From contig JAIPGM010000003.1 in assembly GCA_021735655.1 (NCBI GenBank), positions 32,001 to 96,000 of the forward strand: a stretch of DNA of 64,000 nucleotides. The letters are read 5' to 3'. The DNA comes from Candidatus Omnitrophota bacterium (GTDB lineage: Bacteria; Omnitrophota; Gorgyraeia; Duberdicusellales; 4484-171). The notes below the pieces were generated by a model that had not been told where the DNA came from, did no database searches, and saw nothing but the letters and a program-made list of their open reading frames with translations. Positions within the stretch are counted from its first letter, which is position 1. Each line of letters starts with the position of its first letter. Of the stretch, positions 1-64,000 are shown in pieces. Made by a program: the position numbers and the translations under genes.

Positions 1-2
1 TC

Positions 3-266
3 GGAAAGAACACAATATTAAATACATTATCTTCTATTGACCATGATTGTCAGATTGCAGATTTTGTCCATATTGCTCCCGGTACCAATTTAAGCGGCGG
101 GGTAACTATTGGCAAATTTACTCATATTGGAGTTGGTACAGTTGTTAACCAGGGAATTAATATAGGTTGTAATTGTTTAATCGGTTCAGGCAGCGTAGTG
201 GTTAAAGATATCATTGATAATTTAAAAGCCTTTGGGAATCCTTGTAAAGCTATGGAGAAGAGATGA
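3..266 (+). CDS. Hexapeptide-repeat acyltransferase, 3' fragment (NeuD/PglD-like sugar N-acetyltransferase); 5' end lies outside the window
   Basis: Frame 3 translates to ...HIAPGTNLSGGVTIGKFTHIGVGTVVNQGINIGCNCLIGSGSVVVKD..., the left-handed beta-helix hexapeptide pattern [LIV]-G-x4 found at the C-terminus of NeuD/PglD. It ends at the TGA at 264-266, overlapping the next start as ATGA. Confidence 0.55.
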   Translation, partial: GKNTILNTLSSIDHDCQIADFVHIAPGTNLSGGVTIGKFTHIGVGTVVNQGINIGCNCLIGSGSVVVKDIIDNLKAFGNPCKAMEKR

Positions 267-1159
267 TAAGAATTATACCGCGTCTTGATATTAAAGGTCC
301 TAATCTAGTTAAAGGAGTTCACCTTGAGGGCCTTAGGGTTTTAGGCAAGGCTGAAGATTTTGCTTCAAAATATTATACTGATGGAGCCGACGAGCTTATT
401 TATATTGATGTTGTTGCCAGTCTCTATGGTAGAGAAAATCTTTTAGAGATTGTAAGGAGAACAGCACAAAATATATTTATCCCTTTGACTGCCGGCGGTG
501 GGATAAGGACAATTGACGATATAAAAGAATTATTACGAGCCGGCGCAGATAAGGTAGCAATAAATACTGCTGCCATACGAAATCCAGCCTTTATTAGTGA
601 AGCTGCGAAAGTTTTTGGTTCGCAATGTATTGTTATTTCAATCGAGGCTAAATTTAGAAGTGAAGGTAAGTATGAGGCTTTAACTGATAATGGCAGGGAA
701 AAAACTGATCGTGATGTGTTTGATTGGGTACAGGAGGCGGTTGGCCTTGGTGCCGGAGAACTGCTTATTACTAGTATTGATAAGGAAGGTACTGGTAGAG
801 GATATGATTTGAAGCTAATTAAGAGAATTTCAGAGTCAGTGCCAGTCCCGGTTATTGCCTGTGGCGGTGCTGGAAAGACTAAGCATTTTCTTGAAGTCAT
901 TGAAGACGGTTGCGCCGACGCTATAAGTGCTGCTTCTATTTTTCATTATCATTGTCTAGAAAAGTTGCGCTCCGTTGAAAATTTTAAAGAAGAAGGTAAT
1001 GTTGAGTTCATTAGCCAGAATAGAGAATCATTAGATTTCATGAAAAAGCGGCTTGAACCAGTGGATATTTTAGCTGTTAAAAGATATTTATCTGATTTTG
1101 GTATTGCCTGTAGAGCCATAGAGGCGTTTAGAGAAGTTACAAAAGCAGAAAAGATATGA
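263..1159 (+). CDS. HisF-like imidazole-glycerol-phosphate-synthase cyclase subunit homologue (WbuZ-type, sugar amidotransfer)
   Basis: (beta/alpha)8 HisF motifs: RIIPRLDIKG, DELIYIDV, TAGGGIR and VIACGGAGK. It sits directly beside a HisH-like glutaminase and a PP-loop amidotransferase, as in wbuXYZ/pseA loci. The 298 aa is longer than canonical HisF, indicating a C-terminal extension. Confidence 0.8.
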   Translation: MIRIIPRLDIKGPNLVKGVHLEGLRVLGKAEDFASKYYTDGADELIYIDVVASLYGRENLLEIVRRTAQNIFIPLTAGGGIRTIDDIKELLRAGADKVAINTAAIRNPAFISEAAKVFGSQCIVISIEAKFRSEGKYEALTDNGREKTDRDVFDWVQEAVGLGAGELLITSIDKEGTGRGYDLKLIKRISESVPVPVIACGGAGKTKHFLEVIEDGCADAISAASIFHYHCLEKLRSVENFKEEGNVEFISQNRESLDFMKKRLEPVDILAVKRYLSDFGIACRAIEAFREVTKAEKI

Positions 1160-1848
1160 AAGGATCAAAGCCGATTACTGTGATAGTTGATTATGGAATG
1201 GGCAATCTTTTCAGTCTAGAGAGAGTGATAAGACATCTTGGCGGGACTGCAGTTATATCTTCCGACCCGGAAACTATAGCTTCTGCTGAGCGGGTTATTT
1301 TACCTGGGGTAGGTGCTTTTGGTGATGGTATGGATAAGATAAAAAATCGGGAGTTGGTTGCGCCGATACAAAGAGCTATTGATTCGGGTAAGCCGTTTCT
1401 AGGGATATGTTTAGGCATGCAGCTTCTTATGACCGAGAGTGAAGAGTTTGGTGTTCATGGAGGATTAGATGTTATTTCTGGGTCTGTGCGTAGGTTTTTT
1501 GATTCCAAGGGTGATAAGGCGTCCTATAAGATACCACACGTTGGATGGAACCGCTTGCTTGCTCCTAAGATAGTTGAATTCGGCCAGCCAGTTTCTTGCG
1601 AGGGAAGTAATAAATTTTGGGAGGATACTATTTTAAATACAACTCAAGAGGGTGAATTTGTGTATTTTGTGCATTCGTATACCGTTACCCCTCAGAACCC
1701 TGAGCATATTCTTGCTGAGACTGAATATGGTCAGTCTCGTTTTTGCTCGGCAATACGTTCCAACAATGTGTTTGGCTGCCAGTTTCATCCTGAGGTAAGT
1801 GCGAATGTAGGTTTACGAATCTTAAAAGAGTTTTTATATACTGTTTAA
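1156..1848 (+). CDS. HisH-like class-I glutamine amidotransferase (WbuY-type)
   Basis: VIVDYGMGNLFSL, GVGAFG, a GICLGMQLL catalytic-Cys nucleophile elbow, and a C-terminal FHPE...S motif typical of HisH. The 4-bp overlap with the upstream HisF-like gene suggests translational coupling. Confidence 0.8.
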   Translation: MKGSKPITVIVDYGMGNLFSLERVIRHLGGTAVISSDPETIASAERVILPGVGAFGDGMDKIKNRELVAPIQRAIDSGKPFLGICLGMQLLMTESEEFGVHGGLDVISGSVRRFFDSKGDKASYKIPHVGWNRLLAPKIVEFGQPVSCEGSNKFWEDTILNTTQEGEFVYFVHSYTVTPQNPEHILAETEYGQSRFCSAIRSNNVFGCQFHPEVSANVGLRILKEFLYTV

Positions 1849-1887
1849 GTTTACAAATAGGATTTTTGGCTAGAGAAAGGAGTAATA

Positions 1888-3087
1888 ATGTTATTTCCAG
1901 GAAAAACCTTAGATCGACAGTTGGCAAAAAGCCCCAAAGAGGTTAAATATTGTACAAAGTGCGTGGTTTCAAATCAAAGACCAAGAATTACCTTTGATGA
2001 AAATGGAGTCTGCAGTGCATGTAATTATGCTTATCTTAAGCATAATAAGATTGATTGGGCTAAAAGAGAGAAAATGCTGTTGGAGTTGCTTGATAAGCAT
2101 AGGTCCAGTGATGGAAGTTATGATTGCGTTGTTCCTGGTTCCGGCGGAAAGGATAGTAGTTATGTTGCGCATCAATTGAAATATAAATATCAGATGCACC
2201 CACTTACTGTAACTTGGGCACCTTTTATTTACACAGACGTTGGCTGGCAGAATTATATCGCCTTTAAAGATCATGGGTTTAATAATCTTTTGTGTTTTCC
2301 TGACGGAATAATCCATCGTAAATTAGCTCGTCTTAGTTTTGAATTGTTAGGTGATGCCTGGGAGCCTTTTGCTTATGGGCAAAAGGCATATGCTTTCCAT
2401 ATTGCTACTAAGTTCAAGATTCCTTTAATTTTTTATGGCGAAAGCGGTGAAGTAGAATATGGGGGCTCAACTACTTATATAGATAGTCCGGTAGAGCCAA
2501 CCGATAACTATAGCGAAGTTTATTATAAGGGCTCCGGGGTTGATGAAATTATAAAACATGGTCAAGATGTGGGACTGTTTAGCGAAGAAGAAGTAAAGAG
2601 TAATCCTTTTCAATTTTATCGGATGCCTCCACTTGAGGATGTAGAGAAACTTAAACCACAGATGCACTGGTTTTCTTTTTATAAAAAATGGGTGCCACAG
2701 GAGAATTATTACTACTCTGTTGATCATACTGGTTTTCAAGCAAATTTCGATGGGCGCTCAGAAGGTACCTATTCCAAATATGCTAGCTTAGATGATAAAA
2801 CTGACGGATTCCATTTTTATTTGGCATATATCAAGTTTGGTATTGCCCGAGCTACATCAGATGCTGCGCATGAAATCAGAGACGGGCATCTAACCAGAGA
2901 AGAAGGGGTAGCCTTGGTTCATCGTTACGATGGTGAACTTCCTAAAAAATATTTTAAGGAATTTCTTGAGTATTTAGATATTAAAGAAGAGCAATTCTGG
3001 GAAGTTATTGATTTTTATCGTTCACTTTCTCCCCATCTTTGGGAAAAAATAAATGGTGAATGGAAACTCAAACATAAAGTATTTTGA
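1888..3087 (+). CDS. N-acetyl sugar amidotransferase (WbuX/PseA family, PP-loop ATP pyrophosphatase)
   Basis: PP-loop SGGKDSS at residues 85-91 and a C-x-x-C pair near the N-terminus (CTKCVV...CSACNY). It follows the HisH/HisF pair. An AAGGAG RBS lies 9 nt upstream of the ATG at 1888. Confidence 0.75.
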   Translation: MLFPGKTLDRQLAKSPKEVKYCTKCVVSNQRPRITFDENGVCSACNYAYLKHNKIDWAKREKMLLELLDKHRSSDGSYDCVVPGSGGKDSSYVAHQLKYKYQMHPLTVTWAPFIYTDVGWQNYIAFKDHGFNNLLCFPDGIIHRKLARLSFELLGDAWEPFAYGQKAYAFHIATKFKIPLIFYGESGEVEYGGSTTYIDSPVEPTDNYSEVYYKGSGVDEIIKHGQDVGLFSEEEVKSNPFQFYRMPPLEDVEKLKPQMHWFSFYKKWVPQENYYYSVDHTGFQANFDGRSEGTYSKYASLDDKTDGFHFYLAYIKFGIARATSDAAHEIRDGHLTREEGVALVHRYDGELPKKYFKEFLEYLDIKEEQFWEVIDFYRSLSPHLWEKINGEWKLKHKVF

Positions 3088-3115
3088 AGGTTGAGGATAG
3101 TAAGAAGGATTTAAA

Positions 3116-4195
3116 ATGAAAGACATAAAAAAAATATTTGTAACTAGTAACAATACGATTGAAGAAACTTTAGCTGTTATCCAGCGTGGAGGTGTGGGCA
3201 TAGCTTTGGTTGTAGATAACCAGCAGCATCTAGTTGGCACAATAACTGATGGAGATATCCGTAGGGCTATTTTGAACAAAATCCCTTTAAGTAAAAAAAT
3301 CACTGTCTTGTTTGATTATCGTCCTGAAGACTACCCAGTCCCGGTTTCAATGCCTCATGACATAACTCGTGAAGAGCTCATTGAGATTATGAGTGAGAAA
3401 AAACTAAATCAAATACCGCTCCTCGATAGCGATTCCCACATCGTAGAACTAGCTTTACTTTCGGAGCTTGTCGAAGAAGAGCTTAACTTGCCGGTTAGAG
3501 CAGTAGTTATGGCTGGCGGAAAGGGGCAGCGGTTGCACCCGCTTACTAAAGATACACCAAAACCGATGCTTCTTTTAGAAGATCGTCCCTTGGTGGAACG
3601 TACCATAGCCCAGCTGCGTAGATCAGGAATTACAAAAGTAAATATTTCTACTCATTACAAATCTGATGTGATTATAAAACATTTTGGTAAAGGAGATGCT
3701 TTTGGTGTAGATATTGATTATATTAATGAAGATCAACCATTGGGTACTGCTGGAGCTTTGGGATTAATGAAACCCATTGATGAACCGACTTTAGTTATCA
3801 ATGGAGATGTGTTAACTAAATTAGATTTTCGTAGGTTGCTTGATTTCCATCGCCATCATGATGCGATAATGACTGTAGGGGTGCGCAAGTGCGAGATAGA
3901 GATACCTTACGGAGTTATTGATATTGATGATGTAGTCGTAAAAAAGATTATTGAAAAACCAGTAAAGAATTTTATTGTTAATGCCGGAATTTATTTGTTA
4001 GGACCAATAGCCTATAAGTATATTCCCAAAAATATAAATTTTGATATGACCGATTTAGTTGATGAGTTACTAAAAGCTAAGCATAAAGTAGTCTGCTTTC
4101 CGATACAGGAGTATTGGCTTGACATAGGACATCCTGAAAATTATGAACAAGCAAAGGAGGACATTAAGAATGGCGCACTTCAGCTGGAAAAATAA
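3116..4195 (+). CDS. CBS-domain pair fused to a sugar-1-phosphate nucleotidyltransferase (PtmE-like, possible GlcNAc-1-P guanylyltransferase)
   Basis: The N-terminal ~120 aa look like a CBS pair (VGIALVVDNQQHLVGTITDGDIRRAIL). The C-terminal domain carries the NTP-transferase signature AVVMAGGKGQRLHPLTKDTPKPML. This architecture matches the CBS-nucleotidyltransferase of legionaminic acid pathways. Confidence 0.65.
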   Translation: MKDIKKIFVTSNNTIEETLAVIQRGGVGIALVVDNQQHLVGTITDGDIRRAILNKIPLSKKITVLFDYRPEDYPVPVSMPHDITREELIEIMSEKKLNQIPLLDSDSHIVELALLSELVEEELNLPVRAVVMAGGKGQRLHPLTKDTPKPMLLLEDRPLVERTIAQLRRSGITKVNISTHYKSDVIIKHFGKGDAFGVDIDYINEDQPLGTAGALGLMKPIDEPTLVINGDVLTKLDFRRLLDFHRHHDAIMTVGVRKCEIEIPYGVIDIDDVVVKKIIEKPVKNFIVNAGIYLLGPIAYKYIPKNINFDMTDLVDELLKAKHKVVCFPIQEYWLDIGHPENYEQAKEDIKNGALQLEK

Positions 4196-5171
4196 AAAAG
4201 TTTTTGTTACCGGTGCCGGAGGATTTATCGGAAGTCACTTGTGTGAATGTTTAGTTAAGCTAGGCGCAAAGGTAAAGGCAATGGCAGAGTATAACTCCTT
4301 GGGAAGATGGGGTTGGCTTGATTATTCTAGTTTACATGATGAAATGGATATTTTTTTAGGCGATATCAGAGATAGAGACAGCACCAGAGAAGCTGTTAAG
4401 GGCCAGGATATGGTTTTTCACCTAGCGGCTCTTATAGGTATACCTTATTCTTATATAGCTCCAGCTTCATATATTGAAACTAATATAGCTGGCACTCTTA
4501 ATTTATTGCAAGCAGCAAGAGAGTATGATATCGAATGTTTTTTACAGACCTCAACTAGTGAGACTTATGGAACCGCTCAATATACCCCTATTGATGAAAA
4601 GCATCAACTTCAGGGTCAATCTCCTTATTCAGCTTCGAAAATAGGTGCAGACAAAATGGCAGAGAGTTTTTATCGTTCTTTCAAAGTTCCGGTAGTAACG
4701 GTTAGGCCTTTTAATACCTATGGCCCCAGACAGTCTGCCCGGGCAGTTATACCTACAATTATTACACAAATTTTAGAAAAAGATAAAGTCTGCATTGGTT
4801 CGCTTGCTCCCAGGCGTGATTTGACCTATGTCCAGGATATTGCCTTAGCCTTCATTGGTGCAGCCCAGGCAGGCAAATCTGCCTTTGGTGAAGTGTTTAA
4901 TGTTGGCTCGGGAAAGTCAATATCTATAGGTGAATTAGCCCAAGTGATTGCTAAGCTTATTGGAAAAGAGGTACCCGTAGAAAGCAGTTGCCAGCGTATA
5001 AGGCCAGAGGCTAGTGAAGTAATGTTGTTGATGGCAGATAGTAGTAAAGCTAAAAAAATATTTGGGTGGGAACCAAGCCTTTCTCTAGAAGAAGGACTCA
5101 AGAAAACAATTGAATGGTTTAAGGATAAGGATAATTTAAAGTTATATAAAAATGACCGTTATGTAGTATAA
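4170..5171 (+). CDS. NAD-dependent NDP-sugar 4,6-dehydratase/epimerase (extended SDR, LegB/PseB-like)
   Basis: Rossmann motif VFVTGAGGFIGSHL and catalytic YxxxK (PYSASKIGADK). The start is reassigned to the ATG at 4170, which is preceded by AAGGAGG at 4154-4160; the ORF-track start at 4143 would overlap the upstream gene by 52 nt. Confidence 0.7.
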   Translation: MAHFSWKNKKVFVTGAGGFIGSHLCECLVKLGAKVKAMAEYNSLGRWGWLDYSSLHDEMDIFLGDIRDRDSTREAVKGQDMVFHLAALIGIPYSYIAPASYIETNIAGTLNLLQAAREYDIECFLQTSTSETYGTAQYTPIDEKHQLQGQSPYSASKIGADKMAESFYRSFKVPVVTVRPFNTYGPRQSARAVIPTIITQILEKDKVCIGSLAPRRDLTYVQDIALAFIGAAQAGKSAFGEVFNVGSGKSISIGELAQVIAKLIGKEVPVESSCQRIRPEASEVMLLMADSSKAKKIFGWEPSLSLEEGLKKTIEWFKDKDNLKLYKNDRYVV

Positions 5172-5181
5172 GGTTAAAACA

Positions 5182-6381
5182 ATGAGCTCTATGAATAAAA
5201 AAATTACTGTCAGTACATCAATTAATGACTTAATTCCTTTAAGCGTTCCTGAAATTAAGGGTAATGAATGGAAATATATAAAGGAGTGCCTAGATACCAA
5301 TTGGGTTTCATCAGTAGGAAGTTATGTTGATCAATTTGAAAATGCTGTAGCTGATTATGTTGGGCGCGGTTATGGTGTAGCTTGTGTTAATGGTACATCA
5401 GCCTTGCATGTAGCTCTTTTACTTTCGGGTATAAAATCTCAAGAGGAAGTTTTACTTCCGGCGCTTACCTTTGTCGCACCGGCCAATGCTATTTGCTATA
5501 CTGGGGCAAAGCCAGTTTTTATTGACGTTGATCTTGATAATTGGCAAATAGATACAGGAAAGATTTTAGGGTTTTTGAAAAAAGAGTGTAAATATCAAAA
5601 AGGAAAGTTAATTAATAAGAATACCGGTAGAGTAATTAAAGCAATAATGCCTGTGCATATACTAGGACACCCGGCTGATATGGACGCTATCATGAGCATT
5701 GCCCGAAAATATAAACTAAAAGTTATTGAAGATGCTGCTGAAGGATTAGGGTCAGCCTATAAAAATCGACCTCTGGGAATTTCAGGAGATATTGCTTGTT
5801 TTAGCTTTAATGGAAACAAGATATTAACTACTGGCGGCGGAGGTATGGTTGTTGTTGATAAAAAATCCTGGTCTGATCGGGCCCGTTATCTTATAACTCA
5901 AGCCCGGAATAATGTCTTAGAGAATATTCACAATGAAATTGGCTACAATTACCGCCTGACCAATATTCAAGCTGCTATGGGTTTTGCCCAGATGGAGCAA
6001 CTCGATAAATTTGTTGAGAAAAAGAGAGATATTGCTCGTCGATATAATGAGCAATTAAAAGATGTACCGGGAATCGGCTTACCAAAAGAAGCTTCCTGGG
6101 CTAAATCCAATTACTGGCTATATACAATCTTTGTTGACAGAGCTAAATATAGAATTGATAGCAGAGCTTTATTAGAAAAACTAAAAAGATCTAATATCCA
6201 GACTCGGCCTCTGTGGCACCCTTTACATTCCCTAAAGCCGTTTAAAAAGTGTTTTTCTTACAAGATAAAAGTAGCCAATAAATTGTATAAAAATTGTTTG
6301 AGCTTGCCTTCATCAGTAGGGCTTACCAAGAGCGATCAAAAGAAAGTCATCGACATTATAAAACGCAGTAGGAGCTTGTAA
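5182..6381 (+). CDS. DegT/DnrJ/EryC1/StrS family PLP-dependent sugar aminotransferase (LegC/PseC-like)
   Basis: Fold-type I aminotransferase motifs: a GTSALHVAL, DAAEGLGS, and SFNGNKILTTGGGG in which the PLP lysine is present. Confidence 0.75.
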   Translation: MSSMNKKITVSTSINDLIPLSVPEIKGNEWKYIKECLDTNWVSSVGSYVDQFENAVADYVGRGYGVACVNGTSALHVALLLSGIKSQEEVLLPALTFVAPANAICYTGAKPVFIDVDLDNWQIDTGKILGFLKKECKYQKGKLINKNTGRVIKAIMPVHILGHPADMDAIMSIARKYKLKVIEDAAEGLGSAYKNRPLGISGDIACFSFNGNKILTTGGGGMVVVDKKSWSDRARYLITQARNNVLENIHNEIGYNYRLTNIQAAMGFAQMEQLDKFVEKKRDIARRYNEQLKDVPGIGLPKEASWAKSNYWLYTIFVDRAKYRIDSRALLEKLKRSNIQTRPLWHPLHSLKPFKKCFSYKIKVANKLYKNCLSLPSSVGLTKSDQKKVIDIIKRSRSL

Positions 6382-6393
6382 AAGGAGTAGTCT

Positions 6394-7434
6394 ATGAGCC
6401 CAGACATGAATATAGTGCGTTCCCAGAAACTTGCCGATAAAATTGTTATTGTAGACGGACAACCCGGTTGCGGTAAAACTATGCTTTCACCGATTGTTGC
6501 TGCTTTGGATAGGGTGGAGTTACTTATGTTTGTTTATGAGATAGAATATTTTTGCGCTTTAAGATATTTACAAAAAATGGATAAAGATACAGCCGAAACT
6601 TTAATTAAATTGATTACTGATTTAAGAATTTATAATGCAATGATGTCGCGGGAAGTAAATTTTCGCTTCAGCGATGCTTCAAGCGCCTTTAAAGATATAA
6701 ATCCCCTGAAATACATTAGGAGGCTTTTTCAAAAGGGTGATGACTTGGTCCCTGAAAGAATAAAGAACCAGAGACCAATTTTGCATTTGGCTACCCATGA
6801 TCTCTTAAGCAGGGCCGATTCAGTTTTTGCTGCTTTAGGTGAAAATCTTGTTTTTATAGAGGTGGTGAGGCATCCTTTATACATGCTTAAACAAGAAGCA
6901 GTTAATATGCAGCGGCTATTCTTATCCGATCCTAAGCATTTTGAAGTATATTTTTCTTATAAGGATAAAGAGTTGCCTTATTTTGTTTATGGGTGGGAGG
7001 ATTTATTTTTTTCTTCTAATCATATTGAAAAAGCTATCTATTTAATCAATAGCATGACTGAGAGAACAGAGGCTTTTAAGAATAATGTAGAGGAAAAGTT
7101 GAACGGAGCTAAGTTGATAACAATTCCTTTTGAAGGTTTTGTGATAAGTCCTGAACCTTATTTGAAAGAAATAGAATTAGCTTTAGACACAAAAGTAACT
7201 AAGGCTACGCGTAAAATGATGAAACGTCAGAATGTGCCACGTAAGATGTATGCTCAAGGTGTTAAACTCGATGTTTACGAAAAGTATGGATGGGAGGCAC
7301 CTAAATCAACAGATGAGTATAGTGAATTAAACCTGCGTCGGAAATTTGCCCAAGATAATGCTTCTGAGGATGCAATGGTTGTGCTTGATAGGCTTTCTAA
7401 AAAGTATGAAGATGAATATTTAAATAAAAAGTAA
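6394..7434 (+). CDS. P-loop (Walker A) protein of unknown function inside the nonulosonic-acid module; candidate kinase or sulfotransferase-like enzyme
   Basis: A Walker-A-like VIVDGQPGCGKTML lies near the N-terminus. No other family signature was recognised by eye. The gene is tightly packed between the aminotransferase and the cytidylyltransferase. Confidence 0.3.
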   Translation: MSPDMNIVRSQKLADKIVIVDGQPGCGKTMLSPIVAALDRVELLMFVYEIEYFCALRYLQKMDKDTAETLIKLITDLRIYNAMMSREVNFRFSDASSAFKDINPLKYIRRLFQKGDDLVPERIKNQRPILHLATHDLLSRADSVFAALGENLVFIEVVRHPLYMLKQEAVNMQRLFLSDPKHFEVYFSYKDKELPYFVYGWEDLFFSSNHIEKAIYLINSMTERTEAFKNNVEEKLNGAKLITIPFEGFVISPEPYLKEIELALDTKVTKATRKMMKRQNVPRKMYAQGVKLDVYEKYGWEAPKSTDEYSELNLRRKFAQDNASEDAMVVLDRLSKKYEDEYLNKK

Positions 7435-7448
7435 AAGAGAGGTTTATT

Positions 7449-8111
7449 GTGAAAACAATTGTATTAGTTCCGGCAAAACTTAAAAGTGACAGAGTTCCTT
7501 TTAAAAATATAAAACAGTTAGGTGGAGTTCCTTTAGTCAATTATACCATGCGTACTTTAAATAAACTTTCAGACATTAATGATATTGTTGTTTTTGCCTC
7601 AGAGCCTTCCATATGCGAGTATATACAGCGCGGATTAAAATATACATTCCTGGAGCGTCCGACAGAGCTGGATACTCAAGATACAAAAATACAGGATATT
7701 ATAAGAGAGTTTTTAAACAGAAGTGATGCCGATATAGTTGTCCTAGTGCATATTACTTCACCATTTTTGCAGGCTGAAACAATCTCTGACTGCATAAAAA
7801 AGGTTCATTCTGGTCAGTATCATACAGCTTTCACTGCATATGAAGTTAGAAAATTCTGTTGGTTTCGCGATAAACCGCTTAACTATTCTTTAGATAAACC
7901 TACACCACGCACTCAGGATATAAACCCGGTAGTTGTAGAGCAGGCTAGTTTATATGTATTTAGGAGAGAGGTTTTTGAAAAAACAGGCCAGCGGATTTGC
8001 TCTAAGCCTTATATTAAATATATTGATCATTTCGAGGGCCATGATATTGATACTCCGGAAGACTTTAGGGTTGCAGAATTGATTGTTAATACAGGTCTCT
8101 TTGCAATATAG
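7449..8111 (+). CDS. Acylneuraminate cytidylyltransferase family (CMP-nonulosonic acid synthetase, NeuA/LegF/PseF-like)
   Basis: N-terminal VLVPAKLKSDRVPFKNIKQLGGVPLVNYT matches the CMP-NeuAc/CMP-Kdo synthetase glycine-rich loop. GTG start with an AGAGAGG RBS upstream. Confidence 0.75.
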   Translation: MKTIVLVPAKLKSDRVPFKNIKQLGGVPLVNYTMRTLNKLSDINDIVVFASEPSICEYIQRGLKYTFLERPTELDTQDTKIQDIIREFLNRSDADIVVLVHITSPFLQAETISDCIKKVHSGQYHTAFTAYEVRKFCWFRDKPLNYSLDKPTPRTQDINPVVVEQASLYVFRREVFEKTGQRICSKPYIKYIDHFEGHDIDTPEDFRVAELIVNTGLFAI

Positions 8112-8122
8112 GATGTAATTAA

Positions 8123-9262
8123 ATGGATCAAGAAACAATTTTTAAGAAAATTTACAATGTCGAACTTAACCAGGATAAGTATGACATTGTAATTGGTAAA
8201 GGTTTACTTGAAACTGCTGTTTTAGAAGCCTTAGAGAAACGGACTAAAAATAAGAATGTTGTTTTTGTCTTTGATGTATTTTTTCAAGATAGAAGCAATG
8301 CTTTTATAGATTTTTTATCTAAGGCTGGCTACAAAGTTTACCCATATTATATGGTAGCTGGCAAGCATAATAAAACTATAAGTGAGGCAATAAAAATATA
8401 CGAAATTCTTGAGGCTAACAGTCTATCTAGAGACTCAACTATAGTAGCTTTAGGAGGTGGTGTTCTTGGCGATTTAGCTGGATTCGTAGCAAGCACATAT
8501 CATCGCGGGATGAAGCTTATAAATATACCGACCACCCTTACGGCCATGATTGACAGTAGCATTGGAGGCAAGGTCGCTATAAATTTCAGAAAGACTATTA
8601 ATGCCATAGGAAATTACTATCATCCTATAGCAAATGTTATTGATTTTAAATTTATTAGTACATTACCTCAACGTGACTTTAAGGCTGGACTGGCTGAGAT
8701 AATAAAATGTGCAATTATTAACGATAAAGAACTGTTTGATTATCTTAAATCTAATAGCCAGAAGATTCTTGACCGGGATGAAGATTCTTTATTCAATATC
8801 ATGTGTCGAGCCATAGAGATTAAACTTGTTCATGTATCAGGGGATGTGAAGGAGAAGAATGAGAGACTCAAGCTCAATTACGGCCACACCTTAGGACATT
8901 CCATAGAGATTTCGACCGATGTCTTAGAGGAGATTTATCGCCATGGAGAGGGGGTGTCTCTTGGCATGGTTGCTGCAGCATTTTTGGCAAGAAAATATTT
9001 TGGACAAGGTCAAGATATCTTAGATGCTCATGAGGAGATTCTTAACCAGTATGGCCTTCCAACCCGAGTTCATGCAAAAGATATTGGTTTTGAATATAAG
9101 AGTTTGATTGAAGAATGTATGCGAAATGTTCATAAAGATAAAAAGAAAAAGGATAACAAACTCAGATTTATTCTTCCTGATGAAATTGGTAAATGCCAGG
9201 TCTACGATCGTGTGGCAGATGATGCTATCAGGGAGGCATTTGTTTATCTTATAAAGGAGTGA
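8123..9262 (+). CDS. 3-dehydroquinate synthase-like sugar-phosphate cyclase superfamily protein
   Basis: Signature of the DHQS/2-deoxy-scyllo-inosose synthase family: ALGGGVLGDLAGFVASTYHRGMKLINIPTTLTAMIDSSIGGKVAINF. Metal-binding histidines are in the C-terminal half (NYGHTLGHSIE). Confidence 0.7.
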   Translation: MDQETIFKKIYNVELNQDKYDIVIGKGLLETAVLEALEKRTKNKNVVFVFDVFFQDRSNAFIDFLSKAGYKVYPYYMVAGKHNKTISEAIKIYEILEANSLSRDSTIVALGGGVLGDLAGFVASTYHRGMKLINIPTTLTAMIDSSIGGKVAINFRKTINAIGNYYHPIANVIDFKFISTLPQRDFKAGLAEIIKCAIINDKELFDYLKSNSQKILDRDEDSLFNIMCRAIEIKLVHVSGDVKEKNERLKLNYGHTLGHSIEISTDVLEEIYRHGEGVSLGMVAAAFLARKYFGQGQDILDAHEEILNQYGLPTRVHAKDIGFEYKSLIEECMRNVHKDKKKKDNKLRFILPDEIGKCQVYDRVADDAIREAFVYLIKE

Positions 9263-9263
9263 T

Positions 9264-10025
9264 ATGAAAGAAAAAAAATCTTTAGAAAGAAAAACTTGTA
9301 TTATAACTGGATCTGGTAAGGGAATTGGAAGAGCAGCCGCAGAGCTTTTTTATAATCATGGGGCTAACTTGGCATTGATTACCAGAGATAAACAAGACTT
9401 GATATCCTTAAGGGACGATGTCGGATTTGACGATGAACGAATTTTTCTAAGCCAGGGAGACGTCTCTGATGAGGAAACGGTTAAAAGATTCATACAAGAA
9501 ACTATAGGAAAATTTAAAAAAATAGATGTTCTTATTAATAATGCCGGTATACGTTTCAGGAAAGATTTTTTAGACACCACGACAGAGGAGTGGGATCAAG
9601 TAATTAATAATAACCTCAATAGCACATATCTTTTTTCTAGGGAAGCAGGGCGAAATATGGTTTCAAGAAAAGAGGGCAAAATTGTTAATATTGTATCGAT
9701 TGTAGGTACGCTTGGATTGCCTCAGCTTTCCGCATACGGAGCATCAAAAGGAGGAGTAATCACGCTTACGAAATGCTTAGCTTTAGAGTGGGCCAAATGC
9801 AATATTAATGTTAACGCTATTGCCCCAGGATTTTGCGAAACATCGTATGTAGAAAAGTTTAGAAAAAAAGAAGAACTATATAAATTTACTATAGAAAGGA
9901 CGCCGCAGAAAAAATGGGGAACTTCTCTTGACATAGCAGAAGCCTGTCTTTTCTTATCCACAGAAGCATCTAAGTATATTACTGGTGAAGTGTTAAATGT
10001 TGATGGTGGTTGGAGTGCTTGGTAA
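9264..10025 (+). CDS. Short-chain dehydrogenase/reductase (SDR, FabG/PtmA-like)
   Basis: TGSGKGIGRAAA (TGxxxGxG), NNAG, and YGASKGG (YxxxK). Confidence 0.8.
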   Translation: MKEKKSLERKTCIITGSGKGIGRAAAELFYNHGANLALITRDKQDLISLRDDVGFDDERIFLSQGDVSDEETVKRFIQETIGKFKKIDVLINNAGIRFRKDFLDTTTEEWDQVINNNLNSTYLFSREAGRNMVSRKEGKIVNIVSIVGTLGLPQLSAYGASKGGVITLTKCLALEWAKCNINVNAIAPGFCETSYVEKFRKKEELYKFTIERTPQKKWGTSLDIAEACLFLSTEASKYITGEVLNVDGGWSAW

Positions 10026-10109
10026 AAATAATAAATTAAGAATAAAAAATGTTTTAAGATAGTAGAAAATTATTGTATTTTGTAATTAATATTGAGACAA
10101 ATATTTAAA

Positions 10110-12260
10110 ATGGGAATGAGGGGTGAGGAGAAAAATAATCAGAGAAGTTATTATATACAAAATCTTACAGTCGCTCCTTGGCTAGTATCGATAGCTCCTT
10201 ATCTAATGCGTAATTTTTTCAAGGGGAATAGAAATATCAAAGTTTATTTTATCGATGCTTCAATATGTGGTTTATGGCTGGCGCGCTTCATGTTATTATT
10301 TTTTGGTCTCAAGCTTAATGAGTTGAAATTTCGTTTGGTTGATGTCCATGATGACGATGGTGTTCTTCTGCATCTACGAGTAGATTATTTTGATTCTACG
10401 GTTGTGCAAAAATATATATTGGAAAGGCCTATTTTCTCGGAGCTGTTTTTAAACAAGCCTGCTAAAAGTAGAATAGCTATGTTTTTGGCAAAACGCATTT
10501 TTGCCTCTGCTAGTAAGCCTGAATCGACATTAGATAGAGCAGTTTATCTCATTCAAGTAGTTAAGCAAAAGTCAAAAGAGTATGTAGCTGAATGCTTGCA
10601 GCCTGTTTTGTTTTTGGACAGAAGGTTGTGGATGAATGAAATTAAAAGATATGCGTGCAAGCATAATATATCTGTTATTGGCGCTAAAAGTTTTAATATC
10701 AATTTTAAATATTTTTTATTAGGGTTTTTGGGACCAAAAATAAATATTTTAAAAAATATCTATTTTTGGTTTTTAAGAATAAAAAGAAGTTTTTGCAGTA
10801 AGTATGGCTGGATTGTTAAAAATAAGAAATCAATTTCAATCGTTATCAGACATAAAAAAAATAATGCAGATAATAGCATTATTGGTAGCCAGGTAAAGCT
10901 TGGGGTTAACTATTATGGTCATCTTAATCTTAATAATCCAGAACTGTATTCGGATTTATTTTTTTTACAGCAGTCAGATTTATCAGGAAAAGATATTTTA
11001 ATCGTATCTAATATGCTGTTTGATCCCATTGATGATAAAAAATTAATGGAGATTGCCAAGCATGATATGAATGTAGTTGCGCTTTCAGCAAAGGCAACTA
11101 ATAGTTTTTCCGTGCCGTTTTTTTACCATTGGCCGAGTCGTAGCTCAAATTCATCGTTTAAGTTTATCTCAAAAAATGCTTATAATGGCGATGAGCGCAG
11201 ATGGTTTCTGCGGCAGATGAGAGACTACTATAAGGATTGTAATTATTGGCAGGATTTTTTTGCAAAGCATAATGTTAAGGCATTTATGACTTGGTATAAG
11301 TATGATGCTTCTCACTGTGTTGTTGCCGATGCCATGCGGAATGTTGGAGGAATAATGGCTGTTTATCAACGCGCCTTTGAGGAATTTCCTTCTTGCAAGA
11401 CAACGATTGCGTCTGATGTTGTGTTTGGTTTTTCGCCTGCAAATGCTGAGATTGAACGTCTTTCCGGTTCACAGATTTCCTACCATATTTCTACAGGTTA
11501 TTATGCTGACTACAGGCTACCTTTGCTAAAGGCGCATGCACAGAGGGTGCGCACATCTCTACAGCAAAGAGGAGCTAAACAAATTATTGCTTATTTTGAT
11601 GAAAATTCCGGAGCTGATTCTCGTTGGCATAATGGGCATGAATCTACAATAGCTAATTATGATTTTTTACTTAAAAAAGTTTTATCTCAAAAATGGTTTG
11701 GTCTTATTTTAAAACCTAAGGTTCCCTCAACGTTAAGATTGAGGCTGGGGCTAACGGCAGACTTACTTAAGGAAGCAGAAGCAACTGGAAGGTGTTTTGT
11801 CTTTGAGGCAGGGGCCTTGCATAGTGCCTACCCTCCCGCTATAGCTGCTCTAGCTTCTGATATCGCCATCCACGGTCATCTGTATGCTGCAACAGCTGGG
11901 CTTGAATCAGCGCTTGCAGGAGTCCCTACTCTTTTACTTGATCGTGAAGGCTGGTCGATTAGTAAATTATACCATTTGGGTTTAGGACGGGTAGTTTTTA
12001 CTGATTGGCAAAGTCTTTGGAAAACATATATTGAATATTGGCAGGATTCCAGGAAGGTGCCAGGCTTCGGCGATTGGTCTTCGATGATAAATGATTTAGA
12101 TCCTTTCAGAGATGGCCGAGCAGCAGAAAGAATAGGTACATACTTGAAGTGGTTGCTTGACGGCTTTAAGCAAGGGCTTAAACGAGAAGATATTATGGCT
12201 TCTGCCGCAGAGCGTTATGCTAGGATTTGGGGAAGTGATAAAATAGCTACACTGGGGTAG
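10110..12260 (+). CDS. Large hypothetical protein (about 715 aa); the C-terminal region resembles GT-B glycosyl/phosphoglycosyl transferases of capsule or teichoic-acid type
   Basis: Long + strand ORF. The start is uncertain: the track gives a TTG at 10092, and the first in-frame ATGs are at 10110 and 10116. The C-terminal segment ...EAGALHSAYPPAIAALASDIAIHGHLYAATAGLESALAGVPTLLLDREGW... looks like a GT-B C-terminal nucleotide-binding fold. An AT-rich 85-bp intergenic precedes it. Confidence 0.3.
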   Translation: MGMRGEEKNNQRSYYIQNLTVAPWLVSIAPYLMRNFFKGNRNIKVYFIDASICGLWLARFMLLFFGLKLNELKFRLVDVHDDDGVLLHLRVDYFDSTVVQKYILERPIFSELFLNKPAKSRIAMFLAKRIFASASKPESTLDRAVYLIQVVKQKSKEYVAECLQPVLFLDRRLWMNEIKRYACKHNISVIGAKSFNINFKYFLLGFLGPKINILKNIYFWFLRIKRSFCSKYGWIVKNKKSISIVIRHKKNNADNSIIGSQVKLGVNYYGHLNLNNPELYSDLFFLQQSDLSGKDILIVSNMLFDPIDDKKLMEIAKHDMNVVALSAKATNSFSVPFFYHWPSRSSNSSFKFISKNAYNGDERRWFLRQMRDYYKDCNYWQDFFAKHNVKAFMTWYKYDASHCVVADAMRNVGGIMAVYQRAFEEFPSCKTTIASDVVFGFSPANAEIERLSGSQISYHISTGYYADYRLPLLKAHAQRVRTSLQQRGAKQIIAYFDENSGADSRWHNGHESTIANYDFLLKKVLSQKWFGLILKPKVPSTLRLRLGLTADLLKEAEATGRCFVFEAGALHSAYPPAIAALASDIAIHGHLYAATAGLESALAGVPTLLLDREGWSISKLYHLGLGRVVFTDWQSLWKTYIEYWQDSRKVPGFGDWSSMINDLDPFRDGRAAERIGTYLKWLLDGFKQGLKREDIMASAAERYARIWGSDKIATLG

Positions 12261-12298
12261 TTATCCAAATGTAACAATAGGTTAGAGAAGATATAACT

Positions 12299-13051
12299 GT
12301 GAATATACAAATTTTTATAAAAAAAGTTAAAAATAAACTGAAAACATTTTGGTTGCAAATAGCTACCTTAAGGAGTGCTAATTTGCGTTGGTTGTTTCGG
12401 AATCGTTATTTGCGTATGGATGCTAATGTAACAACAAATCCGGTTGAGAGAAGGATTTTTCATATTGATCGATATAAATTCGCCGTGAATAAACTTAGAA
12501 AAGTTTATAGCGATACAAGGAATTTACTTATTGTTGATGTTGCTTGTGGTACAGGGTATGGCTCGGATATTTTAAAAAAAGTTAATCCGAAAAAAATAAT
12601 AGGTATTGATATTTGTCCTGAGACAGTTAAATATGCTCAAAAAAAATATGGAACGCATCATTGTATTTTTAATACTAGCGATGCTGTCGAAATGAATATT
12701 ATTAAATCAGGAACTGTCGATGTGGTCGTTTCATTTGAAACCATTGAGCATTTAGAGCAGCCGATAATTTTTTTGAAGAACGTAAAAAGGGTATTGAAGA
12801 ATAAAGGATGCTTAATTATTTCCACACCTAATAGTTGGGGAGAAACAAGAGACCATAGGTTTGATTATGATTATCAATTGCTGAAGACTCACCTTGAACA
12901 ATTCTTCACGATAGACTCTATGTATGTTCAAAATAGCGGAAGTATGAATTTATGGATGAATAGAGGTTTTCAGCGGCGGTTAATTCCAGTGAGTCCCGAT
13001 AACGTTAATGAGGCCGAATGTTTTATAGCCATAGCCAGAAATTATTTTTAA
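12299..13051 (+). CDS. Class I SAM-dependent methyltransferase
   Basis: Motif I LIVDVACGTGYGSDIL, and VVVSFETIEHL as a motif II/post-I region. GTG start at 12299; an alternative ATG lies at 12416. Confidence 0.7.
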   Translation: MNIQIFIKKVKNKLKTFWLQIATLRSANLRWLFRNRYLRMDANVTTNPVERRIFHIDRYKFAVNKLRKVYSDTRNLLIVDVACGTGYGSDILKKVNPKKIIGIDICPETVKYAQKKYGTHHCIFNTSDAVEMNIIKSGTVDVVVSFETIEHLEQPIIFLKNVKRVLKNKGCLIISTPNSWGETRDHRFDYDYQLLKTHLEQFFTIDSMYVQNSGSMNLWMNRGFQRRLIPVSPDNVNEAECFIAIARNYF

Positions 13052-13061
13052 TAGTGTTGTT

Positions 13062-14018
13062 TTGTGCAGAGCGAATAAATTTATGAGAAATAAAATTAAT
13101 TTTTTAAAGGGATATGTCAAAAGGTATGTAGTTGCTGCATATAAACGACAGAAGTTACAGGCAGGTGAGTTTCCCCCCCAGCTATGGATAGAGAATACCA
13201 ATCATTGTAATGCAGCGTGTGTCATGTGTCCTCGTGATAAGCATAATCGGTCGCTTGGTTTTATGGAGTTTTCCCTTTTTGAACGTCTGATTAAGGAAAT
13301 AGCTGTACATAAAAATAATGTTTCAGCTGTTCATATGCATAATTATGGCGAACCGCTTATGGATAAAGAATTAATCAAAAAAGTAAAACTAGCTAAGGAT
13401 TATGGGATAAAACATGTTTATTTTGTTACCAACGCAGCATTGTTGACTAGTGATTTATCAGAAAAGCTAATAGCCTCAGGGCTTGATCAATTTAAAATAA
13501 GTTTTTATGGAACCGATAGACAAACATATAACGCTACAATGAGAGGGCTTGATTTTGATCAAACAATGTCTAATGTTAAGCAATTTTTCCAAATACGAAA
13601 GAAGATGAAGTCCCTTCAACCTAAAGTTATAATTCAATACCTTCCTCAGTCTCACAACAAGGCAGAAATTAGCAAATTTAAAAGTATTTTTGATTCCATG
13701 ATTGATTCTAAATTAGGCGATAGGTTGAATATTTATTCTTTGTTGAATTTCGGGGAAGGGAGAAGTTATAATAACTTTGCCAGAAGAATAGTTAGTTCAA
13801 TATGCAATTATCCGTGGAGGACTATGGTGGTATTGCATGATGGCCGGGTTACGGCTTGCTGTATGGATTATAATGGGGTTTTATCTATGGGAAATGTTAC
13901 TCAGAGCACTATAAAGCAAATATGGAATAACCAAACTTATAAAAAAATCAGAGAGGATTTTAAAAAGCTTGATTACAAAGAATACCAGGTTTGTAGAAAT
14001 TGTGATCTTATTTTTTAG
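13062..14018 (+). CDS. Radical SAM enzyme with SPASM-like C-terminal cysteine cluster
   Basis: CNAACVMCPRD carries the CxxxCxxC 4Fe-4S/SAM motif. Additional C-terminal cysteines (ACCMDYNG ... CRNCD) are consistent with an auxiliary-cluster (SPASM/twitch) domain. Confidence 0.65.
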   Translation: MCRANKFMRNKINFLKGYVKRYVVAAYKRQKLQAGEFPPQLWIENTNHCNAACVMCPRDKHNRSLGFMEFSLFERLIKEIAVHKNNVSAVHMHNYGEPLMDKELIKKVKLAKDYGIKHVYFVTNAALLTSDLSEKLIASGLDQFKISFYGTDRQTYNATMRGLDFDQTMSNVKQFFQIRKKMKSLQPKVIIQYLPQSHNKAEISKFKSIFDSMIDSKLGDRLNIYSLLNFGEGRSYNNFARRIVSSICNYPWRTMVVLHDGRVTACCMDYNGVLSMGNVTQSTIKQIWNNQTYKKIREDFKKLDYKEYQVCRNCDLIF

Positions 14019-14028
14019 GTAAATTTTT

Positions 14029-15828
14029 ATGAGAATAATTTGTTTTTTAAATCCAAAATTAATTAGCAGTCACAAAATTCCCGTTTTTAATAAAAATCGT
14101 TATATTATTTCCTATGATGAGTTTAAACCGCGGGAAGCTATTACTAGAGATAGCAACCTTAAACAAATTATAATTTTTCCAATAACAAATCAAGAGCGGG
14201 CCACTTGCGAAAGAGAGTATATCGCTAATGTTTCAAAATTATCCGAGATTTTTGATTCATTGGAGTGGTGGGCGAATCCAATTTCTGAGAAAAATGAACA
14301 TTCTTCTATACAGTATAAAGATTTGTGTTTATTTTTTTCTTTAATAAAAACTATAGATAAACATAGGGATGAACGATGCGACATTTTGGTTTATGGGGAC
14401 GGTAGTATTTATAATATTCTGAGAAAGCATTATTCGAACAAGGGGATACAGGTAGTATTCATAGGTAGCAAACTCTTTAGAAACATCCAAAGTTTTATAT
14501 ACCAGATACTAAAAATCGTATTATTATTTTTTAAAATTATTTCACGCAAGTTATTTTTGAGGAAAATAGCCAGTAAACTAAGGAAACAATTAAGTAACAA
14601 AAGCTGTTATTATGTAATAAGGACATGGCTTTATAATCAACCAGATGCTAATTTCAGAAATGATGCTTTTTTTGGAAGATTGCCTGAATACGCAGCGAAT
14701 CGAGGCAATAAAGTATTACTGCTAGGTGGAATTATTGATAATTATCGAAAGATTTTGCAAAAAATATTAAAGTCTGATGGTAAAACTATTGTTATTCCGG
14801 AAGAGTATTTTTTAAAATATTCAGATATTTTTAAGTTATTCGTTTATTTTAAATTTAAAATCAGGAAGCTTGATAGCAAAATTATTTTTAAGGGAATTGA
14901 TGTAACAGATTACTATTCTCAAGAGATTTTTAAAGGATTTTGGCAAGACTCATATATTTATAATATTATTCGTTATATGATTGCAAAGCGTTTTGGCGAA
15001 ACTGTTAATTTTAATGTTTTCCTGCAGACTTTTGAAAATTATGCTTGGGAAAAAGTGACCATTAAAGGGATTAAGGCGGCAAGGAGCAATTGTAGGGTAT
15101 TAGGATTTCAGCATGCCTTCGTGTCAAGGAATTCATTTAAGTATTTTCCTGGACAACAGGAATTAGACAGGATTCCTTTACCAGATAAAATTATTACTAT
15201 GGGTGAGAGGACAAAAGAGATTTTGCAAAATTACGGAGCTTATCGCAAAGAACAAATCGTAGTTGGTTGTGCTTTACGCCAACAGTATCTCGATGATTTG
15301 TCTTTTATAGAGAGGCGGCGTTGCAATAAAATACTAGTACCATTGACAATGGTTACTCAGGAGTCAATCAGAATTATTAAGTTTCTTTGCGACTCTAATA
15401 TTTCTAAGACAAATAAAAATATTGTTATTAGGCCTCATCCAGCACGGGATTTTAAATCAGTAAAAGAAAAGATTCCATTTGAAATACCCAGTAATTTTAT
15501 AATTAATAATTGTAAGACGATGAAGGAAGAGTTATCTGATGCAGGTATGGTTTTGTATACTTGGTCAACGATTTCTGCCGAAGCATTAAGATTGGGGTTG
15601 CCGGTAATTTATCTGGATATATTAAGGCCACTTTATGTTGATCCTTTATTTGAATGTGATGCTCTTAAAAGAAAGGTTAGTGAGGCTGATGAGCTTGTGC
15701 CGGCAGTTGACAGCCTTTATGGGATAAGTAATGATGATTTTGAAATTGAACGGAAGATGGCCAGTGAGTATAGTAAAAGTTATTTTTATCCAGTAACAGA
15801 AAGTAATTTAGCACATTTTTTTTCGTAA
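14029..15828 (+). CDS. Large hypothetical protein (599 aa), possibly glycosyl/phosphoglycosyl transferase-like
   Basis: Long ORF in the operon. The C-terminal region ...IVIRPHPARDF...DAGMVLYTWSTISAEALRLGLPVIY... resembles the C-terminal Rossmann half of GT-B enzymes. No definitive motif was identified. Confidence 0.3.
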   Translation: MRIICFLNPKLISSHKIPVFNKNRYIISYDEFKPREAITRDSNLKQIIIFPITNQERATCEREYIANVSKLSEIFDSLEWWANPISEKNEHSSIQYKDLCLFFSLIKTIDKHRDERCDILVYGDGSIYNILRKHYSNKGIQVVFIGSKLFRNIQSFIYQILKIVLLFFKIISRKLFLRKIASKLRKQLSNKSCYYVIRTWLYNQPDANFRNDAFFGRLPEYAANRGNKVLLLGGIIDNYRKILQKILKSDGKTIVIPEEYFLKYSDIFKLFVYFKFKIRKLDSKIIFKGIDVTDYYSQEIFKGFWQDSYIYNIIRYMIAKRFGETVNFNVFLQTFENYAWEKVTIKGIKAARSNCRVLGFQHAFVSRNSFKYFPGQQELDRIPLPDKIITMGERTKEILQNYGAYRKEQIVVGCALRQQYLDDLSFIERRRCNKILVPLTMVTQESIRIIKFLCDSNISKTNKNIVIRPHPARDFKSVKEKIPFEIPSNFIINNCKTMKEELSDAGMVLYTWSTISAEALRLGLPVIYLDILRPLYVDPLFECDALKRKVSEADELVPAVDSLYGISNDDFEIERKMASEYSKSYFYPVTESNLAHFFS

Positions 15829-15852
15829 GTATAAAAAGGAAATTAAGGTTAG

Positions 15853-16737
15853 ATGAAAATACTAATTACAGGGGCAGCGGGCATGCTTGCTGAGGAAGTG
15901 GTATCTAATTTATTAAAGCATGGGCACAAGGTTGTTCAAGCAGACATAAACCAACGTCTTCCAGATATATTAAAAATTAATATTCAAGATCGTGATGGTG
16001 TCATGAGGTTGGTAGAAAAAGAGAGCCCGGATTATATTTTCCATCTTGCTGCTGAGACTGATGTCGATTTATGTGAAGAAGATCCCGATCATGCTTTTAG
16101 AGTGAATAGCCAGGGAACCGAGAATATTGCTCTAGTTTGTTTGGAGCATAAGATACCTTGTCTATATATTAGCACAGGGGCAGTTTTTTCTGGAGTTAAG
16201 CAAGAGCCTTACACAGAGTTCGATACACCTTTACCAGTAAGTGTTTACGGTAGGAGTAAGCTAAAGGGCGAAGAGATAGTTAAAAATACTTTAAATAAAT
16301 ATTTTATAATTCGTGCTGGATGGATGGTTGGTGGTTGGGAACTTGACAAAAAGTTTGTTTATAAGATAGTTCAACAGCTAAAAAAAGGCCAAAAGCAATT
16401 ACGTGTAGTTGCTGATAAATTTGGTTCACCTACCTTTACAAAAGATTTTGCAAATAATCTTATGAGTGTTATTAATAGTAAGCGCTATGGATTGTATCAT
16501 ATGGCAAATACAGGTACATGTTCACGTTATGATATGGCAGTAAAGATAGTTGAATATATGGGGTTGAATGGTCAAGTAACAATTGAGCCTGTTAGCTCTG
16601 AACAATTTCCTTTATCTGCCCCCCGTGCTCGTTCAGAAATGATGCAAAATCACAAGTTGCAATTGTTAGGACTCAACAATATGCCACGTTGGGAAGATTC
16701 TCTCAAAAACTACATTAAAGAGAATAAATGCAGATAA
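15853..16737 (+). CDS. RmlD-like NAD(P)-dependent reductase (dTDP-4-dehydrorhamnose reductase family)
   Basis: ILITGAAGMLA near the N-terminus, catalytic YGRSKLKGE, and FGSPTFTKDFANNL typical of the RmlD substrate-binding family. About 294 aa. Confidence 0.7.
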   Translation: MKILITGAAGMLAEEVVSNLLKHGHKVVQADINQRLPDILKINIQDRDGVMRLVEKESPDYIFHLAAETDVDLCEEDPDHAFRVNSQGTENIALVCLEHKIPCLYISTGAVFSGVKQEPYTEFDTPLPVSVYGRSKLKGEEIVKNTLNKYFIIRAGWMVGGWELDKKFVYKIVQQLKKGQKQLRVVADKFGSPTFTKDFANNLMSVINSKRYGLYHMANTGTCSRYDMAVKIVEYMGLNGQVTIEPVSSEQFPLSAPRARSEMMQNHKLQLLGLNNMPRWEDSLKNYIKENKCR

Positions 16738-16738
16738 A

Positions 16739-17683
16739 ATGACAGAGTCAAAAAAAATAGATATTATTATTCCTGCTTACAATAAAGCAGATTTAACAGT
16801 TAAGGCCATTGATAGCGTATTGCAGCAAACTTACAATAATATAGAAATAATAGTAGTCGATGATGGTTCAACGGATGAAACTAAAAAGTTAATTTCATCC
16901 GTTAAAGATAAAAGCAAGGTAAAGTATATCTATAAAGATAATGGTGGTGCTTGTAGCGCTAGAAATTTAGGTATAAAAGTTTCTCAAGCTCAGTACATCG
17001 GATTTCTCGATTGCGATGATATGTACTTACCTCAAAAGGTGGAATTAAGTCTTGCTTATCTAGAGGATAACCCCGATATTGGGTTTGTTCATACGGCAGC
17101 TTATTTTATAGACGAGAACGACACTATTTTGCGTCAATTTTCTCCTAAGATAAGCACTAAAGTGGGCAAAATTAAAGATAATCTTGTTTTACGTAATTTT
17201 ATTTGTCCATCAACTACGATTATTAGAAAATCGTGCATCGATGAAGTTGGTTACTTTGATGAGTCAATTTTTACTCCGGCAGATTGGGATATGTGGCTAA
17301 GGTTGACAGAAAAATTTAAAGCTAGCTATATTGATATCCCTTTAACTATGTATAGAGTTTCAGATAGCTACATTTTAAGCAATCTAATTCAATCAGAGAA
17401 AGAAGAGCAGATAGTGCTAGATAAGCTATTTGTGAGAAATCTTCAAATTAATGATTTCACTAAAAGCAAAGCAATCTCTAATATGTATCTACGCTCGGCT
17501 ATAAATTACCTAATGACTGGAGATTTGCCTTCATCTAGGAGTAAGTTCCTTGCATCGTTAAGAGAAAACAGATTGAATTTCAAGGCTTTAGCGATGTTCA
17601 TATACTTTACTTTGGCTAAGCAAAACCTAAGAGCAAAAGTGACGAAAAAAATATTCGCTAAAGATTATTTCTCTGACGCATGA
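16739..17683 (+). CDS. Family 2 glycosyltransferase
   Basis: IIIPAYNKADLTVKAIDSVLQQTYNNIEIIVVDDGSTDET and a DCDD (DxD) motif. Confidence 0.8.
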   Translation: MTESKKIDIIIPAYNKADLTVKAIDSVLQQTYNNIEIIVVDDGSTDETKKLISSVKDKSKVKYIYKDNGGACSARNLGIKVSQAQYIGFLDCDDMYLPQKVELSLAYLEDNPDIGFVHTAAYFIDENDTILRQFSPKISTKVGKIKDNLVLRNFICPSTTIIRKSCIDEVGYFDESIFTPADWDMWLRLTEKFKASYIDIPLTMYRVSDSYILSNLIQSEKEEQIVLDKLFVRNLQINDFTKSKAISNMYLRSAINYLMTGDLPSSRSKFLASLRENRLNFKALAMFIYFTLAKQNLRAKVTKKIFAKDYFSDA

Positions 17684-17709
17684 TCAGGAGGATAATTTAA
17701 TTTAACGGT

Positions 17710-19431
17710 ATGGTTTTTACTAATTTTAAAAATAAAAATACCCTTGAAACTTTAATAAACACAACAGGGTTATTGGCTCTTGGTTTAGCCTCTTTTTTAT
17801 ACTGCATTCTTCATAGAAACTTTGCTGAATTAAACCTAAAATTATCCTTTTTGGATTTTCCCATCTTTATTGGGGAAGTACTATTAATTTTTTGTTTACT
17901 TTTTTTAGCAATAAAGCTGACTCTTAATTTTCCCAGATTTAACCGAGGGCATTGTTTAGTATTAATTTATTTTTTATTTATATTAATAAAAGCCTTTTGG
18001 GGATACTCTAAATGGGGACCGCTTGCCTTTCGGCACGCAGCTTTATTTTACTACCCCCTATTTTTTATCTTTGGCTATAAATTTTACCAGAAAAGTTTTT
18101 TTAACAAGTACACAATCCCGATTATATTTTTATTTTTGGTGTACAACACCCGTCAGACTACTTTAGTTTCACTTCTGCTTGCAGTTGTCCTTTTGATTGC
18201 TTATTGGAGGAAAAGTAAGCTATCCTACGTTCTCCTTTTAGGTCTTTTATCCTTTACACCCTTTCACTTGCTCTATAAAAGCTCACGAACAGCAATGATT
18301 AGCAGTTTCCTTACCATACTTTTCATTCTGGCTGCTTTGCTTTTTATATCTAAGCTAAAAATAAGGTATAAAATTTACCTCTTGATAGCTTCTTTTGTTT
18401 TCTCCCTGTTAGTTTTATTTAAGGTTTCACCGACCAATGAATTAAAATCTTTAGTGTCGTTTAAGCATTTACTTAATGGATATAAACTAGAACGCCAAAG
18501 AATAGCTGAAAGAGAGATTAATTTTGGAATTCAGGATATAAAAGTAGCCCTATACAATCCAGAGGTTAAGCAAAATGGCTTAAAACAGACTATTCAAGTA
18601 AAGCCAGATGAACCTCAGGTAGACTTAGAAAGAGTTAAGCCGGCCTTAGAAGAAATAGTAGTTGTTAGCAGCAGTCTTAAAGATCCAGAGGCCGAGGTAA
18701 TACAAGCAAGAATAAGAGAGCTTAAGGATAAGGTGGGAAAAAATGAAGCCACATTATCTAAAAACCAATTGAACACTCAAGAGGGCCTCAATAGCCTATA
18801 TAGAAATGCTAAGGGTGTAGTTCGTATTTTAGAAGATAAATCGAGCATACTTTCTTTGGAGGATATAAGGAAGATTGAGCGAGCTAAGACTTTGCTTGGT
18901 GAACTTTCAGTTATAATCGATAAATCCCAAGCAAAGAGTAAGGCTAAACCAATTACCCGCAATCTAGACGGAGCCAATACTAGTTCTTTGTTTAGGATTT
19001 TTATTTGGGAAGATATGATAAAGCAACTCATAGAAGAAAAACCGCTTTTGGGATTTGACTTTGGCAAACCCCTGCGCTCAAAGAATATTGAAATATTATA
19101 TTTGGCTGAAGCCGATTGGAAAGCCTGCGGTTGGATAACTCCACACAACTCTTATCTTCATGCTGTCTACAGGGCTGGGGTTGTAGGACTATTGTACGTA
19201 ATTATAATTTATATTTTTCTGCTGATAATGATAAAAAACTTTATTTCTTTACGTTCAGTTAAAGGCATACTACTGTCGGGGAGCGTAATGGTTTGGTTGA
19301 TAGCAGCTAATTTTTTTGTTATTTTTGAATTGCCTTATAGTGCTATTCCTTTTTGGAGTCTATTCGGTATGAGCTGGGCTTATCTAAGCGGTCTCAATAG
19401 AAAACTTAACAGTCAGAGGAGGAAGATGTAG
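17710..19431 (+). CDS. O-antigen ligase/polymerase family (Wzy_C) membrane protein with a large, charged, coiled-coil-like periplasmic loop
   Basis: Multiple hydrophobic TM segments at both ends. Wzy_C signature GFDFGKPLRS...PHNSYLHAVYRAGVVGLL. A roughly 220-aa hydrophilic K/E-rich insertion lies between the TM blocks. Confidence 0.6.
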   Translation: MVFTNFKNKNTLETLINTTGLLALGLASFLYCILHRNFAELNLKLSFLDFPIFIGEVLLIFCLLFLAIKLTLNFPRFNRGHCLVLIYFLFILIKAFWGYSKWGPLAFRHAALFYYPLFFIFGYKFYQKSFFNKYTIPIIFLFLVYNTRQTTLVSLLLAVVLLIAYWRKSKLSYVLLLGLLSFTPFHLLYKSSRTAMISSFLTILFILAALLFISKLKIRYKIYLLIASFVFSLLVLFKVSPTNELKSLVSFKHLLNGYKLERQRIAEREINFGIQDIKVALYNPEVKQNGLKQTIQVKPDEPQVDLERVKPALEEIVVVSSSLKDPEAEVIQARIRELKDKVGKNEATLSKNQLNTQEGLNSLYRNAKGVVRILEDKSSILSLEDIRKIERAKTLLGELSVIIDKSQAKSKAKPITRNLDGANTSSLFRIFIWEDMIKQLIEEKPLLGFDFGKPLRSKNIEILYLAEADWKACGWITPHNSYLHAVYRAGVVGLLYVIIIYIFLLIMIKNFISLRSVKGILLSGSVMVWLIAANFFVIFELPYSAIPFWSLFGMSWAYLSGLNRKLNSQRRKM

Positions 19432-20160
19432 ATGCAAGAGAAAGCTTCAGTAGTTGGAATGGATAAATTTTGCAAGAATTCTTTTGATGCTTTCTTTCAA
19501 AAGATACCTTTTTTGTGGCTTAAAAAGTTACTAGATAGAAATAACATTGATTTAAATGAAAAGTCGGTCTTAATCGCTGGATGTGGGATAGGCCGTGACA
19601 TTTACCACTTGCAAGATTTTTATAAATTTGACAGATTGTACGCCTCCGACATTAGTATCGATTCGCTTAAATCAACTATTTCTTCTTTTCCTTTGGCCAA
19701 AGGAGTAATTGTCGATAATCAACGGTTAGGATTGGAAACTGATTCTGTTGATTATGTTTTTGTGGGAACCTCTTTGCATCATTTGAAGGAACCATTGAGA
19801 GGGCTATATGAGCTATTGAGAGTTGCTAAAAAAGGACTGATAGTTATGGAGCCTAACGATACTTGGCTTACCAGACTTTTTGAGAAATTAGGCTTGGCTC
19901 AGGAATACGAAATTGAACATAAAAATTATGTTTATCGATTTAGGAAAAGAGAGGTAGCCAAGATAAGCAATGCCTTATTTTTCAAATACGATCTTTGCCG
20001 TTTTTTTGCTACCCATAGGGCACCAACAACAAAGATAGAGTTTTGTGCCCTAAAAATTATACACAGATTATCTAATTTATTTTTTCCTAGTTTTGGAAAT
20101 CATATTGTGTTTATAATCAAAAAAGAAAAGTTACTTCCTAGATGCTTGCAAGCTAAGTAA
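19432..20160 (+). CDS. SAM-dependent methyltransferase (class I)
   Basis: LIAGCGIGRD (motif I), VFVGTSLHHL and LIVMEP. Confidence 0.6.
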   Translation: MQEKASVVGMDKFCKNSFDAFFQKIPFLWLKKLLDRNNIDLNEKSVLIAGCGIGRDIYHLQDFYKFDRLYASDISIDSLKSTISSFPLAKGVIVDNQRLGLETDSVDYVFVGTSLHHLKEPLRGLYELLRVAKKGLIVMEPNDTWLTRLFEKLGLAQEYEIEHKNYVYRFRKREVAKISNALFFKYDLCRFFATHRAPTTKIEFCALKIIHRLSNLFFPSFGNHIVFIIKKEKLLPRCLQAK

Positions 20161-20167
20161 TGTTTGA

Positions 20168-21343
20168 ATGAAGATTCTTCAGGTTCATAATTATTATAAA
20201 CAGTCCGGAGGTGAGGATGAGGTTTTTGCTGCTGAAACAGAAATCTTACGTCAGAATGGGAACGAAGTTTTAACCCAGACAACTTGCAATAGCTCAATCG
20301 ATGAAATGTCGCGGCCAAGACTGGCTTTGCACACTATATGGTCAGAGAGCTCTAGGAATAATTTCTTTCAATTATTAAAGAATAATCGGCCAGACATAGT
20401 CCACTTTCATAATATTTTTCCTCTTATTTCTCCCTCGGTCTATTACGTTTGCAAGCAGCTTAAAATTCCAACAGTCCAGACTCTCCATAATTATCGGCTG
20501 ATATGCCCGGCGGCTATTCTTTTTAGAGATTCAGCGATATGTGAGGATTGTTTTAATTCTTGTTGTTTTTGTCCCGGGATTCGACATGGCTGTTATCATG
20601 ATTCACATTTACAGACAGCGGTTATTTCTAGTATGTTAATTTCCCATCGTTTATTTGGAACTTGGAAAAACAAGGTTAATTTTTACATAGCTCTTACTGA
20701 ATTTTCACGGAAAAAATTTATCCAAGGGGGCTTGCCAAAAGATAAGGTGGTAGTCAAACCTAATTTTATTTATCCTGAGATAGAATCGGGTAAAAGCAAA
20801 AACAGATATATTCTTTTCGTCGGTCGCCTTTCTCCGGAAAAAGGAATAATGACACTTCTTGGGGCTTGGAAGCTTCTAAAAAATGTTCCTTTAAAGATTG
20901 TTGGGGGAGGACCTCTGGAGAAAACAGCCTTAGAAAACTTAGAAGCAGAAGGTTTAAAAGATATAGAGTTTTTAGGACGGAAGTCTCACCAAGAGACAGT
21001 TGAATTAATAAAGAAGGCTTATTGCTTAATATTTCCTTCAAATTGGTACGAATGTTTTCCGATGGTAATAATTGAGTCTTTTGCTAGTTCAACTCCAGTG
21101 ATTGCTTCTAGACTGGGAGCAATGGAAGATATTATCGATGAGGGCAGAAATGGAATTTTCTTTGAGCCGCAAAATCCTAAAGATCTTGCCCAGAAAGTAA
21201 ACTATGTTTGGAATAATAGTGACAAAATTGCTATAATGGGACAAGAAGCCAGGAAAGACTACCAGGATAAATATTCTGCCAATAGGAACTATAAGCTACT
21301 TATGGATATTTATTATAGAGCTATTGATCAAGCTAATGCTTAA
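20168..21343 (+). CDS. GT-B glycosyltransferase, family 4 type
   Basis: C-terminal EX7E-like region FPSNWYECFPMVIIESFASSTPVIASRLGAMEDIIDEG and FVGRLSPEKG. Confidence 0.8.
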   Translation: MKILQVHNYYKQSGGEDEVFAAETEILRQNGNEVLTQTTCNSSIDEMSRPRLALHTIWSESSRNNFFQLLKNNRPDIVHFHNIFPLISPSVYYVCKQLKIPTVQTLHNYRLICPAAILFRDSAICEDCFNSCCFCPGIRHGCYHDSHLQTAVISSMLISHRLFGTWKNKVNFYIALTEFSRKKFIQGGLPKDKVVVKPNFIYPEIESGKSKNRYILFVGRLSPEKGIMTLLGAWKLLKNVPLKIVGGGPLEKTALENLEAEGLKDIEFLGRKSHQETVELIKKAYCLIFPSNWYECFPMVIIESFASSTPVIASRLGAMEDIIDEGRNGIFFEPQNPKDLAQKVNYVWNNSDKIAIMGQEARKDYQDKYSANRNYKLLMDIYYRAIDQANA

Positions 21344-21480
21344 CTTATGACAAGAAACAATTATAGGAGTTATATATTTTTATTTGATGTTTATTGTTTT
21401 ATTGTTGCCGCTATATATGTAGGGTGGAGAATATTTATTTTTCTAAAAAGATATTTTTAGGATACTGTTTAATCAATAAA

Positions 21481-23127
21481 ATGTTATCGAAAAAGACAAA
21501 TTCCTTTAGTAGCTTTTCAAACCTGCTTCATTTACCTAGTTTTGCATTGATCATAGGCTATATAATTTATTGGTTTGAGATATATTTTTTTAAAAAAGGC
21601 CAAGGTTTAAGCTCACCATTAGCTACCTGTTTGCTTGCCGTTCTTGCTATATATTTATTTTTCGGACAAAGAAAGCTATTTTTCTCAGCAGTTGATTGGT
21701 GCATTAAGGAATATAAACAAGAGAGTAAAATAAGAAAAGCCGTAATATTGCTGGCTTGTTGTATTGTCTTTTTAATACTGTTGACTACATTTTTTGCACT
21801 TTTACTACCGCCGCATCTAGCTCAGGAGTTTGATGCCTTGAATTATCATTTGACGCTTCCTCGGCAGCATTTGATTTTAGGTTCCTTTTCGCATATTCAC
21901 TGGTCTGCGGCCGATTTATTTCCTTTGCCGATACAGTTTGCGCTGGCTCCCTATTGGCTAATTAAGGAGATTCCTAGTAAGTTTATCCATATATTGTTTG
22001 TTTTTGGGTTATTAGCGATTTCTTTAAATCTTATAAGGTGTTTTAGCAACAACAATTTTTTGTCTTTATTTATCGGATTAATGGCTATCTTGGGTTCTCA
22101 TAATGTGGGCATACAAATTCCGATTCTGATGCTTGATATTGTTATATGTTATCTATTTTTAGCTAGTATTGATAGTTTTTTAGAGGGAAAAATTATCCTC
22201 GGGTCTATAGAGTTATCTTTCTTTATATGGTCAAAGTCTTTTGTCCCATTTCAAATGTTGGCAATTTTAACTATAATTTTTCTGATCGGATTACTTTTGA
22301 AAAAGCTTGGGGCCAATAATAGAAGTTGGGTTTTTGAAAAAACTTCTTACGATAAGTTACTCTCCAGAAAATATCTTAAGAAGAGTGTATTGTATCTATT
22401 TCTATCTAGTATGCTTGTCGGCGGACCTTTTATGGCTAAGTCGCTACTTAAGTCAGGAACGCCCTTGTTTCCTTTTTCTCCCGGTCTTCTAAAGACATCT
22501 TCAGTTGACCAAAAAACACCGCATTGGCGATCAATCGTAGCTTCTTCAGAAAGGCATTTTTCCACCAAAGATGCTTATGGATCAGGAAGGTCAATATTAG
22601 AATTCTTACGGCATCTATGGCTTATAGCTGTGCCCGAAGATCAGACTACAAATCGTTACGACTACCCCCTCGGTTTGCCTTATTTACTTTTTCTTGCCCC
22701 TTTTATTTACTTTGTTTTTATATCTTTTAAAAAGAAACAGCTTGTTTTGTTACCTTTATTTGCAGTTAGTTTTTGGATGCTTTGGTGGTTTGGTTCCCAG
22801 CAAGCCAGGTTTCTTTATATTCCTTTATTGATTATTTTTATCAGTGTGGCGGCTAAAATAAAACAACCAAGAAATTCATTTATTTACGCCTTAGTTATCG
22901 CATTACTCTTTAATTTTATATCTATTTTTAGAGCTCACTCAGGTGATCTCTTCAAGCCTTCAGTAAAGGTGTTGCGAACCAAAGACAAACAGCTGATAGA
23001 AATGAATAAAAAGTATCGTGATAGATCTAGTTTGAGTCCAGTAGTTTTAGATTATTATGATGTTGCTTATGCCAATTTTCCTTTAAAGATTGTTGGCAAA
23101 AACCGTTTTTGGGTTTTAGAGGAGTAG
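21481..23127 (+). CDS. Polytopic membrane protein, candidate GT-C-like glycosyltransferase or polymerase (hypothetical)
   Basis: At least 10 predicted hydrophobic helices. The first extracytoplasmic loop has an acidic motif (EFDALNYH). The start is reassigned to the ATG at 21481, in frame with the track start at 21394; a 135-bp intergenic precedes it. Confidence 0.4.
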   Translation: MLSKKTNSFSSFSNLLHLPSFALIIGYIIYWFEIYFFKKGQGLSSPLATCLLAVLAIYLFFGQRKLFFSAVDWCIKEYKQESKIRKAVILLACCIVFLILLTTFFALLLPPHLAQEFDALNYHLTLPRQHLILGSFSHIHWSAADLFPLPIQFALAPYWLIKEIPSKFIHILFVFGLLAISLNLIRCFSNNNFLSLFIGLMAILGSHNVGIQIPILMLDIVICYLFLASIDSFLEGKIILGSIELSFFIWSKSFVPFQMLAILTIIFLIGLLLKKLGANNRSWVFEKTSYDKLLSRKYLKKSVLYLFLSSMLVGGPFMAKSLLKSGTPLFPFSPGLLKTSSVDQKTPHWRSIVASSERHFSTKDAYGSGRSILEFLRHLWLIAVPEDQTTNRYDYPLGLPYLLFLAPFIYFVFISFKKKQLVLLPLFAVSFWMLWWFGSQQARFLYIPLLIIFISVAAKIKQPRNSFIYALVIALLFNFISIFRAHSGDLFKPSVKVLRTKDKQLIEMNKKYRDRSSLSPVVLDYYDVAYANFPLKIVGKNRFWVLEE

Positions 23128-23128
23128 G

Positions 23129-23920
23129 ATGGAGAAAGATATTGAGGCTATTAGCATCTTAGGCACTAAGCTTAACATTATCCAAATCCCAGGAGTTATT
23201 GATATCATGGAGCGTTGGATTAAGGAGGTTGAAACCGGCAATTATATTGTTATAGCCAATGCTAATGATGTAATGATGGGTAGAAAGTATCAAGCTGTTA
23301 ATCAGTCCATTAATGAAAGTAGCCTTTCGGTTGCCGATGGAATTTCTTTAGTTTGGGCAGCCAGAGTTCAAGGTCGGCATCTAGAACGACGGGTCTACGG
23401 CCCGGACCTAATGCTTGAATTTTTAAAAACTAGTTGCCATAAAGAATATTCGCATTTTTTCTATGGTTCCGATCCAGACACTTTAAAAACAATGGTAGAT
23501 AAAATAAAGACAAAATTTCCACAAATAAAAATAAGCGGGTTTTATTCTCCGCCTTTTAGGAAACTGACCGATAGCGAAGATGAGGCTGTAGCTAAGATGA
23601 TTAATCAGTCTTGTCCTGACGTGTTATGGGTGGGGTTGGGTTGTCCCAGACAGCAACTTTGGATGCATGAGCATAGAGATAAACTAAAAGTTCCGGTCAT
23701 GGCAGGGGTGGGGGCGGCTTTTGACTTTATAGCTGGGACTAAGTTACAAGCTCCCCAATGGATGCGTAACAATGGATTTGAATGGTTATTTCGTTTAGTC
23801 ACCGAGCCCAAGAGGTTGTGGAAGCGATATTTGGTTGGTAATTTTATATTTTTATGGTTATACTTAAAAGAGTTAGTTAAAATAAAGTTTTTAAAGTTTT
23901 CGCAGCAATTTAAACCTTAG
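23129..23920 (+). CDS. WecB/TagA/CpsF family glycosyltransferase (GT26)
   Basis: Family-typical N-terminus ILGTKLNIIQIPGVIDIMERWI, a ...VIANANDVMMG region, and a GFYSPPF...LWVGLGCPRQQLWM core. Confidence 0.75.
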   Translation: MEKDIEAISILGTKLNIIQIPGVIDIMERWIKEVETGNYIVIANANDVMMGRKYQAVNQSINESSLSVADGISLVWAARVQGRHLERRVYGPDLMLEFLKTSCHKEYSHFFYGSDPDTLKTMVDKIKTKFPQIKISGFYSPPFRKLTDSEDEAVAKMINQSCPDVLWVGLGCPRQQLWMHEHRDKLKVPVMAGVGAAFDFIAGTKLQAPQWMRNNGFEWLFRLVTEPKRLWKRYLVGNFIFLWLYLKELVKIKFLKFSQQFKP

Positions 23921-23990
23921 GGGTAAATTAAAACTAGGAAGGGTTAAACATGAAGAAAGCTTTAAAGGCTAAAGTTTAGGAGGTTAGTAA

Positions 23991-24776
23991 ATGAAAGCAG
24001 TAATATTATGTGGAGGAAGAGGGACAAGAATTAGAGATGCCTCAGAAGTTTTACCTAAGTCAATGCTTCCGGTGGGCAATATGCCCTTGCTTTGGCATAT
24101 AATGAAAATTTACGCTCATTATGGGATAAAAGATTTCGTTTTATGCCTTGGTTATAAAGGGTGGGCGATAAAAGAGTTTTTTTTAAATTATCAAGCTAAG
24201 GTTTTTGATGTAGTGTTGAAGTTAGATAAAGAAAATTCAATAATTTATGGCCAAAACCATCATGAAAAGTTAGATTGGAAAATCTCGCTTGTAGAAACAG
24301 GCGAAGAATCACAAACCGGAGCAAGAATTTGGAATGCACGCAAATATTTAGAAGATTGTGATATGTTTTGTGTAACTTATGGTGACGGTGTTGGCAATAT
24401 CGACATCAAATCTTTAATAGAAGTTCATAAAAAATCGGGTTTACTTGGCACAATAACTGGAGTTCATCCTTCAGGCCGTTTTGGCGAAATAGAGACAAAA
24501 GGTAAGATTATTTCTTCTTTCGCAGAGAAGCCAAATGTAAGCTTTGGTTCTTATAATGGCGGGTTTATGGTTTTTGATAGAAAAGTTTTAGGAAAATATT
24601 TTAGATCTGGAAAAGATTTGATATTGGAGGCAGAAACTTTGCCTAATATGGTGAATGACAAGCAGTTAGGAATATATGAGCATAATGGTTTTTGGCAATG
24701 TGTTGACACTAATCGGGAATTAGAAATATTGGAGGGTTTATGGAATTCTTCTAATCCTCCTTGGAAAGTATGGTGA
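23991..24776 (+). CDS. rfbF: Glucose-1-phosphate cytidylyltransferase
   Basis: MKAVILCGGRGTRIRDASEVLPKSMLPVGNMPLLWHIMKIYAHYGIKDFVLCLGYKGWAIKEFF is highly similar to the RfbF/DdhA N-terminus (AVILAGGLGTRL...KPILWHIMKIYS). It is followed by a 4,6-dehydratase and the E1 dehydrase. Confidence 0.85.
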   Translation: MKAVILCGGRGTRIRDASEVLPKSMLPVGNMPLLWHIMKIYAHYGIKDFVLCLGYKGWAIKEFFLNYQAKVFDVVLKLDKENSIIYGQNHHEKLDWKISLVETGEESQTGARIWNARKYLEDCDMFCVTYGDGVGNIDIKSLIEVHKKSGLLGTITGVHPSGRFGEIETKGKIISSFAEKPNVSFGSYNGGFMVFDRKVLGKYFRSGKDLILEAETLPNMVNDKQLGIYEHNGFWQCVDTNRELEILEGLWNSSNPPWKVW

Positions 24777-25753
24777 ATACGCAAGTAAAATTTTGGAAAG
24801 GCAAAAGAGTCTTGATTACGGGCTATGAAGGATTCTTAGGATCTAATCTTGCTAAAGTTCTGCTAAACTTTGGTGCAAAGATATCGGGTTTGGATATTTT
24901 GACTAGAAGAAAAGATACAATCCTTACTCAAAAAGAATTAGCCAAGATAAAGATAATTAAAGGAAATGTTGATAATTTATCTTTAGTAAAGAGGATTTTA
25001 AGGAATGATAAAATAGAGGTTATTTTTCATCTCGCTGCAGAGGCTTTAGTTGGCGAGTGTCTAAAAAGACCAGTCAAAGGATTTTCGACCAATATTAAGG
25101 GAACTTGGAATATTTTAGAAGCTTGGCGGCAAACAAAAATAGCCAAAGCAATAGTTGTAGCTTCAAGCGATAAAGCCTACGGAAGTCATTCTAAGCTTCC
25201 TTATAAAGAAGATAGTGCGCTTTGCGGTTTGCATCCCTATGATGTTTCGAAGTCATGTGCTGACTTAATTGCTCATGCTTATCATAATACCTATGGAGCG
25301 CCGGTAGTGATAACTCGCTGTGGTAACATTTTTGGTCCGGGAGACTTCAATTTTTCCAGAATTGTTCCTGAAACCTTACGTTCGGTAATTAGAAATAAAA
25401 CTTTGGTTATTCGTAGTGATGGAAAGTTCACTCGTGATTATGTATATGTTGATGATATTGTAGCCGGATATATAAACTTAGCTCAAAAATCTAAAAAGTT
25501 AAAACTATTTGGCCAGGCTTTTAATTTTAGCGCCGAGCAGCCGCTTTCAGTTTTAGCTTTGGTAAAGTTGATTTATAAATTAGCTGACAGAAGATCTAAC
25601 TATAAAATCTTAAAACAGGCGAAATATGAAATTAAGCATCAATATCTTTCATCTAGGAAGGCTGCTAGAGTTCTTGGCTGGAAACCAAAGCTGAAGCTAG
25701 ATAAGGCTTTGGAGAAAACTTACCAGTGGTATAAAGATAATCTAAGCAAATGA
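24761..25753 (+). CDS. rfbG: CDP-glucose 4,6-dehydratase
   Basis: Extended SDR with VLITGYEGFLGSNL and YDVSKSCADL (YxxxK). Its position immediately after rfbF fits the assignment. Confidence 0.75.
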   Translation: MESMVNTQVKFWKGKRVLITGYEGFLGSNLAKVLLNFGAKISGLDILTRRKDTILTQKELAKIKIIKGNVDNLSLVKRILRNDKIEVIFHLAAEALVGECLKRPVKGFSTNIKGTWNILEAWRQTKIAKAIVVASSDKAYGSHSKLPYKEDSALCGLHPYDVSKSCADLIAHAYHNTYGAPVVITRCGNIFGPGDFNFSRIVPETLRSVIRNKTLVIRSDGKFTRDYVYVDDIVAGYINLAQKSKKLKLFGQAFNFSAEQPLSVLALVKLIYKLADRRSNYKILKQAKYEIKHQYLSSRKAARVLGWKPKLKLDKALEKTYQWYKDNLSK

Positions 25754-26490
25754 AGATAAATTTTTTAGGAACAAATGGATGGTACGATACTGATACCGGA
25801 AATACTCTTTGTATTCTTATTGAAACTAAAAAAGAATATATTATTCTCGATGCCGGAGGCGGTTTTTACAAAATTGGTCAATATATAAAGAAAAAGAAGC
25901 CAATTTATCTTTTCTTAAGCCATTTTCATCTCGACCACATTATTGGACTTCATACCTTATTGCTAGGTAACTTTTCTCAGGGGATTAAGCTTTACGGACC
26001 ACCGGGAGTAAAGAAATACTTATCACAAATAGTAAATTATCCTTATACAGCGCCAATTTCTAAGTTAAAAACAAAGGTTATCGTTAATCAAATTAAAAAA
26101 GAAGTACGTTTTCCTTTTAAGGTTGAGTTTGGCAAGCTGCTTCATCCTTCATTATGTTACGGCTATCGGTTTAATTTGGAAGGCAAAACAATTGTTTATT
26201 GCACCGATACCGGAATTTGCAGTAATTTATATAAGTTAGCTAGGGATTCTGATTTATTTATTACTGAATGCTCGGCGACTGCCGGAAAAAAGGAAAAGGA
26301 TTGGCCTCATTTAACGGCTCAGGATGCAGCTAAGGTTGCTAAGAAATCCCAAGTAAAAAAATTATTTTTAGTTCATTTTAATGCTTCCTTATTTAAAACT
26401 GAAAAGCAACGCAATATGGCTAAGGCACAAGCAAAAGAGATATTTGGGAATACTTTTGCGGCCAGTGACGGACAAGTAGTTAATTTATAA
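25750..26490 (+). CDS. MBL-fold metallo-hydrolase (RNase Z/PhnP-like fold)
   Basis: LSHFHLDHIIGL (HxHxDH) and downstream His/Asp ligands. Embedded in the CDP-sugar module. Confidence 0.6.
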   Translation: MKINFLGTNGWYDTDTGNTLCILIETKKEYIILDAGGGFYKIGQYIKKKKPIYLFLSHFHLDHIIGLHTLLLGNFSQGIKLYGPPGVKKYLSQIVNYPYTAPISKLKTKVIVNQIKKEVRFPFKVEFGKLLHPSLCYGYRFNLEGKTIVYCTDTGICSNLYKLARDSDLFITECSATAGKKEKDWPHLTAQDAAKVAKKSQVKKLFLVHFNASLFKTEKQRNMAKAQAKEIFGNTFAASDGQVVNL

Positions 26491-26501
26491 AGCTTTAAAT
26501 A

Positions 26502-27386
26502 ATGAAGAAAACACCCGTAGCTATAATTGGTACTGGAAATATTGGTACTGATCTTTTAATTAAGATCCAGCGTTCGTCAATTTTAGAATGTGTTCTTTTT
26601 ACTGGCCGGCGTCTAGATTCACGGGGCATGCAAAGAGCAAGGTTGCTTGGCGTACCCATTTCCGATCAATCAATAAAAGCCATTCAGAGAAATCATAATA
26701 TTTGCGATATAGTCTTTGACGCAACCTCAGCTAAAGCTCATCAATATCACGCACCAATTTTAAAGAAATTAGGTAAGATCGCTATAGACTTAACGCCTTC
26801 AAAAGTTGGCAAGATGTGTATACCGGTTATTAACATGAACCAATGTTTAGATGAAAATAATGTGAATTTGGTTACTTGCGGCGGTCAAGCAGCTATTCCA
26901 ATAGCTCATGCAATTATGAGGGTGCATCCGGAGACCGAATATATAGAAGTTGTAGCAAGTATTGCTTCTAAATCCGCGGGCCTTGGGACTAGAGATAATA
27001 TTGATGAGTTTACTCAGACTACCGGTGATGCTATTTTAAATTTTACCGGAGTTCCTCGGGCAAAGGCAATTATTATTTTAAATCCGGCTGAACCACCAGT
27101 TTTAATGCACAATACCATTTATGCCCAGATTACTAAGCCAAAGATCAAAAAAATGACTGCGGCAATAAATGATATTGTTAACAAGGTTCAAAAATATGTT
27201 CCTGGTTATAAAGTAACTGTGGGTCCAGTGGCCGAGGGCAATCGGGTAACGGTTATGATTGAGGTGGTGGGTTTGGGCGATTTTCTTCCTAAATATTCCG
27301 GCAACTTAGATATTATTACCTGCGCTGCTGTGAATATTGCGGAAAGTTTTGCTCAAAAAAAGATAAGAGGCAAAGTGCCTTTATGA
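26502..27386 (+). CDS. Acetaldehyde dehydrogenase (acylating), DmpF/MhpF family
   Basis: VAIIGTGNIGTDLLIKI, DIVFDATSAKAH and IDLTPSKVGKMCIPVINM with the catalytic Cys align closely with MhpF (VAIIGSGNIGTDLMIKI...DIVFDATSAGAH...IDLTPAAIGPYCVPVVN). Confidence 0.75.
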   Translation: MKKTPVAIIGTGNIGTDLLIKIQRSSILECVLFTGRRLDSRGMQRARLLGVPISDQSIKAIQRNHNICDIVFDATSAKAHQYHAPILKKLGKIAIDLTPSKVGKMCIPVINMNQCLDENNVNLVTCGGQAAIPIAHAIMRVHPETEYIEVVASIASKSAGLGTRDNIDEFTQTTGDAILNFTGVPRAKAIIILNPAEPPVLMHNTIYAQITKPKIKKMTAAINDIVNKVQKYVPGYKVTVGPVAEGNRVTVMIEVVGLGDFLPKYSGNLDIITCAAVNIAESFAQKKIRGKVPL

Positions 27387-28435
27387 AAAAAAGGAAAAAG
27401 ATTTTATTCTTTGATTCTACTTTGCGCGATGGGTCTCATGCAATTAGCCATCAGCTGAAAGCTTCCCAGATTAAGCAATATTGTAAGTATGCAGATGACT
27501 CAGGGTTACATACAATTATTGTCGGCCATGGAAATGGTCTAAGTGCCTCATCTTTGCAGGTAGGGTTGTCGGCTCTTTCTGATACAGAGATGATTGTAAC
27601 TGCTCGCAAGAATCTTAAAGCTACGAAATTGGGAGTTTTTTTGATTCCTGGTTTTGGTACAATTAAGGATGATCTTGCTCCGGCAATTGATCAAGGGGTT
27701 GATTTAGTTTGTGTTGCTTCTCATTGTACCGAGGCTAATGTTACTCGTCAACATATCGAATACGTAAGAAAACGAGGCAAAGCCGCTTATGGGGTTTTAA
27801 TGATGCAGCATATGGCTTCAGCCGAACGTTTATCCGAAGAAGCTCACAAAATGCAAGATTATGGCGCATTGGGTGTTATTTTAATGGATTCTGCCGGAGC
27901 TTCTCATCCGGAGATGGTTTCAGAGCGGGTTGGCCTACTAGTTAAGAATCTTGATTGTCAAGTTGGATTCCATGCTCATAATAATTTAGGTTTAGCGATT
28001 GCTAATTCATACAGTGCAATTAAAGCTGGGGCTACAATTATTGATGGAACAGTTAGGGGTTTTGGGGCTGGGGCCGGGAATTGTCAAATTGAAGTTTTAG
28101 CAGGATTGCTCTATAAAATTGGCGTAAAGACAGGTCTAGATTTATATAAATTGATGGATGTTGGTGATGAAGTAGTAACTAAATTGAGTGAGAAATCTCA
28201 AGGTGTGAGCTCAATTAGCCTAATTAGCGGAATAACTGGGGTTTTTTCGGGTTTTTCTAAACATGTTGAGAAAGCAGCTAAGCGATTTGGCGTTGATCCG
28301 CGAGATATTTTTATGGAGTTAGGAAAAAGAAAAATGGTAGCCGGGCAGGAAGATTATATTGTTGACGTGGCAATGTATTTAGCTCAGAAGAAAACTGGCC
28401 AGAAAGACAGCTATCAGATAGAATCACTTTCTTAA
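27383..28435 (+). CDS. 4-hydroxy-2-oxovalerate aldolase-like (DmpG/MhpE family, DRE-TIM metallolyase)
   Basis: DSTLRDGSHAISHQ (DxxLRDG), FHAHNNLGLAIANSYSAIKAGATIIDGTVRGFGAGAGN and ELGKRKMVAGQEDYIVDVA match the MhpE/DmpG catalytic and communication-domain motifs. Confidence 0.75.
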   Translation: MKKRKKILFFDSTLRDGSHAISHQLKASQIKQYCKYADDSGLHTIIVGHGNGLSASSLQVGLSALSDTEMIVTARKNLKATKLGVFLIPGFGTIKDDLAPAIDQGVDLVCVASHCTEANVTRQHIEYVRKRGKAAYGVLMMQHMASAERLSEEAHKMQDYGALGVILMDSAGASHPEMVSERVGLLVKNLDCQVGFHAHNNLGLAIANSYSAIKAGATIIDGTVRGFGAGAGNCQIEVLAGLLYKIGVKTGLDLYKLMDVGDEVVTKLSEKSQGVSSISLISGITGVFSGFSKHVEKAAKRFGVDPRDIFMELGKRKMVAGQEDYIVDVAMYLAQKKTGQKDSYQIESLS

Positions 28436-28448
28436 TAAGGAGTAGACA

Positions 28449-30230
28449 ATGAGAGTGGCCGATTACATTTTTAATTTTTTAGTCGATAAAGGCGTAAGAA
28501 ATGTTTTTATGGTTTCCGGCGGCCAAGCTATGTTTTTGGTTGATGCTGTTGGACGTCAAAAAGAAATAGAAGTTGTTTGTACACATCATGAACAGGCAGC
28601 TGGGATGGCAGCTGAAGCTTATGGGCGAGTAACTCAAAAATTAGGAGTAGCTTTAGTTACTGCCGGGCCGGGCAGTATGAATATTGTAAATGCGGTAGCC
28701 GGAGGCTGGACAGATTCATCACCAATGATGGTTATTTCCGGCCAATCATCTTTATCATATGTACAGTATCAAGAAGAAACTAATATTCGACAGTATGGAA
28801 TTCAAGGAATTTACATTAAGCCAATAGTTCAGAATATTACTAAGTATTTTGTTACTGTTGATGATCCAGCAAAAATTTTATTTTATCTTCAAAAAGCTTA
28901 TTATTATGCAACTACTGGGCGTCCTGGCCCGGTTTGGATCGATGTTCCGATTGATGTGCAAAAGATGGAGGTTCCCGATCGCTTATTAGAAGAGTTTGAA
29001 CCACCGCTTGAGGCTTATCTTCCCGATGAGCTAACAGATAGTGTTGAGCTGTTATTGACGACAATTTCCAAAGCTAAGCGGCCAATATTTTTAGTTGGCC
29101 AGGGTGTTCGCTTGGGCGGTGCGGTTGATCAGTTTTATCAAGTTCTTGAAAGATTAGCGATTCCGGTATTAACCTCGCGTCTGGGAATAGATTTAATTAA
29201 TAGTGATCATCGTCTTTATGTCGGTCGTCCAGGAATTTATGGTGAGCGAGCAGCTAACTTTGCAATTCAGAATGCTGATGTTATAGTGGCTGTTGGCTCG
29301 CGCTTAGCAACAGCATTAGTTGGCTATGATTCTAAAAACTTTGGTAAACAGGCTTATAAAATAGCTGTTGATATTGATAAAAAAGAGCTAAATAAGATCG
29401 GCGTTGAAATAAATTTGCGAATTCATGCTGATGTAAAAGATTTTTTTAAAGAAATCCAGCGGCAGCTAGTTTCGGTTTCAGTTGGCGATTTTAGTCAATG
29501 GATTAAACAATGTAATGATTGGAAAAAGAACTATCCGGTAGTTTTGCCGTCTTATGAGAAGGAGAAACCAGTCAATTCTTATTATTTTACTGAAAAGCTA
29601 TCTCAGGTTACACCTTCTGAGGTAATGGTTTTGGTTGATACTGGTTCTTGTTTTCATGTGGCTTGTCAGGCTTGGAAGATTAAAACCGGGCAACGTTTTC
29701 TTACTACTGGGGGTCTTTCTTCGATGGGTTATTGGGCTGCAGTTTTGGGGGTTTGCGAGGCCAACAATCGAAAGAATACGATTGTTATTACCGGTGATGG
29801 TAGCTTACAGATGAATTTACAGGAATTAGCAACAATTAAACATTACAATTTTCCGATTAAAGTTATTATTTTCAATAACAACGGTTATCTTTTAATAAGG
29901 CATACACAGAAGAACTACATGAATAGTCGTTTTTGCGGTGAAGGGCCGGATAGCGGTGTTTGGTGTCCGGATTCTTTAAGGATAGCCGAGGCCTATGGGA
30001 TTAAAGGTGTCCGCATAGATTCAGTTAAAGGGCTTAGTGAAAAAATTAAAGAAGTAATTGAATATCCCGGCCCGGTGGTTTGCGATGTAATGACTCCTGA
30101 GTGGCAATTACTTATTCCTCGAGTTTCTTCAGAAAAAAAGCCCGATGGAACATTGGTTTCAAAACCCTATGAAGATATGTACCCGTTTTTGAGTAAAAAA
30201 GAATTAAAACAAAACATGCTTTTTGAATAA
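28449..30230 (+). CDS. Thiamine-diphosphate-dependent enzyme of the acetolactate-synthase-large-subunit family (YerE-like candidate C-C branching enzyme)
   Basis: N-terminal Pyr domain (VFMVSGGQAMFLVDA...THHEQAAGMAAEAYGR). ThDP-binding GDG-X24-NN motif ITGDGSLQMNLQELATIKHYNFPIKVIIFNNNGY. Confidence 0.7.
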   Translation: MRVADYIFNFLVDKGVRNVFMVSGGQAMFLVDAVGRQKEIEVVCTHHEQAAGMAAEAYGRVTQKLGVALVTAGPGSMNIVNAVAGGWTDSSPMMVISGQSSLSYVQYQEETNIRQYGIQGIYIKPIVQNITKYFVTVDDPAKILFYLQKAYYYATTGRPGPVWIDVPIDVQKMEVPDRLLEEFEPPLEAYLPDELTDSVELLLTTISKAKRPIFLVGQGVRLGGAVDQFYQVLERLAIPVLTSRLGIDLINSDHRLYVGRPGIYGERAANFAIQNADVIVAVGSRLATALVGYDSKNFGKQAYKIAVDIDKKELNKIGVEINLRIHADVKDFFKEIQRQLVSVSVGDFSQWIKQCNDWKKNYPVVLPSYEKEKPVNSYYFTEKLSQVTPSEVMVLVDTGSCFHVACQAWKIKTGQRFLTTGGLSSMGYWAAVLGVCEANNRKNTIVITGDGSLQMNLQELATIKHYNFPIKVIIFNNNGYLLIRHTQKNYMNSRFCGEGPDSGVWCPDSLRIAEAYGIKGVRIDSVKGLSEKIKEVIEYPGPVVCDVMTPEWQLLIPRVSSEKKPDGTLVSKPYEDMYPFLSKKELKQNMLFE

Positions 30231-31188
30231 TAAAGGACAAATTTTGATTAAGAAAAAAAACGTACTAGTTACTGGTGCTCGTGGATTCATTGGAAAAAAT
30301 ATTGTTGAACATTTCAAAGCTAACCTTTCAAACAATTATACTGTTTTTTCTCCCTATCATAATGAGTTAGAACTGCTTGATTCTCAAGTGGTTATTTCGT
30401 TTATTAAGAGTAAATCAATAGATCTTATTATTCATTGTGCTAATATTGGGGGATCACGTAAAACTGCCTACGATCAAGATCGTACTGATGTGGTATATAA
30501 AAATTTAGCGATGTTTTTTAATCTAGTCGGTGCAATGAATAAAGACACTCGAATGGTATTTTTTGGTAGCGGCGCAGAGTATGCCAGAGCCTATTATAAG
30601 CCCAAGATGAAAGAAGATTATTTCGATGAACACATACCGGAAGATAGCTACGGTTTTTCAAAATACGTATGTTCTAAGTATATAGAAAGTTCTGAGAAAA
30701 TAGTAAATTTGCGTCTTTTCGGAGTTTTTGGAAAGCACGAAGATTATGAGTTTAAATTTATATCTAATGCTATTGTTAAAAATTTATTAGGTTTACCAAT
30801 CACCATAAATCAAAATATTTATTTTGATTATTTGTATATAAACGATTTTTTAAAGATAGTTGAGTATTTTATAGATAAAATGCCTAAACAAAAGTTTTAT
30901 AACGCTGCTAGAGGCCAAACAATTGACTTGGTAACGATAGCTAAAGAAATTAATAAAGTTTCCGAAAAGCAGTCGGAGATAATTGTTAAACATGAAGGTT
31001 TGAATACCGAGTATAGTGCCGATAATTCAAGACTTTTAAAAGAAATCGGTAATTTTGACTTTACTCCTTTTGACCAAGCAATAAAGGAGTTGTATCTTTG
31101 GTATAAATCTAATTTGAATAAAATTAATAAAGCCAAAATTACCAAAGATGAATATATTAAGTATTGTCACATAGATAGCCAACAGTAA
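30223..31188 (+). CDS. NAD(P)-dependent sugar epimerase/reductase (extended SDR; possible 4-ketoreductase of the branched dideoxy pathway)
   Basis: VLVTGARGFIGKNI Rossmann motif and YGFSKYVCSK (YxxxK). Confidence 0.65.
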   Translation: MNNKGQILIKKKNVLVTGARGFIGKNIVEHFKANLSNNYTVFSPYHNELELLDSQVVISFIKSKSIDLIIHCANIGGSRKTAYDQDRTDVVYKNLAMFFNLVGAMNKDTRMVFFGSGAEYARAYYKPKMKEDYFDEHIPEDSYGFSKYVCSKYIESSEKIVNLRLFGVFGKHEDYEFKFISNAIVKNLLGLPITINQNIYFDYLYINDFLKIVEYFIDKMPKQKFYNAARGQTIDLVTIAKEINKVSEKQSEIIVKHEGLNTEYSADNSRLLKEIGNFDFTPFDQAIKELYLWYKSNLNKINKAKITKDEYIKYCHIDSQQ

Positions 31189-32498
31189 TGAATAACCAGA
31201 AGTTATTGCGAAAACAAATCCTTAAAAAGGTGAAGGACTTTCAAGTCAAAAGTCCAAAGTCTAAATTTGTTCCCGGCGAAACTTATATTAACTATGCTGG
31301 GCGTATTTTTGACCATGAAGAACTCATCAATTCAGTTGATGCTTCTTTAGATTTTTGGTTAACTTCTGGACGATTCGCTTGTGAGTTTGAGAAGGAGTTA
31401 GCAAGATTTTTAGGAATTAAACATTGCATGTTAACAAATTCCGGTTCTTCGGCCAATCTTTTAGCTATTTCAGCGTTAAAGTCACCGTTATTAAAGAAAC
31501 GAAGTTTGAAGGCAGGCGATGAAGTTATTACCACTGCTTGCGGATTCCCGACAACTTTAAATCCAATTTTACAAAATAATCTTGTTCCGGTTTTTGTTGA
31601 TTTGGAGTTGGGTACCTATAATATTGATGTTACTAAAATAGAGCGAGCAATTTCTAAGAAAACAAAGGCTATTTTTGTTGCTCATACCTTAGGTAACCCG
31701 GTTGAACTAGATGCAATTATGAAAATAGTTAAAAAGCATAATTTATTTTTTATCGAAGATAATTGCGACAGTCTAGGTTCTAAATATAATGATAAATATA
31801 CCGGCAGTTTTGGTCAAATTTCAACTTGTAGTTTTTATGCCAGCCATCATATCACTATGGGAGAGGGCGGAGCGGTTTTAACCAATGACCCTTTACTTCG
31901 CAAGATAATTCTTTCTTTACGCGATTGGGGCCGTGATTGTTTTTGTGAACCAGGCCGGGATAATAGTTGTGGTAAGCGGTTTTCTAAAAAGCAGGGTAAG
32001 CTCCCCTTAGGGTATGATCACAAGTATATATATTCACATATTGGTTATAATTTAAAAATTACTGATATGCAGGCAGCAATTGGTTTAGCACAACTTAAGA
32101 AACTTAAGAACTTTATTTCTATTCGCAGAAAAAACTTTGACTATCTTTATAAAAATTTATCACAATATGATAAGTATATTGCTTTTCCTAAAGTTAGCAA
32201 TAAGTCTAAGGTTAGCTGGTTTGGATTTCCTGTTTTGATAAAATCTGATGCGCCTTTTAAGCGGATTGAGCTAGTAAGGTACCTAGAGAAAAATAAAATT
32301 GCTACTCGTATGTTATTCGGAGGAAATTTAACTAAGCAACCGGCTTATCAAGGCATAAAATATAGAGTTTCCGGAAGCTTAAATAATACTAACTTAGTTA
32401 TGGACAATCTTTTTTGGATTGGTGTGTACCCAGGCATCACCAAAGATAAGCTTGATTATATAGCAAAAATATTCTCATACTTTTTTAAGAAATTATGA
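31188..32498 (+). CDS. rfbH: CDP-6-deoxy-D-xylo-4-hexulose 3-dehydrase (E1; DdhC/RfbH)
   Basis: DegT-fold protein of 436 aa in which the PLP-lysine position reads SFYASHHITMGEGG. The replacement of Lys by His is the hallmark of E1 PMP-dependent dehydrases. The other three DegT paralogues in this window keep the Lys (SFNGNK, SFYANK, SFYPGK). A CFCEPGRDNSCGKRF cysteine cluster is consistent with the E1 [2Fe-2S] site. Confidence 0.8.
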   Translation: MNNQKLLRKQILKKVKDFQVKSPKSKFVPGETYINYAGRIFDHEELINSVDASLDFWLTSGRFACEFEKELARFLGIKHCMLTNSGSSANLLAISALKSPLLKKRSLKAGDEVITTACGFPTTLNPILQNNLVPVFVDLELGTYNIDVTKIERAISKKTKAIFVAHTLGNPVELDAIMKIVKKHNLFFIEDNCDSLGSKYNDKYTGSFGQISTCSFYASHHITMGEGGAVLTNDPLLRKIILSLRDWGRDCFCEPGRDNSCGKRFSKKQGKLPLGYDHKYIYSHIGYNLKITDMQAAIGLAQLKKLKNFISIRRKNFDYLYKNLSQYDKYIAFPKVSNKSKVSWFGFPVLIKSDAPFKRIELVRYLEKNKIATRMLFGGNLTKQPAYQGIKYRVSGSLNNTNLVMDNLFWIGVYPGITKDKLDYIAKIFSYFFKKL

Positions 32499-33199
32499 AG
32501 CTTTCGGTAATCATAACTTGCTTTAATGAGAAGGCTACTATCCTGGCAGCCATAGAGGAAGCCAGGCAGTTAGATATCGATAAAGAGATAATTGTTATTG
32601 ATAATTGCTCTAGTGATGGCACGAAACAGATTCTAGAAGGGTTAGGCGATAAAACTTTACAGATTGTATTTCAACCTAAGAATTTTGGTGTCGGGCAATC
32701 AGTTAAGCTTGGTGTTGAAATGGCAACCGGCGATTGTTGTTATAGCCCTTGCGCTGATTTAGAGTATAGGATGAATGATGTTTTTAAAATGATTAAAAAA
32801 ATGGAGCAAAATAATTTAGATGCTGTTTTTGGGTCGCGTATTGCTGATAGAAAGAATATTTCAAAATTAGTAATTATTAAAGAAAGACCATACTATGCCG
32901 CAACAATCGTGGCAACGTATCTTATCAATAAGTGGTATGGAAGAAATTTCACGGATATTATTGCTCCGAAGCTTATTAAAGCAGATATTTTTAAAAAACT
33001 AGCTATTAGTTCTAACGGCCAAGCTTTTGAGTTTGAGTTAGTCAGCAGGTTGTGTGAAGTTGGTTGTAGAATAGCTGAAGTGCCTATTTATTATAAGCCT
33101 CGGTCAGCAAAGCAAGGTAAAACTATTAAGCCTTGGGATTTTATTCCTGCTTTGTTAGCTATGATTAAAGTGAGGCTATCTAGAAAAAATAAATCATGA
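32495..33199 (+). CDS. Family 2 glycosyltransferase (DPM1-like)
   Basis: LSVIITCFNEKATILAAIEEARQLDIDKEIIVIDNCSSDGT. Confidence 0.75.
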   Translation: MKLSVIITCFNEKATILAAIEEARQLDIDKEIIVIDNCSSDGTKQILEGLGDKTLQIVFQPKNFGVGQSVKLGVEMATGDCCYSPCADLEYRMNDVFKMIKKMEQNNLDAVFGSRIADRKNISKLVIIKERPYYAATIVATYLINKWYGRNFTDIIAPKLIKADIFKKLAISSNGQAFEFELVSRLCEVGCRIAEVPIYYKPRSAKQGKTIKPWDFIPALLAMIKVRLSRKNKS

Positions 33200-34611
33200 T
33201 TCATTCTTCGAGAAAAATCTATCCTTTTTATATTTTAACTGATGTGTTTTTTATCGTTTTAAGTTTTTTTATACCTTACCTGTTAAAGTATGGCTCTTCG
33301 CAGATATCCTCTAGTTTAAATATTAAACTGCCGAATTTTGAAGAATATGTAGTGATATTTATACTTTGGGGTTTATTTATAATTATTACCTTAAATCGAA
33401 AAGGTTTCTACGCTACTGATCGCTCGCTGAGTATTCCTAAAGAAGCTTTCCGAGTATCAATAAATATTTTATATGTTAGTATTTTTGTGGCCGGATTGAT
33501 ATTTTTTACTAAGTATCAGTTTTTCTCTCGTGAAATATTCTTTAGCAACTTTGTTTTGCTTTGTGTCTTGTTATCTGGATGGAGAGCGCTTAAAAGATTA
33601 GTTTTACGAAAGTTAATATCTCAGGGATTCAAAAATGTAAATGTTTTAATTGTCGGCGCTGGAAAGATTGGTGAGAGTATTGCTGCAGAAATTTACAAAA
33701 ATCCTTATTGGGGATTTAAAATTTCAGGATTTCTTGATGATAGTAAAGTCAAGGCAGTTAGCGACTTACCGATTTTGGGAACCCTGAGTAACTTTATTTC
33801 TGTGGCCAAGAAGTACTTTATTGATGAAGTAATTATATCTATTCCTTCGGAAAGGAAAGCTGTTTCAGAACTAATCAAACAGGCCCAGAAGATGAACTTG
33901 GGTTTAAGAATCATTCCTGATAGTTTTGAAGAACCGCTTCCGGTGGTAGAGATAACTAATCTTGGGTTAATTCCTTTACTTACTTATAAAGAGAGGAAGC
34001 ACCATCCGGCAGAGTTTGCTTTAAAGCGGTTATTTGATATTTTAGTGTCTTTAATTTTGCTGATTTTATTGTTACCGGTTTTTTTAATAGTTTCAATATT
34101 AATAAAAATAGATTCAAAAGGTCCGGTTTTTTATATTCGTAAGCGCTCTGGTTTTAAAGGGAAAATATTTAGTTTTTATAAATTTCGCTCTATGGGTCAA
34201 GACGCCGATAAGCAAAAAGCCGATCTTTTGAGTAAAAATGAATCTAAAGGCAACCTTATTTTTAAGATGAAAAAAGATCCGCGAGTTACTTCGGTAGGTA
34301 AGTTTTTGCGCCGCTATAGCCTAGATGAATTACCTCAAATATTTAATGTTTTAAAGGGTGATATGAGTTTGGTTGGGCCGCGGCCTTTTCCGGTAGAAGA
34401 AAGCGATAAATTTCAGTATGAACATCTCCAGCGGTTGACGGTGCGCCCGGGAATAACCGGTTTAGCCCAGATTAGAGGCCGTTCAGACCTTTCGGTTTAC
34501 CGTTGGATTAAATGGGACCTTTGGTATGTGAACAACTGGTCTTTTCGGCTGGATTTTTTGATTCTTTGGTGGACAATTCCAGTAGTTTTAAAAGGAAGAG
34601 GAGCCTATTAA
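33196..34611 (+). CDS. Undecaprenyl-phosphate hexose-1-phosphate transferase (WbaP/CpsE bacterial sugar transferase family; initiating enzyme)
   Basis: N-terminal TM helices, a central Rossmann-like VLIVGAGKIGE, and the C-terminal catalytic domain KFRSMGQDAD...PRVTSVGKFLRRYSLDELPQIFNVLKGDMSLVGPRP. Confidence 0.8.
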   Translation: MIHSSRKIYPFYILTDVFFIVLSFFIPYLLKYGSSQISSSLNIKLPNFEEYVVIFILWGLFIIITLNRKGFYATDRSLSIPKEAFRVSINILYVSIFVAGLIFFTKYQFFSREIFFSNFVLLCVLLSGWRALKRLVLRKLISQGFKNVNVLIVGAGKIGESIAAEIYKNPYWGFKISGFLDDSKVKAVSDLPILGTLSNFISVAKKYFIDEVIISIPSERKAVSELIKQAQKMNLGLRIIPDSFEEPLPVVEITNLGLIPLLTYKERKHHPAEFALKRLFDILVSLILLILLLPVFLIVSILIKIDSKGPVFYIRKRSGFKGKIFSFYKFRSMGQDADKQKADLLSKNESKGNLIFKMKKDPRVTSVGKFLRRYSLDELPQIFNVLKGDMSLVGPRPFPVEESDKFQYEHLQRLTVRPGITGLAQIRGRSDLSVYRWIKWDLWYVNNWSFRLDFLILWWTIPVVLKGRGAY

Positions 34612-34693
34612 TCTGCGTAATCTCTGCAAAAGATTTATTTTTTCCAAACCGACCATTTTTTTCGCAATATTTATCTTAGTTTCTAGTTCATTC

Positions 34694-35140
34694 ATGCGTC
34701 AGGTGATGAATTTTGTTAAGGCTAATATTGGAGAATTTGGGTTTAGAACTTTAATAAGCTTAATTTTACTAGCTGTCGGATTAGTTTTTGTAGTTTTTGC
34801 AATAAAGAAAATACCGAGCTTAGGGAGAGGTTTTTTTCTTGTTGGACTAACAGCTGTTAGTTTATTATTAGTTTGGCAGATAGAGATAGCTGAGGAAAAA
34901 ATTCATTTATTTGAGTTTGCAGTTTTAGGTTGGCTAGCTTTTAAAGATACTTGGAGTAAAGATAAAAAATCTAAAGGAGTTATTTTAGCTTTAGTTTTTA
35001 CCTTTGCTGTGGGCGTTCTAGATGAAGGATTTCAGGCGGTACTACCCTATCGTTATTTTCAAGGCTGGGATATTTTTTTGAATTGTTTAGGGGGTCTTTG
35101 GGGGGTGCTGTCATTTTTAATTTTCAGAGGCGCAAGATGA
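34694..35140 (+). CDS. VanZ-like small membrane protein
   Basis: Four hydrophobic segments and a GVLDEGFQAVLPYRYFQGWDIFLNCLGGLWG pattern typical of VanZ. Confidence 0.5.
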   Translation: MRQVMNFVKANIGEFGFRTLISLILLAVGLVFVVFAIKKIPSLGRGFFLVGLTAVSLLLVWQIEIAEEKIHLFEFAVLGWLAFKDTWSKDKKSKGVILALVFTFAVGVLDEGFQAVLPYRYFQGWDIFLNCLGGLWGVLSFLIFRGAR

Positions 35141-35979
35141 GAAAGTCTCTATTTTTCTTTTTGTTCACATTTTTCGTTTTTTCTTTTTCTGTTTTCGCTG
35201 ATCAGCAATTAGAAATTCATTTTATTGATGTCGGAGAAGGTAATTCCATTTTTATCGAAACGCCCGGCGGCGAAGTAGTCTTAATTGATGCTGGAAATTT
35301 AATTAGTGGATTTAAGTTGTCGAAATATCTAAAAAAGAATAAAGTTGAAAAAATAGATCATCTTATCTTTACTCATCCTCATCTTGATCATATTGGCGGC
35401 AGTTTTTTCGTAACTCAAGAGTTTCAGATAGAGAATACTTATGATAGCGGAGAGGATTTATTGAATCTGGCTAAAGAGCAAGATGTCTATCGTTGGTATG
35501 CGGATTTAGTAAGAGAGGATAGCAGATATCGAGTTTTAACGGCTGGCGATGGACTTTTAACTGGTGAGGTAAGCTTTAAGGTGCTATGGCCTCGGGATCT
35601 ATCGCTAGGGTCTGATTTTAATATTAATTCTTTAGTGATTATGATAAAATATAAAGATTTTAGATGCCTTTTAATGGCTGATGCGACTATTGAGGCTGAG
35701 CGAGAACTTCTTAAAAGAGGAGAAGTTTTGGGAGCCGATATTCTAAAAGTTGGTCATCACGGTTTTCGTGATGCGTCTTCAGAGCAGTTTTTAGGGGCGG
35801 TATCAGCTGATGTGGCCATAATTAGTGTTAACAAGGATAATCTTCGCGGTTATCCTTCATTAGAGGTTTTAGAGCGCCTAAAAAAAGAAAAAGCCGTAAT
35901 TTATCGAACTGATAAAAGTGGAACTATAGTTATTGAAGTAAATTCTAAAGGGGAATTTTTAGTTAAGGAGGAGTTTTGA
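35137..35979 (+). CDS. Secreted MBL-fold hydrolase (ComEC C-terminal-like metallo-beta-lactamase domain)
   Basis: Signal-peptide-like N-terminus MRKSLFFFLFTFFVFSFSVFA. HFIDVGEGNSIFIETPGGEVVLIDAGN...HPHLDHIGG. The start is set at the ATG at 35137, which overlaps the VanZ stop as ATGA. Confidence 0.6.
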   Translation: MRKSLFFFLFTFFVFSFSVFADQQLEIHFIDVGEGNSIFIETPGGEVVLIDAGNLISGFKLSKYLKKNKVEKIDHLIFTHPHLDHIGGSFFVTQEFQIENTYDSGEDLLNLAKEQDVYRWYADLVREDSRYRVLTAGDGLLTGEVSFKVLWPRDLSLGSDFNINSLVIMIKYKDFRCLLMADATIEAERELLKRGEVLGADILKVGHHGFRDASSEQFLGAVSADVAIISVNKDNLRGYPSLEVLERLKKEKAVIYRTDKSGTIVIEVNSKGEFLVKEEF

Positions 35980-37235
35980 CTGAAAGCCAAAAAATGAAGA
36001 TAGTAGATATAATCGATAGGATTGCTGTTTTTTTCTTTGCAGTTTTAATATTTTTTCTTCCTATTTCTAATGCTGCGATTGAGTCTTGTTTTGGGTTTAT
36101 TTACTTATGCTTCATAACCAGATGTTTTTTTAAGCGGCCGACCCTAAGAGCAATAAGAGAGTTTTTTGCCAATAGGGTAAATTTGTCGTTATTGGTTTTT
36201 TATTGCATTGCCGGAATATCAATGTTAGCCACAGGGTCTTTAATTGGTAAAAGTTTTAATGCTTGGTTCTTTAAATGGGGTGAGGGATTTTTACTATTTT
36301 ATTTTGCTCAAGTTTTTATAAAAAAGGAACATATAAAATATTTATTAGTAGTATTTTTCTGTTCTGCTTTTTTGATTTGCATCAATGGCATATATCAAAA
36401 AATATTTTATTCTGGTTTTATAAGAAATTTCAACCTGTCCATTTTATCAAGTAATTCCGGAATCGCTGCGGTTAGGTCTACTTTTCTTCATTATAATGAT
36501 TTTTCTAGTTATCTAACAGTTATATTTTTTTTGACTTTAGGATTTTTTCTTGACGAAAAAAAAATTATTCGAAGATTATTTATTTTTTGTTTATTCTCGG
36601 TGCTATTAGTTAATTTGTTATTTACACTTTCGCGAGGAGCTTGGCTAGCTTTAATAGTCGTTAGCTTTTTTTCAATAATTATTTTTTTTAGTAAAAGAAG
36701 GATAGCATTATCTTTATTTATTTTGGCCATTCTTGCGGGTACTTTATTCTTAATTCCAGGGTTTAACGGTAGGCTTGTGAGTATTTTCCAAGTTGGCGGT
36801 GATGCTGGTAGATTTTTTATATGGAAAACAGCGATGCTTATGTTTAAGGAATCCCCGTTACTAGGAAGAGGCCCAGGGTTATTCATGGATTATATGAATA
36901 GCTATCAATATCGAGGTATGAGCGGCCTAGGCTTTGCAAGCCCTCTGTATGCCCATAACTGTTACTTGCAAATTCTGGCTGAAATGGGAATATTTGGATT
37001 GTTGTCGTTTTTTTGGTTTTTGGGAGAGTTATTAAAGAAAGGCTATCGTAGGACAAGAAAGAGTGGAGACTTTTTGCTTTTAGGAATATTATTAGCCTTA
37101 GTTGCCTTTTTAATTCATTCTTTTTTTGATACCCAATTCTATTCATTAAAGTTATCGATTTTATTTTGGTTGCTTGTTTCGTTTCTTGGAGTGTGTATTA
37201 CAAAAGAGTCGCCAAAGGTAATTACTAGAAATTAA
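35976..37235 (+). CDS. O-antigen ligase family membrane protein (WaaL/Wzy_C)
   Basis: Polytopic. Signature LSRGAWLALIVVS...YAHNCYLQILAEMGIFGLL. Confidence 0.7.
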   Translation: MTESQKMKIVDIIDRIAVFFFAVLIFFLPISNAAIESCFGFIYLCFITRCFFKRPTLRAIREFFANRVNLSLLVFYCIAGISMLATGSLIGKSFNAWFFKWGEGFLLFYFAQVFIKKEHIKYLLVVFFCSAFLICINGIYQKIFYSGFIRNFNLSILSSNSGIAAVRSTFLHYNDFSSYLTVIFFLTLGFFLDEKKIIRRLFIFCLFSVLLVNLLFTLSRGAWLALIVVSFFSIIIFFSKRRIALSLFILAILAGTLFLIPGFNGRLVSIFQVGGDAGRFFIWKTAMLMFKESPLLGRGPGLFMDYMNSYQYRGMSGLGFASPLYAHNCYLQILAEMGIFGLLSFFWFLGELLKKGYRRTRKSGDFLLLGILLALVAFLIHSFFDTQFYSLKLSILFWLLVSFLGVCITKESPKVITRN

Positions 37236-37239
37236 AGAA

Positions 37240-38598
37240 ATGTTTTTTAAACCGAGAAAGAAAAAAGCATTTGTTATTGGCCTAGATTGTGCTCCGCCGA
37301 GACTTCTCTTTGATAAATTTAAAGATGAGCTGCCTAATTTCAAGATGATGCTAGATAAAGGGGTTCATTGTCCTATGCGTTCAGTGCATCCGCCGATTAC
37401 AATTCCAGCCTGGATGAGCATGTGCTCTGGCTTGGATGTTGGCGAGATTGGCGTTTATGGGTTTAGAACCCGAAAAGATAATTCTTATACAGAATTTGAT
37501 ATCTCTACTTCTAAAAAGTTTTCTCAAATCGATAAGATTTGGGATATTTTAGCAAAATTAAAAAAGAAAAGTGTTCTTGTAGGTGTTCCTCCAAGTTACC
37601 CAACTTATCATATTGATGGAGGTATGATTTCGGGATTTATTTGTCCTGACGCAGCCAGTAATTTTACTTATCCTGAAAGCTTAAAGGGTGAAATTGAAGA
37701 GTTAGTTGGAGAATATAAACTTGATGTGGTGTTTAGAACCGAAGATCGAGATAAGCTAATAAAATCTGCCTGGGAGATGACCGAGAAGAGATTCAAGGTT
37801 ATTGAGTACTTAATAAAAAATAAACAGTGGGATTTTTTTATGTTCGTTGAGATTGGCGTAGACAGAATTCAGCATGCTTTTTGGAAATATTATGATCCGT
37901 CACACCATCTTTATCAACCTGAGCATAAGTATAAAAACGTCATTTTCGATTACTATAAATTTATTGATCAAAAAGTTGGAAAGATTCTTTCAGTTTTGGA
38001 TAAAGATACTACTGTTTTTACAGTATCCGATCACGGGGCAAAGTCAATGAAAGGAGTTTTTTGTCTTAATGAATGGCTTATTGATAAAGGTTATTTAGTG
38101 TTAAATAAATATCCTGATAAGATAGCCAGCTTCAATCAGCTAGATGTTGATTGGCAAAAAACTCGGGCCTGGGGTTGGGGAGGCCATTGTGGAAGGATTT
38201 TTATTAATAAAAAGAACCGCGAAACTCAAGGGTTAGTTAGAGATTCTGAATATGAGAGTTTGCGCGACGGTCTAATTAAGGAGTTAGAAAATGAAACCGA
38301 TCCTTTAGGTAAACCTTGGAATACGAAAGTTTATAAGCCTAAGGATGTCTATAAAGTGTTAAATGGAACCCCTTCGGACCTTGTGGCTTATTTTGATGAC
38401 TTAGCATATAGGGGTGCAGGTACCGTAGGGCATAAAAAGATTTTTCTAGAAGAAAACGATACTGGTCCTGACGATGCCGCACATGATTGGCAAGGTGTAT
38501 TTATTGAGTATAGTCCTTTAAGTAAAAGTGCAGAAGAATTAAACCAAATAAGCATCCTTGATTTCAAAGATAGAGTATTAAAGAGCATGGGAATATGA
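37240..38598 (+). CDS. Alkaline-phosphatase-superfamily enzyme, type I phosphodiesterase/nucleotide pyrophosphatase (NPP, PF01663-like)
   Basis: VIGLDCAPPRLL...VHPPITIPAWMSMCSGLDVGEIGVYGF is comparable to the NPP nucleophile region (PTxTFPNHYxxVTGLYPESHGI). A distal metal-site motif VSDHGA is also present. Confidence 0.55.
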   Translation: MFFKPRKKKAFVIGLDCAPPRLLFDKFKDELPNFKMMLDKGVHCPMRSVHPPITIPAWMSMCSGLDVGEIGVYGFRTRKDNSYTEFDISTSKKFSQIDKIWDILAKLKKKSVLVGVPPSYPTYHIDGGMISGFICPDAASNFTYPESLKGEIEELVGEYKLDVVFRTEDRDKLIKSAWEMTEKRFKVIEYLIKNKQWDFFMFVEIGVDRIQHAFWKYYDPSHHLYQPEHKYKNVIFDYYKFIDQKVGKILSVLDKDTTVFTVSDHGAKSMKGVFCLNEWLIDKGYLVLNKYPDKIASFNQLDVDWQKTRAWGWGGHCGRIFINKKNRETQGLVRDSEYESLRDGLIKELENETDPLGKPWNTKVYKPKDVYKVLNGTPSDLVAYFDDLAYRGAGTVGHKKIFLEENDTGPDDAAHDWQGVFIEYSPLSKSAEELNQISILDFKDRVLKSMGI

Positions 38599-39668
38599 AA
38601 TCATTTTTAATTATTAATCCTTTTGGTATCGGTGATGTTTTGTTTTCTACACCGTTGATAAGGAACATTAAGGAAAACTTGCCTGAAAGTAAGATTTTCT
38701 ACCTTTGCAATCGACGCGCCCAACCGATTCTAGAAAATCACCCCTTAATAGATAAGTGTTTTATCTATGAAAGGGATGAATTCGAAGCCATAAGAAAGAG
38801 ATCAAAGATAAGCTGGTTTAAAAAAATATTAAGTTTTATATCTGAAATAAAAAAAGAGAAAATTGACGTTGCTTTAGACCTGTCTTTAAATCCGCAATTT
38901 GGATTTTTATCTTTTATTGCCGGGATAAAAGAGCGAGTTGGTTATGATTATAAACGGCGGGGTCGATTTTTAACTAAAAAAATTAAGTTTTCCGGCTATA
39001 AGGATAAACATGTCATTGAATATTACCTTGATCTTCTAAAATACATTAATTTAGAACCAATTCATCGAAAAACCGAGCTATTTTTGAGTAAAATAGATAA
39101 AAACAAGTTAGATCTTTGGCAAAGATATAATTTATCTGAAACTAATTTAAATATAGTTATAGCGCCTTGTGGCGGTGCAAGTTGGGGTTTAGAGGCAGGT
39201 TATAAACATTGGAACCTTGAGAAATTTGCTCAGCTAGCCGATAGAAGTATAAGCGAGCTTAAAGCTAGAGTAATCTTAGCCGGCAGTAGACAGGAAAAGG
39301 AAGCCATTGAAAAGGTTGAACGGTTAATGAGCAATAAGCCTCAGAAAGCGATCGGTCTAGAACTTGAAGATTTCCTTGCTATCTTAGCCAAAAGTCAGCT
39401 GGCAGTAGTCAATGACGGTGGAGTATTGCATATGGCCGTAGCCTTGGGGATTAAAACTGTATCTATCTTTGGTCCGGTCAATGAAGTAGTCTATGGGCCT
39501 TACCCGATTGATTCTAGTAAGCATGTTGTGCTTAAGGTTGATATAGGTTGTCGGCCGTGCTATGTAAATTTTCGTTTGCCAGAATGTGTTTATAATAAAA
39601 AATGTTTGAACGATCTCGAAGTCAGTGAAGTTTTTAAAGCGGTTAAGTCTTTAATGGATAAAAAATAG
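38595..39668 (+). CDS. GT9 glycosyltransferase (LPS heptosyltransferase family)
   Basis: IINPFGIGDVLFSTPLIRNIKENLPESKIFYLCN... and a C-terminal GGVLHMAVALGIKTVSIFGP motif. Confidence 0.8.
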   Translation: MKSFLIINPFGIGDVLFSTPLIRNIKENLPESKIFYLCNRRAQPILENHPLIDKCFIYERDEFEAIRKRSKISWFKKILSFISEIKKEKIDVALDLSLNPQFGFLSFIAGIKERVGYDYKRRGRFLTKKIKFSGYKDKHVIEYYLDLLKYINLEPIHRKTELFLSKIDKNKLDLWQRYNLSETNLNIVIAPCGGASWGLEAGYKHWNLEKFAQLADRSISELKARVILAGSRQEKEAIEKVERLMSNKPQKAIGLELEDFLAILAKSQLAVVNDGGVLHMAVALGIKTVSIFGPVNEVVYGPYPIDSSKHVVLKVDIGCRPCYVNFRLPECVYNKKCLNDLEVSEVFKAVKSLMDKK

Positions 39669-39696
39669 TCTGAAGTTAATTTAATAATTTAAGCTA

Positions 39697-41565
39697 ATGG
39701 ATATTTTTATTATTGGAATATTGTGGGCTGCGGCGACTTTTTTTCTTTTTGGGGTCATTGTTGGGATAGGAATAAGTTTTCTAAATAGGTTTAATTTTTC
39801 CTTTATTGGAAACCTATGGTTTTATTTTCTGACCGGCCTTTCCTATATAGCTTATTTAGGCGTAAGAATTATACCCTTGGCTGGTTTGTTGGGATTAATA
39901 TTGGAGGGGTTGCTTGGCATATCAAGATCTGCAGTTATTTTAGTATATCTTGGCTGCACGATTAATCTTCTGACTTACTTTTTTGCCAAATGGTATATTA
40001 CTGGAAAAGAAATACCCTCGACCGTCATAAGTTTCATCCCGGTGGTTCTTTTGGTAATTTTTCGTGAAAGTTTTTCATTGAAAATTATTACTTCTTTGGG
40101 TGCGGTTTGGCTGAGCTTAGTAATTTCAATTAGCTTTCTGGCAGCTTTAATAAGAACTTTTTTTCGTAAGAAAACTACTGGCCAAAAAAGCCAAATTAAA
40201 CCTAATAATTCTTTAAAGCCGGAAGTCAACCAGGTTAATAAAAAAGTAGCTTTTATAGGATTAGATGGTTGCGATTGGCAGTTATTAAAGAGATTTATAG
40301 ATCAAGGTAAATTGCTTACTTTCCGAAGGCTTATTGACGGGGGGGCGTCAGCTAGGCTTAAAACTATTCAGCCGACTCTCTCGCCTTTAATTTGGAACTC
40401 TATACTTACTGGCAAATCGCCTTCCGATCACGGTATCGCCCATTGGTATAAAACTAAATTTCCCCTTCTGCCTCCAGTCGTAGGGGATATTGTCCATCCG
40501 CGCTATTGCCGTTCGAAGCGGATTATTTTATGGTTAATAAAGAAAAATCTGATTAGAAGAATTCCTTTTTCAACCGAGGATAGAGGAGTTAAGGCCATTT
40601 GGAATATATTATCTGATTACGATAAGAGCTCTATTAACGTAGGGTGGATTTTTAGCTGGCCAGCTGAAAAGATTAGGGGGGTTCAGGTAAGTTGGCTTTT
40701 TTATCCTTTTGAGGAGGCAGCTCAAGGTTTTAAAAGATTTAGCTCAAGCAAATTGCCTCAAAGAGTCTATCCGGAAAGTCTATTTGCTGATCTTGAGCGT
40801 TTCATTGTTAGGCCTTCTGATTTAGCCGATGCTGAGTTACGCAGTATGCATTTTACAACCGAAAGTATTAATCCTGAGAAACTTTATGTTGATAAGTTAA
40901 GTCCCTGGGATTATACTAAAGACAAAACTTTTTTACAGGTTAGCAGTTATTTGCTCGACCAAAATAAAGAGTTTGATTTTTTCTCTTTATATCTTTATGG
41001 AATTGACGCCGTTTGTCATAATTACTGGCCATTTTCTAAAGATGCAAGCAACAATCAAAAGCATAAAAACGAGCTACTTTCAGTTAGCGACAGCGAAAAA
41101 TTTAAAAAAGAGGCTGAATCGTTTGATAAATGTATTTTGCGTTATTATGAATATTTAGATAGTGAAATTGCTAAACTTTTAAGTAAGCTTGGTCAAGATT
41201 GCAATATAGTCATAGCTTCTGACCACGGATTTAATTTAGACGGTAGTGAACATGAGAATGCCCCCGATGCGGTGTTGATTGCTTATGGACCTTATATCGC
41301 TAAGGGTAAAAACTTAAGTTCTCTTTCGATATATGATGTTTTGCCTACGGTTTTATGCTTGTTGGGCTTACCATTGGCAAATGATATGCCGGGCAGGGTA
41401 GCTAAGGAGTTGTTTAGCGATCAATTTTTGAATGCTTTTCCTTTTAACTATATTGATAGTTACGAACACACTAGCGATAAGTTAAATGATAGGAGCTTTA
41501 AATTGGATGAGGCTAGCCGCAAAGGTATAGAAGAACGCCTTAGGTCCTTAGGTTATATAGATTAA
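39697..41565 (+). CDS. Membrane-anchored alkaline-phosphatase-superfamily (NPP-type) enzyme
   Basis: About 170 aa of N-terminal TM helices, then VAFIGLDGCDWQLL...PTLSPLIWNSILTGKSPSDHGIAHW and ASDHGF. It is a paralogue of the 37240 gene. Confidence 0.55.
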   Translation: MDIFIIGILWAAATFFLFGVIVGIGISFLNRFNFSFIGNLWFYFLTGLSYIAYLGVRIIPLAGLLGLILEGLLGISRSAVILVYLGCTINLLTYFFAKWYITGKEIPSTVISFIPVVLLVIFRESFSLKIITSLGAVWLSLVISISFLAALIRTFFRKKTTGQKSQIKPNNSLKPEVNQVNKKVAFIGLDGCDWQLLKRFIDQGKLLTFRRLIDGGASARLKTIQPTLSPLIWNSILTGKSPSDHGIAHWYKTKFPLLPPVVGDIVHPRYCRSKRIILWLIKKNLIRRIPFSTEDRGVKAIWNILSDYDKSSINVGWIFSWPAEKIRGVQVSWLFYPFEEAAQGFKRFSSSKLPQRVYPESLFADLERFIVRPSDLADAELRSMHFTTESINPEKLYVDKLSPWDYTKDKTFLQVSSYLLDQNKEFDFFSLYLYGIDAVCHNYWPFSKDASNNQKHKNELLSVSDSEKFKKEAESFDKCILRYYEYLDSEIAKLLSKLGQDCNIVIASDHGFNLDGSEHENAPDAVLIAYGPYIAKGKNLSSLSIYDVLPTVLCLLGLPLANDMPGRVAKELFSDQFLNAFPFNYIDSYEHTSDKLNDRSFKLDEASRKGIEERLRSLGYID

Positions 41566-41566
41566 T

Positions 41567-42436
41567 ATGAAAATAGCTTTAATTTACAATAAGGATAATA
41601 ATTCTACTACTGGTATCTATATCGAGAAGGTATTTCAGGAAAATAGAATCAACTATAGTCATTTCTGGACCAAAGATGCGGATAATATTCCAAAACAGTT
41701 TGATCTTTACTTGCGAATCGATCACGGCGATTACAAATATGATCTTCCTGAGGATCTCCGTCCGGCCGTATTTTATGTTATCGATACCCATTTAAAAAAG
41801 CCTTATAAAAAAATCCGGCGACAAGCAAGACATTACGATGTAGTGTTTTGTTCAGAAAAAACTGGTTTGTTGTCTTTGCGTCGGCAGGTGAGGAATGTTG
41901 ATTTTCAGCGGCTTCCGCTCTCTTGTGATCCCCAGATTCATAAAAAATTAAACTTACCTAAAAAATATGATATCGGCTTTGTTGGTTCCCAAGCCCGTAA
42001 GTTTCCTCGCGGACGCCTGATAGATGTTTTGAGAGAGAAGTACCCGAATAGTTATATCAAGGGGGCAAAGTTTAAACAGATGAGTGAGATCTATAGCTCT
42101 TCTAAAATTGGCTTTAACTATGCTATTGCTAACGGTGTTAATATGCGTAATTTTGAGATAATGTCTTGTGGTTGTTTTTTGTTGACGAATCGGATAAAAG
42201 ATAACGGCTTTTACGAACTATTTGAAGAAGGAAAGCACCTTGTTACCTATAGCAATGAAAAAGAACTTTTGCGATTAATTGAGTATTATTTACATAATGA
42301 TAGCGAGCGAGAGCGTATTGCTCAGGCCGGGTTTGAGCTGGTGACTGAAAGACACACTTATTATCATCGGGTTCAAACCTTGTTTAATTATCTTGCTTTT
42401 AAATGGGGCGGAAAATTTAATCAGTTGAGGATATAG
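41567..42436 (+). CDS. CgeB-like glycosyltransferase domain protein (Glyco_trans_1_2-like)
   Basis: C-terminal FNYAIANGVNMRNFEIMSCGCFLLTNRIKD...HLVTYSNEKELLRLIEYYLHNDSERERIAQAGFELV matches the CgeB-family C-terminal domain. Confidence 0.5.
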   Translation: MKIALIYNKDNNSTTGIYIEKVFQENRINYSHFWTKDADNIPKQFDLYLRIDHGDYKYDLPEDLRPAVFYVIDTHLKKPYKKIRRQARHYDVVFCSEKTGLLSLRRQVRNVDFQRLPLSCDPQIHKKLNLPKKYDIGFVGSQARKFPRGRLIDVLREKYPNSYIKGAKFKQMSEIYSSSKIGFNYAIANGVNMRNFEIMSCGCFLLTNRIKDNGFYELFEEGKHLVTYSNEKELLRLIEYYLHNDSERERIAQAGFELVTERHTYYHRVQTLFNYLAFKWGGKFNQLRI

Positions 42437-42456
42437 GACATATATGAGTAAATGTG

Positions 42457-42485
42457 TTGCCAATACATTATAAATTGGTTAATAT
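42457..42485 (+). promoter_or_regulatory. Candidate sigma70-type promoter for the downstream cupin-aminotransferase-GT2-rSAM-ArnT-like operon
   Basis: -35 TTGCCA at 42457-42462, a 17-nt spacer, then -10 TAATAT at 42480-42485. It lies in the only sizeable intergenic region of this part of the locus. Confidence 0.4.
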
Positions 42486-42495
42486 AAGGAATTTA

Positions 42496-42590
42496 ATCCC
42501 TCGCAGAAATACCCGGGCTTTAGCCCGAGGGATGAATGCTCTTTTAGGATTTCTGCTCGGGAGGAAGCCCCCGGCCTTTTAGTCCGGGGA
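42496..42590 (+). promoter_or_regulatory. GC-rich structured 5' leader with mutually exclusive helices (candidate attenuator or riboswitch-like element)
   Basis: Helix 1: ATCCCTCG (42496-42503) pairs with CGAGGGAT (42526-42533), enclosing an inner GGGC-TTTA-GCCC hairpin. Helix 2: CCCCGG (42569-42574) pairs with CCGGGG (42584-42589). Alternative pairing: GCAGAAAT (42503-42510) is the exact reverse complement of ATTTCTGC (42549-42556) and extends imperfectly to CCCTCG/TCGGGAGG. This alternative competes with helix 1 or forms a pseudoknot. The element sits between the candidate promoter and the RBS/ATG at 42619. Confidence 0.4.
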
Positions 42591-42618
42591 GTCTTCACAA
42601 ATAAAAGAGAGGTAATTT

Positions 42619-43071
42619 ATGAAAGAACGCATAGAACATAAAGGTGAACTTTTAGGCCTTATTATAAGAGGAGACTATAATCCTTCTCAGACTGAGTTTT
42701 TTACACCTAATGAATTTAAGCAACAGGTTGGATATATATTTTACGATACCGGTCAGGAGGTGGCAGCTCATATTCATCATAATATGCCGCGTAGCCTTGA
42801 GGGTACTTCTGAAGTTTTAATTCTTAAAACCGGCCATGCCCGGATTGATTTTTATTCTCAAGATAAACAATATTTAGAAAGCCGGGAGATATTTCCCGGT
42901 GATATTATTATTTTAGTTTTTGGTGGGCATGGTATTCATTTTTATGAACCAAGTTTACTTCTGGAAATAAAACAAGGTCCTTATATCGGAGTTCAGGAAA
43001 AGGAAAGGTTTCCCTCGGCTTACCCAGAGCAAGAAAAGCTAAAGAAGGATGGTGAACCATTATCCCCGTAA
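42619..43071 (+). CDS. Cupin-fold protein (possible NDP-sugar ketoisomerase, FdtA/QdtA-like)
   Basis: 150 aa with a VAAHIHHNMP...E and ...VFGGHGIHF two-motif cupin signature. It lies immediately upstream of a DegT aminotransferase, the arrangement seen for 3,4-ketoisomerase/transaminase pairs. Confidence 0.4.
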   Translation: MKERIEHKGELLGLIIRGDYNPSQTEFFTPNEFKQQVGYIFYDTGQEVAAHIHHNMPRSLEGTSEVLILKTGHARIDFYSQDKQYLESREIFPGDIIILVFGGHGIHFYEPSLLLEIKQGPYIGVQEKERFPSAYPEQEKLKKDGEPLSP

Positions 43072-43079
43072 ATGAACCA

Positions 43080-44222
43080 TTGCTGCCGGGCAATGAATTA
43101 AAGTACGTTTCCGAGTGTCTTAAGACTAATTGGATTTCTTCTTCTGGCAGTTTTCTTGAGCGTTTCGAATCCGAATGGGCAAAGTATTGCGGTCAAAAAT
43201 ATGGTATTGCTGTTTGTAACGGAACGGTTGCTTTAGAGTTAGCTGTAGATGCTTGCAATTTTCCTAAGGGAAGTGAAATAATTCTACCTAGTTTTACTAT
43301 TATTTCTTGCGTCCAGGCGGTTACTAAAGCTGGTTGTAAGCCAGTGCTTGTTGATTGTGATTCGGAAACTTACTGTATGCAAGTAAGCCGGATAGAAGCA
43401 AAAATTACTGACCGGACCGTGGCAATTATGCCGGTACATATGTACGGACATCCAGTTGAAATGAAGCCAATAATGGACATTGCTCAGAAACACGGTCTTG
43501 TTGTTATTGAAGATGTGGCTCAGACCCAGGGAGGTGAATATCGAGGAAAAAAATGCGGTAGTTTTGGTAAGCTTTCCTGTTTTTCATTCTATGCAAATAA
43601 AAATATAACTACTGGCGAAGGAGGTATGGTTTTAACCTCTGATACTGTAATTGCTCAACGTTTGCGTAAGCTCAAAAATCTTTGTTTTTTAAAATCACCA
43701 AGATTTTTGCATTACCGGCTAGGCTATAACTATCGAATGACTAATATCCAAGCTGCTTTAGGCTTAGCCCAATTAGAGAATATCGATAGGTTCATTGAAC
43801 GTAAAATTGACATGGCCAAAAAGTATTCGCAGGCCTTAGTAAATTTACCGCTTCAATTACCTATGGAGCATAAATGGGCCAAGAATGTTATTTGGATGTA
43901 TAATGTGCTCCTTAAGGAAGATAAACAAAGCCAGGAGTTTTTTGAAAAAGACTGGAAAAATATAAGTCCAGAAGAGTATTTTAGATGGCCGGCATACAAG
44001 CTAATGAAAGTTTTAGAGCAGGCTGGAGTACAAACTCGTCCCTTTTTTATTGGAATGCATGAGCAGCCTGTGTTTCATGAGCAGGGGCTGTTTAAGGGTG
44101 AGAGATACCCGGTTACTGAAAAAATTGCTCGTTCTGGTTTTTATCTTCCTAGTGGCCAAGCGATAACTGATTTTCAGATAGATGAAGTTTCGCGAGCTTT
44201 AAAGGAGATATTTAATGAATAA
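43080..44222 (+). CDS. DegT/DnrJ/EryC1 family PLP-dependent aminotransferase (ArnB-like)
   Basis: CNGTVALELAV, DVAQTQG, and SFYANKNITTGEGG with the PLP Lys. Apparent TTG start at 43080. Confidence 0.75.
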   Translation: MLPGNELKYVSECLKTNWISSSGSFLERFESEWAKYCGQKYGIAVCNGTVALELAVDACNFPKGSEIILPSFTIISCVQAVTKAGCKPVLVDCDSETYCMQVSRIEAKITDRTVAIMPVHMYGHPVEMKPIMDIAQKHGLVVIEDVAQTQGGEYRGKKCGSFGKLSCFSFYANKNITTGEGGMVLTSDTVIAQRLRKLKNLCFLKSPRFLHYRLGYNYRMTNIQAALGLAQLENIDRFIERKIDMAKKYSQALVNLPLQLPMEHKWAKNVIWMYNVLLKEDKQSQEFFEKDWKNISPEEYFRWPAYKLMKVLEQAGVQTRPFFIGMHEQPVFHEQGLFKGERYPVTEKIARSGFYLPSGQAITDFQIDEVSRALKEIFNE

Positions 44223-44967
44223 ACATTTATCACTTTCAGTAATTTTGCCTACTTACGATGAGGCTGAAAATATAAGACCTTTGATAGAAAGCATAGCTGA
44301 GGCCACTGAGCATCTTCAGGAAATAATAGTTGTTGATGATGATTCTCCTGATGGGACGGCTGATGTTGTTGAAGATATGATCGAAAGCGGAAAATACCCT
44401 TTTCTAAAACTGGAAAGAAGGCTTAAAAACCCTAGCTTAAGAAATAGTATTTGGAGAGGCATAGAGCTAGCTAGCGGAGATACTGTTGGCTGGATGGATT
44501 GCGATTTTTCCATGCCACCTAGATACTTTCCGGTACTTCTATCTTTAGTAAATGCAGATTATGATATAGCTTTAGGTTCTCGTTTTGTTTTAGGGGGTAC
44601 TTGGAGAGAAGAAACTTTGGAGGATTCAGATACGATTTTAGCGGCTTCAGGTAGCAGGCTGATGAATTTTTTTATTCAGATTTTTCTTGACCACAGAGTT
44701 AGGGATTATACCAGTGGTTTTGTAGTTGCCCGGCGCGATATTTTTAAACGGATTAAATTAAGGGGTGATTATGGTGAGTATTTCATTGATTTTATATATC
44801 GGGCCTTAAAGTTAAGGTATCGGGTGGTTGAAATTCCCTATGTTTGGGCTTCCAGAAGAAGGGGATATTCTAAAACAGGTAATAACCTTAAGGATTATTT
44901 TAAGCGAGGAAGAAAGTATATAGCTACAGTCTTGCGTTTGTTGCTTACGCGAAATTATGAATATTAA
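44215..44967 (+). CDS. GT2 polyprenyl-phosphate sugar transferase (ArnC/DPM1-like)
   Basis: LSVILPTYDEAENIRPLIESIAEATEHLQEIIVVDDDSPDGT. The short soluble GT2 form is typical of Und-P/Dol-P sugar synthases. Confidence 0.65.
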   Translation: MNKHLSLSVILPTYDEAENIRPLIESIAEATEHLQEIIVVDDDSPDGTADVVEDMIESGKYPFLKLERRLKNPSLRNSIWRGIELASGDTVGWMDCDFSMPPRYFPVLLSLVNADYDIALGSRFVLGGTWREETLEDSDTILAASGSRLMNFFIQIFLDHRVRDYTSGFVVARRDIFKRIKLRGDYGEYFIDFIYRALKLRYRVVEIPYVWASRRRGYSKTGNNLKDYFKRGRKYIATVLRLLLTRNYEY

Positions 44968-46396
44968 AAAAAATATGAAACCTAAAGTTTTATTAATTAG
45001 TCCTCCTTTTGAGCATGAAGAAGAGTCAGTAGGCAAAACTAAAAGCATTATAAAGGTGTTAAATATTGTGCCGCCTTTAGGGATTGCTTATATTGCTGCG
45101 GTTTTAGAAAGAATCGGGATAGAAGTAAAAATAGTCGATTGTGCTACCGGAATTTCTTTCGACAGTCTTTTTAATAGCATAAAAATAGAATCTCCGGATG
45201 TAGTTGGTCTCACAGTTACTACTCCGGCATTTCTCAAAGCCAAAAAGGTAGCAGCTTTTGTCCGAAAAAATCTTCCTCAAGCAAAGATTTTGATCGGAGG
45301 CGCTCAGGTAACAGCTTTACCTAAAGAGACCCTAGAGACCGGTCTTTTTGATATTGGAATAATCGGTGAGGGAGAGTTAATTATTGAGCAGTTATTTAAA
45401 AATTATAAAAATGAAGGATTTGAGAATTTAAAAGAAGTTCCTGGTATTATTTATAGAGATGATCAAGGCATTCATCAAAATGAAAAACAGGCTTTTGTTG
45501 AGGATTTAGATTCTTTACCACTCCCGGCAAGGCATCTTTTGCCACATCCTAAATTTTATCGTCCTACTCCAGCTTCTTGTCGTAAAGTCCCTTATGTTGT
45601 GATTATGACTTCTCGTGGTTGTCCTTCAAAATGTACTTTTTGTGATCGAAAAATATTCGGTGAACGCTGCCGGATGAGAAGTGTAGCTAATATTTTTGAA
45701 GAGATAGAAGAGGTAGTATCAAAATATGGAGTAAAAGAGATAAGGTTTTTTGATGATACTTTTACTTTGGATAAAAAAAGAGTTTATAAAATTTGCGATG
45801 AATTTGAAAAGCGAAAACTTAAGCTTGCTTGGACCTGTCTTACCAAAGCAGCCTGCGTGGATGGTCCGCTACTAAAGCGAATGAGGCAGGTTGGTTGTTG
45901 GCAAGTTTTATATGGTTTTGAATCTGGTGATGACCGAGTCCTCAAACTGCTTAAAAAAGGCAATACTGTAGAGTTGAACAAAAGAGCAGTTCGTTTGACT
46001 AAAGAAGCTGGCCTTGAAGTGAGAGGGGATTTTATCGTTGGAACCCCTGGTGAAACTTGGGAGAGTTTAGAGAGAACCGTGCGTTTTGCTATAGATATGG
46101 ATTTAGATTACGCCCATTTTAATAAATTCATACCTTTTCCGGGAACAGAATTGTACCAGAATCTTAGGCAGCAGGGATATTCTTTTGATTTTTCTAAGAG
46201 TACTATATTAGACCACACTCAAATTCATTATGTTAATGAAGGTATGACTGCGGAGGGGTTTTCTCGATTTTTAGATAAAGCTAATAAAAGGTTTTACTTA
46301 AGATGGAAATATATATTAAAAAGACTATTTTCTATCCGAACTTTTCACCAGTTAAAAGGCCAAATAAACGGATTTTTTGCTATTTTTGAGATTTAA
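44957..46396 (+). CDS. B12-binding-domain radical SAM enzyme (class B rSAM, methyltransferase-like)
   Basis: N-terminal cobalamin-binding-like Rossmann domain (KVLLISPP...LGIAYIAAVLERIGIEVKIVDCATG), then CPSKCTFCDRK (CxxxCxxC) and a rSAM core. Confidence 0.75.
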   Translation: MNIKKNMKPKVLLISPPFEHEEESVGKTKSIIKVLNIVPPLGIAYIAAVLERIGIEVKIVDCATGISFDSLFNSIKIESPDVVGLTVTTPAFLKAKKVAAFVRKNLPQAKILIGGAQVTALPKETLETGLFDIGIIGEGELIIEQLFKNYKNEGFENLKEVPGIIYRDDQGIHQNEKQAFVEDLDSLPLPARHLLPHPKFYRPTPASCRKVPYVVIMTSRGCPSKCTFCDRKIFGERCRMRSVANIFEEIEEVVSKYGVKEIRFFDDTFTLDKKRVYKICDEFEKRKLKLAWTCLTKAACVDGPLLKRMRQVGCWQVLYGFESGDDRVLKLLKKGNTVELNKRAVRLTKEAGLEVRGDFIVGTPGETWESLERTVRFAIDMDLDYAHFNKFIPFPGTELYQNLRQQGYSFDFSKSTILDHTQIHYVNEGMTAEGFSRFLDKANKRFYLRWKYILKRLFSIRTFHQLKGQINGFFAIFEI

Positions 46397-47897
46397 AATG
46401 AAAAAAGACGTTGTTTTAATTTTACTTTGTTTTTTTGCAGTGGTAATCCTATTTACTAATTTAGGAGGCACCTATCTTTGGCAAGATGAAGCCACAACCG
46501 CAGTTTTAGGTAGGAACACGTTAAACTTTGGAATCCCTAAGGCTTTTGATGGAAAAAATCTTATTCTCAACATCTATGAAGATCCTTGTGTCGATAAGGG
46601 TTGGAAGTATGCTCCCTGGCTTCAATTTTATCTTGTGGCTGGATCATTTTGGTTATTAGGAGAAACCACCTTTGCTGCTCGCTTGCCTTTTGCTATATTT
46701 GGCGTTGGTGCTTTACTGTTGTGCTTTTTATTGGCCGAGCGGCTGTTTAAAAATAGATTAGTTTCAAGAATTGCTTGCGCCTTCATGGCTTTTTCCAGTA
46801 TTTTTTTCCTCTATATGCGTCAAGCCAGGTGGTATCCACTTACCACTTTTTTCACCCTTTGGCTGCTAGTTTCGTACTTAGATTTAGTCAAAAGTAAGAA
46901 GAAAGCTATTTTAGGTTTTGTGCTTAGCGCTGTATTACTTTTTCACTCTAATTACGGAATTTTCTTTTCCGTATTCTTAGGTCTAGCTTCTCATTTCTTT
47001 ATTTTTAACAGAAGTAACATTAAGGCGATTGGGATAAAAAAGATAGTATTTTGTCTTTTTATGATTACCATATTAACTTTACCTTCTTTATTGTATCTTG
47101 GTAGTGTGGAGTATAGCGGAAAGATAACCTTCGAGCGGACAGAGGACCATTTAGAATTCTATTTTCGTTCACTTAATAAGTATATTTTTCCTGTAGGATT
47201 TTTATTCTTCAGTTTAACTTTTTTTAGCTTCTTTAGGAAAAAAGTTTTTCCAATATTGGGCAAACCGTTAGATAAGCAAAACCTTTGGCTTTTGATTTGT
47301 GTATTTATTTCTACTATTTGTTTTCTTCTTTTGGCCGATGAGAGGCAATTAAGATATCTCGTGCATTTATTGCCAATTTTTTCTATTATCCTAGGAGTTT
47401 TAATTGTCGGATGGTTAAAGATAAATAAAATAGCTGCGGTTTTACTTTTTGTTATTATTTGTTTTACAAATATATTTAATCGGGGAAGTTTCTCTCATAA
47501 TAAACTATCGATTCATCCGGTTAATATAGTTTATGAATTAACCCATGATTATGACGGTCCGGTAGAAGGAATAGTAAAGTTTTTAAATCGCCAGGCAAAG
47601 CCAACAGATACGGTTAAGCTAATTTATGGTGATTATGCTACGATTTTTTATACTGATCTTCGTGTCGACAATAGTTGCTTTAAGTGTAAAACCTTTCCAG
47701 AATGGATTGTTATCAGAGATGGTTGGTTTCCTTTGAAGAATTTAGACAAAGATTATCTTAGAGAGATAAATGAGAGATATCAAAAAATAATACTGGATTA
47801 TCCTGACATAATGTGGGAGAATCGGCCCGACCCTGGTTATCATAAATTCAAAACAGTATCAGATTGGCCGCCGGTTGTAATATATAAGAAAAAATGA
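46377..47897 (+). CDS. ArnT/PMT-family GT-C glycosyltransferase (GT39/GT83-like)
   Basis: LLCFFAVVILFTNLGGTYLWQDEATTAVLGRN in the first periplasmic loop carries the conserved DE-type motif of ArnT/PMT. Multiple TM helices are followed by a C-terminal soluble domain. Confidence 0.7.
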   Translation: MLFLRFKMKKDVVLILLCFFAVVILFTNLGGTYLWQDEATTAVLGRNTLNFGIPKAFDGKNLILNIYEDPCVDKGWKYAPWLQFYLVAGSFWLLGETTFAARLPFAIFGVGALLLCFLLAERLFKNRLVSRIACAFMAFSSIFFLYMRQARWYPLTTFFTLWLLVSYLDLVKSKKKAILGFVLSAVLLFHSNYGIFFSVFLGLASHFFIFNRSNIKAIGIKKIVFCLFMITILTLPSLLYLGSVEYSGKITFERTEDHLEFYFRSLNKYIFPVGFLFFSLTFFSFFRKKVFPILGKPLDKQNLWLLICVFISTICFLLLADERQLRYLVHLLPIFSIILGVLIVGWLKINKIAAVLLFVIICFTNIFNRGSFSHNKLSIHPVNIVYELTHDYDGPVEGIVKFLNRQAKPTDTVKLIYGDYATIFYTDLRVDNSCFKCKTFPEWIVIRDGWFPLKNLDKDYLREINERYQKIILDYPDIMWENRPDPGYHKFKTVSDWPPVVIYKKK

Positions 47898-48916
47898 GCT
47901 GCGACATTATTATTCCGGTTTGGAATCTGATTGATTTTACAAGAGATTGTATAGAGAGCGTATTGAGCCAGACAGAATACCCTTTTCATTTGATTGTTAT
48001 TGATAACGGCAGCGATAGTGAAACTAAAGAATATTTATTCAAGTTGGCTCAACAAAGAAAGAACGAAATTACCCTGATTAGAAATGAAAATAATCTAGGA
48101 TTTATTAAAGCAACTAATCAGGGAATAAGAGCCTCTAAGGCCCCTTATTTATGTCTTTTAAATAACGATACAATAGTCACTAAGGGTTGGCTTAGAGAAA
48201 TGGTTAAATTGGCAACTAGCAGAGAAGATATAGGCATAGTCAATCCTAGTAGTAATACTTTAGGTTGTAATCCAAAGCGCGGAGATTCTTTGGAGTCGTT
48301 TGCCGAGGAGCGGAAATCTTACTCGGGAGAATATTCTGAACTAGCCTGGGCAACTGGATTTTGTATGTTGATTAAACGTAAAATTATTGAAGAGGTAGGG
48401 TTGCTTGATGAAGTATATGGAATGGGTAATTTCGAAGACGCTGATTTTTGCAAAAGAGCTCAAAAACAAGGTTATCTATCTGTTTGCGCCAAGGCTGCCT
48501 ATGTTCATCATCAAGAAAGACGTTCATTTATAAGATTTAAGAAATTCAACCAGAACTTTGAGGACAATAAACAGACCTTCTATGCTAAATGGGGAAGCTT
48601 AAAGCGCATACTTTATGTTTTGAATAAAGAAGACCATCTTTATATAGAAAGAATAGGAGCCGAAGCTTTAAAATTGGCCCGTGAGGGAAATATTGTTTGG
48701 ATTTTTTCAAAAGGCAGAGATAAGTTAGAGATTAGAAAGCACTCTAATATTTATGTCTATAATCGCCCAAAGCCTTTTTTTAATTTAACTAATTTTTTGA
48801 TTATTTTGAAACGTAAGAAGAAATTTGATAAGATATACGTAAATAGCAAGAGTTATGCTAAAAGGTTAAACAGTTTTAAATATATTCATAAAGCAGAGGT
48901 GATCTGCGCAGAATAA
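47894..48916 (+). CDS. Family 2 glycosyltransferase with C-terminal extension
   Basis: IIIPVWNLIDFTRDCIESVLSQTEYPFHLIVIDNGSDSET and an NND (DxD-like) motif. Confidence 0.7.
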   Translation: MSCDIIIPVWNLIDFTRDCIESVLSQTEYPFHLIVIDNGSDSETKEYLFKLAQQRKNEITLIRNENNLGFIKATNQGIRASKAPYLCLLNNDTIVTKGWLREMVKLATSREDIGIVNPSSNTLGCNPKRGDSLESFAEERKSYSGEYSELAWATGFCMLIKRKIIEEVGLLDEVYGMGNFEDADFCKRAQKQGYLSVCAKAAYVHHQERRSFIRFKKFNQNFEDNKQTFYAKWGSLKRILYVLNKEDHLYIERIGAEALKLAREGNIVWIFSKGRDKLEIRKHSNIYVYNRPKPFFNLTNFLIILKRKKKFDKIYVNSKSYAKRLNSFKYIHKAEVICAE

Positions 48917-48966
48917 GGCCTTATATTTTAAAAGAGCATACAAAGAAGCCTTTAAGGGAGAAAAAA

Positions 48967-49974
48967 ATGAAGAGAATTGGAATTATCGGTTGTGGACATT
49001 GGGGCCCGAATTATCTGCGTAATTTTAGTCAGTTAGAAGATTCATCAGTATTAGTTTGTTGTGACTTATCAAAAGATAATTTAGATAAGGTTAAGAAACA
49101 CTACAGATCGATAGAGGTTGTTGAAGATTACAAGGATGTGCTTAGGGACAAGCGTATTGATGCGGTTGTCATTGCTACTCCTGCTCGAACTCATTATAAA
49201 ATCGCTAAAGATGCACTTTCAGCCGGTAAGCATATTTTATTAGAAAAGCCAATGGCTTTAAACTATGCAGATTGTAAAAAGTTGGTCAATTTGGCAAAAG
49301 AAAAGAAAAGAATCCTTATGGTTGGTCACACTTTTTTGTTTAATCCGGCTGTAAGAAAGTTGAAGGATTATATAAAAAAAGGTGCTGTGGGAAAGATTTA
49401 TTATTTGCATGCAACCAGGACACATTTAGGTTTAGTCCGTAACGATGTAAATGTGAGTTGGGATTTAGTACCACATGATATATCTATATTTTCTTATTTA
49501 TTAGGAGAAATGCCGATTAGTGTTTCAGCTTTGGGCGGATCCTTTTTGAGAAGTCCGAAACAAGATGTAGTGTTTATTAATTTAATTTACCCGAAGGGTA
49601 TAATTGCTAATATTCATGCTAGCTGGGCCGATTCCAATAAGGTTAGAGAAATTCAGGTAATCGGCAGTCGGGCCAGAGTGGTTTTTGATGATTTAAATAG
49701 TATGGAAAAGATAAAACTGTACAAGAAAGGAATATCTGTAGATAAGTCATATGCCAATTTTGGTGAATTCCAATTACTTTTAAGAGACGGCGATATTCTT
49801 AGTCCCAAAATTGGTCCCGAGGAACCGCTACGACTTCAATGCCAACATTTTTTAAACTGTCTTAAAAACGGAAAGAAGCCATTTGTTGATGGAGAAGACG
49901 GTGCGAGTGTTGTTAAGATAATGAATGCAATAAATAAATCTTTAGTATTGGGAGCTAGGGTGGTTAAAGTATGA
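48967..49974 (+). CDS. Gfo/Idh/MocA family NAD-dependent sugar-nucleotide oxidoreductase (WbpB/GnnA-like)
   Basis: MKRIGIIGCGHWGPNYL Rossmann start and a central EKPMA motif. Confidence 0.75.
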   Translation: MKRIGIIGCGHWGPNYLRNFSQLEDSSVLVCCDLSKDNLDKVKKHYRSIEVVEDYKDVLRDKRIDAVVIATPARTHYKIAKDALSAGKHILLEKPMALNYADCKKLVNLAKEKKRILMVGHTFLFNPAVRKLKDYIKKGAVGKIYYLHATRTHLGLVRNDVNVSWDLVPHDISIFSYLLGEMPISVSALGGSFLRSPKQDVVFINLIYPKGIIANIHASWADSNKVREIQVIGSRARVVFDDLNSMEKIKLYKKGISVDKSYANFGEFQLLLRDGDILSPKIGPEEPLRLQCQHFLNCLKNGKKPFVDGEDGASVVKIMNAINKSLVLGARVVKV

Positions 49975-50579
49975 AAACGAAGAATTTCTTAATTGGAAAA
50001 AATTCTAAAATTGATAAATCGGTAATCTTAGGTGAGAAAACAGGCAGGAAAATTAAGATTTCAAAGACGATTATCGGAAAAGATGCAAGGGTAAGGTCAA
50101 ATACGGTTATTTATTCAAATACTAAGATTGGCGATGGATTGGAGACAGGGCACAATGTTGTGATTCGCGAACAAAACAAAATCGGCAATAATTTAAGTAT
50201 TTGGAATAACTCTACCATTGATTATGGATGTGAAATTGGCAATAATGTTAAGATCCACGCCAATACTTATGTAGCTCAGTTTACTGTCATTGAAGATGAT
50301 GTTTTTCTAGCTCCCGGGGTAATGATTGCAAATGATCCTCATCCTATCTGTACAAAATGCATGAAAGGCCCATTAATAAAAAAAGGGGCACGGATCGGGG
50401 TGAATGTTACGCTTTTACCTAATATTGTAATTGGGGAAAATTCTTTAGTTGGAGCCGGCAGCGTTGTCACTAAGGATGTTGCGGCTAACGTGGTAGTTTT
50501 TGGCTCACCGGCAAAAGTAGGCGGAAGAATTAAAGATTTAAAGTGCAAAGCAAGAATAAAGGATAGAGCCTATGAGTAA
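49971..50579 (+). CDS. Hexapeptide-repeat N-acetyltransferase (WbpD-like)
   Basis: Repeated [LIV]-G-x4 hexapeptides throughout ([31 protein letters not shown]...[13 protein letters not shown]...). Confidence 0.75.
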
Positions 50580-51693
50580 TAATAAGATGAACGTTCCTTT
50601 TGTGGATTTACAGATTCAATATCGTAAGTTGAGCAAGGAAATCAATCAACGGTTAATTGAAACAGTTGAAAGCGGTTCTTTTATTTTAGGTGAAAGTGTT
50701 CAAAAGTTTGAGCAGGAATTTGCTAATTATTGTGGCGCAAAACATGCTGTAGGTATTGCTTCGGGAACTGCTGCTTTATTTTTGTCTCTAAAAAGCTTAG
50801 GAGTCGGCAGGGGAGATGAAGTAATTACTCCGGCAAATACATTTATTGCAACAGCCTTAGCTATTTATTATACCGGAGCAAAGATTATCTTAGTAGACAT
50901 AGATGAAGAAACCTATAATTTAGATATAAAAAAGACAGAAGCGGTAATAAATAGCAAAACCAAAGCTATCCTACCAGTGCATCTTTATGGTCAACCGATA
51001 GATTTAGAGCCTTTACTTGCTTTAGCTAAGAAACACAACTTAATAGTTGTTGAGGATGCTTGCCAGGCTCACGGTGCTGAATATAAAGGCAAAAAGGTGG
51101 GAGGATTCGGTAACGCTGCAGCCTTTAGCTTTTATCCTGGTAAAAATTTAGGTGCTTTTGGTGATGCCGGTATAGTAGTGACTAACGATGAAAAGGTTAA
51201 AGATGAATTGATCATGTTGAGAAACTATGGCCAGAAACAAAAGTATCATCATTTAGTAAAAGGGTATAATTCTCGTTTAGATACAATTCAGGCAGAAATA
51301 TTGAGAGTTAAGCTTGGCTATTTAGACCAATGTAATGAAGAGCGAAGAAAAAGTGCTCAAGTTTATAAAACCTTGCTTCAAAGCATCAGTGACCGTATCT
51401 TAATTCCTAAAGAAATGTCATCAGTAAAACATGTTTGGCATCTTTATGTAATTAGGGCAGAAAAAAGAGATGACTTACAGGAATATCTTAAAAAGGCAGG
51501 GATTAGTACCGGTATACATTATCCTATTCCGATTCATTTGCAGCCGGCTTTTTCTGATTTAGATTATAAGAAGGGAGACCTTCCTGTTACAGAAAAGACT
51601 GCTGATCAGATTCTTTCTTTGCCGATGTACCCAGGGTTAAAAGAAGAGCAAATTGAATATGTTGTGAAAAAAATAAGTGATTTTTTGCAGTAA
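50572..51693 (+). CDS. DegT family aminotransferase (WbpE/GnnB-like)
   Basis: [29 protein letters not shown], and [15 protein letters not shown] with the PLP Lys. Confidence 0.8.
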
Positions 51694-51709
51694 GCAACCT
51701 AGTTGATAA

Positions 51710-52807
51710 ATGAAGCTATTTTTTAAATCTTGGCAGAAAAAAAGTAAAAAGAAGAGAATTCTTTTTGCTGGAGTCTGCCATGCTAATTTCATACAGTTTA
51801 GGCCAATTTATGAGATCCTTAAGCAGGATCCAAGAGTTGAAATTTTATTCTCTGGTATGTATCAAAGTAAAGACCGGCCGCGTGAACTCTATAAACCTTT
51901 TAATATAGATAAGAAATTCATCATAAGAGAAAAGTTCGCAAAAACTTTGAGTTTTGACATCTATATTAGCCCAGATTATCACATGATTGACAATAACTAT
52001 TCTTCAACTATTCAGTTTTTTCACACCACTTCTTTTAGAAATTTCTCAGTTAGTGAAGAGGCAAAAAGCTTTGATCAGATTTTTTTAATTGGGCCGTACA
52101 TGAAGCGTAAGTTTATCGAGGCAGGTATTTTTGAAGTTGATGATCCGAGATTAAAAGAAGTAGGCATGCCGCAAACAGATGCTCTTTTAGATAATATCGA
52201 CACTGGTTTGTCTGAGAGACTTGGCTTAGATAAGAGTCTTCCGACTATACTTTACGCTCCAGTCTGGGCGCCGATAGAGAGCTTTCTTGAAGATGTTCAA
52301 ACAACACTTAAAACTTTAACCTCAATTAAGGCTAATCTTCTTCTTAAGTTGCACGATAAATTTTATTATCAACAGGTAAATAAAATTAGATGGCGGGAGT
52401 TTTTGAATTTGGTGCTAAGCGAGAATAAGAATGTACATTTAATAGATGATTTTGATATTATACCTTACATGAAAATTAGTGATTTGCTTGTCAGCGACGT
52501 TAGTGCTGTTGTACATCAGTTTTCTATATTAGATAAGCCAATAGTATGCATGAAGGTAGATGTTGATGAGTTTAAAAAGTTCTGGCCAGGGCTTGATCAT
52601 AAAGCCTATTTAGATCGCGCGGTAATAGAAGCTTCTCAAGGAGAGGCTTTAAAAGAGGCAGTTTTGGGAGAACTTGCTAATCCTGGCAATTTGAGTCAAA
52701 AACGGATAGCCATGAGTAAAGAGTATTTTTATAATATTGGGTTTTCTGCAAAATGCGCAGTTTCGCAAATTTATCAGTCTTTTAATCTAAAGAATACAGA
52801 TGAATAA
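51710..52807 (+). CDS. CDP-glycerol glycerophosphotransferase family protein (TagB/TagF-like)
   Basis: The TILYAPVWAP segment resembles the TagF-family ...LYAPT[WF]R core. It is followed by a GT-B-like C-terminal half. Confidence 0.5.
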   Translation: MKLFFKSWQKKSKKKRILFAGVCHANFIQFRPIYEILKQDPRVEILFSGMYQSKDRPRELYKPFNIDKKFIIREKFAKTLSFDIYISPDYHMIDNNYSSTIQFFHTTSFRNFSVSEEAKSFDQIFLIGPYMKRKFIEAGIFEVDDPRLKEVGMPQTDALLDNIDTGLSERLGLDKSLPTILYAPVWAPIESFLEDVQTTLKTLTSIKANLLLKLHDKFYYQQVNKIRWREFLNLVLSENKNVHLIDDFDIIPYMKISDLLVSDVSAVVHQFSILDKPIVCMKVDVDEFKKFWPGLDHKAYLDRAVIEASQGEALKEAVLGELANPGNLSQKRIAMSKEYFYNIGFSAKCAVSQIYQSFNLKNTDE

Positions 52808-53903
52808 AAAGCCGCTTTCCTCAAAAAATAGTTTCTTAGTTAAACTGAAAGTCAGCCAAGAAATCCTTATGGATGCCGAGCAAATAGCTATAGGTGGGTA
52901 CGCTCCAGTTGATGGTTTTATGGGAAAGGCTGACTTTGAATCAGTTTTGAATAATATGCGCCTTGTAAAAGGTGATGTTTGGACTTTGCCAATAGTGTTA
53001 GATATAAGTAAAAAAGAAGCAGCATCAATTAAAATCGGGGATGAAATATTGCTTGGTGACGGCCAGGATCAGGAAAATTTTCTTTTTTCTGTGGAAGATA
53101 TTTATGAACATGATAAATCTTTGTATTGCGATAAGGTTTATGGTACTAAAGATGTAGCTCATTCAGGAGTAGCAAAGGTGCTTAAGATGGGAGAGGTCCT
53201 TGTAGGGGGCCGGGTTATATCGGTTTTAAATAATTTTGATTTTGATATGCGTAAATTCACCATGACCCCGAAAGAGACAAAAGCCCAGTTTGAAAAAAAT
53301 AATTGGAAAACGGTTGTTGCTTTTCATACCCGGAATGTGGTGCACAGAGCCCATGAGTATCTTCAGCGCTGTGCTATGGAATATGCCGATGGAATTTTGA
53401 TCCATCCTGCGGTTGGCTTTACAAAACCCGGTGATTTCAAGAAAGAGCTTATAATAAAGGGCTATCAAAGTTTAATTGATAACTATTATCCAAAAAATAA
53501 AGCTCTTCTCTCGGCTTTGGGCATAGGCATGAAATTTGCCGGGCCAAGAGAAGCTGTATTTCATGCCTTGGTGCGGAAAAATTATGGTTGTACACATATA
53601 ATTATTGGTAGAGATCATGCTGGCGTAGGCGGATACTATGAGAAGTATGCCGGACATAAGATATTTTCTAGTTTGCCATCTTTGGGCATAACCCCTTTAT
53701 TATTTAAGGGACCGTTTTATTGCAATAAATGTGAAGCTATGGCTACCGAAAGCACCTGCTCGCATGATGAGTCTTATAGGTCAGAAGTCAGCGGAACATT
53801 AGCTCGTAAATTCATAAAGGAAAAGAAAAAGCTCCCTAAGTGGCTGATGCGTCCTGAAATCGCAAACTTGCTTGAAGACCTCGGTGAAAGCGTTTTTTCT
53901 TAA
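52800..53903 (+). CDS. sat: Sulfate adenylyltransferase (ATP sulfurylase)
   Basis: FHTRNVVHRAHEYL (QTRN...HRAH motif) and IIIGRDHAGVGGYY (GRDHAG motif) are diagnostic of ATP sulfurylase. No APS-kinase domain is fused or adjacent. Confidence 0.8.
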   Translation: MNKKPLSSKNSFLVKLKVSQEILMDAEQIAIGGYAPVDGFMGKADFESVLNNMRLVKGDVWTLPIVLDISKKEAASIKIGDEILLGDGQDQENFLFSVEDIYEHDKSLYCDKVYGTKDVAHSGVAKVLKMGEVLVGGRVISVLNNFDFDMRKFTMTPKETKAQFEKNNWKTVVAFHTRNVVHRAHEYLQRCAMEYADGILIHPAVGFTKPGDFKKELIIKGYQSLIDNYYPKNKALLSALGIGMKFAGPREAVFHALVRKNYGCTHIIIGRDHAGVGGYYEKYAGHKIFSSLPSLGITPLLFKGPFYCNKCEAMATESTCSHDESYRSEVSGTLARKFIKEKKKLPKWLMRPEIANLLEDLGESVFS

Positions 53904-53926
53904 AACTTAAATAAGGAGTAAACAAG

Positions 53927-54469
53927 ATGTTAATAATTTCACAACATGCAAGATTGTTGCATATTCCTTTTCCTGATACTGCTGTATTTAGGGTAAATGT
54001 TGCTTGGATTAAAAGTCAGGAAGAGTTATTCAGCTTACTAAAGCAAATTAAGAATGATGTATTTTTGGATTTTCCTGAAGGGCGATTCAAACCGCCGATC
54101 CCTATTTTAGGTTTAGACGATTTATTGGGAGCCATGGATAGGTTTGACAATATAAAATATTTTGGGGTGACCAATGTGACAGCAGCCGAACAAATTATTG
54201 AAATGAGAAAGAAAGTTCCTCAGAGAGTAATATTAATACCTAAGGTGGAGTCAAGAGAAGGAATAGACAATTTAGAAAAGATACTTGGCCAGCTAGAAAA
54301 GGGTGAAAAATTTATAATGCTAGATAAAGAGGATCTATATACTGATTTAAAGGAGCATAAGGAATTATTTGAACAATATGTTCAGTTGGTAAAAGATAAA
54401 TGCAGGAAAAATAATATTAGCGTGCTTGAGTTGCAAGGTGTGATATTTGCAGCGAATGAAGACTTATAA
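53927..54469 (+). CDS. Hypothetical 180-aa protein; LIPKVESREGIDNLEKIL resembles the active-site strand of the pyruvate-kinase/HpcH TIM-barrel superfamily
   Basis: ORF with an AAGGAG RBS. The motif is comparable to pyruvate kinase IISKIEN.EGV.N.DEIL, but the protein is too short to be a complete barrel. Confidence 0.3.
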   Translation: MLIISQHARLLHIPFPDTAVFRVNVAWIKSQEELFSLLKQIKNDVFLDFPEGRFKPPIPILGLDDLLGAMDRFDNIKYFGVTNVTAAEQIIEMRKKVPQRVILIPKVESREGIDNLEKILGQLEKGEKFIMLDKEDLYTDLKEHKELFEQYVQLVKDKCRKNNISVLELQGVIFAANEDL

Positions 54470-54481
54470 GAGGATTATGGA

Positions 54482-55231
54482 ATGTCGGATATATCCGTAG
54501 TTATCGTTACCGAGAATGCTCAAGACACTATCAAAGACTGTCTTGATTCAGCAAGCTGGGCTGATGAAATTGTTGTTGCAGATGCTGAAAGCAGTGACCA
54601 AACAATTGAGATTGTTACTAAATATACAGATAGAATAGTCAAGATCGACCCACAGCTTAATTCTGGACAGCGGTGGAATCAAGCTATAGCCGCAGCAAGT
54701 AAAAATTGGATATTTTTGCTTGAATCCGACAAAAGAATACCGTTGGCTCTAAGGCTTGAATTAGAAAAGAGAGTTAAAGAAAATAAGTTAAAGGATGCAG
54801 ATGGGTATTTAATTAATACAAGAAATTATTTTTTGAACCATTGGGTTAAGACGGCCGGTTTTTATCCCGATCGTAAATTATATATTTTTAGAAAAGGTAT
54901 GGCTAAATTCCAAGAGCGACAACGTGGCTGTATTGTTTTTGAAGGCAAGATTGATAATCTAAACGGGTATATTGAACATTACGTTTATAGATCTTTAGAA
55001 CAGTGTTTTTCTAAAGTAAATAAAGAGTCAGATAATTTGGCAGAAGAATTTTTTGGCCAGGGGTTAATTTTTAAAAAGCGGTTTGTAATCACAAAACCCT
55101 TGAGAACATTTAAAAAACAATACTTTCGTCATCGGGGCTCAAAGCAAGGGATGGCAGGGTTGTTGATTTCTCTTGTCGCTGCTTTTGAATGTTTTTTTGT
55201 CTATATAAAGGTGTGGGCAATTAGGAGATAG
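54482..55231 (+). CDS. GT2 glycosyltransferase, KdtX/WaaE-like (LPS core)
   Basis: SVVIVTENAQDTIKDCLDSASWADEIVVADAESSDQTIEIV parallels the KdtX N-terminus. Confidence 0.65.
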   Translation: MSDISVVIVTENAQDTIKDCLDSASWADEIVVADAESSDQTIEIVTKYTDRIVKIDPQLNSGQRWNQAIAAASKNWIFLLESDKRIPLALRLELEKRVKENKLKDADGYLINTRNYFLNHWVKTAGFYPDRKLYIFRKGMAKFQERQRGCIVFEGKIDNLNGYIEHYVYRSLEQCFSKVNKESDNLAEEFFGQGLIFKKRFVITKPLRTFKKQYFRHRGSKQGMAGLLISLVAAFECFFVYIKVWAIRR

Positions 55232-55232
55232 A

Positions 55233-55997
55233 GTGAAAACAAGGTTGAGTTTTTCAGCGGTTATAATCACTAAGAATGCAGAGGCTAAGATAAGAAATTG
55301 CCTCGAGAGTATAAAATGGGCAGATCAGGTGGTAGTGGTTGATGGATTCTCGACCGATTCGACGGTCGATATTTGTAAAGAGTATGGCGCTAAGATCGTT
55401 CAAAGAAAATTCGAAGGTTTTGATAAAGAAAGAAACGCCGGCATTGAACATGCTTCTGGAGATTGGATTCTTCAGTTAGACGCTGATGAGGTAGTGAGCG
55501 AAGATATGCGCAAGGCTGTAAAGGAAGTGCTTAGTGGTGATGAAAAATATAATGCCTATAAATTTCGCAGGCAGAATTTCTTTTTAGGTAAAGCCATGCG
55601 GTATGGAGGATGGTACCACTACTCTGCTCATTTTTTAAGGAAAGGCAAGGCTCATTATGAAGGCAGCATTCATGAAACTCTTGTTGTTGATGGTCCGATT
55701 GGTAAGTTGGAGGCAGCAGTAGAGCATTATCCTTTTGACAATATATCGGATTTCATCAGGCGTCAAAACAGATACACTAACCTTCAGTCACAAAGGATGC
55801 TCGATGATTTAGGCATTAAAGATGATAAATTTATAAAAAAGAATCTTTTAAAACGAATGCGTAAGGTATTTTGGAAGACTTACATAAAGAAAAAAGGGTT
55901 CAAGGAAGGAATGCATGGTTTAGTATTCAGTATTCTTTTTGTTTGGGTGGAATTTATTAAATGGGCAAAGTATTGGGAACTAGTCAGTAAAAAGTGA
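55233..55997 (+). CDS. GT2 glycosyltransferase, KdtX/WaaE-like (tandem paralogue)
   Basis: SAVIITKNAEAKIRNCLESIKWADQVVVVDGFSTDSTVDICKEYGAKIV. GTG start with an AGGAG RBS. Confidence 0.65.
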   Translation: MKTRLSFSAVIITKNAEAKIRNCLESIKWADQVVVVDGFSTDSTVDICKEYGAKIVQRKFEGFDKERNAGIEHASGDWILQLDADEVVSEDMRKAVKEVLSGDEKYNAYKFRRQNFFLGKAMRYGGWYHYSAHFLRKGKAHYEGSIHETLVVDGPIGKLEAAVEHYPFDNISDFIRRQNRYTNLQSQRMLDDLGIKDDKFIKKNLLKRMRKVFWKTYIKKKGFKEGMHGLVFSILFVWVEFIKWAKYWELVSKK

Positions 55998-56938
55998 AAA
56001 AAGTTTTATTCATTCGTTCAGACAGATTGGGAGAGTTTTTATTGAGCCTCCCAGCAATTAAACTTTTCAAACTTAATTATCCTCAAAGTGATGTTTACCT
56101 TTTGGCTCAAAAAACTAATATTGAGCTAACCAAGGATGTCGACTTCATCGATTATTTTTTAGAATATAAAGAAAATAGCTTTTCTGGCTTTAAAGGAGTT
56201 TTTCGTTTAGCAGCCTGCTTAAGAAAAGAAAAAATAGACTGTTTAGTGGCTATGAACCCTAAAAAGGAGTTTCATCTAGCTGCTAAGCTAGCCGGTATAC
56301 CTTTACGGGTTGGCTATGATCGAAAGTGGGGCTGGTGTTTAAATAAAAAAATTAAAGATAAAAAGTATTTGGAAGAGAAACACGAGGTTGAATATAATAT
56401 AGAATTAGTAAGGTTGATTTGTGGGGATTTGCCAGCGCTCGAAGTTGATCTTAAGGTCGACGGGCAAGAGTCACTAGATTTTTTAAAAGAAGATTTAGAT
56501 ATCTCAAGTTCTTATTTAATAGTTCATCCATTTACTTCTAATCCCTTAAAGAAGGTTTATTTTGAGTTCTGGCGAAGCTTAATAAGACGGTTAAAAGAAA
56601 AAGGCTTTGAAAATATTGTACTTATTGGCGCAACCAGCGAAAAAGAAGAGGCTAAGGAATTAGCAGCTGAGCTGGGAATTATTGACTTAGTTGGAACTAT
56701 GAGCTTGCGTAATCTAGCTGCTTTTATGAAATATAACTGCTCAGCCTTTGTTGGGTTAGATTCGGGGCCAATGCATTTAGCCAGTTTATTCAAAATTCCG
56801 GTGGTAAGCTTATTTACCACTTCAAATCCTAAACGTTGGGGTCCCTGGAAAACCAAGTCTTTGGTTTTTGAGCTAAAACCAAAAGAGGATTTTTCTAATC
56901 AAGTTACTGAGGCAGTAAATTTTATCCTTAAACAATAA
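55994..56938 (+). CDS. GT9 glycosyltransferase (LPS heptosyltransferase family)
   Basis: VLFIRSDRLGEFLLSLPAIKLFKLNYPQSDVYLLAQ... and a C-terminal GLDSGPMHLAS motif. Confidence 0.75.
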   Translation: MKKVLFIRSDRLGEFLLSLPAIKLFKLNYPQSDVYLLAQKTNIELTKDVDFIDYFLEYKENSFSGFKGVFRLAACLRKEKIDCLVAMNPKKEFHLAAKLAGIPLRVGYDRKWGWCLNKKIKDKKYLEEKHEVEYNIELVRLICGDLPALEVDLKVDGQESLDFLKEDLDISSSYLIVHPFTSNPLKKVYFEFWRSLIRRLKEKGFENIVLIGATSEKEEAKELAAELGIIDLVGTMSLRNLAAFMKYNCSAFVGLDSGPMHLASLFKIPVVSLFTTSNPKRWGPWKTKSLVFELKPKEDFSNQVTEAVNFILKQ

Positions 56939-56946
56939 TTTTAATT

Positions 56947-58290
56947 ATGGATAGTTTATTCAATATCCCTAAAGTCTACACAGTTTTAGAACTTAATAAT
57001 ACTGTTCGTTCGGCTATTAAAGATAAGTTTCCTGAACAGGTTTGGGTTTGTGGTGAAATTCAAGGATTGCGTCCTGATCGCGGCAAAAGACACACTTACT
57101 TTGAATTAGTTCAAAAGGGTTCTGAAGTTGAAGGAATTGTAGCTAAAGTTAAGGTTGCTCTTTTTGCCGGGCGTAAACCAGTGATTGATCGGAGAATTCA
57201 AGAAACCAAAGGAGCTTTTGAACTCAAGAACGATATTGAGGTAAAGTTTTTATGTGAAGTTAGTCTACATGCTCCGACTGGTCAATATAGCATTGTAATT
57301 GTTGACATTGATACGGTTTATACTTTAGGTAAGGTTGCCCAGAATAGATTAAAAATAATTGAAGAGTTAAAGCAAAAGGGGGCTTTTGAGAAGAATAAGC
57401 TACACCAATTGCCGCTTTTGCCTTTGAAGGTCGGCTTGATCACTGCTTATGATTCAGCTGCTTATCATGATTTTACCAATGAATTAAGCTTAAGCGGCTT
57501 TGCTTTTAAGGTTTTAGCTATTAACTGTCATATGCAGGGCGCCTTAGTCGAGGCTGATTTGCTCAAAGGGTTAGATTTCTTTAACAAATTGAGCCCTAGT
57601 GAGTTAGACGTTGTTATTGTTACCCGAGGTGGTGGCTCAGTAGCTGATTTGAGCTATTTTGATAATAAAAAGATTGCTGAGGCCATAGCTGATTTAAATT
57701 TTCCGGTTATTTCGGCTATCGGGCATCAGATAAACACTACGATTACTGATATGGTTGCTCATACTTTTTGTAAAACTCCGACTAAGGCTGCTCAGGTTTT
57801 AGTTGAAAAGATGCAGGAGCTTTCACAAAAGCTGGATAATTTAGAAAAGGATATCTTAACTAAAGGAGAAAGTTTAGTTGAAAGCGCTAAGAGTCAGCTT
57901 CAAAACGTAGCCATTAGTATTGACTCGATTGTTTCGCGTTATTTTGTGGTTCATCGTGAAGATATTTTAGAAAAGATGCATTCGATAGCAGCAATTTTAA
58001 GAGTTAGTTTAGCTCAGCAAAATGAATTTTTAAAGAGTACTGTTTTGACTCTTAAGACAGCCTTGCCCAATGTTTTTAGAAGTCTTTTTGAGCAGTTGAG
58101 CCATTTAGAAGAGAAGGTGAGCATATTAGATCCGAAACAGGTCTTGCGGCGCGGTTATTCCTTAACTTATAAGAATGGGCAGATATTTAAGTCAATTAAA
58201 GATGTTGAGGTTGGTGATCGGGTTACTACAGTTCTTTATGATGGTAAAATAGATTCTGAAGTTAAGAAAAAGGAGAAAACAAATGAGTAA
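56947..58290 (+). CDS. xseA: Exodeoxyribonuclease VII large subunit
   Basis: N-terminal OB-fold LSELNNTVRSAIKDKFPEQVWVCGEIQG, a central catalytic region (VITRGGGS), and a C-terminal coiled coil. Confidence 0.85.
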   Translation: MDSLFNIPKVYTVLELNNTVRSAIKDKFPEQVWVCGEIQGLRPDRGKRHTYFELVQKGSEVEGIVAKVKVALFAGRKPVIDRRIQETKGAFELKNDIEVKFLCEVSLHAPTGQYSIVIVDIDTVYTLGKVAQNRLKIIEELKQKGAFEKNKLHQLPLLPLKVGLITAYDSAAYHDFTNELSLSGFAFKVLAINCHMQGALVEADLLKGLDFFNKLSPSELDVVIVTRGGGSVADLSYFDNKKIAEAIADLNFPVISAIGHQINTTITDMVAHTFCKTPTKAAQVLVEKMQELSQKLDNLEKDILTKGESLVESAKSQLQNVAISIDSIVSRYFVVHREDILEKMHSIAAILRVSLAQQNEFLKSTVLTLKTALPNVFRSLFEQLSHLEEKVSILDPKQVLRRGYSLTYKNGQIFKSIKDVEVGDRVTTVLYDGKIDSEVKKKEKTNE

Positions 58291-58495
58291 AAAACCCACC
58301 AAGTATCGCGAAGCCATAGTTGAGCTACAGGCTATCCTTAATGGTCTTGAATCTGAGCAGATCGATGTCGATGAAGTTTCACAAAAGGTAAAGCGAGCAG
58401 TTGAGCTGATTAAGCTATGCCGGGAAAGAATTGAAAGTACTGAATTAGAGGTTAGAAAGATAGTAAAAGAGTTCGAAAAGGATCCGGCGAAGTAG
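58283..58495 (+). CDS. xseB: Exodeoxyribonuclease VII small subunit
   Basis: 70-aa helical protein (YREAIVELQAILNGLESEQIDVDEVSQKVKRAVELIKLCRERI) that overlaps xseA by 8 nt. Confidence 0.75.
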   Translation: MSKKPTKYREAIVELQAILNGLESEQIDVDEVSQKVKRAVELIKLCRERIESTELEVRKIVKEFEKDPAK

Positions 58496-58508
58496 ATATT
58501 TAATCTAC

Positions 58509-58537
58509 TTGACCTAATTTGAAGCTTTTGTTATAAT
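58509..58537 (+). promoter_or_regulatory. Strong sigma70-like promoter upstream of rpsO-pnp
   Basis: -35 TTGACC at 58509-58514, a 17-nt spacer, then a perfect -10 TATAAT at 58532-58537. A 110-nt leader follows before the rpsO ATG. Confidence 0.5.
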
Positions 58538-58649
58538 ACCTTCCTACGGTGGCTTCCCGCTTCCTTTCCCAATTTCAATTTTTTTGAAGTGAGGGTTGAG
58601 AAGGTAAGCAAAAGTAGTTAATTAGAGTAGTTAATTAAGGTGATTTATT

Positions 58650-58913
58650 ATGATTGAAAAGAGCAAAAAGAAGAAATTAATTGAGAAATTTAAGGTGCAT
58701 GTTGAGGATACTGGTTCAGCAACGGTCCAGATAGCTCTGCTAAGTGAGAGGATAAATTATCTTACCGATCACCTTAAAAAGCACAAGAAAGATTTTCATT
58801 CCCGCCGTGGCCTGTTAACTCTTGTTGGAAGACGTCGTCGCCTCTTGAGTTATCTCGCTATAAAAGAACCTCAAAGCTATGCTGAGGTCACGAAGGAGCT
58901 TAAACTTAAATAA
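58650..58913 (+). CDS. rpsO: 30S ribosomal protein S15
   Basis: [49 protein letters not shown]. Confidence 0.9.
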
Positions 58914-58914
58914 T

Positions 58915-61008
58915 ATGACCGCTTCAGTATCTACTTCCAAATTAGGAAAGAGTACACTTAGTTTTTCTACCGGACAGTGGGCCAAACAAGCTCATGGAAG
59001 CGTTTGTGCTTCTTTGGGTGATACTTTAGTTTTAACCACGGCCTGTATGTCTAAGGAGCCTTCTCCGGGAAGAGGTTTTTTCCCGCTTACCGTTGAATAT
59101 CAAGAAAGAACCTATGCAATGGGAAAGATACCGGGAGGTTTTTTCAAGAAAGAGGGAAGGTCCAAGGATGATGAAATCTTAACTGCCCGTCTTATTGATC
59201 GACCCTTAAGGCCACTTTTTCCTAAAGGATTAACTAATGAAGTTCAGTTAATCAACATGGTTTTATCTAGTGACGGAGTAAATGATCCGGATATCTTGGC
59301 GGTTAATGCAGCAAGTTGCGCCTTAGTTATTTCTGATATTCCTTTTGATAATCCAGTTGGCGCAGTGAGAGTTTCAAGATTAGAGAATAAGTTAATAATT
59401 AACCCTAGCTATGAACAGAGGACATCTTCGGATATGGACTTAGTAGTAGTGGGGACTGATTCAAAGATTGTGATGCTTGAGGGAGGTCTAAAAGAGGTTG
59501 CTGAAAAAGATGTTTTAGAAGCAATTAATTTTGCCCATCCATTTATAAAAGAAATCATTACTTTACAGAAGGATTTAGCTAAAAAGGTTGGTAAAAAGAA
59601 ACGTCAGCCGGAATTATCCAAGATAAATGAGGATTTACTTAAGCAGGTTAAGGTTAAGGCTAGTGCCAAGCTTGAGAAAATTTACGCCGTTGTTGATCGC
59701 GACCAAAAACATCTTCAGTCAGAGGAAGTTCTTTCTTTTTTGGTTGAAGAGTTAATAACTGAAGATTCTGAAATAACCGAAACAGACATAAAGAATGCAT
59801 TGGAAGTTGTTGAAGAAGATATTTTACGTGAAAAGATCCTTAAAGAAGGTAAGCGACCGGATGGTCGGTCGATAACTGATATTCGTAATATTGAATGTAA
59901 GGTCGGGGTTTTGCCAAGAACTCATGGTTCAGCAACCTTTACCCGCGGTCAGACTCAATCCTTAGCTGTGGTTACTTTGGGTACCAGTTCTGATGAGCAG
60001 CTGATTGAGACTTTAGAAGGAAAAGATTATAAGAATTTTATTTTTCATTATAGTTTCCCGCCTTTTAGTGTTGGTGAAGTTAAATTTATGCGTGGCCCCT
60101 CAAGAAGAGAAGTTGGCCATGGTGCCTTAGCTGAGAAATCACTAACACCGTTAATTCCTTCCAAGGAAGATTTTCCTTACACGATAAGGCTAGTTTCAGA
60201 AATTCTAGAATCAAATGGTTCTTCAAGCATGGCTTCAGCTTGTGCAGCTTCGCTTTCATTGATGGATGCTGGAGTTCCGATAGAGGAGCTAGTTTCCGGA
60301 ATTGCTATTGGTATGGTCACTAAGGGTGAGGAATATAAAATTCTTACTGATATTGCTGGAGCCGAAGATCATTATGGTGATATGGATTTTAAGGTGGCCG
60401 GGACTAAAAATGGTATTACGGCAATTCAACTTGATACAAAAATTGATGGATTAAATTTTAAGATGATTGAAGATACTCTTGCTCGGGCCAAAGAAGCCCG
60501 GGCTAAAATATTAGAGCATATGGTTAAAGCTATATCAGCACCTCGGGAATCTCTTTCTGAATATGCACCGAAGATAAAGTCATTTGATATAAATCCTGAG
60601 AAAATTGGTGCGATTATCGGGCCCGGTGGAAAGATTATTAAAAGAATTCAGCGTGAAAATAATGTTACTGTTGATATTTCTGATGAGACCGGTACAGTTT
60701 CAGTTGCTGCTCAGACTACAGCAGAATTAGAAAAAGCAGTTAGGCAAATCGAAAACCTAGTCAAAGAAGTAGAGGTTGGCGAAATCTATGAGGCTACCGT
60801 CGAGCGTATTGTTAGCTTTGGTGCCTTTTGTGAAATTGCCCCGGGTAAGTCTGGATTAGTACACGTTTCAGAGCTAGCCGATGGATTTGTCAAAGACGTA
60901 AACGAATTTTTGAAACTGGGTGACGTAGTAACCACAAAAGTAATCGGAATAGACCCTCAGGGCAAAATTCGCCTGAGTATTAAACAAGCAAAGCCAGAAA
61001 ACTCATAA
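58915..61008 (+). CDS. pnp: Polyribonucleotide nucleotidyltransferase (PNPase)
   Basis: Two RNase PH domains, then KH (IGAIIGPGGKIIKRI) and S1 (GEIYEATVERIVSFGAFCEI) domains. The start is set at the ATG at 58915, 1 nt after the rpsO stop; the track start at 58879 overlaps rpsO. Confidence 0.9.
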   Translation: MTASVSTSKLGKSTLSFSTGQWAKQAHGSVCASLGDTLVLTTACMSKEPSPGRGFFPLTVEYQERTYAMGKIPGGFFKKEGRSKDDEILTARLIDRPLRPLFPKGLTNEVQLINMVLSSDGVNDPDILAVNAASCALVISDIPFDNPVGAVRVSRLENKLIINPSYEQRTSSDMDLVVVGTDSKIVMLEGGLKEVAEKDVLEAINFAHPFIKEIITLQKDLAKKVGKKKRQPELSKINEDLLKQVKVKASAKLEKIYAVVDRDQKHLQSEEVLSFLVEELITEDSEITETDIKNALEVVEEDILREKILKEGKRPDGRSITDIRNIECKVGVLPRTHGSATFTRGQTQSLAVVTLGTSSDEQLIETLEGKDYKNFIFHYSFPPFSVGEVKFMRGPSRREVGHGALAEKSLTPLIPSKEDFPYTIRLVSEILESNGSSSMASACAASLSLMDAGVPIEELVSGIAIGMVTKGEEYKILTDIAGAEDHYGDMDFKVAGTKNGITAIQLDTKIDGLNFKMIEDTLARAKEARAKILEHMVKAISAPRESLSEYAPKIKSFDINPEKIGAIIGPGGKIIKRIQRENNVTVDISDETGTVSVAAQTTAELEKAVRQIENLVKEVEVGEIYEATVERIVSFGAFCEIAPGKSGLVHVSELADGFVKDVNEFLKLGDVVTTKVIGIDPQGKIRLSIKQAKPENS

Positions 61009-61010
61009 CC

Positions 61011-63236
61011 ATGAAGCATCTCTCTTCTTTTCTGAAGAGTGTTACTTTATTCCTCGCTTCAATTCTGATTCTCTTCAGTCTTATATCTTACAATCCTGTT
61101 GATATTTCTTTTTTAACAGCCCCAAAAGCAGCCGCAATTACCAATCTTATTGGTATTGGTGGAGCCTATTTGGCATTCTTACTATTTTTTCTTATCGGCT
61201 ATACAGCTTATTTTATTCCGGTCTATCTTTTTTTAACTGGTTTTAATACTTTGGGGATTGTGCGTTCTACCGGTTTAGCTAGTCGAAAGACAATCAGTCT
61301 ATTTGCTTTTATATTTTTTGTTTCTTTCCTTGCGGCTTTTATTGGGGTATTTCCTCAAAGCCAGGTCGATATATTTAGTGCTTCTGGGATTATTGGTTTT
61401 TCTTTAGCTTCATTTTTTAAGAAATATCTTGGGACCCACGGCGCCTTACTTACTTTATTTCTACTTATAGCGGTAAACGCAACTCTTTTATTTGGTTTTT
61501 TCTTTGTCGATCTAGTTAAGGCAATTAAAGCTTTAATCATTAGTTTAGTTTCTTTTATTAGAGATCGAAAGGCTAATCAAGGAGAAGGACCTGAATTAGT
61601 ACGCAAGAAAAAGAAATTGATAACACCGGCTAAAATATTTGAAAAAATAAAACCGGAGATAAAAGTATATGCGCCTAAGGTTGAAACTGATTCTAATTTA
61701 ACTTCTCAGCGGGCCAGTAAAGAAGAGCTTAAGCTTAAAAGTGCTAGTTTAAGAGCTTCAGTTGGTAACAAAGATTCTGCCAATAGCGGTTTTGATCCTC
61801 AAAATGAGCAGCCGGGGAAACCTTTTGATCCGCGTAACTACAAGTTGCCTCATCCATCATTGATAAAGTTGCCCCCTTATTCTGATCAACGTCAGTCCAA
61901 AGATGATATAAAGTCTAAGATTAAGGAGTTAGAGAAAACCTTACTTGATTTCGGTGTTGAAGCCAAAGTGGTTAGTGTCCAGAAGGGGCCGGTGGTTACT
62001 ATGTACGAAGTTTCTCCTCAGTCAGGTACGAAAATTCAGAAAATTTCAGTACTCGCTGATGATATAGCTTTATCAATGAAGTCTTCGCATGTTCGGATAG
62101 TCGCTCCGATTCCTGGAAAGGGGACGGTTGGTGTTGAGATTCCTAACAGCGTAAAGAACTTTGTATTTTTAAGAGAAGTTATTGAAGAAAAAGCTTTTAC
62201 TAACGCTACCTCGAAACTCAGCGTTGCTATTGGAAAAGATGTTTCGGGGAATCCGGTGGTTGCCGATCTTACTGAGATGCCGCACCTTTTAATTGCCGGC
62301 GCAACCGGTGCCGGAAAAACCATCTGCGTTAACTCTTTAATTTCATCAATTCTTTTTAAAGCTCGACCGGATGAGGTTAAATTCATAATGGTTGATCCAA
62401 AAATGGTCGAACTAGCAATATTTTCCGGAATTCCTCATCTTATCCATCCGATTATCTCCGAAGCCAAAAAAGCATTTTTAGCTTTGAACTGGGCAACTGA
62501 AGAGATGGAAAGAAGATACCAGCTCTTGGCTGATGAAGGTTGTCGCAATATACAGGCTTACAATAAAAAAGGTAAAAAACTTCCTTATATCGTTATTATT
62601 GTTGATGAGTTGGCCGATTTAATGATAGTTGCTCGTGATAGCATTGAGACTACGATTCAAAGATTGGCTCAGCTTTCCCGGGCAGTAGGTATTCACTTGG
62701 TTTTAGCTACCCAGCGGCCATCAGTGGATGTTATTACCGGAGTAATTAAAGCTAACTTTCCTTCACGTATTTCTTTTAAGGTAGCTTCTAAGGTTGACTC
62801 GCGTACGGTTTTGGATTCAATGGGGGCTGATAAACTTCTTGGTAATGGAGATTTACTTTTCTTAAAGCCAGGCGCTTTAAAGTTAATTCGAGCTCAAGGT
62901 TCTTTTCTTGACGATGAAGATATCGAGATTCTTGCTAATTTTGTCAAAGTTCAAGGAAGGCCAGTTTATGAAGAGGCAATTTCTGAAGCTGAAAAGAAAG
63001 CTAAAACTAATCTAGGTAGCGATGAGCTATTTGATGATGCGGTAAAGGTTATTCTCGGTGCTCGTCAGGCTTCAGCTTCGATACTGCAACGAAGAATGCG
63101 GGTTGGTTATACCCGAGCCGCCCGATTGCTAGATATAATGGAGCAGGAGGGAATTGTTGGTCCGTTTTGCGGAAGCAAGGCTAGGGAGATTATAGTTGAG
63201 CCTGAGAAGTACTTAGCTGAAAGGGGTTGGTTATGA
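61011..63236 (+). CDS. ftsK: DNA translocase FtsK
   Basis: Four N-terminal TM helices and a low-complexity linker. Motor domain with Walker A GATGAGKT and Walker B IVIIVDELAD. C-terminal gamma winged-helix (ILQRRMRVGYTRAARLLDIME). Confidence 0.85.
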   Translation: MKHLSSFLKSVTLFLASILILFSLISYNPVDISFLTAPKAAAITNLIGIGGAYLAFLLFFLIGYTAYFIPVYLFLTGFNTLGIVRSTGLASRKTISLFAFIFFVSFLAAFIGVFPQSQVDIFSASGIIGFSLASFFKKYLGTHGALLTLFLLIAVNATLLFGFFFVDLVKAIKALIISLVSFIRDRKANQGEGPELVRKKKKLITPAKIFEKIKPEIKVYAPKVETDSNLTSQRASKEELKLKSASLRASVGNKDSANSGFDPQNEQPGKPFDPRNYKLPHPSLIKLPPYSDQRQSKDDIKSKIKELEKTLLDFGVEAKVVSVQKGPVVTMYEVSPQSGTKIQKISVLADDIALSMKSSHVRIVAPIPGKGTVGVEIPNSVKNFVFLREVIEEKAFTNATSKLSVAIGKDVSGNPVVADLTEMPHLLIAGATGAGKTICVNSLISSILFKARPDEVKFIMVDPKMVELAIFSGIPHLIHPIISEAKKAFLALNWATEEMERRYQLLADEGCRNIQAYNKKGKKLPYIVIIVDELADLMIVARDSIETTIQRLAQLSRAVGIHLVLATQRPSVDVITGVIKANFPSRISFKVASKVDSRTVLDSMGADKLLGNGDLLFLKPGALKLIRAQGSFLDDEDIEILANFVKVQGRPVYEEAISEAEKKAKTNLGSDELFDDAVKVILGARQASASILQRRMRVGYTRAARLLDIMEQEGIVGPFCGSKAREIIVEPEKYLAERGWL

Positions 63237-63979
63237 TTAAAGAGCTATGTCATAGGTTGAAAGAGAAGCGTTGTGCTCTCGGCTATAGCATTGAATATAC
63301 GGTTGAGAAAACCAAGATCCATCCTTCAGCGATTAGAGATATTGAATCCGGTGATCTTACTAATATAAGCCCGATCTACTTAAGGGGTTTCATGAGAATC
63401 TATGCAGAGTTTCTGGGGGTAGATTTAGGTACGGCCTTAGAAGAAATAAATTCTCTCAGTATTCCGAATAAGAAAGCTAAGTTTATCCGAAAAGTTCCAG
63501 TTGCCAAGGTAGGCCAAGAGGCTAAACCCAAACCAGCTAAGATATCACCGGAATTAAAAAAGAAAATCTTACTTATAGTTTTAGGTCTGGTTTTGCTTTG
63601 GATTTTAGTTGTAGTCGGCGGGAAAATTATTGGCGGAATAGCAAAAATATTTAAAGGTAAACCAAAACAGGAAACAATAGTCCAAACTGAGAATATAACT
63701 ACCCCCTTAGTCACTAAGGGCGAACTTTTAGTTTCTCTGACCGTTAAACGAAAGTGTTTTTTAAGGGTAGTTGTTGATGGTACATTATACTTTGACGGAC
63801 TTCTTGCTAAAGGGGCCCGGGAAAGTTGGAAAGGAAAAAAAGAGATAGAACTCAAGATAAGCGATGGTTCTGCAGTCTATTTAGAAGTGAACGGAAAGTC
63901 AATTCCCACCCTGACATCTCTACGAAAGCCGATAAAGAGCCTTAAGGTCACACATTCGGGCATCTCGGTTGATAAATAA
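63233..63979 (+). CDS. rodZ: RodZ-like cytoskeleton-associated protein (XRE-type HTH, TM segment and C-terminal domain)
   Basis: N-terminal HTH (LKEKRCALGYSIEYTVEKTKIHPSAIRDIESG), a basic linker, a single TM (ILLIVLGLVLLWILVVVGG) and a C-terminal beta domain. Start at the ATG at 63233. Confidence 0.55.
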   Translation: MIKELCHRLKEKRCALGYSIEYTVEKTKIHPSAIRDIESGDLTNISPIYLRGFMRIYAEFLGVDLGTALEEINSLSIPNKKAKFIRKVPVAKVGQEAKPKPAKISPELKKKILLIVLGLVLLWILVVVGGKIIGGIAKIFKGKPKQETIVQTENITTPLVTKGELLVSLTVKRKCFLRVVVDGTLYFDGLLAKGARESWKGKKEIELKISDGSAVYLEVNGKSIPTLTSLRKPIKSLKVTHSGISVDK

Positions 63980-64000
63980 CTCGTACCAAAATGTCTAAAA

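Follow-up and report, generated by a model that had tools for sequence, protein, structure and literature searches.

A 3-dehydroquinate synthase-like protein in a conserved cytidylyltransferase and reductase cassette of an Omnitrophota glycan locus: a possible route to CMP-activated seven-carbon ulosonic acids

What is a gene resembling 3-dehydroquinate synthase (DHQS, AroB) doing in a surface-glycan locus? In the 64-kb stretch of Candidatus Omnitrophota DNA analysed here (the window), such a gene lies, as the initial annotation had stated, with a CTP_transf_3 gene on its 5' side and a short-chain dehydrogenase/reductase (SDR) gene on its 3' side (Table 1). It had been placed outside any described nonulosonate (NulO) pathway, and our comparisons bear this out, the gene being an ordinary part of none.

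Table 1. Genes of the window referred to in the text, with coordinates counted from its first nucleotide.
Feature	Position	Strand	Evidence or remark
LegB	4143-5171		upstream of cassette
LegC	5182-6381		upstream of cassette
P-loop protein	6394-7434		no informative family or PDB match
NeuA/PseF-like cytidylyltransferase (CTP220)	7449-8111	+	CTP_transf_3 1.9e-18
DHQS-like (AroB-clade) gene	8123-9262	+	ATG start, 379 aa; Pfam, NCBIfam, fold, active site
Classical SDR ketoreductase (FabG/KduD/gluconate-5-dehydrogenase-like)	9264-10025	+	adh_short_C2 7.7e-62
GT-B-fold protein	10092-12260	+	no Pfam/NCBIfam match; 684 aa from NCBI start
ORF	53927-54469		no informative family or PDB match

The DHQS-like protein and its clade

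The gene is genuine and its likeness to DHQS lies far beyond chance. Its product carries the Pfam domains DHQ_synthase (PF01761, 4.1e-39) and DHQS_C (PF24621, 1e-34), contains the DHQS-type signature that had been quoted for it (LGGGVLGDLAGFVASTYHRGMKLINIPTTLTAMIDSSIGGKVAINF) and scores 318.0 bits against the NCBIfam aroB model TIGR01357, just above the cut-off of 305; other members of its clade reach 308-312 bits, and a more distant subfamily 254, below the cut-off. The closest solved structures are 3-dehydroquinate synthases (3okf, E 6.8e-55), DHQS structures can be laid over the AlphaFold (AF2) model (pLDDT 88.9) at TM 0.80-0.87, in keeping with a fold made of an N-terminal Rossmann-like and a C-terminal helical domain, and the top 37 Foldseek matches in the PDB are all DHQS. 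Both domains, the aroB model and the fold thus agree with the superfamily membership first proposed, and by fold, active site and TIGR01357 score the protein belongs to the AroB structural and sequence family. The suggestion of an EEVS, DDGS, DOIS or Fe-ADH (KdnB) type did not hold: the active site is of the DHQS type, ValA (116.7 bits), DDGS (96.2) and BtrC (DOIS; 122.6) score lower than most DHQSs (151-190), and the score for Fe-ADH, the KdnB branch, falls below the Pfam cut-off.

The AnDHQS active site, reportedly as described by Carpenter et al. 1998, comprises R130, D146, K152, N162, E194, K197, K250, R264, L267, N268, H271, H275, H287 and K356. When these residues were placed on the protein through alignments to solved relatives, all 14 (substrate, metal and phosphate ligands) were found to be kept, as R128, D144, K150, N160, E192, K195, K234, R248, L251, N252, H255, H259, H274 and K340. 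Each has a frequency of 1.00 across 59 clade members, and the same holds in 75 canonical AroBs, save for K197 and L267 at 0.99. Fold and active-site conservation are therefore directly established.

The clade is monophyletic and separate from the canonical AroBs, with 42-100% identity among its members (50-70% between members from unrelated phyla) and 26-39% to the 75 canonical sequences. Comparison of the same 59 and 75 proteins gave eight clade-specific switches (K81, Y165, H167, C196, H237, L249, R273 and G277), of which R273, C196, H237, L249 and Y165/H167 are invariant second-shell changes adjoining catalytic residues. Position 81, in the GExxK cofactor motif, is Lys in 100% of the clade and Glu in 100% of the canonical AroBs; the literature searched gave no support for this glutamate as a determinant of NAD+ specificity in DHQS, only an analogous Fe-ADH rule. 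The canonical set was obtained by a profile search of genome contigs with a full-length family alignment, which returned mostly canonical AroBs, with L006-L008 as the clade members among the matches listed. Metagenome loci were gathered by a scan with a family-specific motif alignment; the same kind of scan with the Omnitrophota protein alone as query gave no matches. Fusions of the clade's DHQS-like protein were absent among 1.84 billion representatives, the longer matches in that search presumably being canonical AroK-AroB-type fusions.

A cassette conserved across phyla

The cytidylyltransferase gene ends 11 nt before the DHQS-like gene, and the SDR gene begins 1 nt past the DHQS-like stop, with an AAGGAG ribosome-binding site inside the 3' end of the latter; judged from this arrangement, the DHQS-like and SDR genes are translationally coupled. 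CMP-Neu5Ac synthetases are the closest solved relatives of the cytidylyltransferase, and its N-terminal nucleotide-binding motif is intact (VPAKLKSDRVPFKN). Many cassettes also hold a KdsB-like enzyme (NF003952 227-236 bits, cut-off 193), and where this second enzyme is present the motif of the NeuA-like one is degenerate; there is one motif-intact cytidylyltransferase per cassette, and in the window the 7449-8111 protein is predicted to be the active CMP-transferase. The SDR scores about 207-215 bits against the models for KduD and gluconate 5-dehydrogenase, below their cut-offs; both of these enzymes are reducers of sugar-acid ketones, and the SDR is likewise predicted to reduce a keto product.

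Of 55 loci, 51 have an orthologue of CTP220 (46-74% identity) directly 5' of the DHQS-like gene, and at least one CTP_transf_3 gene is present in 41 of the 43 loci that are fully flanked. Directly 3' there is an SDR orthologue (49-71% identity) in 46 of 57 loci and an aldo-keto reductase (AKR) in eight, so that one or the other is found in 54. In all, about 70 loci share a clade member, a cytidylyltransferase and an SDR or AKR, in glycan, LOS or flagellin loci (LOS in L001, flagellin in L007 and L008, O-antigen/ABC-transporter in L002). Their hosts are Omnitrophota, CPR Zambryskibacteria, Saganbacteria, Brocadiaceae, Deltaproteobacteria, Ignavibacteriae, Sulfurovum, Arcobacter, Pseudomonadales and Legionellales. 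This synteny, directly observed, supports the functional tie between the DHQS-like gene and its two neighbours that had been suspected from the window itself.

An ordinary shikimate-pathway AroB, present in the glycan locus by chance, would account for the public annotation (3-dehydroquinate synthase), for the TIGR01357 score (318 bits against 305) and for the full set of catalytic residues. Sequence comparison nevertheless makes a housekeeping role very unlikely, and we give it hardly any weight: the protein belongs to a clade of its own, far from canonical AroBs yet well conserved across unrelated phyla; co-linearity with the cytidylyltransferase and reductase is near-perfect over about 70 loci; the gene is translationally coupled to the SDR; one clade member occurs in a CPR genome; and canonical AroBs of other Omnitrophota/Brocadiaceae genomes (L025, L019) are only 33-37% identical to it. 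Moreover, no shikimate (aro) gene other than this AroB-like one was found in the 64-kb window.

Three marine contigs (L104, L169 and L170) extend the cassette, the DHQS-like and SDR genes there adjoining a fusion of about 500 aa between CTP_transf_3 and DAHP synthase. The DAHP synthase part is bona fide (NF006421 391-409 bits, cut-off 335; 58-68% identity to Marinimicrobia DAHPS). Sister fusion lineages (P0122, P0123 and P0125) have a HAD phosphatase of 163-166 aa directly 5', and neither a DHQS-like nor an SDR gene; the phosphatase of P0123 matches TIGR01670 (KdsC family; 135.9, cut-off 106.95), those of P0122 and P0125 being assigned by Pfam Hydrolase_3 only. In all five fusion lineages, which are all marine, the small HAD phosphatase and the DHQS-like and SDR pair are mutually exclusive, an alternation seen directly in the gene order. 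Between the two variants the fused cytidylyltransferase domains share 64-70% identity, and the substrates of both should therefore be alike.

Relation to the nonulosonate genes

The cassette sits inside a legionaminic acid (Leg) locus: the window itself contains LegB, LegC and WbuXYZ, and just upstream of it lie a PseF/LegF-like cytidylyltransferase gene, an SDR gene, three Gfo/Idh/MocA genes and NeuB, NeuC-like and PglD-like genes. The DHQS-like protein and the SDR could accordingly be pictured as a redox pair that epimerises or otherwise modifies legionaminate, another nonulosonate or its CMP form, by analogy with ElaA/ElaC, EpaA/EpaB, AciE or the action of KdnB on Kdo. Known C8-epimerisation modules likewise consist of a cytidylyltransferase and two oxidoreductases (PMC13656337, PMC12053666), a composition that speaks for such a pair, and NeuB lies near the cassette in L086, L088, L090, L123 and L152/154. 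These are, however, the exceptions, since a NeuB homologue occurs in only 6 of 29 long loci and none lies within about 10 kb in the other 23, which argues that the cassette is independent of nonulosonate synthesis. In addition, the contig already carries an Ela-like set beside NeuB (the three Gfo/Idh/MocA genes with the cytidylyltransferase and SDR genes), ElaA has a different fold (Gfo/Idh/MocA), the DAHP-specific phosphate- and carboxylate-binding residues are invariant, and the gene shows a link to DAHP synthase as well as alternation with a KdsC-type phosphatase. Modification of a nonulosonate is thus improbable to our minds.

Two claims of the initial annotation found no support. One is that the 7449-8111 protein is the CMP-NulO synthetase of the locus, since a separate cytidylyltransferase for the Leg pathway is encoded upstream of the window; the other is the proposed action on a nine-carbon backbone, which sits poorly with the 23 of 29 long loci without NeuB, the DHQS-type active site and the CTP_transf_3::DAHP-synthase fusions. 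The best reading is that the cassette runs parallel to the surrounding legionaminic acid pathway and is no part of it.

The protein encoded immediately downstream, at 10092-12260, has homologues in 76 clusters, every one annotated 'hypothetical', and these lie near the cassette in six loci. Its AF2 model (pLDDT 86.4) matches GT-B structures in Foldseek (UDP-GlcNAc 2-epimerases, HepE, OtsA and TagF), and from the model it may, tentatively, be considered a candidate transferase for the product of the cassette. A BLAST comparison of the window's unknown large proteins with MptE-like (Maf-type) proteins found no similarity.

Proposed pathway and its place among known systems

We read the genes at 7449-10025 as a self-contained cassette that may convert DAHP to a CMP-activated seven-carbon acid of the 3-deoxy-ulosonic type, a reading that in our judgement stands an even chance of being right and in which the compound acted on in this organism, the sequence of the steps and the nature of the product are inferred. 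DAHP is taken as the substrate because of the cytidylyltransferase::DAHP-synthase fusions. Its source would be the DAHP synthase of the cell or, for some marine bacteria, the one fused to the cytidylyltransferase. The AroB-like enzyme, standing in for the KdsC-type phosphatase of a Kdo-like pathway, would then oxidise the C5-OH transiently through bound NAD(P)+ and expel the 7-phosphate by E1cB elimination; the SDR, or in some lineages the AKR, would reduce the resulting keto compound; and the NeuA-like enzyme would activate the product with CTP for transfer, by a neighbouring transferase, to a surface glycan, LOS or flagellin. The favoured product is 3,7-dideoxy-hept-2-ulosonate, which could arise by RmlB-like hydride return to C7 with reduction of C5 by the SDR, or by reduction of C6 of a 2,6-diulosonate by the SDR.

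Some observations count against this scheme. With all the catalytic residues of DHQS in place, dehydroquinate itself would be the simplest product, and Bartlett and Knowles are said to have found that the free diulosonate intermediate cyclises spontaneously. The window's cassette consists of the cytidylyltransferase, DHQS-like protein and SDR only, with no local DAHP synthase, and the CPR carriers are expected to be without a shikimate pathway and hence without an evident source of DAHP.

The enzyme might instead be a true DHQS, with DAHP cyclised to 3-dehydroquinate, the SDR giving quinate or an epimer, and CMP attached to the tertiary C1-OH of what would be a carba-analogue of a 3-deoxy-ulosonate. 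This corresponds to the 'cyclitol-type substituent' of the initial annotation and is possible, although we find it rather unlikely and less favoured than 3,7-dideoxy-heptulosonate. The 14 active-site residues, the aroB equivalog score and the DHQS fold agree with it, the DAHP-synthase fusions fit equally well, and on chemical reasoning the quinate ring resembles that of a 3-deoxy-ulosonate around the carbon bearing OH and COOH. The same kind of reasoning points to a difficulty: a carbocyclic tertiary centre on CMP would have no oxocarbenium-type stabilisation for transfer, so that CMP activation of the carbocycle would lack an obvious purpose. Furthermore, Sulfurovum, Pseudomonadales and Legionellales, surely AroB-bearing, would need no separate, divergent and strongly conserved paralogue merely to make DHQ, the second-shell changes near the catalytic residues (R273, C196, H237, L249, Y165/H167) are invariant, and the same fused cytidylyltransferase (64-70% identity) works in the phosphatase variant, where only a pyranose ulosonate can be the product.

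Two other substrates were rejected. A CMP-ulosonate with CMP as leaving group, in which P-O-C2-C3-C4 mirrors the P-O-C7-C6-C5 of DAHP, was set aside as the main reading because the carboxylate ligands would be misplaced, the donor would be destroyed and the link to DAHP synthase explains the data better; in Kdo-8-P no oxidisable ring-adjacent carbon stands beta to the phosphate.

A wider proposal, which we consider somewhat less likely than not, is that a duplicate of AroB was put to use as a 'phosphate-eliminating 5,7-dehydratase' leading from DAHP to 7-deoxy-heptulosonic acids. Together with the phosphatase variant, which would yield CMP-DAH, it would define a third, seven-carbon class of CMP-ulosonic acids, next to the C8 sugar Kdo and the C9 nonulosonates. 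Such acids would decorate the LOS, the flagellins and further surface glycans of a wide range of bacteria, most of them uncultivated and CPR among them. The searchable literature held no description of the cassette pathway or of a glycan with such a C7 sugar, and no relevant link between NulO, flagellin or CMP and either heptulosonic acid or dehydroquinate synthase; nor is a glycan with such a sugar known to us. If the proposal is true, DHQS chemistry would have a new use, deoxygenation through phosphate elimination in nucleotide-sugar biosynthesis, C7 sugars akin to sialic acids would form a new family, and thousands of '3-dehydroquinate synthase' genes in glycan loci would be mis-assigned to aromatic amino-acid synthesis, so that the shikimate pathway would be called too often in MAGs and CPR genomes. 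The pathway lends itself to direct testing, its three enzymes being small and soluble and DAHP being on sale, and cultured carriers of the cassette exist (Sulfurovum mangrovi, Arcobacter).

Among known enzymes, AroB (EC 4.2.3.4) shares with the cassette enzyme its fold, Pfam domains, 14 active-site residues and passage of the NCBIfam aroB cut-off, and probably its substrate (DAHP) and opening chemistry, in which C5 is oxidised by NAD+ and phosphate is eliminated. The cassette enzyme differs in forming a separate clade with the GExxK Glu changed to Lys and an altered second shell, in lying in glycan loci, where it was never seen with shikimate genes, and probably in its product. EEVS, EVS, DDGS, DOIS and KdnB are fellow members of the superfamily and have its NAD+/metal chemistry in common. 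The cyclases, however, have changed substrate-binding residues, whereas the DHQS set is complete in the protein studied here, and KdnB is of the Fe-ADH branch.

The Kdo (KdsA-KdsC-KdsB), KDN and Neu5Ac-9-P pathways resemble the proposed one in starting from a PEP-derived phospho-3-deoxy-ulosonate, removing the terminal phosphate and activating the sugar with a CTP_transf_3 enzyme; for Kdo the likeness extends to the KdsB-like enzyme of many cassettes and to the KdsC-family phosphatase of the sister DAHPS-fusion variant. The cassette sugar would, however, be C7 (from DAHP) rather than C8 or C9, and its phosphate would leave not by hydrolysis, as in the Kdo pathway, but through a redox-assisted lyase and a reductase, so that the product should lack an oxygen or be altered in some other way. 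ElaABC, EpaAB and Aci of Acinetobacter baumannii similarly combine a cytidylyltransferase with two redox enzymes, one an SDR, in glycan loci, but they act on C9 sugars and always occur with NulO synthases, from which the cassette is mostly separate; the oxidase is a Gfo/Idh/MocA protein in ElaA and an AKR domain in EpaA, in contrast to the DHQS fold of the cassette. The chemistry may have a purely mechanistic analogy in RmlB/RmlD, GMD/RMD and PseB/LegB, in which transient oxidation beside the carbon that is to lose its substituent, elimination, return of the hydride and the action of a distinct ketoreductase yield a terminal deoxy (methyl) sugar, although the RmlB-type dehydratases have an SDR rather than a DHQS fold, expel water rather than phosphate and act on an NDP-sugar rather than a sugar-acid phosphate.

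Gene order and the neighbouring legionaminate pathway

All called genes in the window lie on the plus strand, and those of the glycan region extend to about 56.9 kb, followed by housekeeping genes (xseA, pnp, ftsK, rodZ); GC content is 32–40%, and GC skew is positive in all 2-kb bins, with a cumulative skew that climbs monotonically to 5.7. The initial annotation had placed a gene with a 3-dehydroquinate synthase (DHQS) signature between a cytidylyltransferase and an SDR, and this is borne out by the gene order and by the domain content of the product, which matches both DHQS domains in Pfam (PF01761, 4.1e-39; PF24621, 1e-34) and scores 318 bits on the NCBIfam aroB equivalog model (cut-off 305). 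The cytidylyltransferase stop is 11 nt from the DHQS-like start, while the SDR, preceded by an AAGGAG site, starts 1 nt past the DHQS-like stop. No shikimate-pathway genes were found within the 64-kb window.

Features of the glycan locus in the window
Feature	Position	Strand	Remarks
WbuZ/WbuY/WbuX-type amidotransferase genes	263-3087	+	
CBS-nucleotidyltransferase	3116-4195	+	which we liken to PtmE of the Campylobacter pathway
LegB	4143-5171	+	
LegC	5182-6381	+	
P-loop protein	6394-7434	+	346 aa; Walker-A-like GQPGCGKT
CTP_transf_3 cytidylyltransferase	7449-8111	+	
DHQS-like gene	8123-9262	+	379 aa; GGGVLGDLAGF...IPTTLTAMIDSSIGGKVAINF
SDR	9264-10025	+	
Protein with no family match	10092-12260	+	722 aa; 684 aa from the NCBI start
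Methyltransferase, radical-SAM and glycosyltransferase genes	after 12260	+	
Radical-SAM/SPASM enzyme	13062-14018	+	
Nucleotidyltransferase, 4,6-dehydratase, metallo-beta-lactamase-fold protein, acetaldehyde dehydrogenase (acylating), DmpG-like aldolase, ThDP enzyme, epimerase, DegT aminotransferase	23991-32498	+	
B12-binding radical-SAM enzyme	44957-46396	+	
CDP-glycerol glycerophosphotransferase-like gene	51710-52807	+	
Sulfate adenylyltransferase	52800-53903	+	adjoins the preceding gene

The legionaminate set is complete just beyond the window edge, on L005, which covers this locus in another assembly; its positions 1-10004 precede the start of the window, with L005 10001 corresponding to window position 263. 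The remaining genes of the pathway, encoding NeuB, a NeuC-like epimerase and a PglD-like acetyltransferase, are found there about 10 kb upstream, together with a PseF/LegF-like cytidylyltransferase, a second SDR, three Gfo/Idh/MocA genes, an aminotransferase and a 587-aa NeuB-CTP_transf_3 fusion. Since the legionaminate pathway has its own PseF/LegF-like enzyme, the cytidylyltransferase adjacent to the DHQS-like gene is not needed as a CMP-nonulosonate synthetase, the role first assigned to it. The trio of Gfo, cytidylyltransferase and SDR genes on L005 resembles an ElaABC-type epimerisation module, and the organism may therefore also make epi-legionaminate.

The P-loop protein, for which no match was found in Pfam, NCBIfam or PDB, may have kinase or sulfotransferase-like activity; it also lies between LegC and the cassette (cytidylyltransferase, DHQS-like gene and reductase) in locus L089 (73% identity) and has a 28% relative in L120. 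The family of the 722-aa protein spans Omnitrophota, Margulisiibacteriota and others, with no Pfam match and with all 76 clusters named 'hypothetical protein'. Its model (pLDDT 86.4) confidently predicts a GT-B fold, though one only remotely similar to known enzymes (Foldseek matches: UDP-GlcNAc 2-epimerases, HepE, OtsA and TagF), homologues occur close to the cassette at six loci, and we tentatively suggest that it may transfer the cassette product. Further downstream, the gene run at 23991-32498 may encode a route to a branched-chain or otherwise unusual NDP-sugar, and the sulfate adenylyltransferase and its neighbour hint at sulfated and/or phosphodiester-linked glycans; sulfotransferase domains were seen close to the cassettes of L006 and L087. 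Genes related to the radical-SAM enzymes also lie next to the cassette in L086, L087, L090 and L094 and in a distant subfamily (L155-L166).

A divergent clade within the DHQS family

By structure and sequence, the DHQS-like protein falls within the DHQS family. Its closest solved structures are 3-dehydroquinate synthases (3okf, E 6.8e-55), and an AlphaFold model based on 26 sequences of the family (pLDDT 88.9, pTM 0.88) superimposed on DHQS crystal structures with TM scores of 0.80-0.87; a 100% identical public entry is named 'MAG: 3-dehydroquinate synthase [Candidatus Omnitrophica bacterium]'. DOIS, EEVS and DDGS scored below the DHQSs among solved relatives, and cyclases of these types were rejected as its identity, as was a KdnB-type Fe-ADH. 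The proposed placement in the sugar-phosphate-cyclase superfamily is narrowed to a separate clade of the DHQS family.

Homologues at 50-71% identity were found in Omnitrophota, Zambryskibacteria (CPR), Ignavibacteriae, Brocadiaceae, Deltaproteobacteria, Saganbacteria, Sulfurovum mangrovi, Arcobacter, and Pseudomonadales and Legionellales MAGs, and at least 75 canonical AroBs among the matches listed in a genome scan showed just 30-40% identity to the window protein. In a joint alignment and neighbour-joining tree with canonical AroBs, 59 full-length members of the clade were monophyletic; they share 42-100% identity with one another (median 52%) and 26-39% with canonical AroBs. All 14 positions that we take to line the DHQS active site, among them ligands of phosphate, carboxylate, hydroxyl groups and Zn, show no variation in the clade and next to none in canonical AroBs. 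Judged from sequence, the clade appears to retain all that the early DHQS steps require.

Other positions are clade-invariant switches. Every clade sequence (100%) has Lys at residue 81 (window 8363-8365), a position at which all 75 canonical AroBs listed (100%) have the Glu of a GExxK motif; Y165 and H167 stand where canonical AroBs have F and Q, and further switches adjoin or lie close to active-site positions (C196 adjoining K195, H237 close to K234, L249 adjoining R248, and R273 and G277 on either side of the metal ligand H274). Glu81 of AnDHQS presumably touches the adenine ribose, and an acidic-to-basic swap at the adenine-ribose site is a usual sign of NADP+ use, a rule traced in the literature for Fe-ADHs only, as an analogue. 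By this analogy, K81 may mark a switch of cofactor preference or of binding mode. Clade membership, cofactor motif and genomic association all set the protein apart from shikimate enzymes, and it most likely does not function as AroB.

The conserved cassette and its proposed link to DAHP

Among 72 clade loci, with ORFs labelled by BLAST, the DHQS-like gene is immediately preceded by a NeuA/PseF-like cytidylyltransferase (CTP220) in 51 of the 55 loci with room for it, and immediately followed in 46/57 by an orthologous SDR, whose place is taken in eight of the 57 by an aldo-keto reductase (339 aa; L107, L110-L112, L114, L119, L124, L138). A cytidylyltransferase homologue occurs two genes downstream in 40/48 loci, and 41 of the 43 fully flanked loci have at least one cytidylyltransferase nearby. 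The most frequent order is CTP220 - DHQS-like - SDR - KdsB-like, the last scoring 227-236 bits on NF003952 (cut-off 193), and the more distant subfamily (34-40% identity) has the same partners arranged as SDR - KdsB-like - DHQS-like - radical SAM. Where a second cytidylyltransferase follows downstream, CTP220 has lost the N-terminal nucleotide-binding motif PxK/R..S.R.P.KN and carries PFW/PYW... instead, as in L001, L006, L007, L099, L100 and some 35 further loci in which it immediately precedes the DHQS-like gene; this form is probably a pseudo-enzyme or repurposed. A sole CTP220, including that of the window (VPAKLKSDRVPFKN), keeps the motif. Because the motif is intact only in a lone CTP220, each cassette has one apparently competent cytidylyltransferase. 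Among the genomic contexts are a Sulfurovum cluster for the LOS core (L001), an O-antigen-like ABC-transporter cluster in a CPR genome (L002) and, for MAGs of the Legionellales and Pseudomonadales, the surroundings of flagellin/FliD genes (L007, L008); a flagellin gene is present in 3/29 loci of at least 12 kb. At L088 (14778-19877), a transaldolase/FSA-like::CBS-domain fusion lies near a KdsA-like gene (DAHP_synth_1, 279 aa) and a second cytidylyltransferase, and may provide an aldolase route to arabinose-5-P replacing KdsD.

The link to DAHP, the DHQS substrate, is drawn from residue conservation and from gene fusions in five marine lineages whose neighbourhoods were examined. The marine locus L104 has the order DHQS-like, SDR, small MptE-like protein (a Pfam family that we take to include Maf flagellin glycosyltransferases) and a 498-aa fusion, in which a CTP220-type cytidylyltransferase makes up the first 230 aa and a DAHP synthase (409 bits on NF006421, cut-off 335) the C-terminal part. 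Seven fusion clusters were found; their synthase domains share 58-68% identity with the ordinary DAHP synthases of Marinimicrobia, whose regulatory FXD domain gives way in the fusions to the cytidylyltransferase. In L104 (lineage P0121) and P0124 the DHQS-like and SDR genes lie directly upstream of the fusion, without a small HAD phosphatase; in P0122, P0123 and P0125 a 163-166-aa HAD phosphatase lies there, without DHQS-like or SDR genes. The P0123 phosphatase (L171) belongs to the KdsC family (TIGR01670, 135.9; cut-off 106.95), and those of P0122 and P0125 were assigned by Pfam Hydrolase_3 alone. Between the two variants, cytidylyltransferase domains are 64-70% and synthase domains 72-79% identical. 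The phosphatase-variant loci (L171-L178) are marine metagenome contigs, with MptE-like (Maf-type) and methyltransferase genes in L177/L178.

By analogy, the phosphatase variant predicts a Kdo-type pathway one carbon shorter, in which DAHP synthase, KdsC-like phosphatase and cytidylyltransferase would act in turn to give CMP-3-deoxy-arabino-heptulosonate; to our knowledge, no such Kdo-like route has been described. In the other variant, the place of the phosphatase is held by the DHQS-like enzyme and the reductase. The suggested action on a nine-carbon backbone finds little agreement here, a NeuB homologue being present in just 6 of the 29 loci of at least 12 kb and the fusions pointing to DAHP, and the DHQS-like enzyme is most likely not a modifier of nine-carbon sugars.

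Proposed pathway and comparison with known systems

On DAHP, the bound NAD+ of DHQS oxidises the C5 hydroxyl, the 7-phosphate is eliminated (E1cB), C5 is re-reduced and the ring-opened enolate cyclises. The DHQS-like enzyme would likewise oxidise C5 and eliminate the 7-phosphate, after which either hydride would be returned to C7, as in RmlB-type 4,6-dehydratases, with a 5-keto group remaining for reduction by the SDR, or the SDR would reduce C6 of a 3,7-dideoxy-2,6-diulosonate; both versions would lead to a 3,7-dideoxy-hept-2-ulosonate, then activated with CMP. The main alternative, in which the enzyme forms dehydroquinate that is then reduced to a quinate-type carbocycle, agrees with the unchanged DHQS active site but leaves unaccounted for the need for CMP activation, the dedicated divergent paralogue and the cytidylyltransferase held in common with the phosphatase variant. 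The candidate products are isomers of one another. Arguing from established DHQS chemistry, we favour a route to a pyranose sugar acid, the 3,7-dideoxy-hept-2-ulosonate, because a ketoreductase is almost always present and a NeuA/KdsB-type enzyme takes the product; such enzymes attack CTP via the anomeric hydroxyl. The nearest named relatives of the SDR (KduD, gluconate 5-dehydrogenase and FabG) are compatible with this route, though not diagnostic. On present sequence evidence, this widespread, uncharacterised cassette most likely makes a CMP-activated acid derived from DAHP, with the DHQS-like protein as its central enzyme.

No description of the cassette or of a heptulosonic-acid glycan was found in the searchable literature, outside which most subscription journals lie. 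The architecture is akin to that of the ElaABC and EpaAB modules of Acinetobacter (PMC13656337, PMC12053666), although the oxidase fold differs and the cassette is independent of nonulosonate synthases; the aldo-keto-reductase variant recalls the AKR domain of EpaA from the Acinetobacter 8-epi-pseudaminate module. The nearest logic is that of the Kdo pathway, which has a phosphatase where the cassette would have a lyase and a reductase, and we rate the cassette as a probable CMP-ulosonate pathway with a recruited DHQS.

Follow-up and report, generated by a model that had tools for sequence, protein, structure and literature searches.

Closest described systems

The solved protein most closely related to the radical-SAM enzyme of this locus, by a wide margin, is BtrN, the 2-deoxy-scyllo-inosamine dehydrogenase of the butirosin pathway (PDB 4M7T). 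Both have a CX3CX2C core and a twitch domain, in which each of the four cysteines of the auxiliary cluster has its counterpart in the other protein. The radical-SAM gene also has a cyclase-superfamily gene and DegT aminotransferase genes nearby, a setting it shares with the butirosin cluster. However, the two enzymes are remote in sequence, the enzyme described here is ~60 residues longer, and its gene lies among surface-glycan genes and not in an aminoglycoside cluster. The neighboring cyclase homologue belongs with DHQS rather than with DOI synthase and is dispensable in the related locus L102. The desosamine pathway (DesIV-DesI-DesII-DesVI-DesVII) contains the same series of enzyme types, namely, a 4,6-dehydratase, a DegT 4-aminotransferase, a radical-SAM enzyme with the amino sugar as its substrate, a SAM methyltransferase, and a GT-B transferase. 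The LegC-like protein of the locus weakly matches the DesI model (190 bits), and the radical-SAM family profile weakly matches DesII (5e-5), but DesII lacks a twitch domain and its match is far weaker than that of BtrN. In some loci (L015 and L099), the radical-SAM gene occurs without LegB and LegC, and the likeness to desosamine synthesis is one of logic only.

The two large proteins of the locus, A and B, have more distant counterparts. The Tannerella forsythia proteins Tanf_01245/TFUB4_00887 are GT-B enzymes with an HP motif, as in B, and CMP as the presumed leaving group (PMC5420450). They have ~445 aa and are matched by TagB/GT-B models, whereas A and B (600-716 aa) have an extra N-terminal domain and no such match; A, unlike the Tannerella proteins, also lacks the HP motif. 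No conserved copy of the D/E-D/E-G motif was seen by eye in A or B. The TagF/TarL teichoic-acid and TagF-like capsule polymerases (PF04464; PDB 3L7I, 8VA1, and 8A0C) have no profile relation to A or B and do not come first in Foldseek searches, and no TagD or TarI/J (CDP-glycerol/-ribitol) genes adjoin A or B. Judged by sequence, A and B lie outside the TagF family. Weak similarity links the C-terminal half of B to TIGR04326 (LIC13510 family; profile of 602 positions), TIGR04396, and Pfam DUF6716, which are uncharacterized surface-carbohydrate biosynthesis or putative glycosyltransferase families, at scores far under the cut-offs (33 and 65 bits versus 250; 28 versus 125).

Gene content of the locus

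The window (the whole 64,000-nucleotide stretch of DNA that was analyzed) derives from an uncultured Omnitrophota bacterium that is probably anaerobic. It contains a Wzy-type surface-glycan cluster of about 57 kb, entirely on one strand, and the block at 10110-15828 would be its tailor-and-attach part. The relevant features are as follows.

3116..7434, + strand: amino-sugar precursor genes, for a CBS-nucleotidyltransferase (PtmE-like), a LegB-like 4,6-dehydratase, a LegC-family aminotransferase, and a P-loop protein without family
7449-8111, + strand: CMP-sugar-synthetase-like cytidylyltransferase (CTP_transf_3; Pfam/NCBIfam)
8123-9262, + strand: AroB-like 3-dehydroquinate-synthase homologue (Pfam/NCBIfam)
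9264-10025, + strand: SDR (Pfam/NCBIfam)
10026..10109, no strand: AT-rich intergenic gap of 84 nt that separates gene A from the SDR gene
10110..12260, + strand: gene A, 716 aa (722 aa if the start is 10092)
12299..13051, + strand: class-I SAM-dependent methyltransferase, 250 aa
13083..14018, + strand: radical-SAM enzyme with a C-terminal twitch domain, BtrN-like, 311 aa (318 aa from 13062)
14029..15828, + strand: gene B, 599 aa, with the GT-B transferase fold behind an N-terminal domain
15853..21343, + strand: downstream assembly block, with an RmlD-like reductase, GT2, a Wzy_C-like polymerase/ligase, a methyltransferase, and GT4 (Pfam)

The four genes in the order A, methyltransferase, radical-SAM, and B (10110-15828) are intact and conserved, each with full-length homologues in other MAGs (40 to 83% identity). 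This confirms the earlier observation of two large unrecognized proteins with a methyltransferase and a radical-SAM enzyme, and the open reading frames had been placed correctly (10092/10110-12260, 12299-13051, 13062/13083-14018, and 14029-15828). With the radical-SAM enzyme being BtrN-like, this combination is not described for surface glycans. The precursor genes match TIGR04180 (443 bits) and TIGR04181 (489 bits, exceeding its cut-off), and the order of the assembly block after B is kept in related loci L007, L013, L014, L016, L101, and L102.

The gap upstream of A had been described as 85 bp long, the first real intergenic space, and possibly an internal promoter. It is indeed the longest in the first ~34 kb, where the other spaces are ≤40 nt, but it measures 84 nt with the ATG at 10110. 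The promoter proposal finds no support: the gap has no sigma-70-like match on the + strand (although that consensus may not be the one used by Omnitrophota), no Rfam match, and no stable RNA fold (z of -0.4), and it is not conserved among relatives. In the three closest relatives, the site is occupied by a B12-binding radical-SAM gene, no remnant of which was detected within the gap.

Large proteins A and B

Neither A nor B matches a Pfam model or a PDB sequence, and no characterized protein has detectable sequence homology to either. The AlphaFold (AF2) models of both are confident and match GT-B enzymes only. Together these results bear out the earlier description of unrecognized proteins with GT-B-like C-terminal halves.

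In A, the GT-B transferase fold (~260-716) comes after an N-terminal alpha/beta domain (~1-240). The ATG at 10110 is favored as its start by the family alignment and by the first strand of the model (residues 11 to 19); the NCBI call of 684 aa, starting 32 codons later, would cut off a confidently modeled strand and helix. Invariant residues are D497-E498 and K535-P536-K537; the HP motif is absent, and K-P-K stands at its expected place. A represents a separately evolving, abundant orphan family that usually follows a LegC-type aminotransferase, which directly precedes it (position -1) in 16 of 36 well-flanked loci; in 20 of the 36, an aminotransferase is found within four genes. LegB-like genes are present in 13 of these 36 loci and NeuB-like genes in 7, and one recurrent order is WbuZ-HisH-WbuX-PtmE-LegB-LegC-A-(x)-B-like.

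B is a member of a very large uncharacterized superfamily. Its N-terminal domain bears a WWANPxSEKNEH motif, and its invariant residues include Q361-H362 and the HP motif, H470-P471, which follows a beta-strand of the C-terminal Rossmann domain; the HP argument is drawn from sequence position and not from structural superposition. Of nine well-flanked genome loci of B, six have a CTP_transf_3 gene no more than four genes away, and in four it is directly upstream. In more distant B loci, the cytidylyltransferase is KdsB-like (286 bits versus a cut-off of 255) and comes after genes for an HMGL-type pyruvate aldolase and an HAD phosphatase, which together form a plausible route to a ulosonic acid. 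Among B-like proteins beside A in metagenome loci, only 2 of 16 have a cytidylyltransferase within four genes.

Radical-SAM enzyme

The radical-SAM enzyme matches the Pfam models Radical_SAM (6e-14) and SPASM (1.5e-17; 64 bits). It contains CX3CX2C (C42/C46/C49) and exactly four other invariant cysteines (C241/C259/C304/C307). Since only four auxiliary cysteines are invariant, the C-terminal domain is a twitch domain with one 4Fe-4S cluster and not a seven-cysteine SPASM domain; of the SPASM/twitch-like assignment in the earlier note, the extra cysteines and the twitch thus stand, and the full SPASM does not. Against the PDB, BtrN is matched with an E value of 1.9e-14 (single sequence) or 1.1e-24 (family profile), and the next best match is 1e-8. 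Weaker matches include the sugar-modifying enzymes BlsE and DesII, as well as GDGT-MAS and MoaA, which do not modify sugars. Neither an anSME nor a peptide-modifying radical-SAM enzyme was matched by the family profile in the PDB. Among solved structures the enzyme is clearly BtrN-like, with weak similarity to DesII and none to anSME. It is not a housekeeping enzyme, and no NCBIfam cut-off is reached (best score of 115 bits versus 380). The likeness to BtrN fits the O2-independent modification suggested previously, of a sugar or a cyclitol.

Co-inheritance with upstream genes

The methyltransferase is a class-I enzyme, as first annotated (Methyltransf_11, 1e-18, and four sister models), with orthologues beside the radical-SAM and B genes in L101 (78% identity), L102 (64%), L001 (53%), and L005 (48%). 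The cytidylyltransferase, AroB-like, and SDR genes (7449..10025) are 71 to 79% identical in L101/L001 and 56 to 72% identical in Nitrospiraceae and Deltaproteobacteria MAGs. Within L101, the closest relative, identities are 76% (cytidylyltransferase), 71% (AroB-like), 74% (SDR), 78% (methyltransferase), 82% (radical-SAM), and 80% (B), and in the same locus only 47% for A, 35% for the Wzy-like protein, and 55% for GT2. Two MAGs, one from Nitrospiraceae (L015) and one from Deltaproteobacteria (L005), share the order cytidylyltransferase-AroB-SDR-(methyltransferase)-radical-SAM-B but have no A in it. The four genes are therefore not the single block originally proposed: methyltransferase, radical-SAM, and B belong with the upstream genes at 7449-10025, and A evolves separately. 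L102 has an HAD phosphatase instead of the AroB-like and SDR genes, and these two are therefore not obligatory. The PDB neighbors of the cytidylyltransferase are CMP-NeuAc synthetases and those of the AroB-like protein are true DHQS, whose catalytic and carboxylate-binding motifs it appears, by eye, to keep.

Proposed function and alternatives

The analysis establishes the gene set, folds, cysteine motifs, family relationships, and co-inheritance, and from these we infer which donors are used, what radical reaction takes place, and in what sequence the steps occur. The explanation favored here, to which we give about an even chance, is that one unit (7449 to 15828 minus gene A) makes, tailors, and attaches a CMP-activated acidic sugar, and that A, the second unit, attaches a different sugar. 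The cytidylyltransferase, AroB-like protein, and SDR would yield an acidic, CMP-activated sugar belonging to the 3-deoxy-2-ulosonic class. The radical-SAM enzyme would act on this sugar or on its precursor and remove a hydrogen from a carbinol carbon, with oxidation to a ketone, or elimination or epimerization, without O2. The class-I methyltransferase would methylate the sugar, with a possible contribution by the B12 radical-SAM methylase in relatives. B, as a GT-B enzyme with the HP motif, would add the completed residue to the elongating glycan and release CMP, and A would most likely transfer a LegB/LegC-type nucleotide-linked amino-dideoxy sugar or a derived nonulosonic acid.

In favor of this explanation, an HP motif such as that of B is also found in bacterial sialyltransferases. 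TagB-like nonulosonic-acid transferases of T. forsythia have this motif, and their genes adjoin CMP-sugar genes and a methyltransferase gene (PMC5420450). The TagB-like SpsB of Bacillus subtilis is dispensable for legionaminic-acid transfer (PMC7439481); therefore, adjacency to nonulosonic-acid genes does not prove a transfer function. The lack of a NeuB or KdsA-type synthase in the window and the presence of a DHQS-type enzyme, which does not fit a normal ulosonic-acid route, count against the favored explanation. So do the gene content of L102 and the low share (2 of 16) of B-like proteins beside A that have a cytidylyltransferase nearby.

It is rather unlikely, although this is the best of the alternatives, that A and/or B are TagF/TarL-type phosphotransferases using a CDP-activated donor to add phosphodiester-linked alditol-, sugar-, or small-molecule-phosphate decorations, comparable to those of teichoic acids and TagF-type capsules. 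The P-loop protein and cytidylyltransferase form a conserved upstream pair (window, L001, L102, and L101), which lends support, as kinase-plus-cytidylyltransferase logic makes CDP-X donors. TagF enzymes also have an HP motif like that of B, and a true PF04464 gene elsewhere in the window (51710-52807) indicates such chemistry. Nevertheless, no member of the A or B family matches PF04464 even at E ≤ 10, and profile comparison of both families with the PF04464 protein of the window itself gave nothing, so that the earlier note's own counter-proposal of ordinary TagF/capsule phosphotransferases lacks confident profile matches. TagF/TarL is also outside the top 50 Foldseek matches for A, A has K-P-K in place of the HP motif, and the cytidylyltransferase, a CTP_transf_3 protein, belongs with the CMP-sialic/Kdo enzymes and not with TagD/TarI.

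A role for A as an analogue of the nucleotide-sugar 2-epimerase/hydrolase (LegG/NeuC/PseG) acting directly after the LegC-type aminotransferase of a nonulosonic-acid pathway, rather than as a transferase, is less probable still. Compatible with this role, A directly follows the aminotransferase in 16 of 36 loci, it is flanked in L054 and L087 by the aminotransferase on one side and NeuB-PseG on the other, and no Epimerase_2 gene was seen among its annotated neighbors. However, A has no Epimerase_2 or PseG sequence signal and is twice the size of such enzymes, a NeuB-type synthase is encoded in only 7 of 36 A loci and not in this window, and PseG is already encoded in L054, L087, and L072.

Another, quite improbable, explanation follows 2-deoxystreptamine-like logic: the AroB-like protein, a DegT aminotransferase, the SDR, and the radical-SAM enzyme would build an (amino)cyclitol carboxylate or “carba-ulosonic acid” that is methylated, CMP-activated, and incorporated into the surface glycan by B as a pseudo-glycosyltransferase. 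Three 2-deoxystreptamine enzyme types (sugar-phosphate-cyclase superfamily, DegT aminotransferase, and BtrN-like radical-SAM) are encoded within 9 kb. The apparent DHQS motifs of the AroB-like protein are in keeping with this, and its glycan-locus copies, at 56 to 71% identity across phyla, look transferred and specialized rather than like housekeeping aroB. DAHP from primary metabolism would account for the missing synthase gene, and C1 of quinate, with its tertiary hydroxyl and carboxylate, mimics the anomeric center activated by CTP_transf_3. On the other hand, L102 keeps methyltransferase, radical-SAM, B, and cytidylyltransferase without AroB or SDR, AroB is also missing from the surroundings of the radical-SAM relatives in L099 and on contig P0199, and a saturated carbocycle is a difficult donor for glycosyl-type transfer. 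A literature search found no paper on such a carbocyclic residue or gene combination.

That the radical-SAM enzyme is instead an anSME/SPASM-like maturase of a locus enzyme, e.g., an alkaline-phosphatase-superfamily protein, is highly improbable: despite the Pfam SPASM match, best NCBIfam matches to metalloenzyme maturases (far under their cut-offs), and two Phosphodiest-family genes at 37240-41565, it has only four invariant auxiliary cysteines and no CX2CX5CX3C block, anSME and peptide-modifying enzymes are missing from its PDB matches, a distance of 23 kb separates its gene from the Phosphodiest genes, which do not accompany it in relatives, and no precursor-peptide-like open reading frame was noted adjoining it.

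The view that SPASM radical-SAM enzymes are rare in glycan loci is not borne out for this family. In all, 495 relatives were found, and at least 26 of 81 B homologues were taken as sharing a contig with one of the top 120 radical-SAM matches, using longest contigs of equal extent as a proxy. On other long contigs, relatives of the radical-SAM gene adjoin genes for CTP_transf_3, large Pfam-less proteins, B12-radical-SAM enzymes, and methyltransferases.

Gene content of the block

The genes of the window form an uninterrupted plus-strand array with ~36% G+C, and the block analyzed here comprises four of them:

10092/10110-12260, + strand, gene A (K9L86_02890), large orphan protein
12299-13051, + strand, class I methyltransferase (MT)
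13062/13083-14018, + strand, radical-SAM enzyme (rSAM)
14029-15828, + strand, gene B (K9L86_02905), large orphan protein

The four genes had been described previously from the sequence, and all are real and conserved, since each has full-length homologues (40-83% identity) in other metagenome-assembled genomes (MAGs). For the start of A, the ATG at 10110 agrees best with the family alignment and with the structure model, whose first strand comprises residues 11-19. The NCBI call (684 aa) would then be 32 codons short on the 5' side and lack a confidently modelled strand and helix. MT is unremarkable for its class and has a Rossmann-type SAM-binding domain, matching Methyltransf_11, 31, 23, 25, and 12, each above its cut-off.

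Genes flanking the block, all on the + strand, in order

Upstream: WbuZ/HisH/WbuX (acetamidino formation)
Upstream: CBS-nucleotidyltransferase, PtmE-like
Upstream: LegB-like dehydratase (443 bits)
Upstream: LegC-family aminotransferase (489 bits, above cut-off)
Upstream: P-loop protein of no family
Upstream: cytidylyltransferase (nearest to CMP-NeuAc synthetases)
Upstream: AroB-like protein (nearest to 3-dehydroquinate synthases, DHQS)
Upstream: SDR (KduD-like)
Downstream: RmlD-like, GT2, Wzy_C-like, methyltransferase, GT4, and WecG/TagA-like
Further downstream: sugar-nucleotide genes, an initiating Bac_transf, a second Wzy_C protein, and GT9s

The glycan locus ends at ~56.9 kb, where xseA, pnp, and ftsK start. 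No homologue of NeuB, NeuC, or KdsA was found among the annotated ORFs, with part of 42-56 kb covered by neighborhood-cluster similarity only; a complete legionaminic acid pathway in the window was accordingly rejected. The AroB-like protein scored higher against genuine 3-dehydroquinate synthases (190 bits) than against DOI synthase (122 bits) or EEVS (117 bits), and what we take to be the DHQS motifs, judged by eye, are kept. The P-loop gene (6394-7434) encodes a 346-aa protein with an N-terminal GQPGCGKT motif and no match in Pfam, NCBIfam, or PDB; it lies directly upstream of the cytidylyltransferase in the three closest loci (L101, L102, and L001), has relatives in several A loci, and could be a kinase or sulfotransferase-like enzyme.

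The SDR, cytidylyltransferase, and AroB-like genes were also considered as a set equivalent to Campylobacter PtmA/PtmB/PtmF. A 326-aa oxidoreductase is listed as PtmF for Plesiomonas and Campylobacter (PMC4481668), and we infer that its counterparts are the Gfo/Idh/MocA-type genes of other A loci and not DHQS homologues. The AroB-like gene therefore cannot be equated with PtmF, and the proposed equivalence was rejected. A literature search for DHQS-cytidylyltransferase pairing found nothing relevant.

Two evolutionary units

Comparative loci for B were taken from GTDB species representatives (12 loci, all MAGs, from Omnitrophota, Deltaproteobacteria, Planctomycetales, Nitrospiraceae, Saganbacteria, and Aminicenantes), and those for A from metagenomes (80 loci out of at least 221 confirmed relatives), with several more loci obtained by exact protein look-up.

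Identity of window proteins to those of the closest relative, L101

Cytidylyltransferase, 76%
AroB-like, 71%
SDR, 74%
A, 47% (10110-12260 versus L101:4925-7054)
MT, 78%
rSAM, 82%
B, 80%
Wzy-like, 35%
GT2, 55%

The order cytidylyltransferase-AroB-SDR-(B12 rSAM)-(MT)-rSAM-B is found again, minus A, in one MAG each of Nitrospiraceae and Deltaproteobacteria, whose AroB-like proteins share 56% and whose cytidylyltransferases share 69-72% identity with those of the window; in L102, a HAD phosphatase replaces AroB and SDR and the remainder is retained. The L101 identities and the loci lacking A indicate that MT-rSAM-B belongs to a larger co-inherited module starting at 7449 and that A is a separately evolving insert. 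The single four-gene block proposed in the earlier note thus gives way to two evolutionary units, A being 47% identical between the window and L101 and its flanking genes 71-82%. The mosaic nature of the locus fits transferase and polymerase genes that are swapped or diversify with glycan type.

Neighborhoods also differ. Among nine well-flanked genome loci of B, six have a CTP_transf_3 gene no more than four genes away and four have it immediately upstream (-1), but distant B-like proteins adjoining A have one within four genes in just 2 of 16. B therefore shares with sialyl/nonulosonic acid transferases a position beside a CMP-sugar synthetase gene (6/9). In distant B loci, the cytidylyltransferase is KdsB-like (286 bits, above cut-off), and the genes before it encode an HMGL-type pyruvate aldolase, an Fe-S protein, and a HAD phosphatase. 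In four such loci (L014:6615-8336, L009, L010, and L016), the aldolase is part of a ~575-aa fusion whose C-terminal region faintly matches MptE-like proteins and the sialyltransferase CST-I. The sequence of this fusion, LdpA-like Fe-S protein, HAD phosphatase, KdsB-like cytidylyltransferase, and B-family protein is recurrent in distant B loci. The B superfamily comprises 7,080 cluster representatives at an E value of ≤1e-3 and 1,903 at ≤1e-30, and all sampled members bearing a name are “hypothetical.”

For A, 36 anchors with ≥3 genes on either side were counted. A DegT aminotransferase lies within four genes in 20 and at -1 in 16; LegB-like genes (13/36), cytidylyltransferases (11/36), B-like proteins (11/36), and NeuB-like synthases (7/36) are less frequent. 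Two orders recur: WbuZ-HisH-WbuX-PtmE-LegB-LegC-A-(x)-B-like-Gfo/Idh-MT-SIS and aminotransferase-A-NeuB-PseG. Contig Ga0082335_1000138 (loci L056 and L087) carries two A-family genes ~30 kb apart in differing contexts, one by NeuB-PseG and the other by a cytidylyltransferase, a methyltransferase, and a B-like gene.

Proteins A and B

A has no match in Pfam or NCBIfam, and B, as a single sequence, has none in Pfam. B gave subthreshold scores with two NCBIfam “surface carbohydrate biosynthesis” families, TIGR04326 (33.4 bits; cut-off, 250) and TIGR04396 (28 bits; cut-off, 125), and a distant B-like protein reached 65 bits with TIGR04326 (LIC13510), below the curated cut-off of 250 required for membership. 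At an E value of ≤10, the A family (n = 44) had no consistent Pfam match, and 7 of 41 B-family members gave a weak signal for DUF6716 (“putative glycosyltransferase”). Profiles of the 44 A-family and 41 B-family sequences matched no solved structure among PDB sequences, and tblastn of A and B against plasmids gave no usable match.

AlphaFold models derived from the family alignments were confident for both A (pLDDT, 88.9; pTM, 0.89) and B (pLDDT, 89.5; pTM, 0.90). Each model has an additional N-terminal alpha/beta region (~240 aa in A and ~190 aa in B) followed by the two Rossmann-like domains of the GT-B fold, and structural matches were to GT-B enzymes only; B, by its matches (WbnH, 15.5; NeuC, 14.8; WaaB, 14.8; TarL, 13.6), is a generic GT-B protein. 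As modelled, A and B are two orphan GT-B families, and we regard these fold and family assignments as solid. They bear out the earlier description of two proteins of no recognized family with GT-B-like C-terminal halves.

In sialyl/nonulosonic acid transferases, HP and D/E-D/E-G motifs (as defined in PMC5420450) would be expected. The HP motif is invariant in B (H470-P471, straight after a strand of the C-terminal domain), as is Q361-H362, and B also has a conserved N-terminal WWANPxSEKNEH motif. In TagF/TarL enzymes, too, a catalytic histidine pair that includes an HP so placed would be expected. It is missing from A, which has no invariant His and carries D497-E498 and K535-P536-K537 at the corresponding positions. 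Inspection of the invariant columns by eye revealed no conserved D/E-D/E-G in either family. The two proteins were considered as paralogues, but the colinear hhalign alignment has a probability of 1.8%, and paralogy is therefore not claimed.

Profile hits to TagF or capsule phosphotransferases, which would have contradicted the earlier note, were looked for and none were found. PF04464 (Glyphos_transf) had no match to A or B at an E value of ≤1 or to any of the 44 A-family and 41 B-family members at ≤10. Neither family profile aligns with the PF04464 protein of the window itself (51710-52807; hhalign probability, <1%), so A and B are not ordinary TagF proteins at the sequence level, and TagF-type phosphotransfer by either or both is unlikely. 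That A is an analogue of an epimerase or hydrolase is less probable still: A matched neither the Epimerase_2 nor the PseG profile, B scored 16.5 bits with PseG against a cut-off for membership of 153, and the likeness of both to UDP-GlcNAc 2-epimerase/NeuC/PseG enzymes is at the level of fold only.

The true TagB/TagF gene (51710-52807; PF04464, 2.4e-17) overlaps by 8 nt with the next gene downstream, which encodes an ATP sulfurylase (PF01747, 7e-83). This pair (51710-53903) suggests that the glycan may carry phosphodiester-linked and sulfated substituents.

A BtrN-like radical-SAM enzyme

The rSAM protein matches Pfam Radical_SAM and SPASM (64 bits) and reaches no curated NCBIfam cut-off. In 31 family sequences, C42/C46/C49 (CX3CX2C) are invariant, with exactly four further invariant cysteines (C241, C259, C304, and C307), each of which aligns with a cysteine of BtrN. 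The C terminus is a twitch domain with one predicted auxiliary 4Fe-4S site rather than a seven-cysteine SPASM domain, which would bind two auxiliary clusters; the SPASM model still matches because twitch is a shortened SPASM. Of the earlier “SPASM/twitch-like” assignment, the four auxiliary cysteines uphold the twitch part, and full SPASM is contradicted by the lack of the CX2CX5CX3C block of SPASM/anSME-type maturases, the C terminus having just CX2C.

BtrN was the best match among PDB sequences both for the single sequence (E = 1.9e-14) and for the family profile (1.1e-24, 90 bits; second match, 1.2e-8), followed with the profile by GDGT-MAS (1e-8), BlsE (8e-6), DesII (5e-5), and MoaA (1e-4). 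The match to DesII covers the core domain only and is not a close relationship, and anSME was not among the profile matches. A role as a protein maturase is accordingly highly improbable, the Pfam SPASM match notwithstanding. The classification proposed earlier, among anSME, DesII, and BtrN families, can thus be settled as BtrN-like, with BtrN the closest characterized relative as judged by homology.

In an O2-independent radical reaction, BtrN oxidizes an aminocyclitol at a secondary alcohol, yielding a ketone, and DesII and BlsE likewise act on sugars; it is in antibiotic biosynthesis that radical-SAM enzymes acting on sugars, BtrN and DesII among them, are known. BtrN is encoded in a 2-deoxystreptamine cluster with the DOI synthase BtrS and has 2-deoxy-scyllo-inosamine as its substrate. 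The setting of the enzyme described here differs: it lies in a surface glycan locus, and the cyclase homologue there is nearer to DHQS than to DOI synthase and is lacking in L102. Its relatives on other long contigs occur amid CTP_transf_3 genes, large proteins without Pfam matches, B12-binding radical-SAM enzymes, and methyltransferases; one relative (50% identity) has an unrelated context. Literature searches found no paper tying BtrN/DesII-type enzymes to cell surface glycans and nothing relevant on radical-SAM enzymes in nonulosonic acid or O-antigen loci.

Proposed function

A composite model, the simplest that fits these observations and one that we consider evenly balanced between right and wrong, is a module that makes, tailors, and attaches one unusual acidic sugar. 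The cytidylyltransferase, AroB-like protein, and SDR would make this sugar, since the substrates of their closest characterized relatives (CMP-NeuAc/Kdo synthetases, DHQS, and KduD-like SDRs) are 3-deoxy-2-ulosonic acids or the phosphates of these. The rSAM and MT would tailor it, joined in relatives by B12 radical-SAM methylases, and B, which has an HP motif, would attach it. A would most likely transfer a LegB/LegC-type amino sugar or derivative. Both the donors and the radical reaction are what we infer from these relationships. Tannerella forsythia has GT-B enzymes with HP motifs, encoded beside CMP-nonulosonic acid genes and a methyltransferase (PMC5420450); B, like these TagB-like transferases, has CMP-sugar gene neighbors, and its invariant H470-P471 is a candidate for the motif; A lacks HP. 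Gene adjacency alone is no proof of transfer function, as the counterexample of Bacillus subtilis SpsB illustrates (PMC7439481).

On the nature of the radical step, a tentative but reasonable possibility is that an ordinary CMP- or NDP-sugar of the surface glycan is oxidized, epimerized, or subjected to an elimination independently of O2. This is the weaker and likelier version of a proposal that we consider very improbable, namely, a carbocyclic pathway in which the co-inherited module converts DAHP, a primary metabolite, to a CMP-activated carbocyclic or radically rearranged “pseudo-ulosonic acid” that is installed in the surface glycan. If the latter were true, aminoglycoside-type radical cyclitol chemistry would enter the envelope biosynthesis of anaerobes, and B would be the founder of a new glycosyltransferase family, as A would of another.

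The earlier interpretation as a whole is upheld in part and made more precise: the GT-B fold stands, neither large protein belongs to the TagF family, and the radical-SAM enzyme is BtrN-like; a full SPASM domain, a single block, and an internal promoter do not find support. What is new is a surface glycan locus with a BtrN-type enzyme and two undescribed GT-B families, which changes no major paradigm; as a target for enzymology the block is well defined, but it holds no surprise of principle. The BtrN-like subfamily has hundreds of relatives and lies among, and is co-inherited with, surface glycan genes in phyla that are uncultured and for the most part anaerobic (Omnitrophota, Saganbacteria, and Aminicenantes, and MAGs of Nitrospiraceae, Deltaproteobacteria, and Planctomycetales). 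This suggests that the envelope sugars of anaerobes are diversified by radical chemistry in place of the oxygenases that aerobes would employ. Two large “hypothetical” families are now defined, A by at least 221 relatives on metagenome contigs and B by a superfamily of ~7,000 cluster representatives, as GT-B transferases tied to amino sugar and CMP-sugar pathways and candidate transferases, a class of which little is known, for nonulosonic and related acidic sugars.

Intergenic gap and other features of the locus

The extremely AT-rich gap at 10026-10109 is the largest intergenic space of the first ~34 kb and had been put forward as a possible internal promoter. Nothing supports this: the gap contains no plus-strand sigma-70-like match, and it is unconserved, as L101, L102, and L001 each have a B12-binding radical-SAM gene at exactly that position. 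Sigma-70-like matches mean little here, because 46 sites were found in 8 kb versus 34 expected by chance. A riboswitch or structured leader was rejected (no Rfam match; fold z, -0.4), as was a deletion scar of the B12 radical-SAM gene, of which no remnant was detectable in the window. The longest noncoding stretch of the window, 588 nt (58291-58878), lies outside the glycan locus, upstream of the polynucleotide phosphorylase gene.

Within the glycan locus, consecutive genes at 26502-30230 encode a DmpF-like acetaldehyde dehydrogenase, a DmpG-like HMGL aldolase, and a three-domain TPP enzyme. Their product could be a branched-chain sugar or a pyruvate aldolase-derived 3-deoxy-2-ulosonic acid, which would provide the seemingly missing synthase. 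The locus also contains four DegT/DnrJ/EryC1 aminotransferase paralogues (5182-6381, 31188-32498, 43080-44222, and 50572-51693) and two Wzy_C-like proteins (17710-19431 and 35976-37235), which together suggest either multiple glycans or a highly complex repeat unit. Two paralogous alkaline phosphatase superfamily (Phosphodiest) proteins are encoded at 37240-41565.

Follow-up and report, generated by a model that had tools for sequence, protein, structure and literature searches.

A probable erwiniose-type cassette for an acyl-branched deoxysugar in a glycan locus of Candidatus Omnitrophota

The erwiniose cluster of the plant pathogen Pectobacterium atrosepticum SCRI1043 encodes a ThDP enzyme (ErwE), a reductase (ErwF), a BphI-like aldolase (ErwI), and a BphJ-like dehydrogenase (ErwJ), together with the genes for CDP-4-keto-3,6-dideoxyglucose (Steitz et al. 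2022, PMC9306805). ErwJ converts acetyl-CoA to acetaldehyde, which ErwI joins to pyruvate to give (R)-4-hydroxy-2-oxopentanoate; ErwE transfers a C4 acyl unit to CDP-4-keto-3,6-dideoxyglucose, and the reductase then completes the branch (PMC9306805). ErwE takes 4-hydroxy-2-oxopentanoate, rejects pyruvate, and yields (1R,4R) products (PMC9306805; PMC12247030); acetaldehyde is not used either (review, PMC12247030). The P. atrosepticum system was tested solely in vitro, with substrate analogues (PMC9306805). A sequence-only reading of the locus studied here had held that no sugar pathway with a DmpFG pair was described, a statement made outdated by the ErwE/F/I/J cluster (PMC9306805, reviewed in PMC12247030).

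Here, we describe a block of eight genes in a Candidatus Omnitrophota MAG, analyzed within a 64 kb stretch of DNA (the window). By analogy with P. atrosepticum, the block is probably an erwiniose-type cassette for an acyl-branched deoxysugar. The cassette is a new member of a pathway type already described in 2022 in Pectobacterium and not a new kind of pathway, while the general conclusion drawn earlier, that a CDP-3,6-dideoxyhexose pathway is extended to a C-branched sugar, is upheld. The sequences themselves show which genes are present, that catalytic residues are conserved and synteny is strict, and that the aldolase has a residue signature; substrates, flux direction, stereochemistry, and final structure are assigned by analogy to P. 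atrosepticum.

Gene block and proposed CDP-sugar supply

The eight genes all lie on the + strand, and neighboring open reading frames overlap by 1–16 nt in most cases. The block sits within a one-strand glycan locus of about 56 kb, and its surroundings consist exclusively of glycan assembly genes. One of these, at 33196..34611 (+), encodes a polyprenyl glycosylphosphotransferase of the WbaP/WcaJ family (TIGR03025, 434 bits; cut-off 296) and marks the context as a surface-glycan assembly locus. Profile matches bore out the gene identities given in the sequence-only reading. Its gene counts needed correction: the interval between rfbG and rfbH holds five genes rather than four, and the block comprises eight rather than seven.

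The first gene (23991..24776, +) encodes an RfbF/DdhA-like glucose-1-phosphate cytidylyltransferase with a Pfam NTP_transferase domain, matching TIGR02623 over its full length at slightly under the cut-off (292.8 bits vs 300.25). This enzyme would form CDP-glucose. It is followed by a short-form CDP-glucose 4,6-dehydratase-like SDR of 330 aa (24761..25753, +) in the rfbG/ddhB role. The best NCBIfam match of this SDR, TIGR02622, reaches 220 bits, under the cut-off of 278; among solved structures it best matches the CDP-glucose 4,6-dehydratases 1rkx and 1wvg, and in the alignment with 1rkx its SSDKaYG motif corresponds to tSDKcY and its PYdvSK motif to PYsnSK. Its product would be CDP-4-keto-6-deoxyglucose.

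The third gene (25750..26490, +) encodes an accessory MBL-fold dinuclear metallohydrolase of the RNase Z-core/YhfI/PhnP type, with a match to Lactamase_B_2. Its invariant residues (alignment A2) are H58xH60xD62H63, H132, D153, and H209, and its AF2 model (pLDDT 86.6) has Foldseek matches to RNase Z (1y44), BA1088 (1zkp), YhfI (6kns), a PhnP-family diphosphatase (6b9v), and PhnP. In other loci, the gene comes after rfbF-rfbG, with dmpFG present or absent, and short-form RfbG proteins (324–330 aa, 56–66% identical) co-occur with it. The association of the MBL gene is with rfbF and short-form rfbG rather than with dmpFG, which contradicts its earlier assignment to a DmpFG insertion.

The last gene of the block (31188..32498, +) encodes RfbH/AscC (E1), a PMP- and [2Fe-2S]-dependent CDP-6-deoxy-4-hexulose 3-dehydrase (NF011936, 694 bits, cut-off 423) that is 53% identical to Yersinia E1 (3bcx) across its full length. 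It carries a His-His pair where the H220K mutant 3bb8 has a Lys, and keeps all four Fe-S cysteines (Cys193, 251, 253, and 261); judged from these residues, it is a true E1. An E3 (AscD/RfbI) reductase is absent from the 64 kb window, and none recurs in related loci, which leaves the encoded 3-deoxygenation step incomplete. With an electron donor encoded outside the window, E1 would remove the 3-hydroxyl to give CDP-4-keto-3,6-dideoxyglucose.

The dehydrogenase and aldolase pair

An ErwJ/BphJ/DmpF-like acylating acetaldehyde dehydrogenase is encoded at 26502..27386 (+) and scores 400 bits against TIGR03215 (cut-off 282). Its PDB matches include 7z3s (328 bits) and DmpF (1nvm_B, 229 bits), and it conserves the VTCGGQ motif, whose Cys is catalytic in DmpF. 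In parallel with the sugar steps, this enzyme is proposed to run from acetyl-CoA and NADH to acetaldehyde, the direction of its ErwJ counterpart, and the acetaldehyde would probably be handed on within a DmpFG-type complex.

The partner gene (27383..28435, +) encodes an ErwI/BphI/DmpG-like class II pyruvate aldolase (TIGR03217, 384 bits, cut-off 286; DmpG_comm domain). It is 41% identical to DmpG and keeps all catalytic and metal residues (R17, D18, H21, H200, and H202 in DmpG numbering). The position of BphI Tyr290 is Phe in this aldolase and in 75/75 sugar-locus homologs; that of Leu87 is Phe or Tyr in 74 of the 75, and that of Leu89 is Ile in 69 and Leu in the remainder. The aldolase places in a non-Tyr290 clade, apart from the catabolic L87/Y290 clade. 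In BphI, Y290F loses 4S control, and the L87W/Y290F and L87N/Y290F variants are 4R-specific (PMC3962088); the Phe290 and aromatic-87 signature of the sugar loci resembles these engineered double mutants. The aldolase is predicted to join acetaldehyde and pyruvate into 4-hydroxy-2-oxopentanoate as the 4R enantiomer, a prediction based on mutant data for BphI, which is about 41% identical as judged from its ortholog DmpG.

The pocket residues also bear on the order of the steps. The ThDP enzyme could install an acetyl branch first, with the aldolase then extending that branch or adding pyruvate directly onto a sugar carbonyl. This is conceivable chemically, and Steitz and colleagues, who raised it explicitly as an alternative order, discounted it for ErwE because pyruvate is not taken as a donor (PMC9306805). 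Here, the small BphI pocket is kept (Ile/Leu at the Leu89 position) and fits acetaldehyde over a CDP-sugar, and retention of the DmpG communication domain for dehydrogenase partnering fits an acetaldehyde acceptor. We regard aldol addition after branching as very improbable.

The ThDP carboligase and proposed completion of the branch

The ThDP carboligase (28449..30230, +) has all three TPP domains and scores under every acetolactate-synthase (AHAS) equivalog cut-off (best 373 vs 538). Its closest solved structure is the YerE-like JanthE (8rph; 420 bits, 36% identity); PpYerE (5ahk) gives 254 bits at 29% identity and AHAS about 235 bits, and identity to housekeeping IlvB is merely 30–33%. By these comparisons, the enzyme is YerE-like rather than IlvB. 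A distinct set of residues is invariant within its clade. The YerE/YerF analogy proposed earlier stands.

For the synteny count, we used loci with a ThDP enzyme at least 56% identical to that of the window and at least 2.2 kb of upstream sequence (n = 76). The dmpF-dmpG pair lies directly upstream of the ThDP gene in every one, and homologs of rfbH (57/76), rfbG (57/76), and rfbF (55/76) occur nearby. ThDP relatives with 56–73% identity are spread over many phyla, and both Clostridium and candidate-phyla-radiation (CPR) bacteria share the gene order; carriers of the cassette include Clostridium gasigenes DSM 12272 and Lachnotalea glycerini DSM 28816 (loci L046 and L056). Recurrence at more than 80 independent loci puts the arrangement far from chance. 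This bears on the idea that a catabolic dmpFG operon or a housekeeping ilvB merely lies within the glycan locus or reads through it; the sole argument for that idea is the strong profile matches to MhpF/MhpE-type and acetolactate-synthase families. The genes of the 64 kb window include neither a hydratase, dioxygenase, or decarboxylase nor IlvN or IlvC; the earlier remark that no aromatic meta-cleavage context is visible agrees with this. Moreover, the genes overlap their sugar-pathway neighbors, synteny is kept in more than 76 glycan loci, and the aldolase and the ThDP enzyme stand apart from the catabolic clade and from IlvB, respectively. The tests that the sequence-only reading had itself suggested (gene context and the relation to IlvB, IlvN, and IlvC) effectively refute this idea, and we give it almost no credence.

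In the erwiniose-type scheme, the ThDP enzyme would decarboxylate 4-hydroxy-2-oxopentanoate and attach the resulting acyl anion, a 3-hydroxybutanoyl unit, to C-4 of the CDP-4-ketosugar. Two other mechanisms had been suggested, with acetaldehyde passing to the ThDP enzyme or the aldolase acting on the sugar. Neither is best supported, because the pair of the published scheme supplies the ThDP enzyme with 4-hydroxy-2-oxopentanoate as its donor and ErwE rejects pyruvate and acetaldehyde. The same rejection weighs against a yersiniose-type C2 branch, made from pyruvate or DmpF-made acetaldehyde with the aldolase auxiliary (e.g., in acetaldehyde buffering). Such a branch would accord with YerE, which takes pyruvate and has the same acceptor, and with JanthE, the nearest solved relative, which takes pyruvate among many donors; MBL-type loci with a YerE-like ThDP enzyme and no dmpFG also occur (L087 and others). 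However, the dmpFG-free ThDP enzymes belong to a different clade (34–45% identical), whereas dmpF and dmpG accompany all 76 members of the window's clade, and intact aldolase catalytic residues with a conserved stereochemical signature would be unneeded for acetaldehyde supply alone. We consider a C2 branch unlikely. One point against the erwiniose-type reading comes from L168, another sugar locus with a dmpFG pair: its ThDP enzyme shares only 28% identity with that of the window, so dmpFG pairs serve at least two distant YerE-like clades, whose donor specificity may differ.

The SDR reductase in the YerF/ErwF position (30223..31188, +; Pfam Epimerase) carries the motifs GARGFIG and Y143GFSK. 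In most related loci, the ThDP gene is directly followed by an SDR of one of several subfamilies. The window's SDR is proposed to reduce the C-1' carbonyl of the branch; the resulting CDP-3,6-dideoxyhexose would bear a 1,3-dihydroxybutyl branch and be erwiniose or one of its stereoisomers. A different building block, either another acyl-CoA (e.g., propionyl-CoA) or the 4S acid, would lead to a longer-branched or epimeric sugar. BphI/BphJ-type enzymes take several short aldehydes (PMC3962088), the C6 homologue is also accepted by ErwE (PMC9306805), the ThDP clade is likened to ErwE by enzyme set and not by sequence identity, and the SDR subfamily varies between loci. However, the dehydrogenase clears the equivalog cut-off for acetaldehyde dehydrogenase by a wide margin, the bulk of the residue at the Leu89 position speaks against long aldehydes, and the Phe290 and aromatic-87 signature favors 4R; a different building block is unlikely in our estimate.

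Transfer of the erwiniose-type sugar to the surface glycan would fall to the downstream GT2 (32495..33199, +; Pfam Glycos_transf_2), of the polyprenyl-phosphate glycosyltransferase type (ArnC/PpgS/AglJ-like). Its top NCBIfam matches, AglJ and PpgS, are each well under cut-off, and its start overlaps the stop codon of rfbH. Homologs (43–61% identity) occur in nine loci (L013, L022, L029, L033, L085, L086, L093, L095, and L109), coming after rfbH or, on contigs without rfbH, after the ThDP gene. From this placement, the GT2 is likely the transferase for the branched sugar.

Comparison with known systems

With DmpFG, BphIJ, MhpEF, and HsaFG of aromatic and steroid meta-cleavage, the window pair shares fold, metal and catalytic residues, communication domain, adjacent genes, and the dehydrogenase VTCGGQ motif. 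It differs from them in its proposed synthetic direction, its place in a glycan locus without upstream meta-cleavage genes, and an aldolase of a separate clade with Tyr290 replaced by Phe and Leu87 by Phe/Tyr. JanthE (Janthinobacterium sp. HH01; 8rph, 8rpi, and 8rpj), the closest solved structure to the ThDP enzyme, takes 4-hydroxy-2-oxovalerate among its donors, but is promiscuous, and its ThDP motif reads CDG in place of GDG.

The caryophyllose and gastriose clusters of mycobacteria and the C6-branched sugar cluster of Rhodopseudomonas palustris have their scheme in common with the window cassette. They differ in their longer branches and other aldolase type (the M. marinum enzyme is described as a member of the aldolase/citrate-lyase family), and a DmpF-like dehydrogenase is not reported for them. 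Yersiniose A of Yersinia pseudotuberculosis (YerE/YerF) shares the acceptor sugar, the supply genes ddhA, ddhB, and ddhC, and a YerE-like-class ThDP carboligase followed by a reductase. Yersinia encodes an E3 (ddhD). In yersiniose A, however, YerE makes a C2 branch from pyruvate, and neither an aldolase nor a dehydrogenase is reported in the scheme (PMC9306805).

The erwiniose cluster differs from the window block in host and probably in gene order, which is J-I-E-F in the Omnitrophota MAG, while the Erw accession numbers suggest E-F-J-I, as in L168; the window block also has the extra MBL gene and no E3 gene. The likeness is one of enzyme set and inferred logic, with the Erw proteins compared by description and not by sequence. 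It comprises a CDP-3,6-dideoxy-4-ketohexose acceptor, a donor-building aldolase/dehydrogenase pair, a YerE-like carboligase, an adjacent reductase, and a nearby glycosyltransferase.

Gene content and setting of the cassette

Eight co-directional reading frames, most of them overlapping their neighbours by 1-16 nt, occupy positions 23991-32498 on the forward strand. Pfam and NCBIfam profiles upheld the gene assignments of the sequence-only reading for this block; the number of genes between rfbG and rfbH is five, not four as had been counted there. The first gene encodes a glucose-1-phosphate cytidylyltransferase (rfbF, 23991-24776; 292.8 bits with TIGR02623, just short of the cut-off of 300.25). 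It is followed by a short-chain dehydrogenase/reductase (SDR) whose top match is CDP-glucose 4,6-dehydratase (rfbG, 24761-25753; 220 bits, under the cut-off) and by a metallo-beta-lactamase-fold (MBL) protein recognized by Pfam and NCBIfam profiles (25750-26490). The next two genes score over their cut-offs, as an acylating acetaldehyde dehydrogenase (dmpF-like, 26502-27386; TIGR03215, 400 bits) and a 4-hydroxy-2-oxovalerate aldolase with a DmpG communication domain (dmpG-like, 27383-28435; TIGR03217, 384 bits; DmpG_comm, 94.7 bits). A three-domain ThDP enzyme (28449-30230) falls under every acetolactate-synthase equivalog cut-off, and its stop codon is overlapped by a second SDR gene (30223-31188), whose product carries GxxGxxG and YxxxK motifs. 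The last gene is rfbH (31188-32498; 694 bits). The three genes for the supply of CDP-4-keto-3,6-dideoxyglucose (cytidylyltransferase, 4,6-dehydratase, and the E1 dehydrase) are therefore all in the cassette and co-directional, the first two slightly to moderately under the NCBIfam cut-offs. Promoter and terminator scans gave signals no richer than in shuffled sequence, so the operon structure rests on the overlapping reading frames.

Immediately 3' of rfbH lie a GT2 glycosyltransferase of the polyprenyl-phosphate type and a WbaP/WcaJ-type phosphoglycosyltransferase. Every sizeable reading frame in 263-56938 of the window is on the forward strand, and those with Pfam matches have sugar-nucleotide or glycan-assembly functions, including glycosyltransferases, WecG, a Wzy_C/O-antigen ligase domain, and GT9 heptosyltransferases, together with DegT aminotransferases, radical SAM enzymes, and ATP sulfurylase. 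The housekeeping genes for XseA, PNPase, FtsK, and RodZ come after this block. The locus also holds some less usual genes. At 7449-10025, a CTP_transf_3 cytidylyltransferase, a 3-dehydroquinate-synthase-like protein, and an adh_short reductase adjoin, with a reading frame that has no Pfam match on their 5' side (6394-7434); the trio may represent a route to an unusual CMP-activated sugar or a carbocyclic sugar. Elsewhere there are a HisF/HisH-like pair (263-1848), a SPASM radical SAM protein (13062-14018), a B12-binding radical SAM protein (44957-46396), ATP sulfurylase (52800-53903), two proteins of the type I phosphodiesterase/nucleotide pyrophosphatase family (37240-41565), and a second MBL gene (35083-35979). 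These contents suggest a heavily modified, possibly sulfated, surface glycan.

A DmpFG-like pair could also belong to a catabolic operon that reads through the locus, and an acetolactate-synthase-family enzyme could be a housekeeping IlvB with IlvN and IlvC partners; the sequence-only reading had named both as findings that would count against a sugar pathway. Profile scans of the reading frames found no hydratase, hydrolase, or dioxygenase in the 64 kb window, and neither IlvN nor IlvC is present there, so both came out negative. Aromatic meta-cleavage surroundings are likewise absent from the window, the conserved neighbours in related loci are sugar-pathway genes, and we exclude catabolic read-through. 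The ThDP enzyme stands apart from IlvB, reaching 373 bits with TIGR00118 against a cut-off of 538 and sharing 30-33% identity with the products of annotated ilvB genes on plasmids. Plasmids yielded only such ilvB-like relatives, at no more than 33% identity, and E. coli genomes contain no similar DNA.

A ThDP carboligase clade linked to an aldolase/dehydrogenase pair

It had been stated from the sequence that no described sugar pathway uses a DmpFG pair. This is outdated, as the erwiniose cluster was published in 2022 (PMC9306805). In P. atrosepticum SCRI1043, Steitz et al. 2022 identified the genes for ErwE (a ThDP enzyme), ErwF (a reductase), ErwI (a BphI-like aldolase), and ErwJ (a BphJ-like dehydrogenase), along with those for CDP-4-keto-3,6-dideoxyglucose supply (PMC9306805). 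They proposed that ErwJ converts acetyl-CoA to acetaldehyde, which ErwI joins with pyruvate to give (R)-4-hydroxy-2-oxopentanoate, the donor for ErwE (PMC9306805). Pyruvate did not serve as a donor for ErwE, whose products with model acceptors were (1R,4R) (PMC9306805). A 2025 review repeats the scheme and refers to a survey, done in silico, of over 200 YerE-like clusters (PMC12247030).

A scan of GTDB with one genome per species returned 101 relatives of the window's ThDP enzyme, and 80 loci were fetched; neighbours were counted by BLASTP of the window proteins against all reading frames of these and later loci. Relatives with 56-73% identity occur in many phyla, and many metagenomic homologs are 65-73% identical. 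In every locus with a ThDP enzyme of 56% identity or more and an upstream stretch of 2.2 kb or longer, dmpF and dmpG lay directly upstream on the same strand (76 of 76 loci). Homologs of rfbH, rfbG, and rfbF were nearby in 57, 57, and 55 of those 76 loci. The search for the same arrangement elsewhere, proposed with the sequence-only reading, found rfbF-rfbG-dmpF-dmpG-ThDP-SDR-rfbH unchanged in a Clostridium MAG; a Magasanikbacteria MAG keeps the order from rfbF to the SDR gene, with no adjacent rfbH. In all, about 100 species-level genomes carry the cassette, among them members of the Omnitrophota, Elusimicrobiota, Clostridia, and Gammaproteobacteria and candidate-phyla-radiation (CPR) bacteria; Clostridium gasigenes DSM 12272 (L046) and Lachnotalea glycerini DSM 28816 (L056) are carriers in culture. 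YerE-like enzymes of 34-45% identity in other loci are without dmpFG, which makes the linkage specific to the window's ThDP clade. This clade also has invariant residues of its own, missing from unlinked YerE-like enzymes. A more distant aldolase, P0244, with 48% identity, comes from a sugar locus of the order ThDP-reductase-dmpF-dmpG, in which the ThDP enzyme shares only 28% identity with that of the window; pairs of the dmpFG type have thus been recruited by at least two YerE-like clades.

Some related loci carry additional carboligase-like genes. Five of them, from CPR bacteria, Gammaproteobacteria, and unclassified MAGs (L019, L021, L024, L035, L073), hold two YerE-like ThDP genes, one linked to dmpFG and a second that is 39-44% identical, which hints that a single locus serves two distinct branched sugars or two branching steps. 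In about eight loci, split transketolase genes encoding N-terminal and pyrimidine/C-terminal halves adjoin the cassette (e.g., L070:6142-7092, L084:3789-4616) and may constitute a second, transketolase-type C2 branching system.

The nearest solved structure to the window's ThDP enzyme is JanthE (8rph; 420 bits, 36% identity), a YerE-like enzyme that accepts 4-hydroxy-2-oxovalerate. The score falls to 254 bits for PpYerE (5ahk) and to about 235 for plant and yeast AHAS. The best explanation of the cassette is, in our analysis, probably an erwiniose-type route, its steps and substrates being proposed by analogy. From the strict dmpFG linkage we infer a ThDP enzyme that would take 4-hydroxy-2-oxopentanoate and refuse pyruvate, with erwiniose as the predicted product. 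Two other mechanisms had been offered in the sequence-only reading, and both are disfavoured. One is a yersiniose-type route, in which pyruvate, or acetaldehyde delivered by the pair, is the donor for the ThDP enzyme; the absolute linkage of this ThDP clade to both dmpF and dmpG and the data on ErwE speak against it. The other has the aldolase acting on the sugar itself, against which stand its small, conserved aldehyde pocket and the presence of the communication domain. An otherwise similar route that starts from another acyl-CoA, or follows another stereochemistry, we regard as improbable.

The aldolase offers a view of the stereochemistry that an erwiniose-type route might have. It is 41% identical to DmpG (1nvm), with R15, D16, H19, H197, and H199 aligned to DmpG R17, D18, H21, H200, and H202. 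It thus shares with the catabolic enzymes DmpG and BphI the catalytic Arg, His, and Asp, the two metal-binding His, and the communication domain, but has Phe288 where BphI has Tyr290 and Phe86 where BphI has Leu87. Of 75 aldolase homologs from sugar loci, all have Phe at position 290 (BphI numbering), and 74 have Phe or Tyr at position 87. In BphI, Tyr290 and Leu87 enforce 4S stereochemistry (PMC3962088). According to the work of Baker and Seah summarized there, wild-type BphI is strictly 4S-specific and the Y290F variant loses stereocontrol (PMC3962088), while L87W/Y290F and L87N/Y290F are 4R-specific (PMC3962088). Given these mutants, Phe290 with an aromatic residue at 87 makes the natural sugar-locus aldolases resemble the engineered 4R variants, and this predicted 4R-like signature matches the (R)-acid selected by ErwE. 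A search against 1.84 billion representative proteins showed mostly Phe290 with His, Phe, or Tyr at 87 in the clusters nearest the window aldolase, and L87/Y290 in the catabolic type; the two types separate in a neighbour-joining tree built without support values. We propose Phe290 with an aromatic residue or His at 87 as a rule for branch stereochemistry. Of interest to biocatalysis are two enzyme groups to which the cassette points, class II pyruvate aldolases that would be naturally 4R-selective and a large reservoir of YerE-like carboligases. The partner dehydrogenase keeps the VTCGGQ motif, which holds the catalytic cysteine in DmpF.

Two other groups of DmpG-like proteins were noticed. 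A large DmpG-family clade (P0285-P0389) accounts for about half of the 150 best representatives in the aldolase search, and 74 of its members have exactly the signature Phe87, His290, and Tyr replacing catalytic His21. Most members are 650-700 aa long and hence probably fusion proteins; the clade may have a different, uncharacterised activity. Separately, a dmpF-dmpG pair with His87/Phe290 occurs outside any sugar locus (L170:2919-5704 and 12385-13704; L171). A gene for a Mem_trans transporter adjoins this pair, and three small reading frames of 51-57 aa precede it in tandem. The small-frame set and the start of another dmpF recur about 9 kb downstream on the same contig.

Deoxygenation genes and the MBL protein

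RfbH of the window aligns with Yersinia E1 (3bcx) from end to end at 53% identity. His takes the place of the PLP-binding Lys, giving His-His in contrast to the Lys-His of the H220K mutant 3bb8, and Cys residues stand at 193, 251, 253, and 261, the [2Fe-2S] ligand positions of E1, so we regard it as a genuine Fe-S- and PMP-dependent E1. The E3 reductase (AscD/RfbI/DdhD; a ferredoxin-NADP-reductase-like protein with a 2Fe-2S domain) was found neither in the window reading frames scanned nor among the recurrent neighbour families of related loci. The reductant for E1 must consequently come from elsewhere, plausibly from a general ferredoxin or flavodoxin reductase system. The RfbG-like SDR (24761-25753) shares its S-D-K and YxxxK motifs with CDP-glucose 4,6-dehydratases. 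It is a short, divergent form (324-330 aa) with only 144 bits to 1rkx, and homologs of it occur in L005, L006, L008, L009, L022, L029, L033, L039, and L041; most other cassette loci have a canonical 4,6-dehydratase of about 360 aa that is 28-37% identical to the window protein.

The MBL protein has a complete dinuclear HxHxDH site. Its confident model (pLDDT 86.6) resembles the core of RNase Z, YhfI and BA1088, both of which lack the arm, and members of the PhnP family. The protein does not fit tRNase Z in other respects, as it has 246 aa, compared with about 300-320 aa for enzymes with the flexible-arm exosite, and RNase Z profiles cover it in two disjoint segments, with 133-136 bits where the cut-offs are 252-293. 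Three MBL-centred look-ups and a metagenome scan placed the sugar-locus homologs (49-62% identical) directly 3' of short-form rfbG, or of rfbF where rfbG sits elsewhere. The genes on their 3' side vary, and can be dmpF-dmpG-ThDP, a different YerE-like ThDP gene without dmpFG, or only an SDR gene and rfbH. This variation assigns the MBL gene to the CDP-ketosugar part of the cassette rather than to the DmpFG part. The gene recurs in loci of Omnitrophota/Elusimicrobiota type (L085-L087, L090, L092-L095, L098, L103-L110, L113-L121, L146, L152, L162, L164), none of which encodes E3. In the metagenome scan, sugar genes were missing around the MBL gene in 43 of the 80 loci, where the homologs are 47-61% identical; short contigs are frequent among the 43, but loci with full 8 kb flanks are included too. 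A search among the non-sugar homologs (47-57% identity) for conserved neighbours that might indicate an ancestral function found none.

The MBL protein could serve in salvage or editing of a CDP-sugar or sugar-phosphate intermediate, or could assist E1 where a locus has no E3. As an outright substitute for E3 it is a weak candidate, with a hydrolase-type HxHxDH site and three loci (L110, L116, L121) that have no rfbH within their flanks. A lactonase acting on the lactone of 4-hydroxy-2-oxopentanoate is weakened as a candidate by the loci that have the MBL gene without dmpFG. A more speculative reading would make this phosphodiesterase-like protein an unrecognised functional partner in CDP-deoxyhexose biosynthesis of Omnitrophota, Elusimicrobiota, and relatives and, separately, have the ThDP clade with its naturally 4R-type aldolase make a branched sugar other than erwiniose; we consider this reading unlikely. 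Two gaps stand out in the CDP-3,6-dideoxyhexose biosynthesis of these organisms, namely the lack of an E3 reductase and the recurrence of the MBL protein.

Comparison with the erwiniose cluster

No Pectobacterium locus was among the 80 fetched of the 101 GTDB relatives, and none was among the named ThDP matches. A search seeded with the ThDP enzyme of L168, a sugar locus with the Erw-like order E-F-J-I, gave no named Pectobacterium match either. The likeness to the erwiniose cluster described here is one of enzyme set. Three results find no mention in the papers cited, namely an aldolase signature that is family-wide and rationalizes 4R chemistry, a linkage of dmpFG to the ThDP gene that is both broad and strict, and the association of an MBL gene with rfbF and short-form rfbG. 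Borrowing a catabolic aldolase/dehydrogenase pair to make the donor for a ThDP enzyme, as in erwiniose biosynthesis, is not confined to Pectobacterium. The window cassette and the erwiniose cluster have in common a BphI-like aldolase and a BphJ-like dehydrogenase adjoining the ThDP gene and, after the gene for the YerE-like ThDP carboligase, one for an NAD(P)H reductase, here an SDR. They differ in phylum and gene order, and the window cassette has an extra MBL gene and no E3. The cassette is a further member of the pathway type published in 2022, with variant features.
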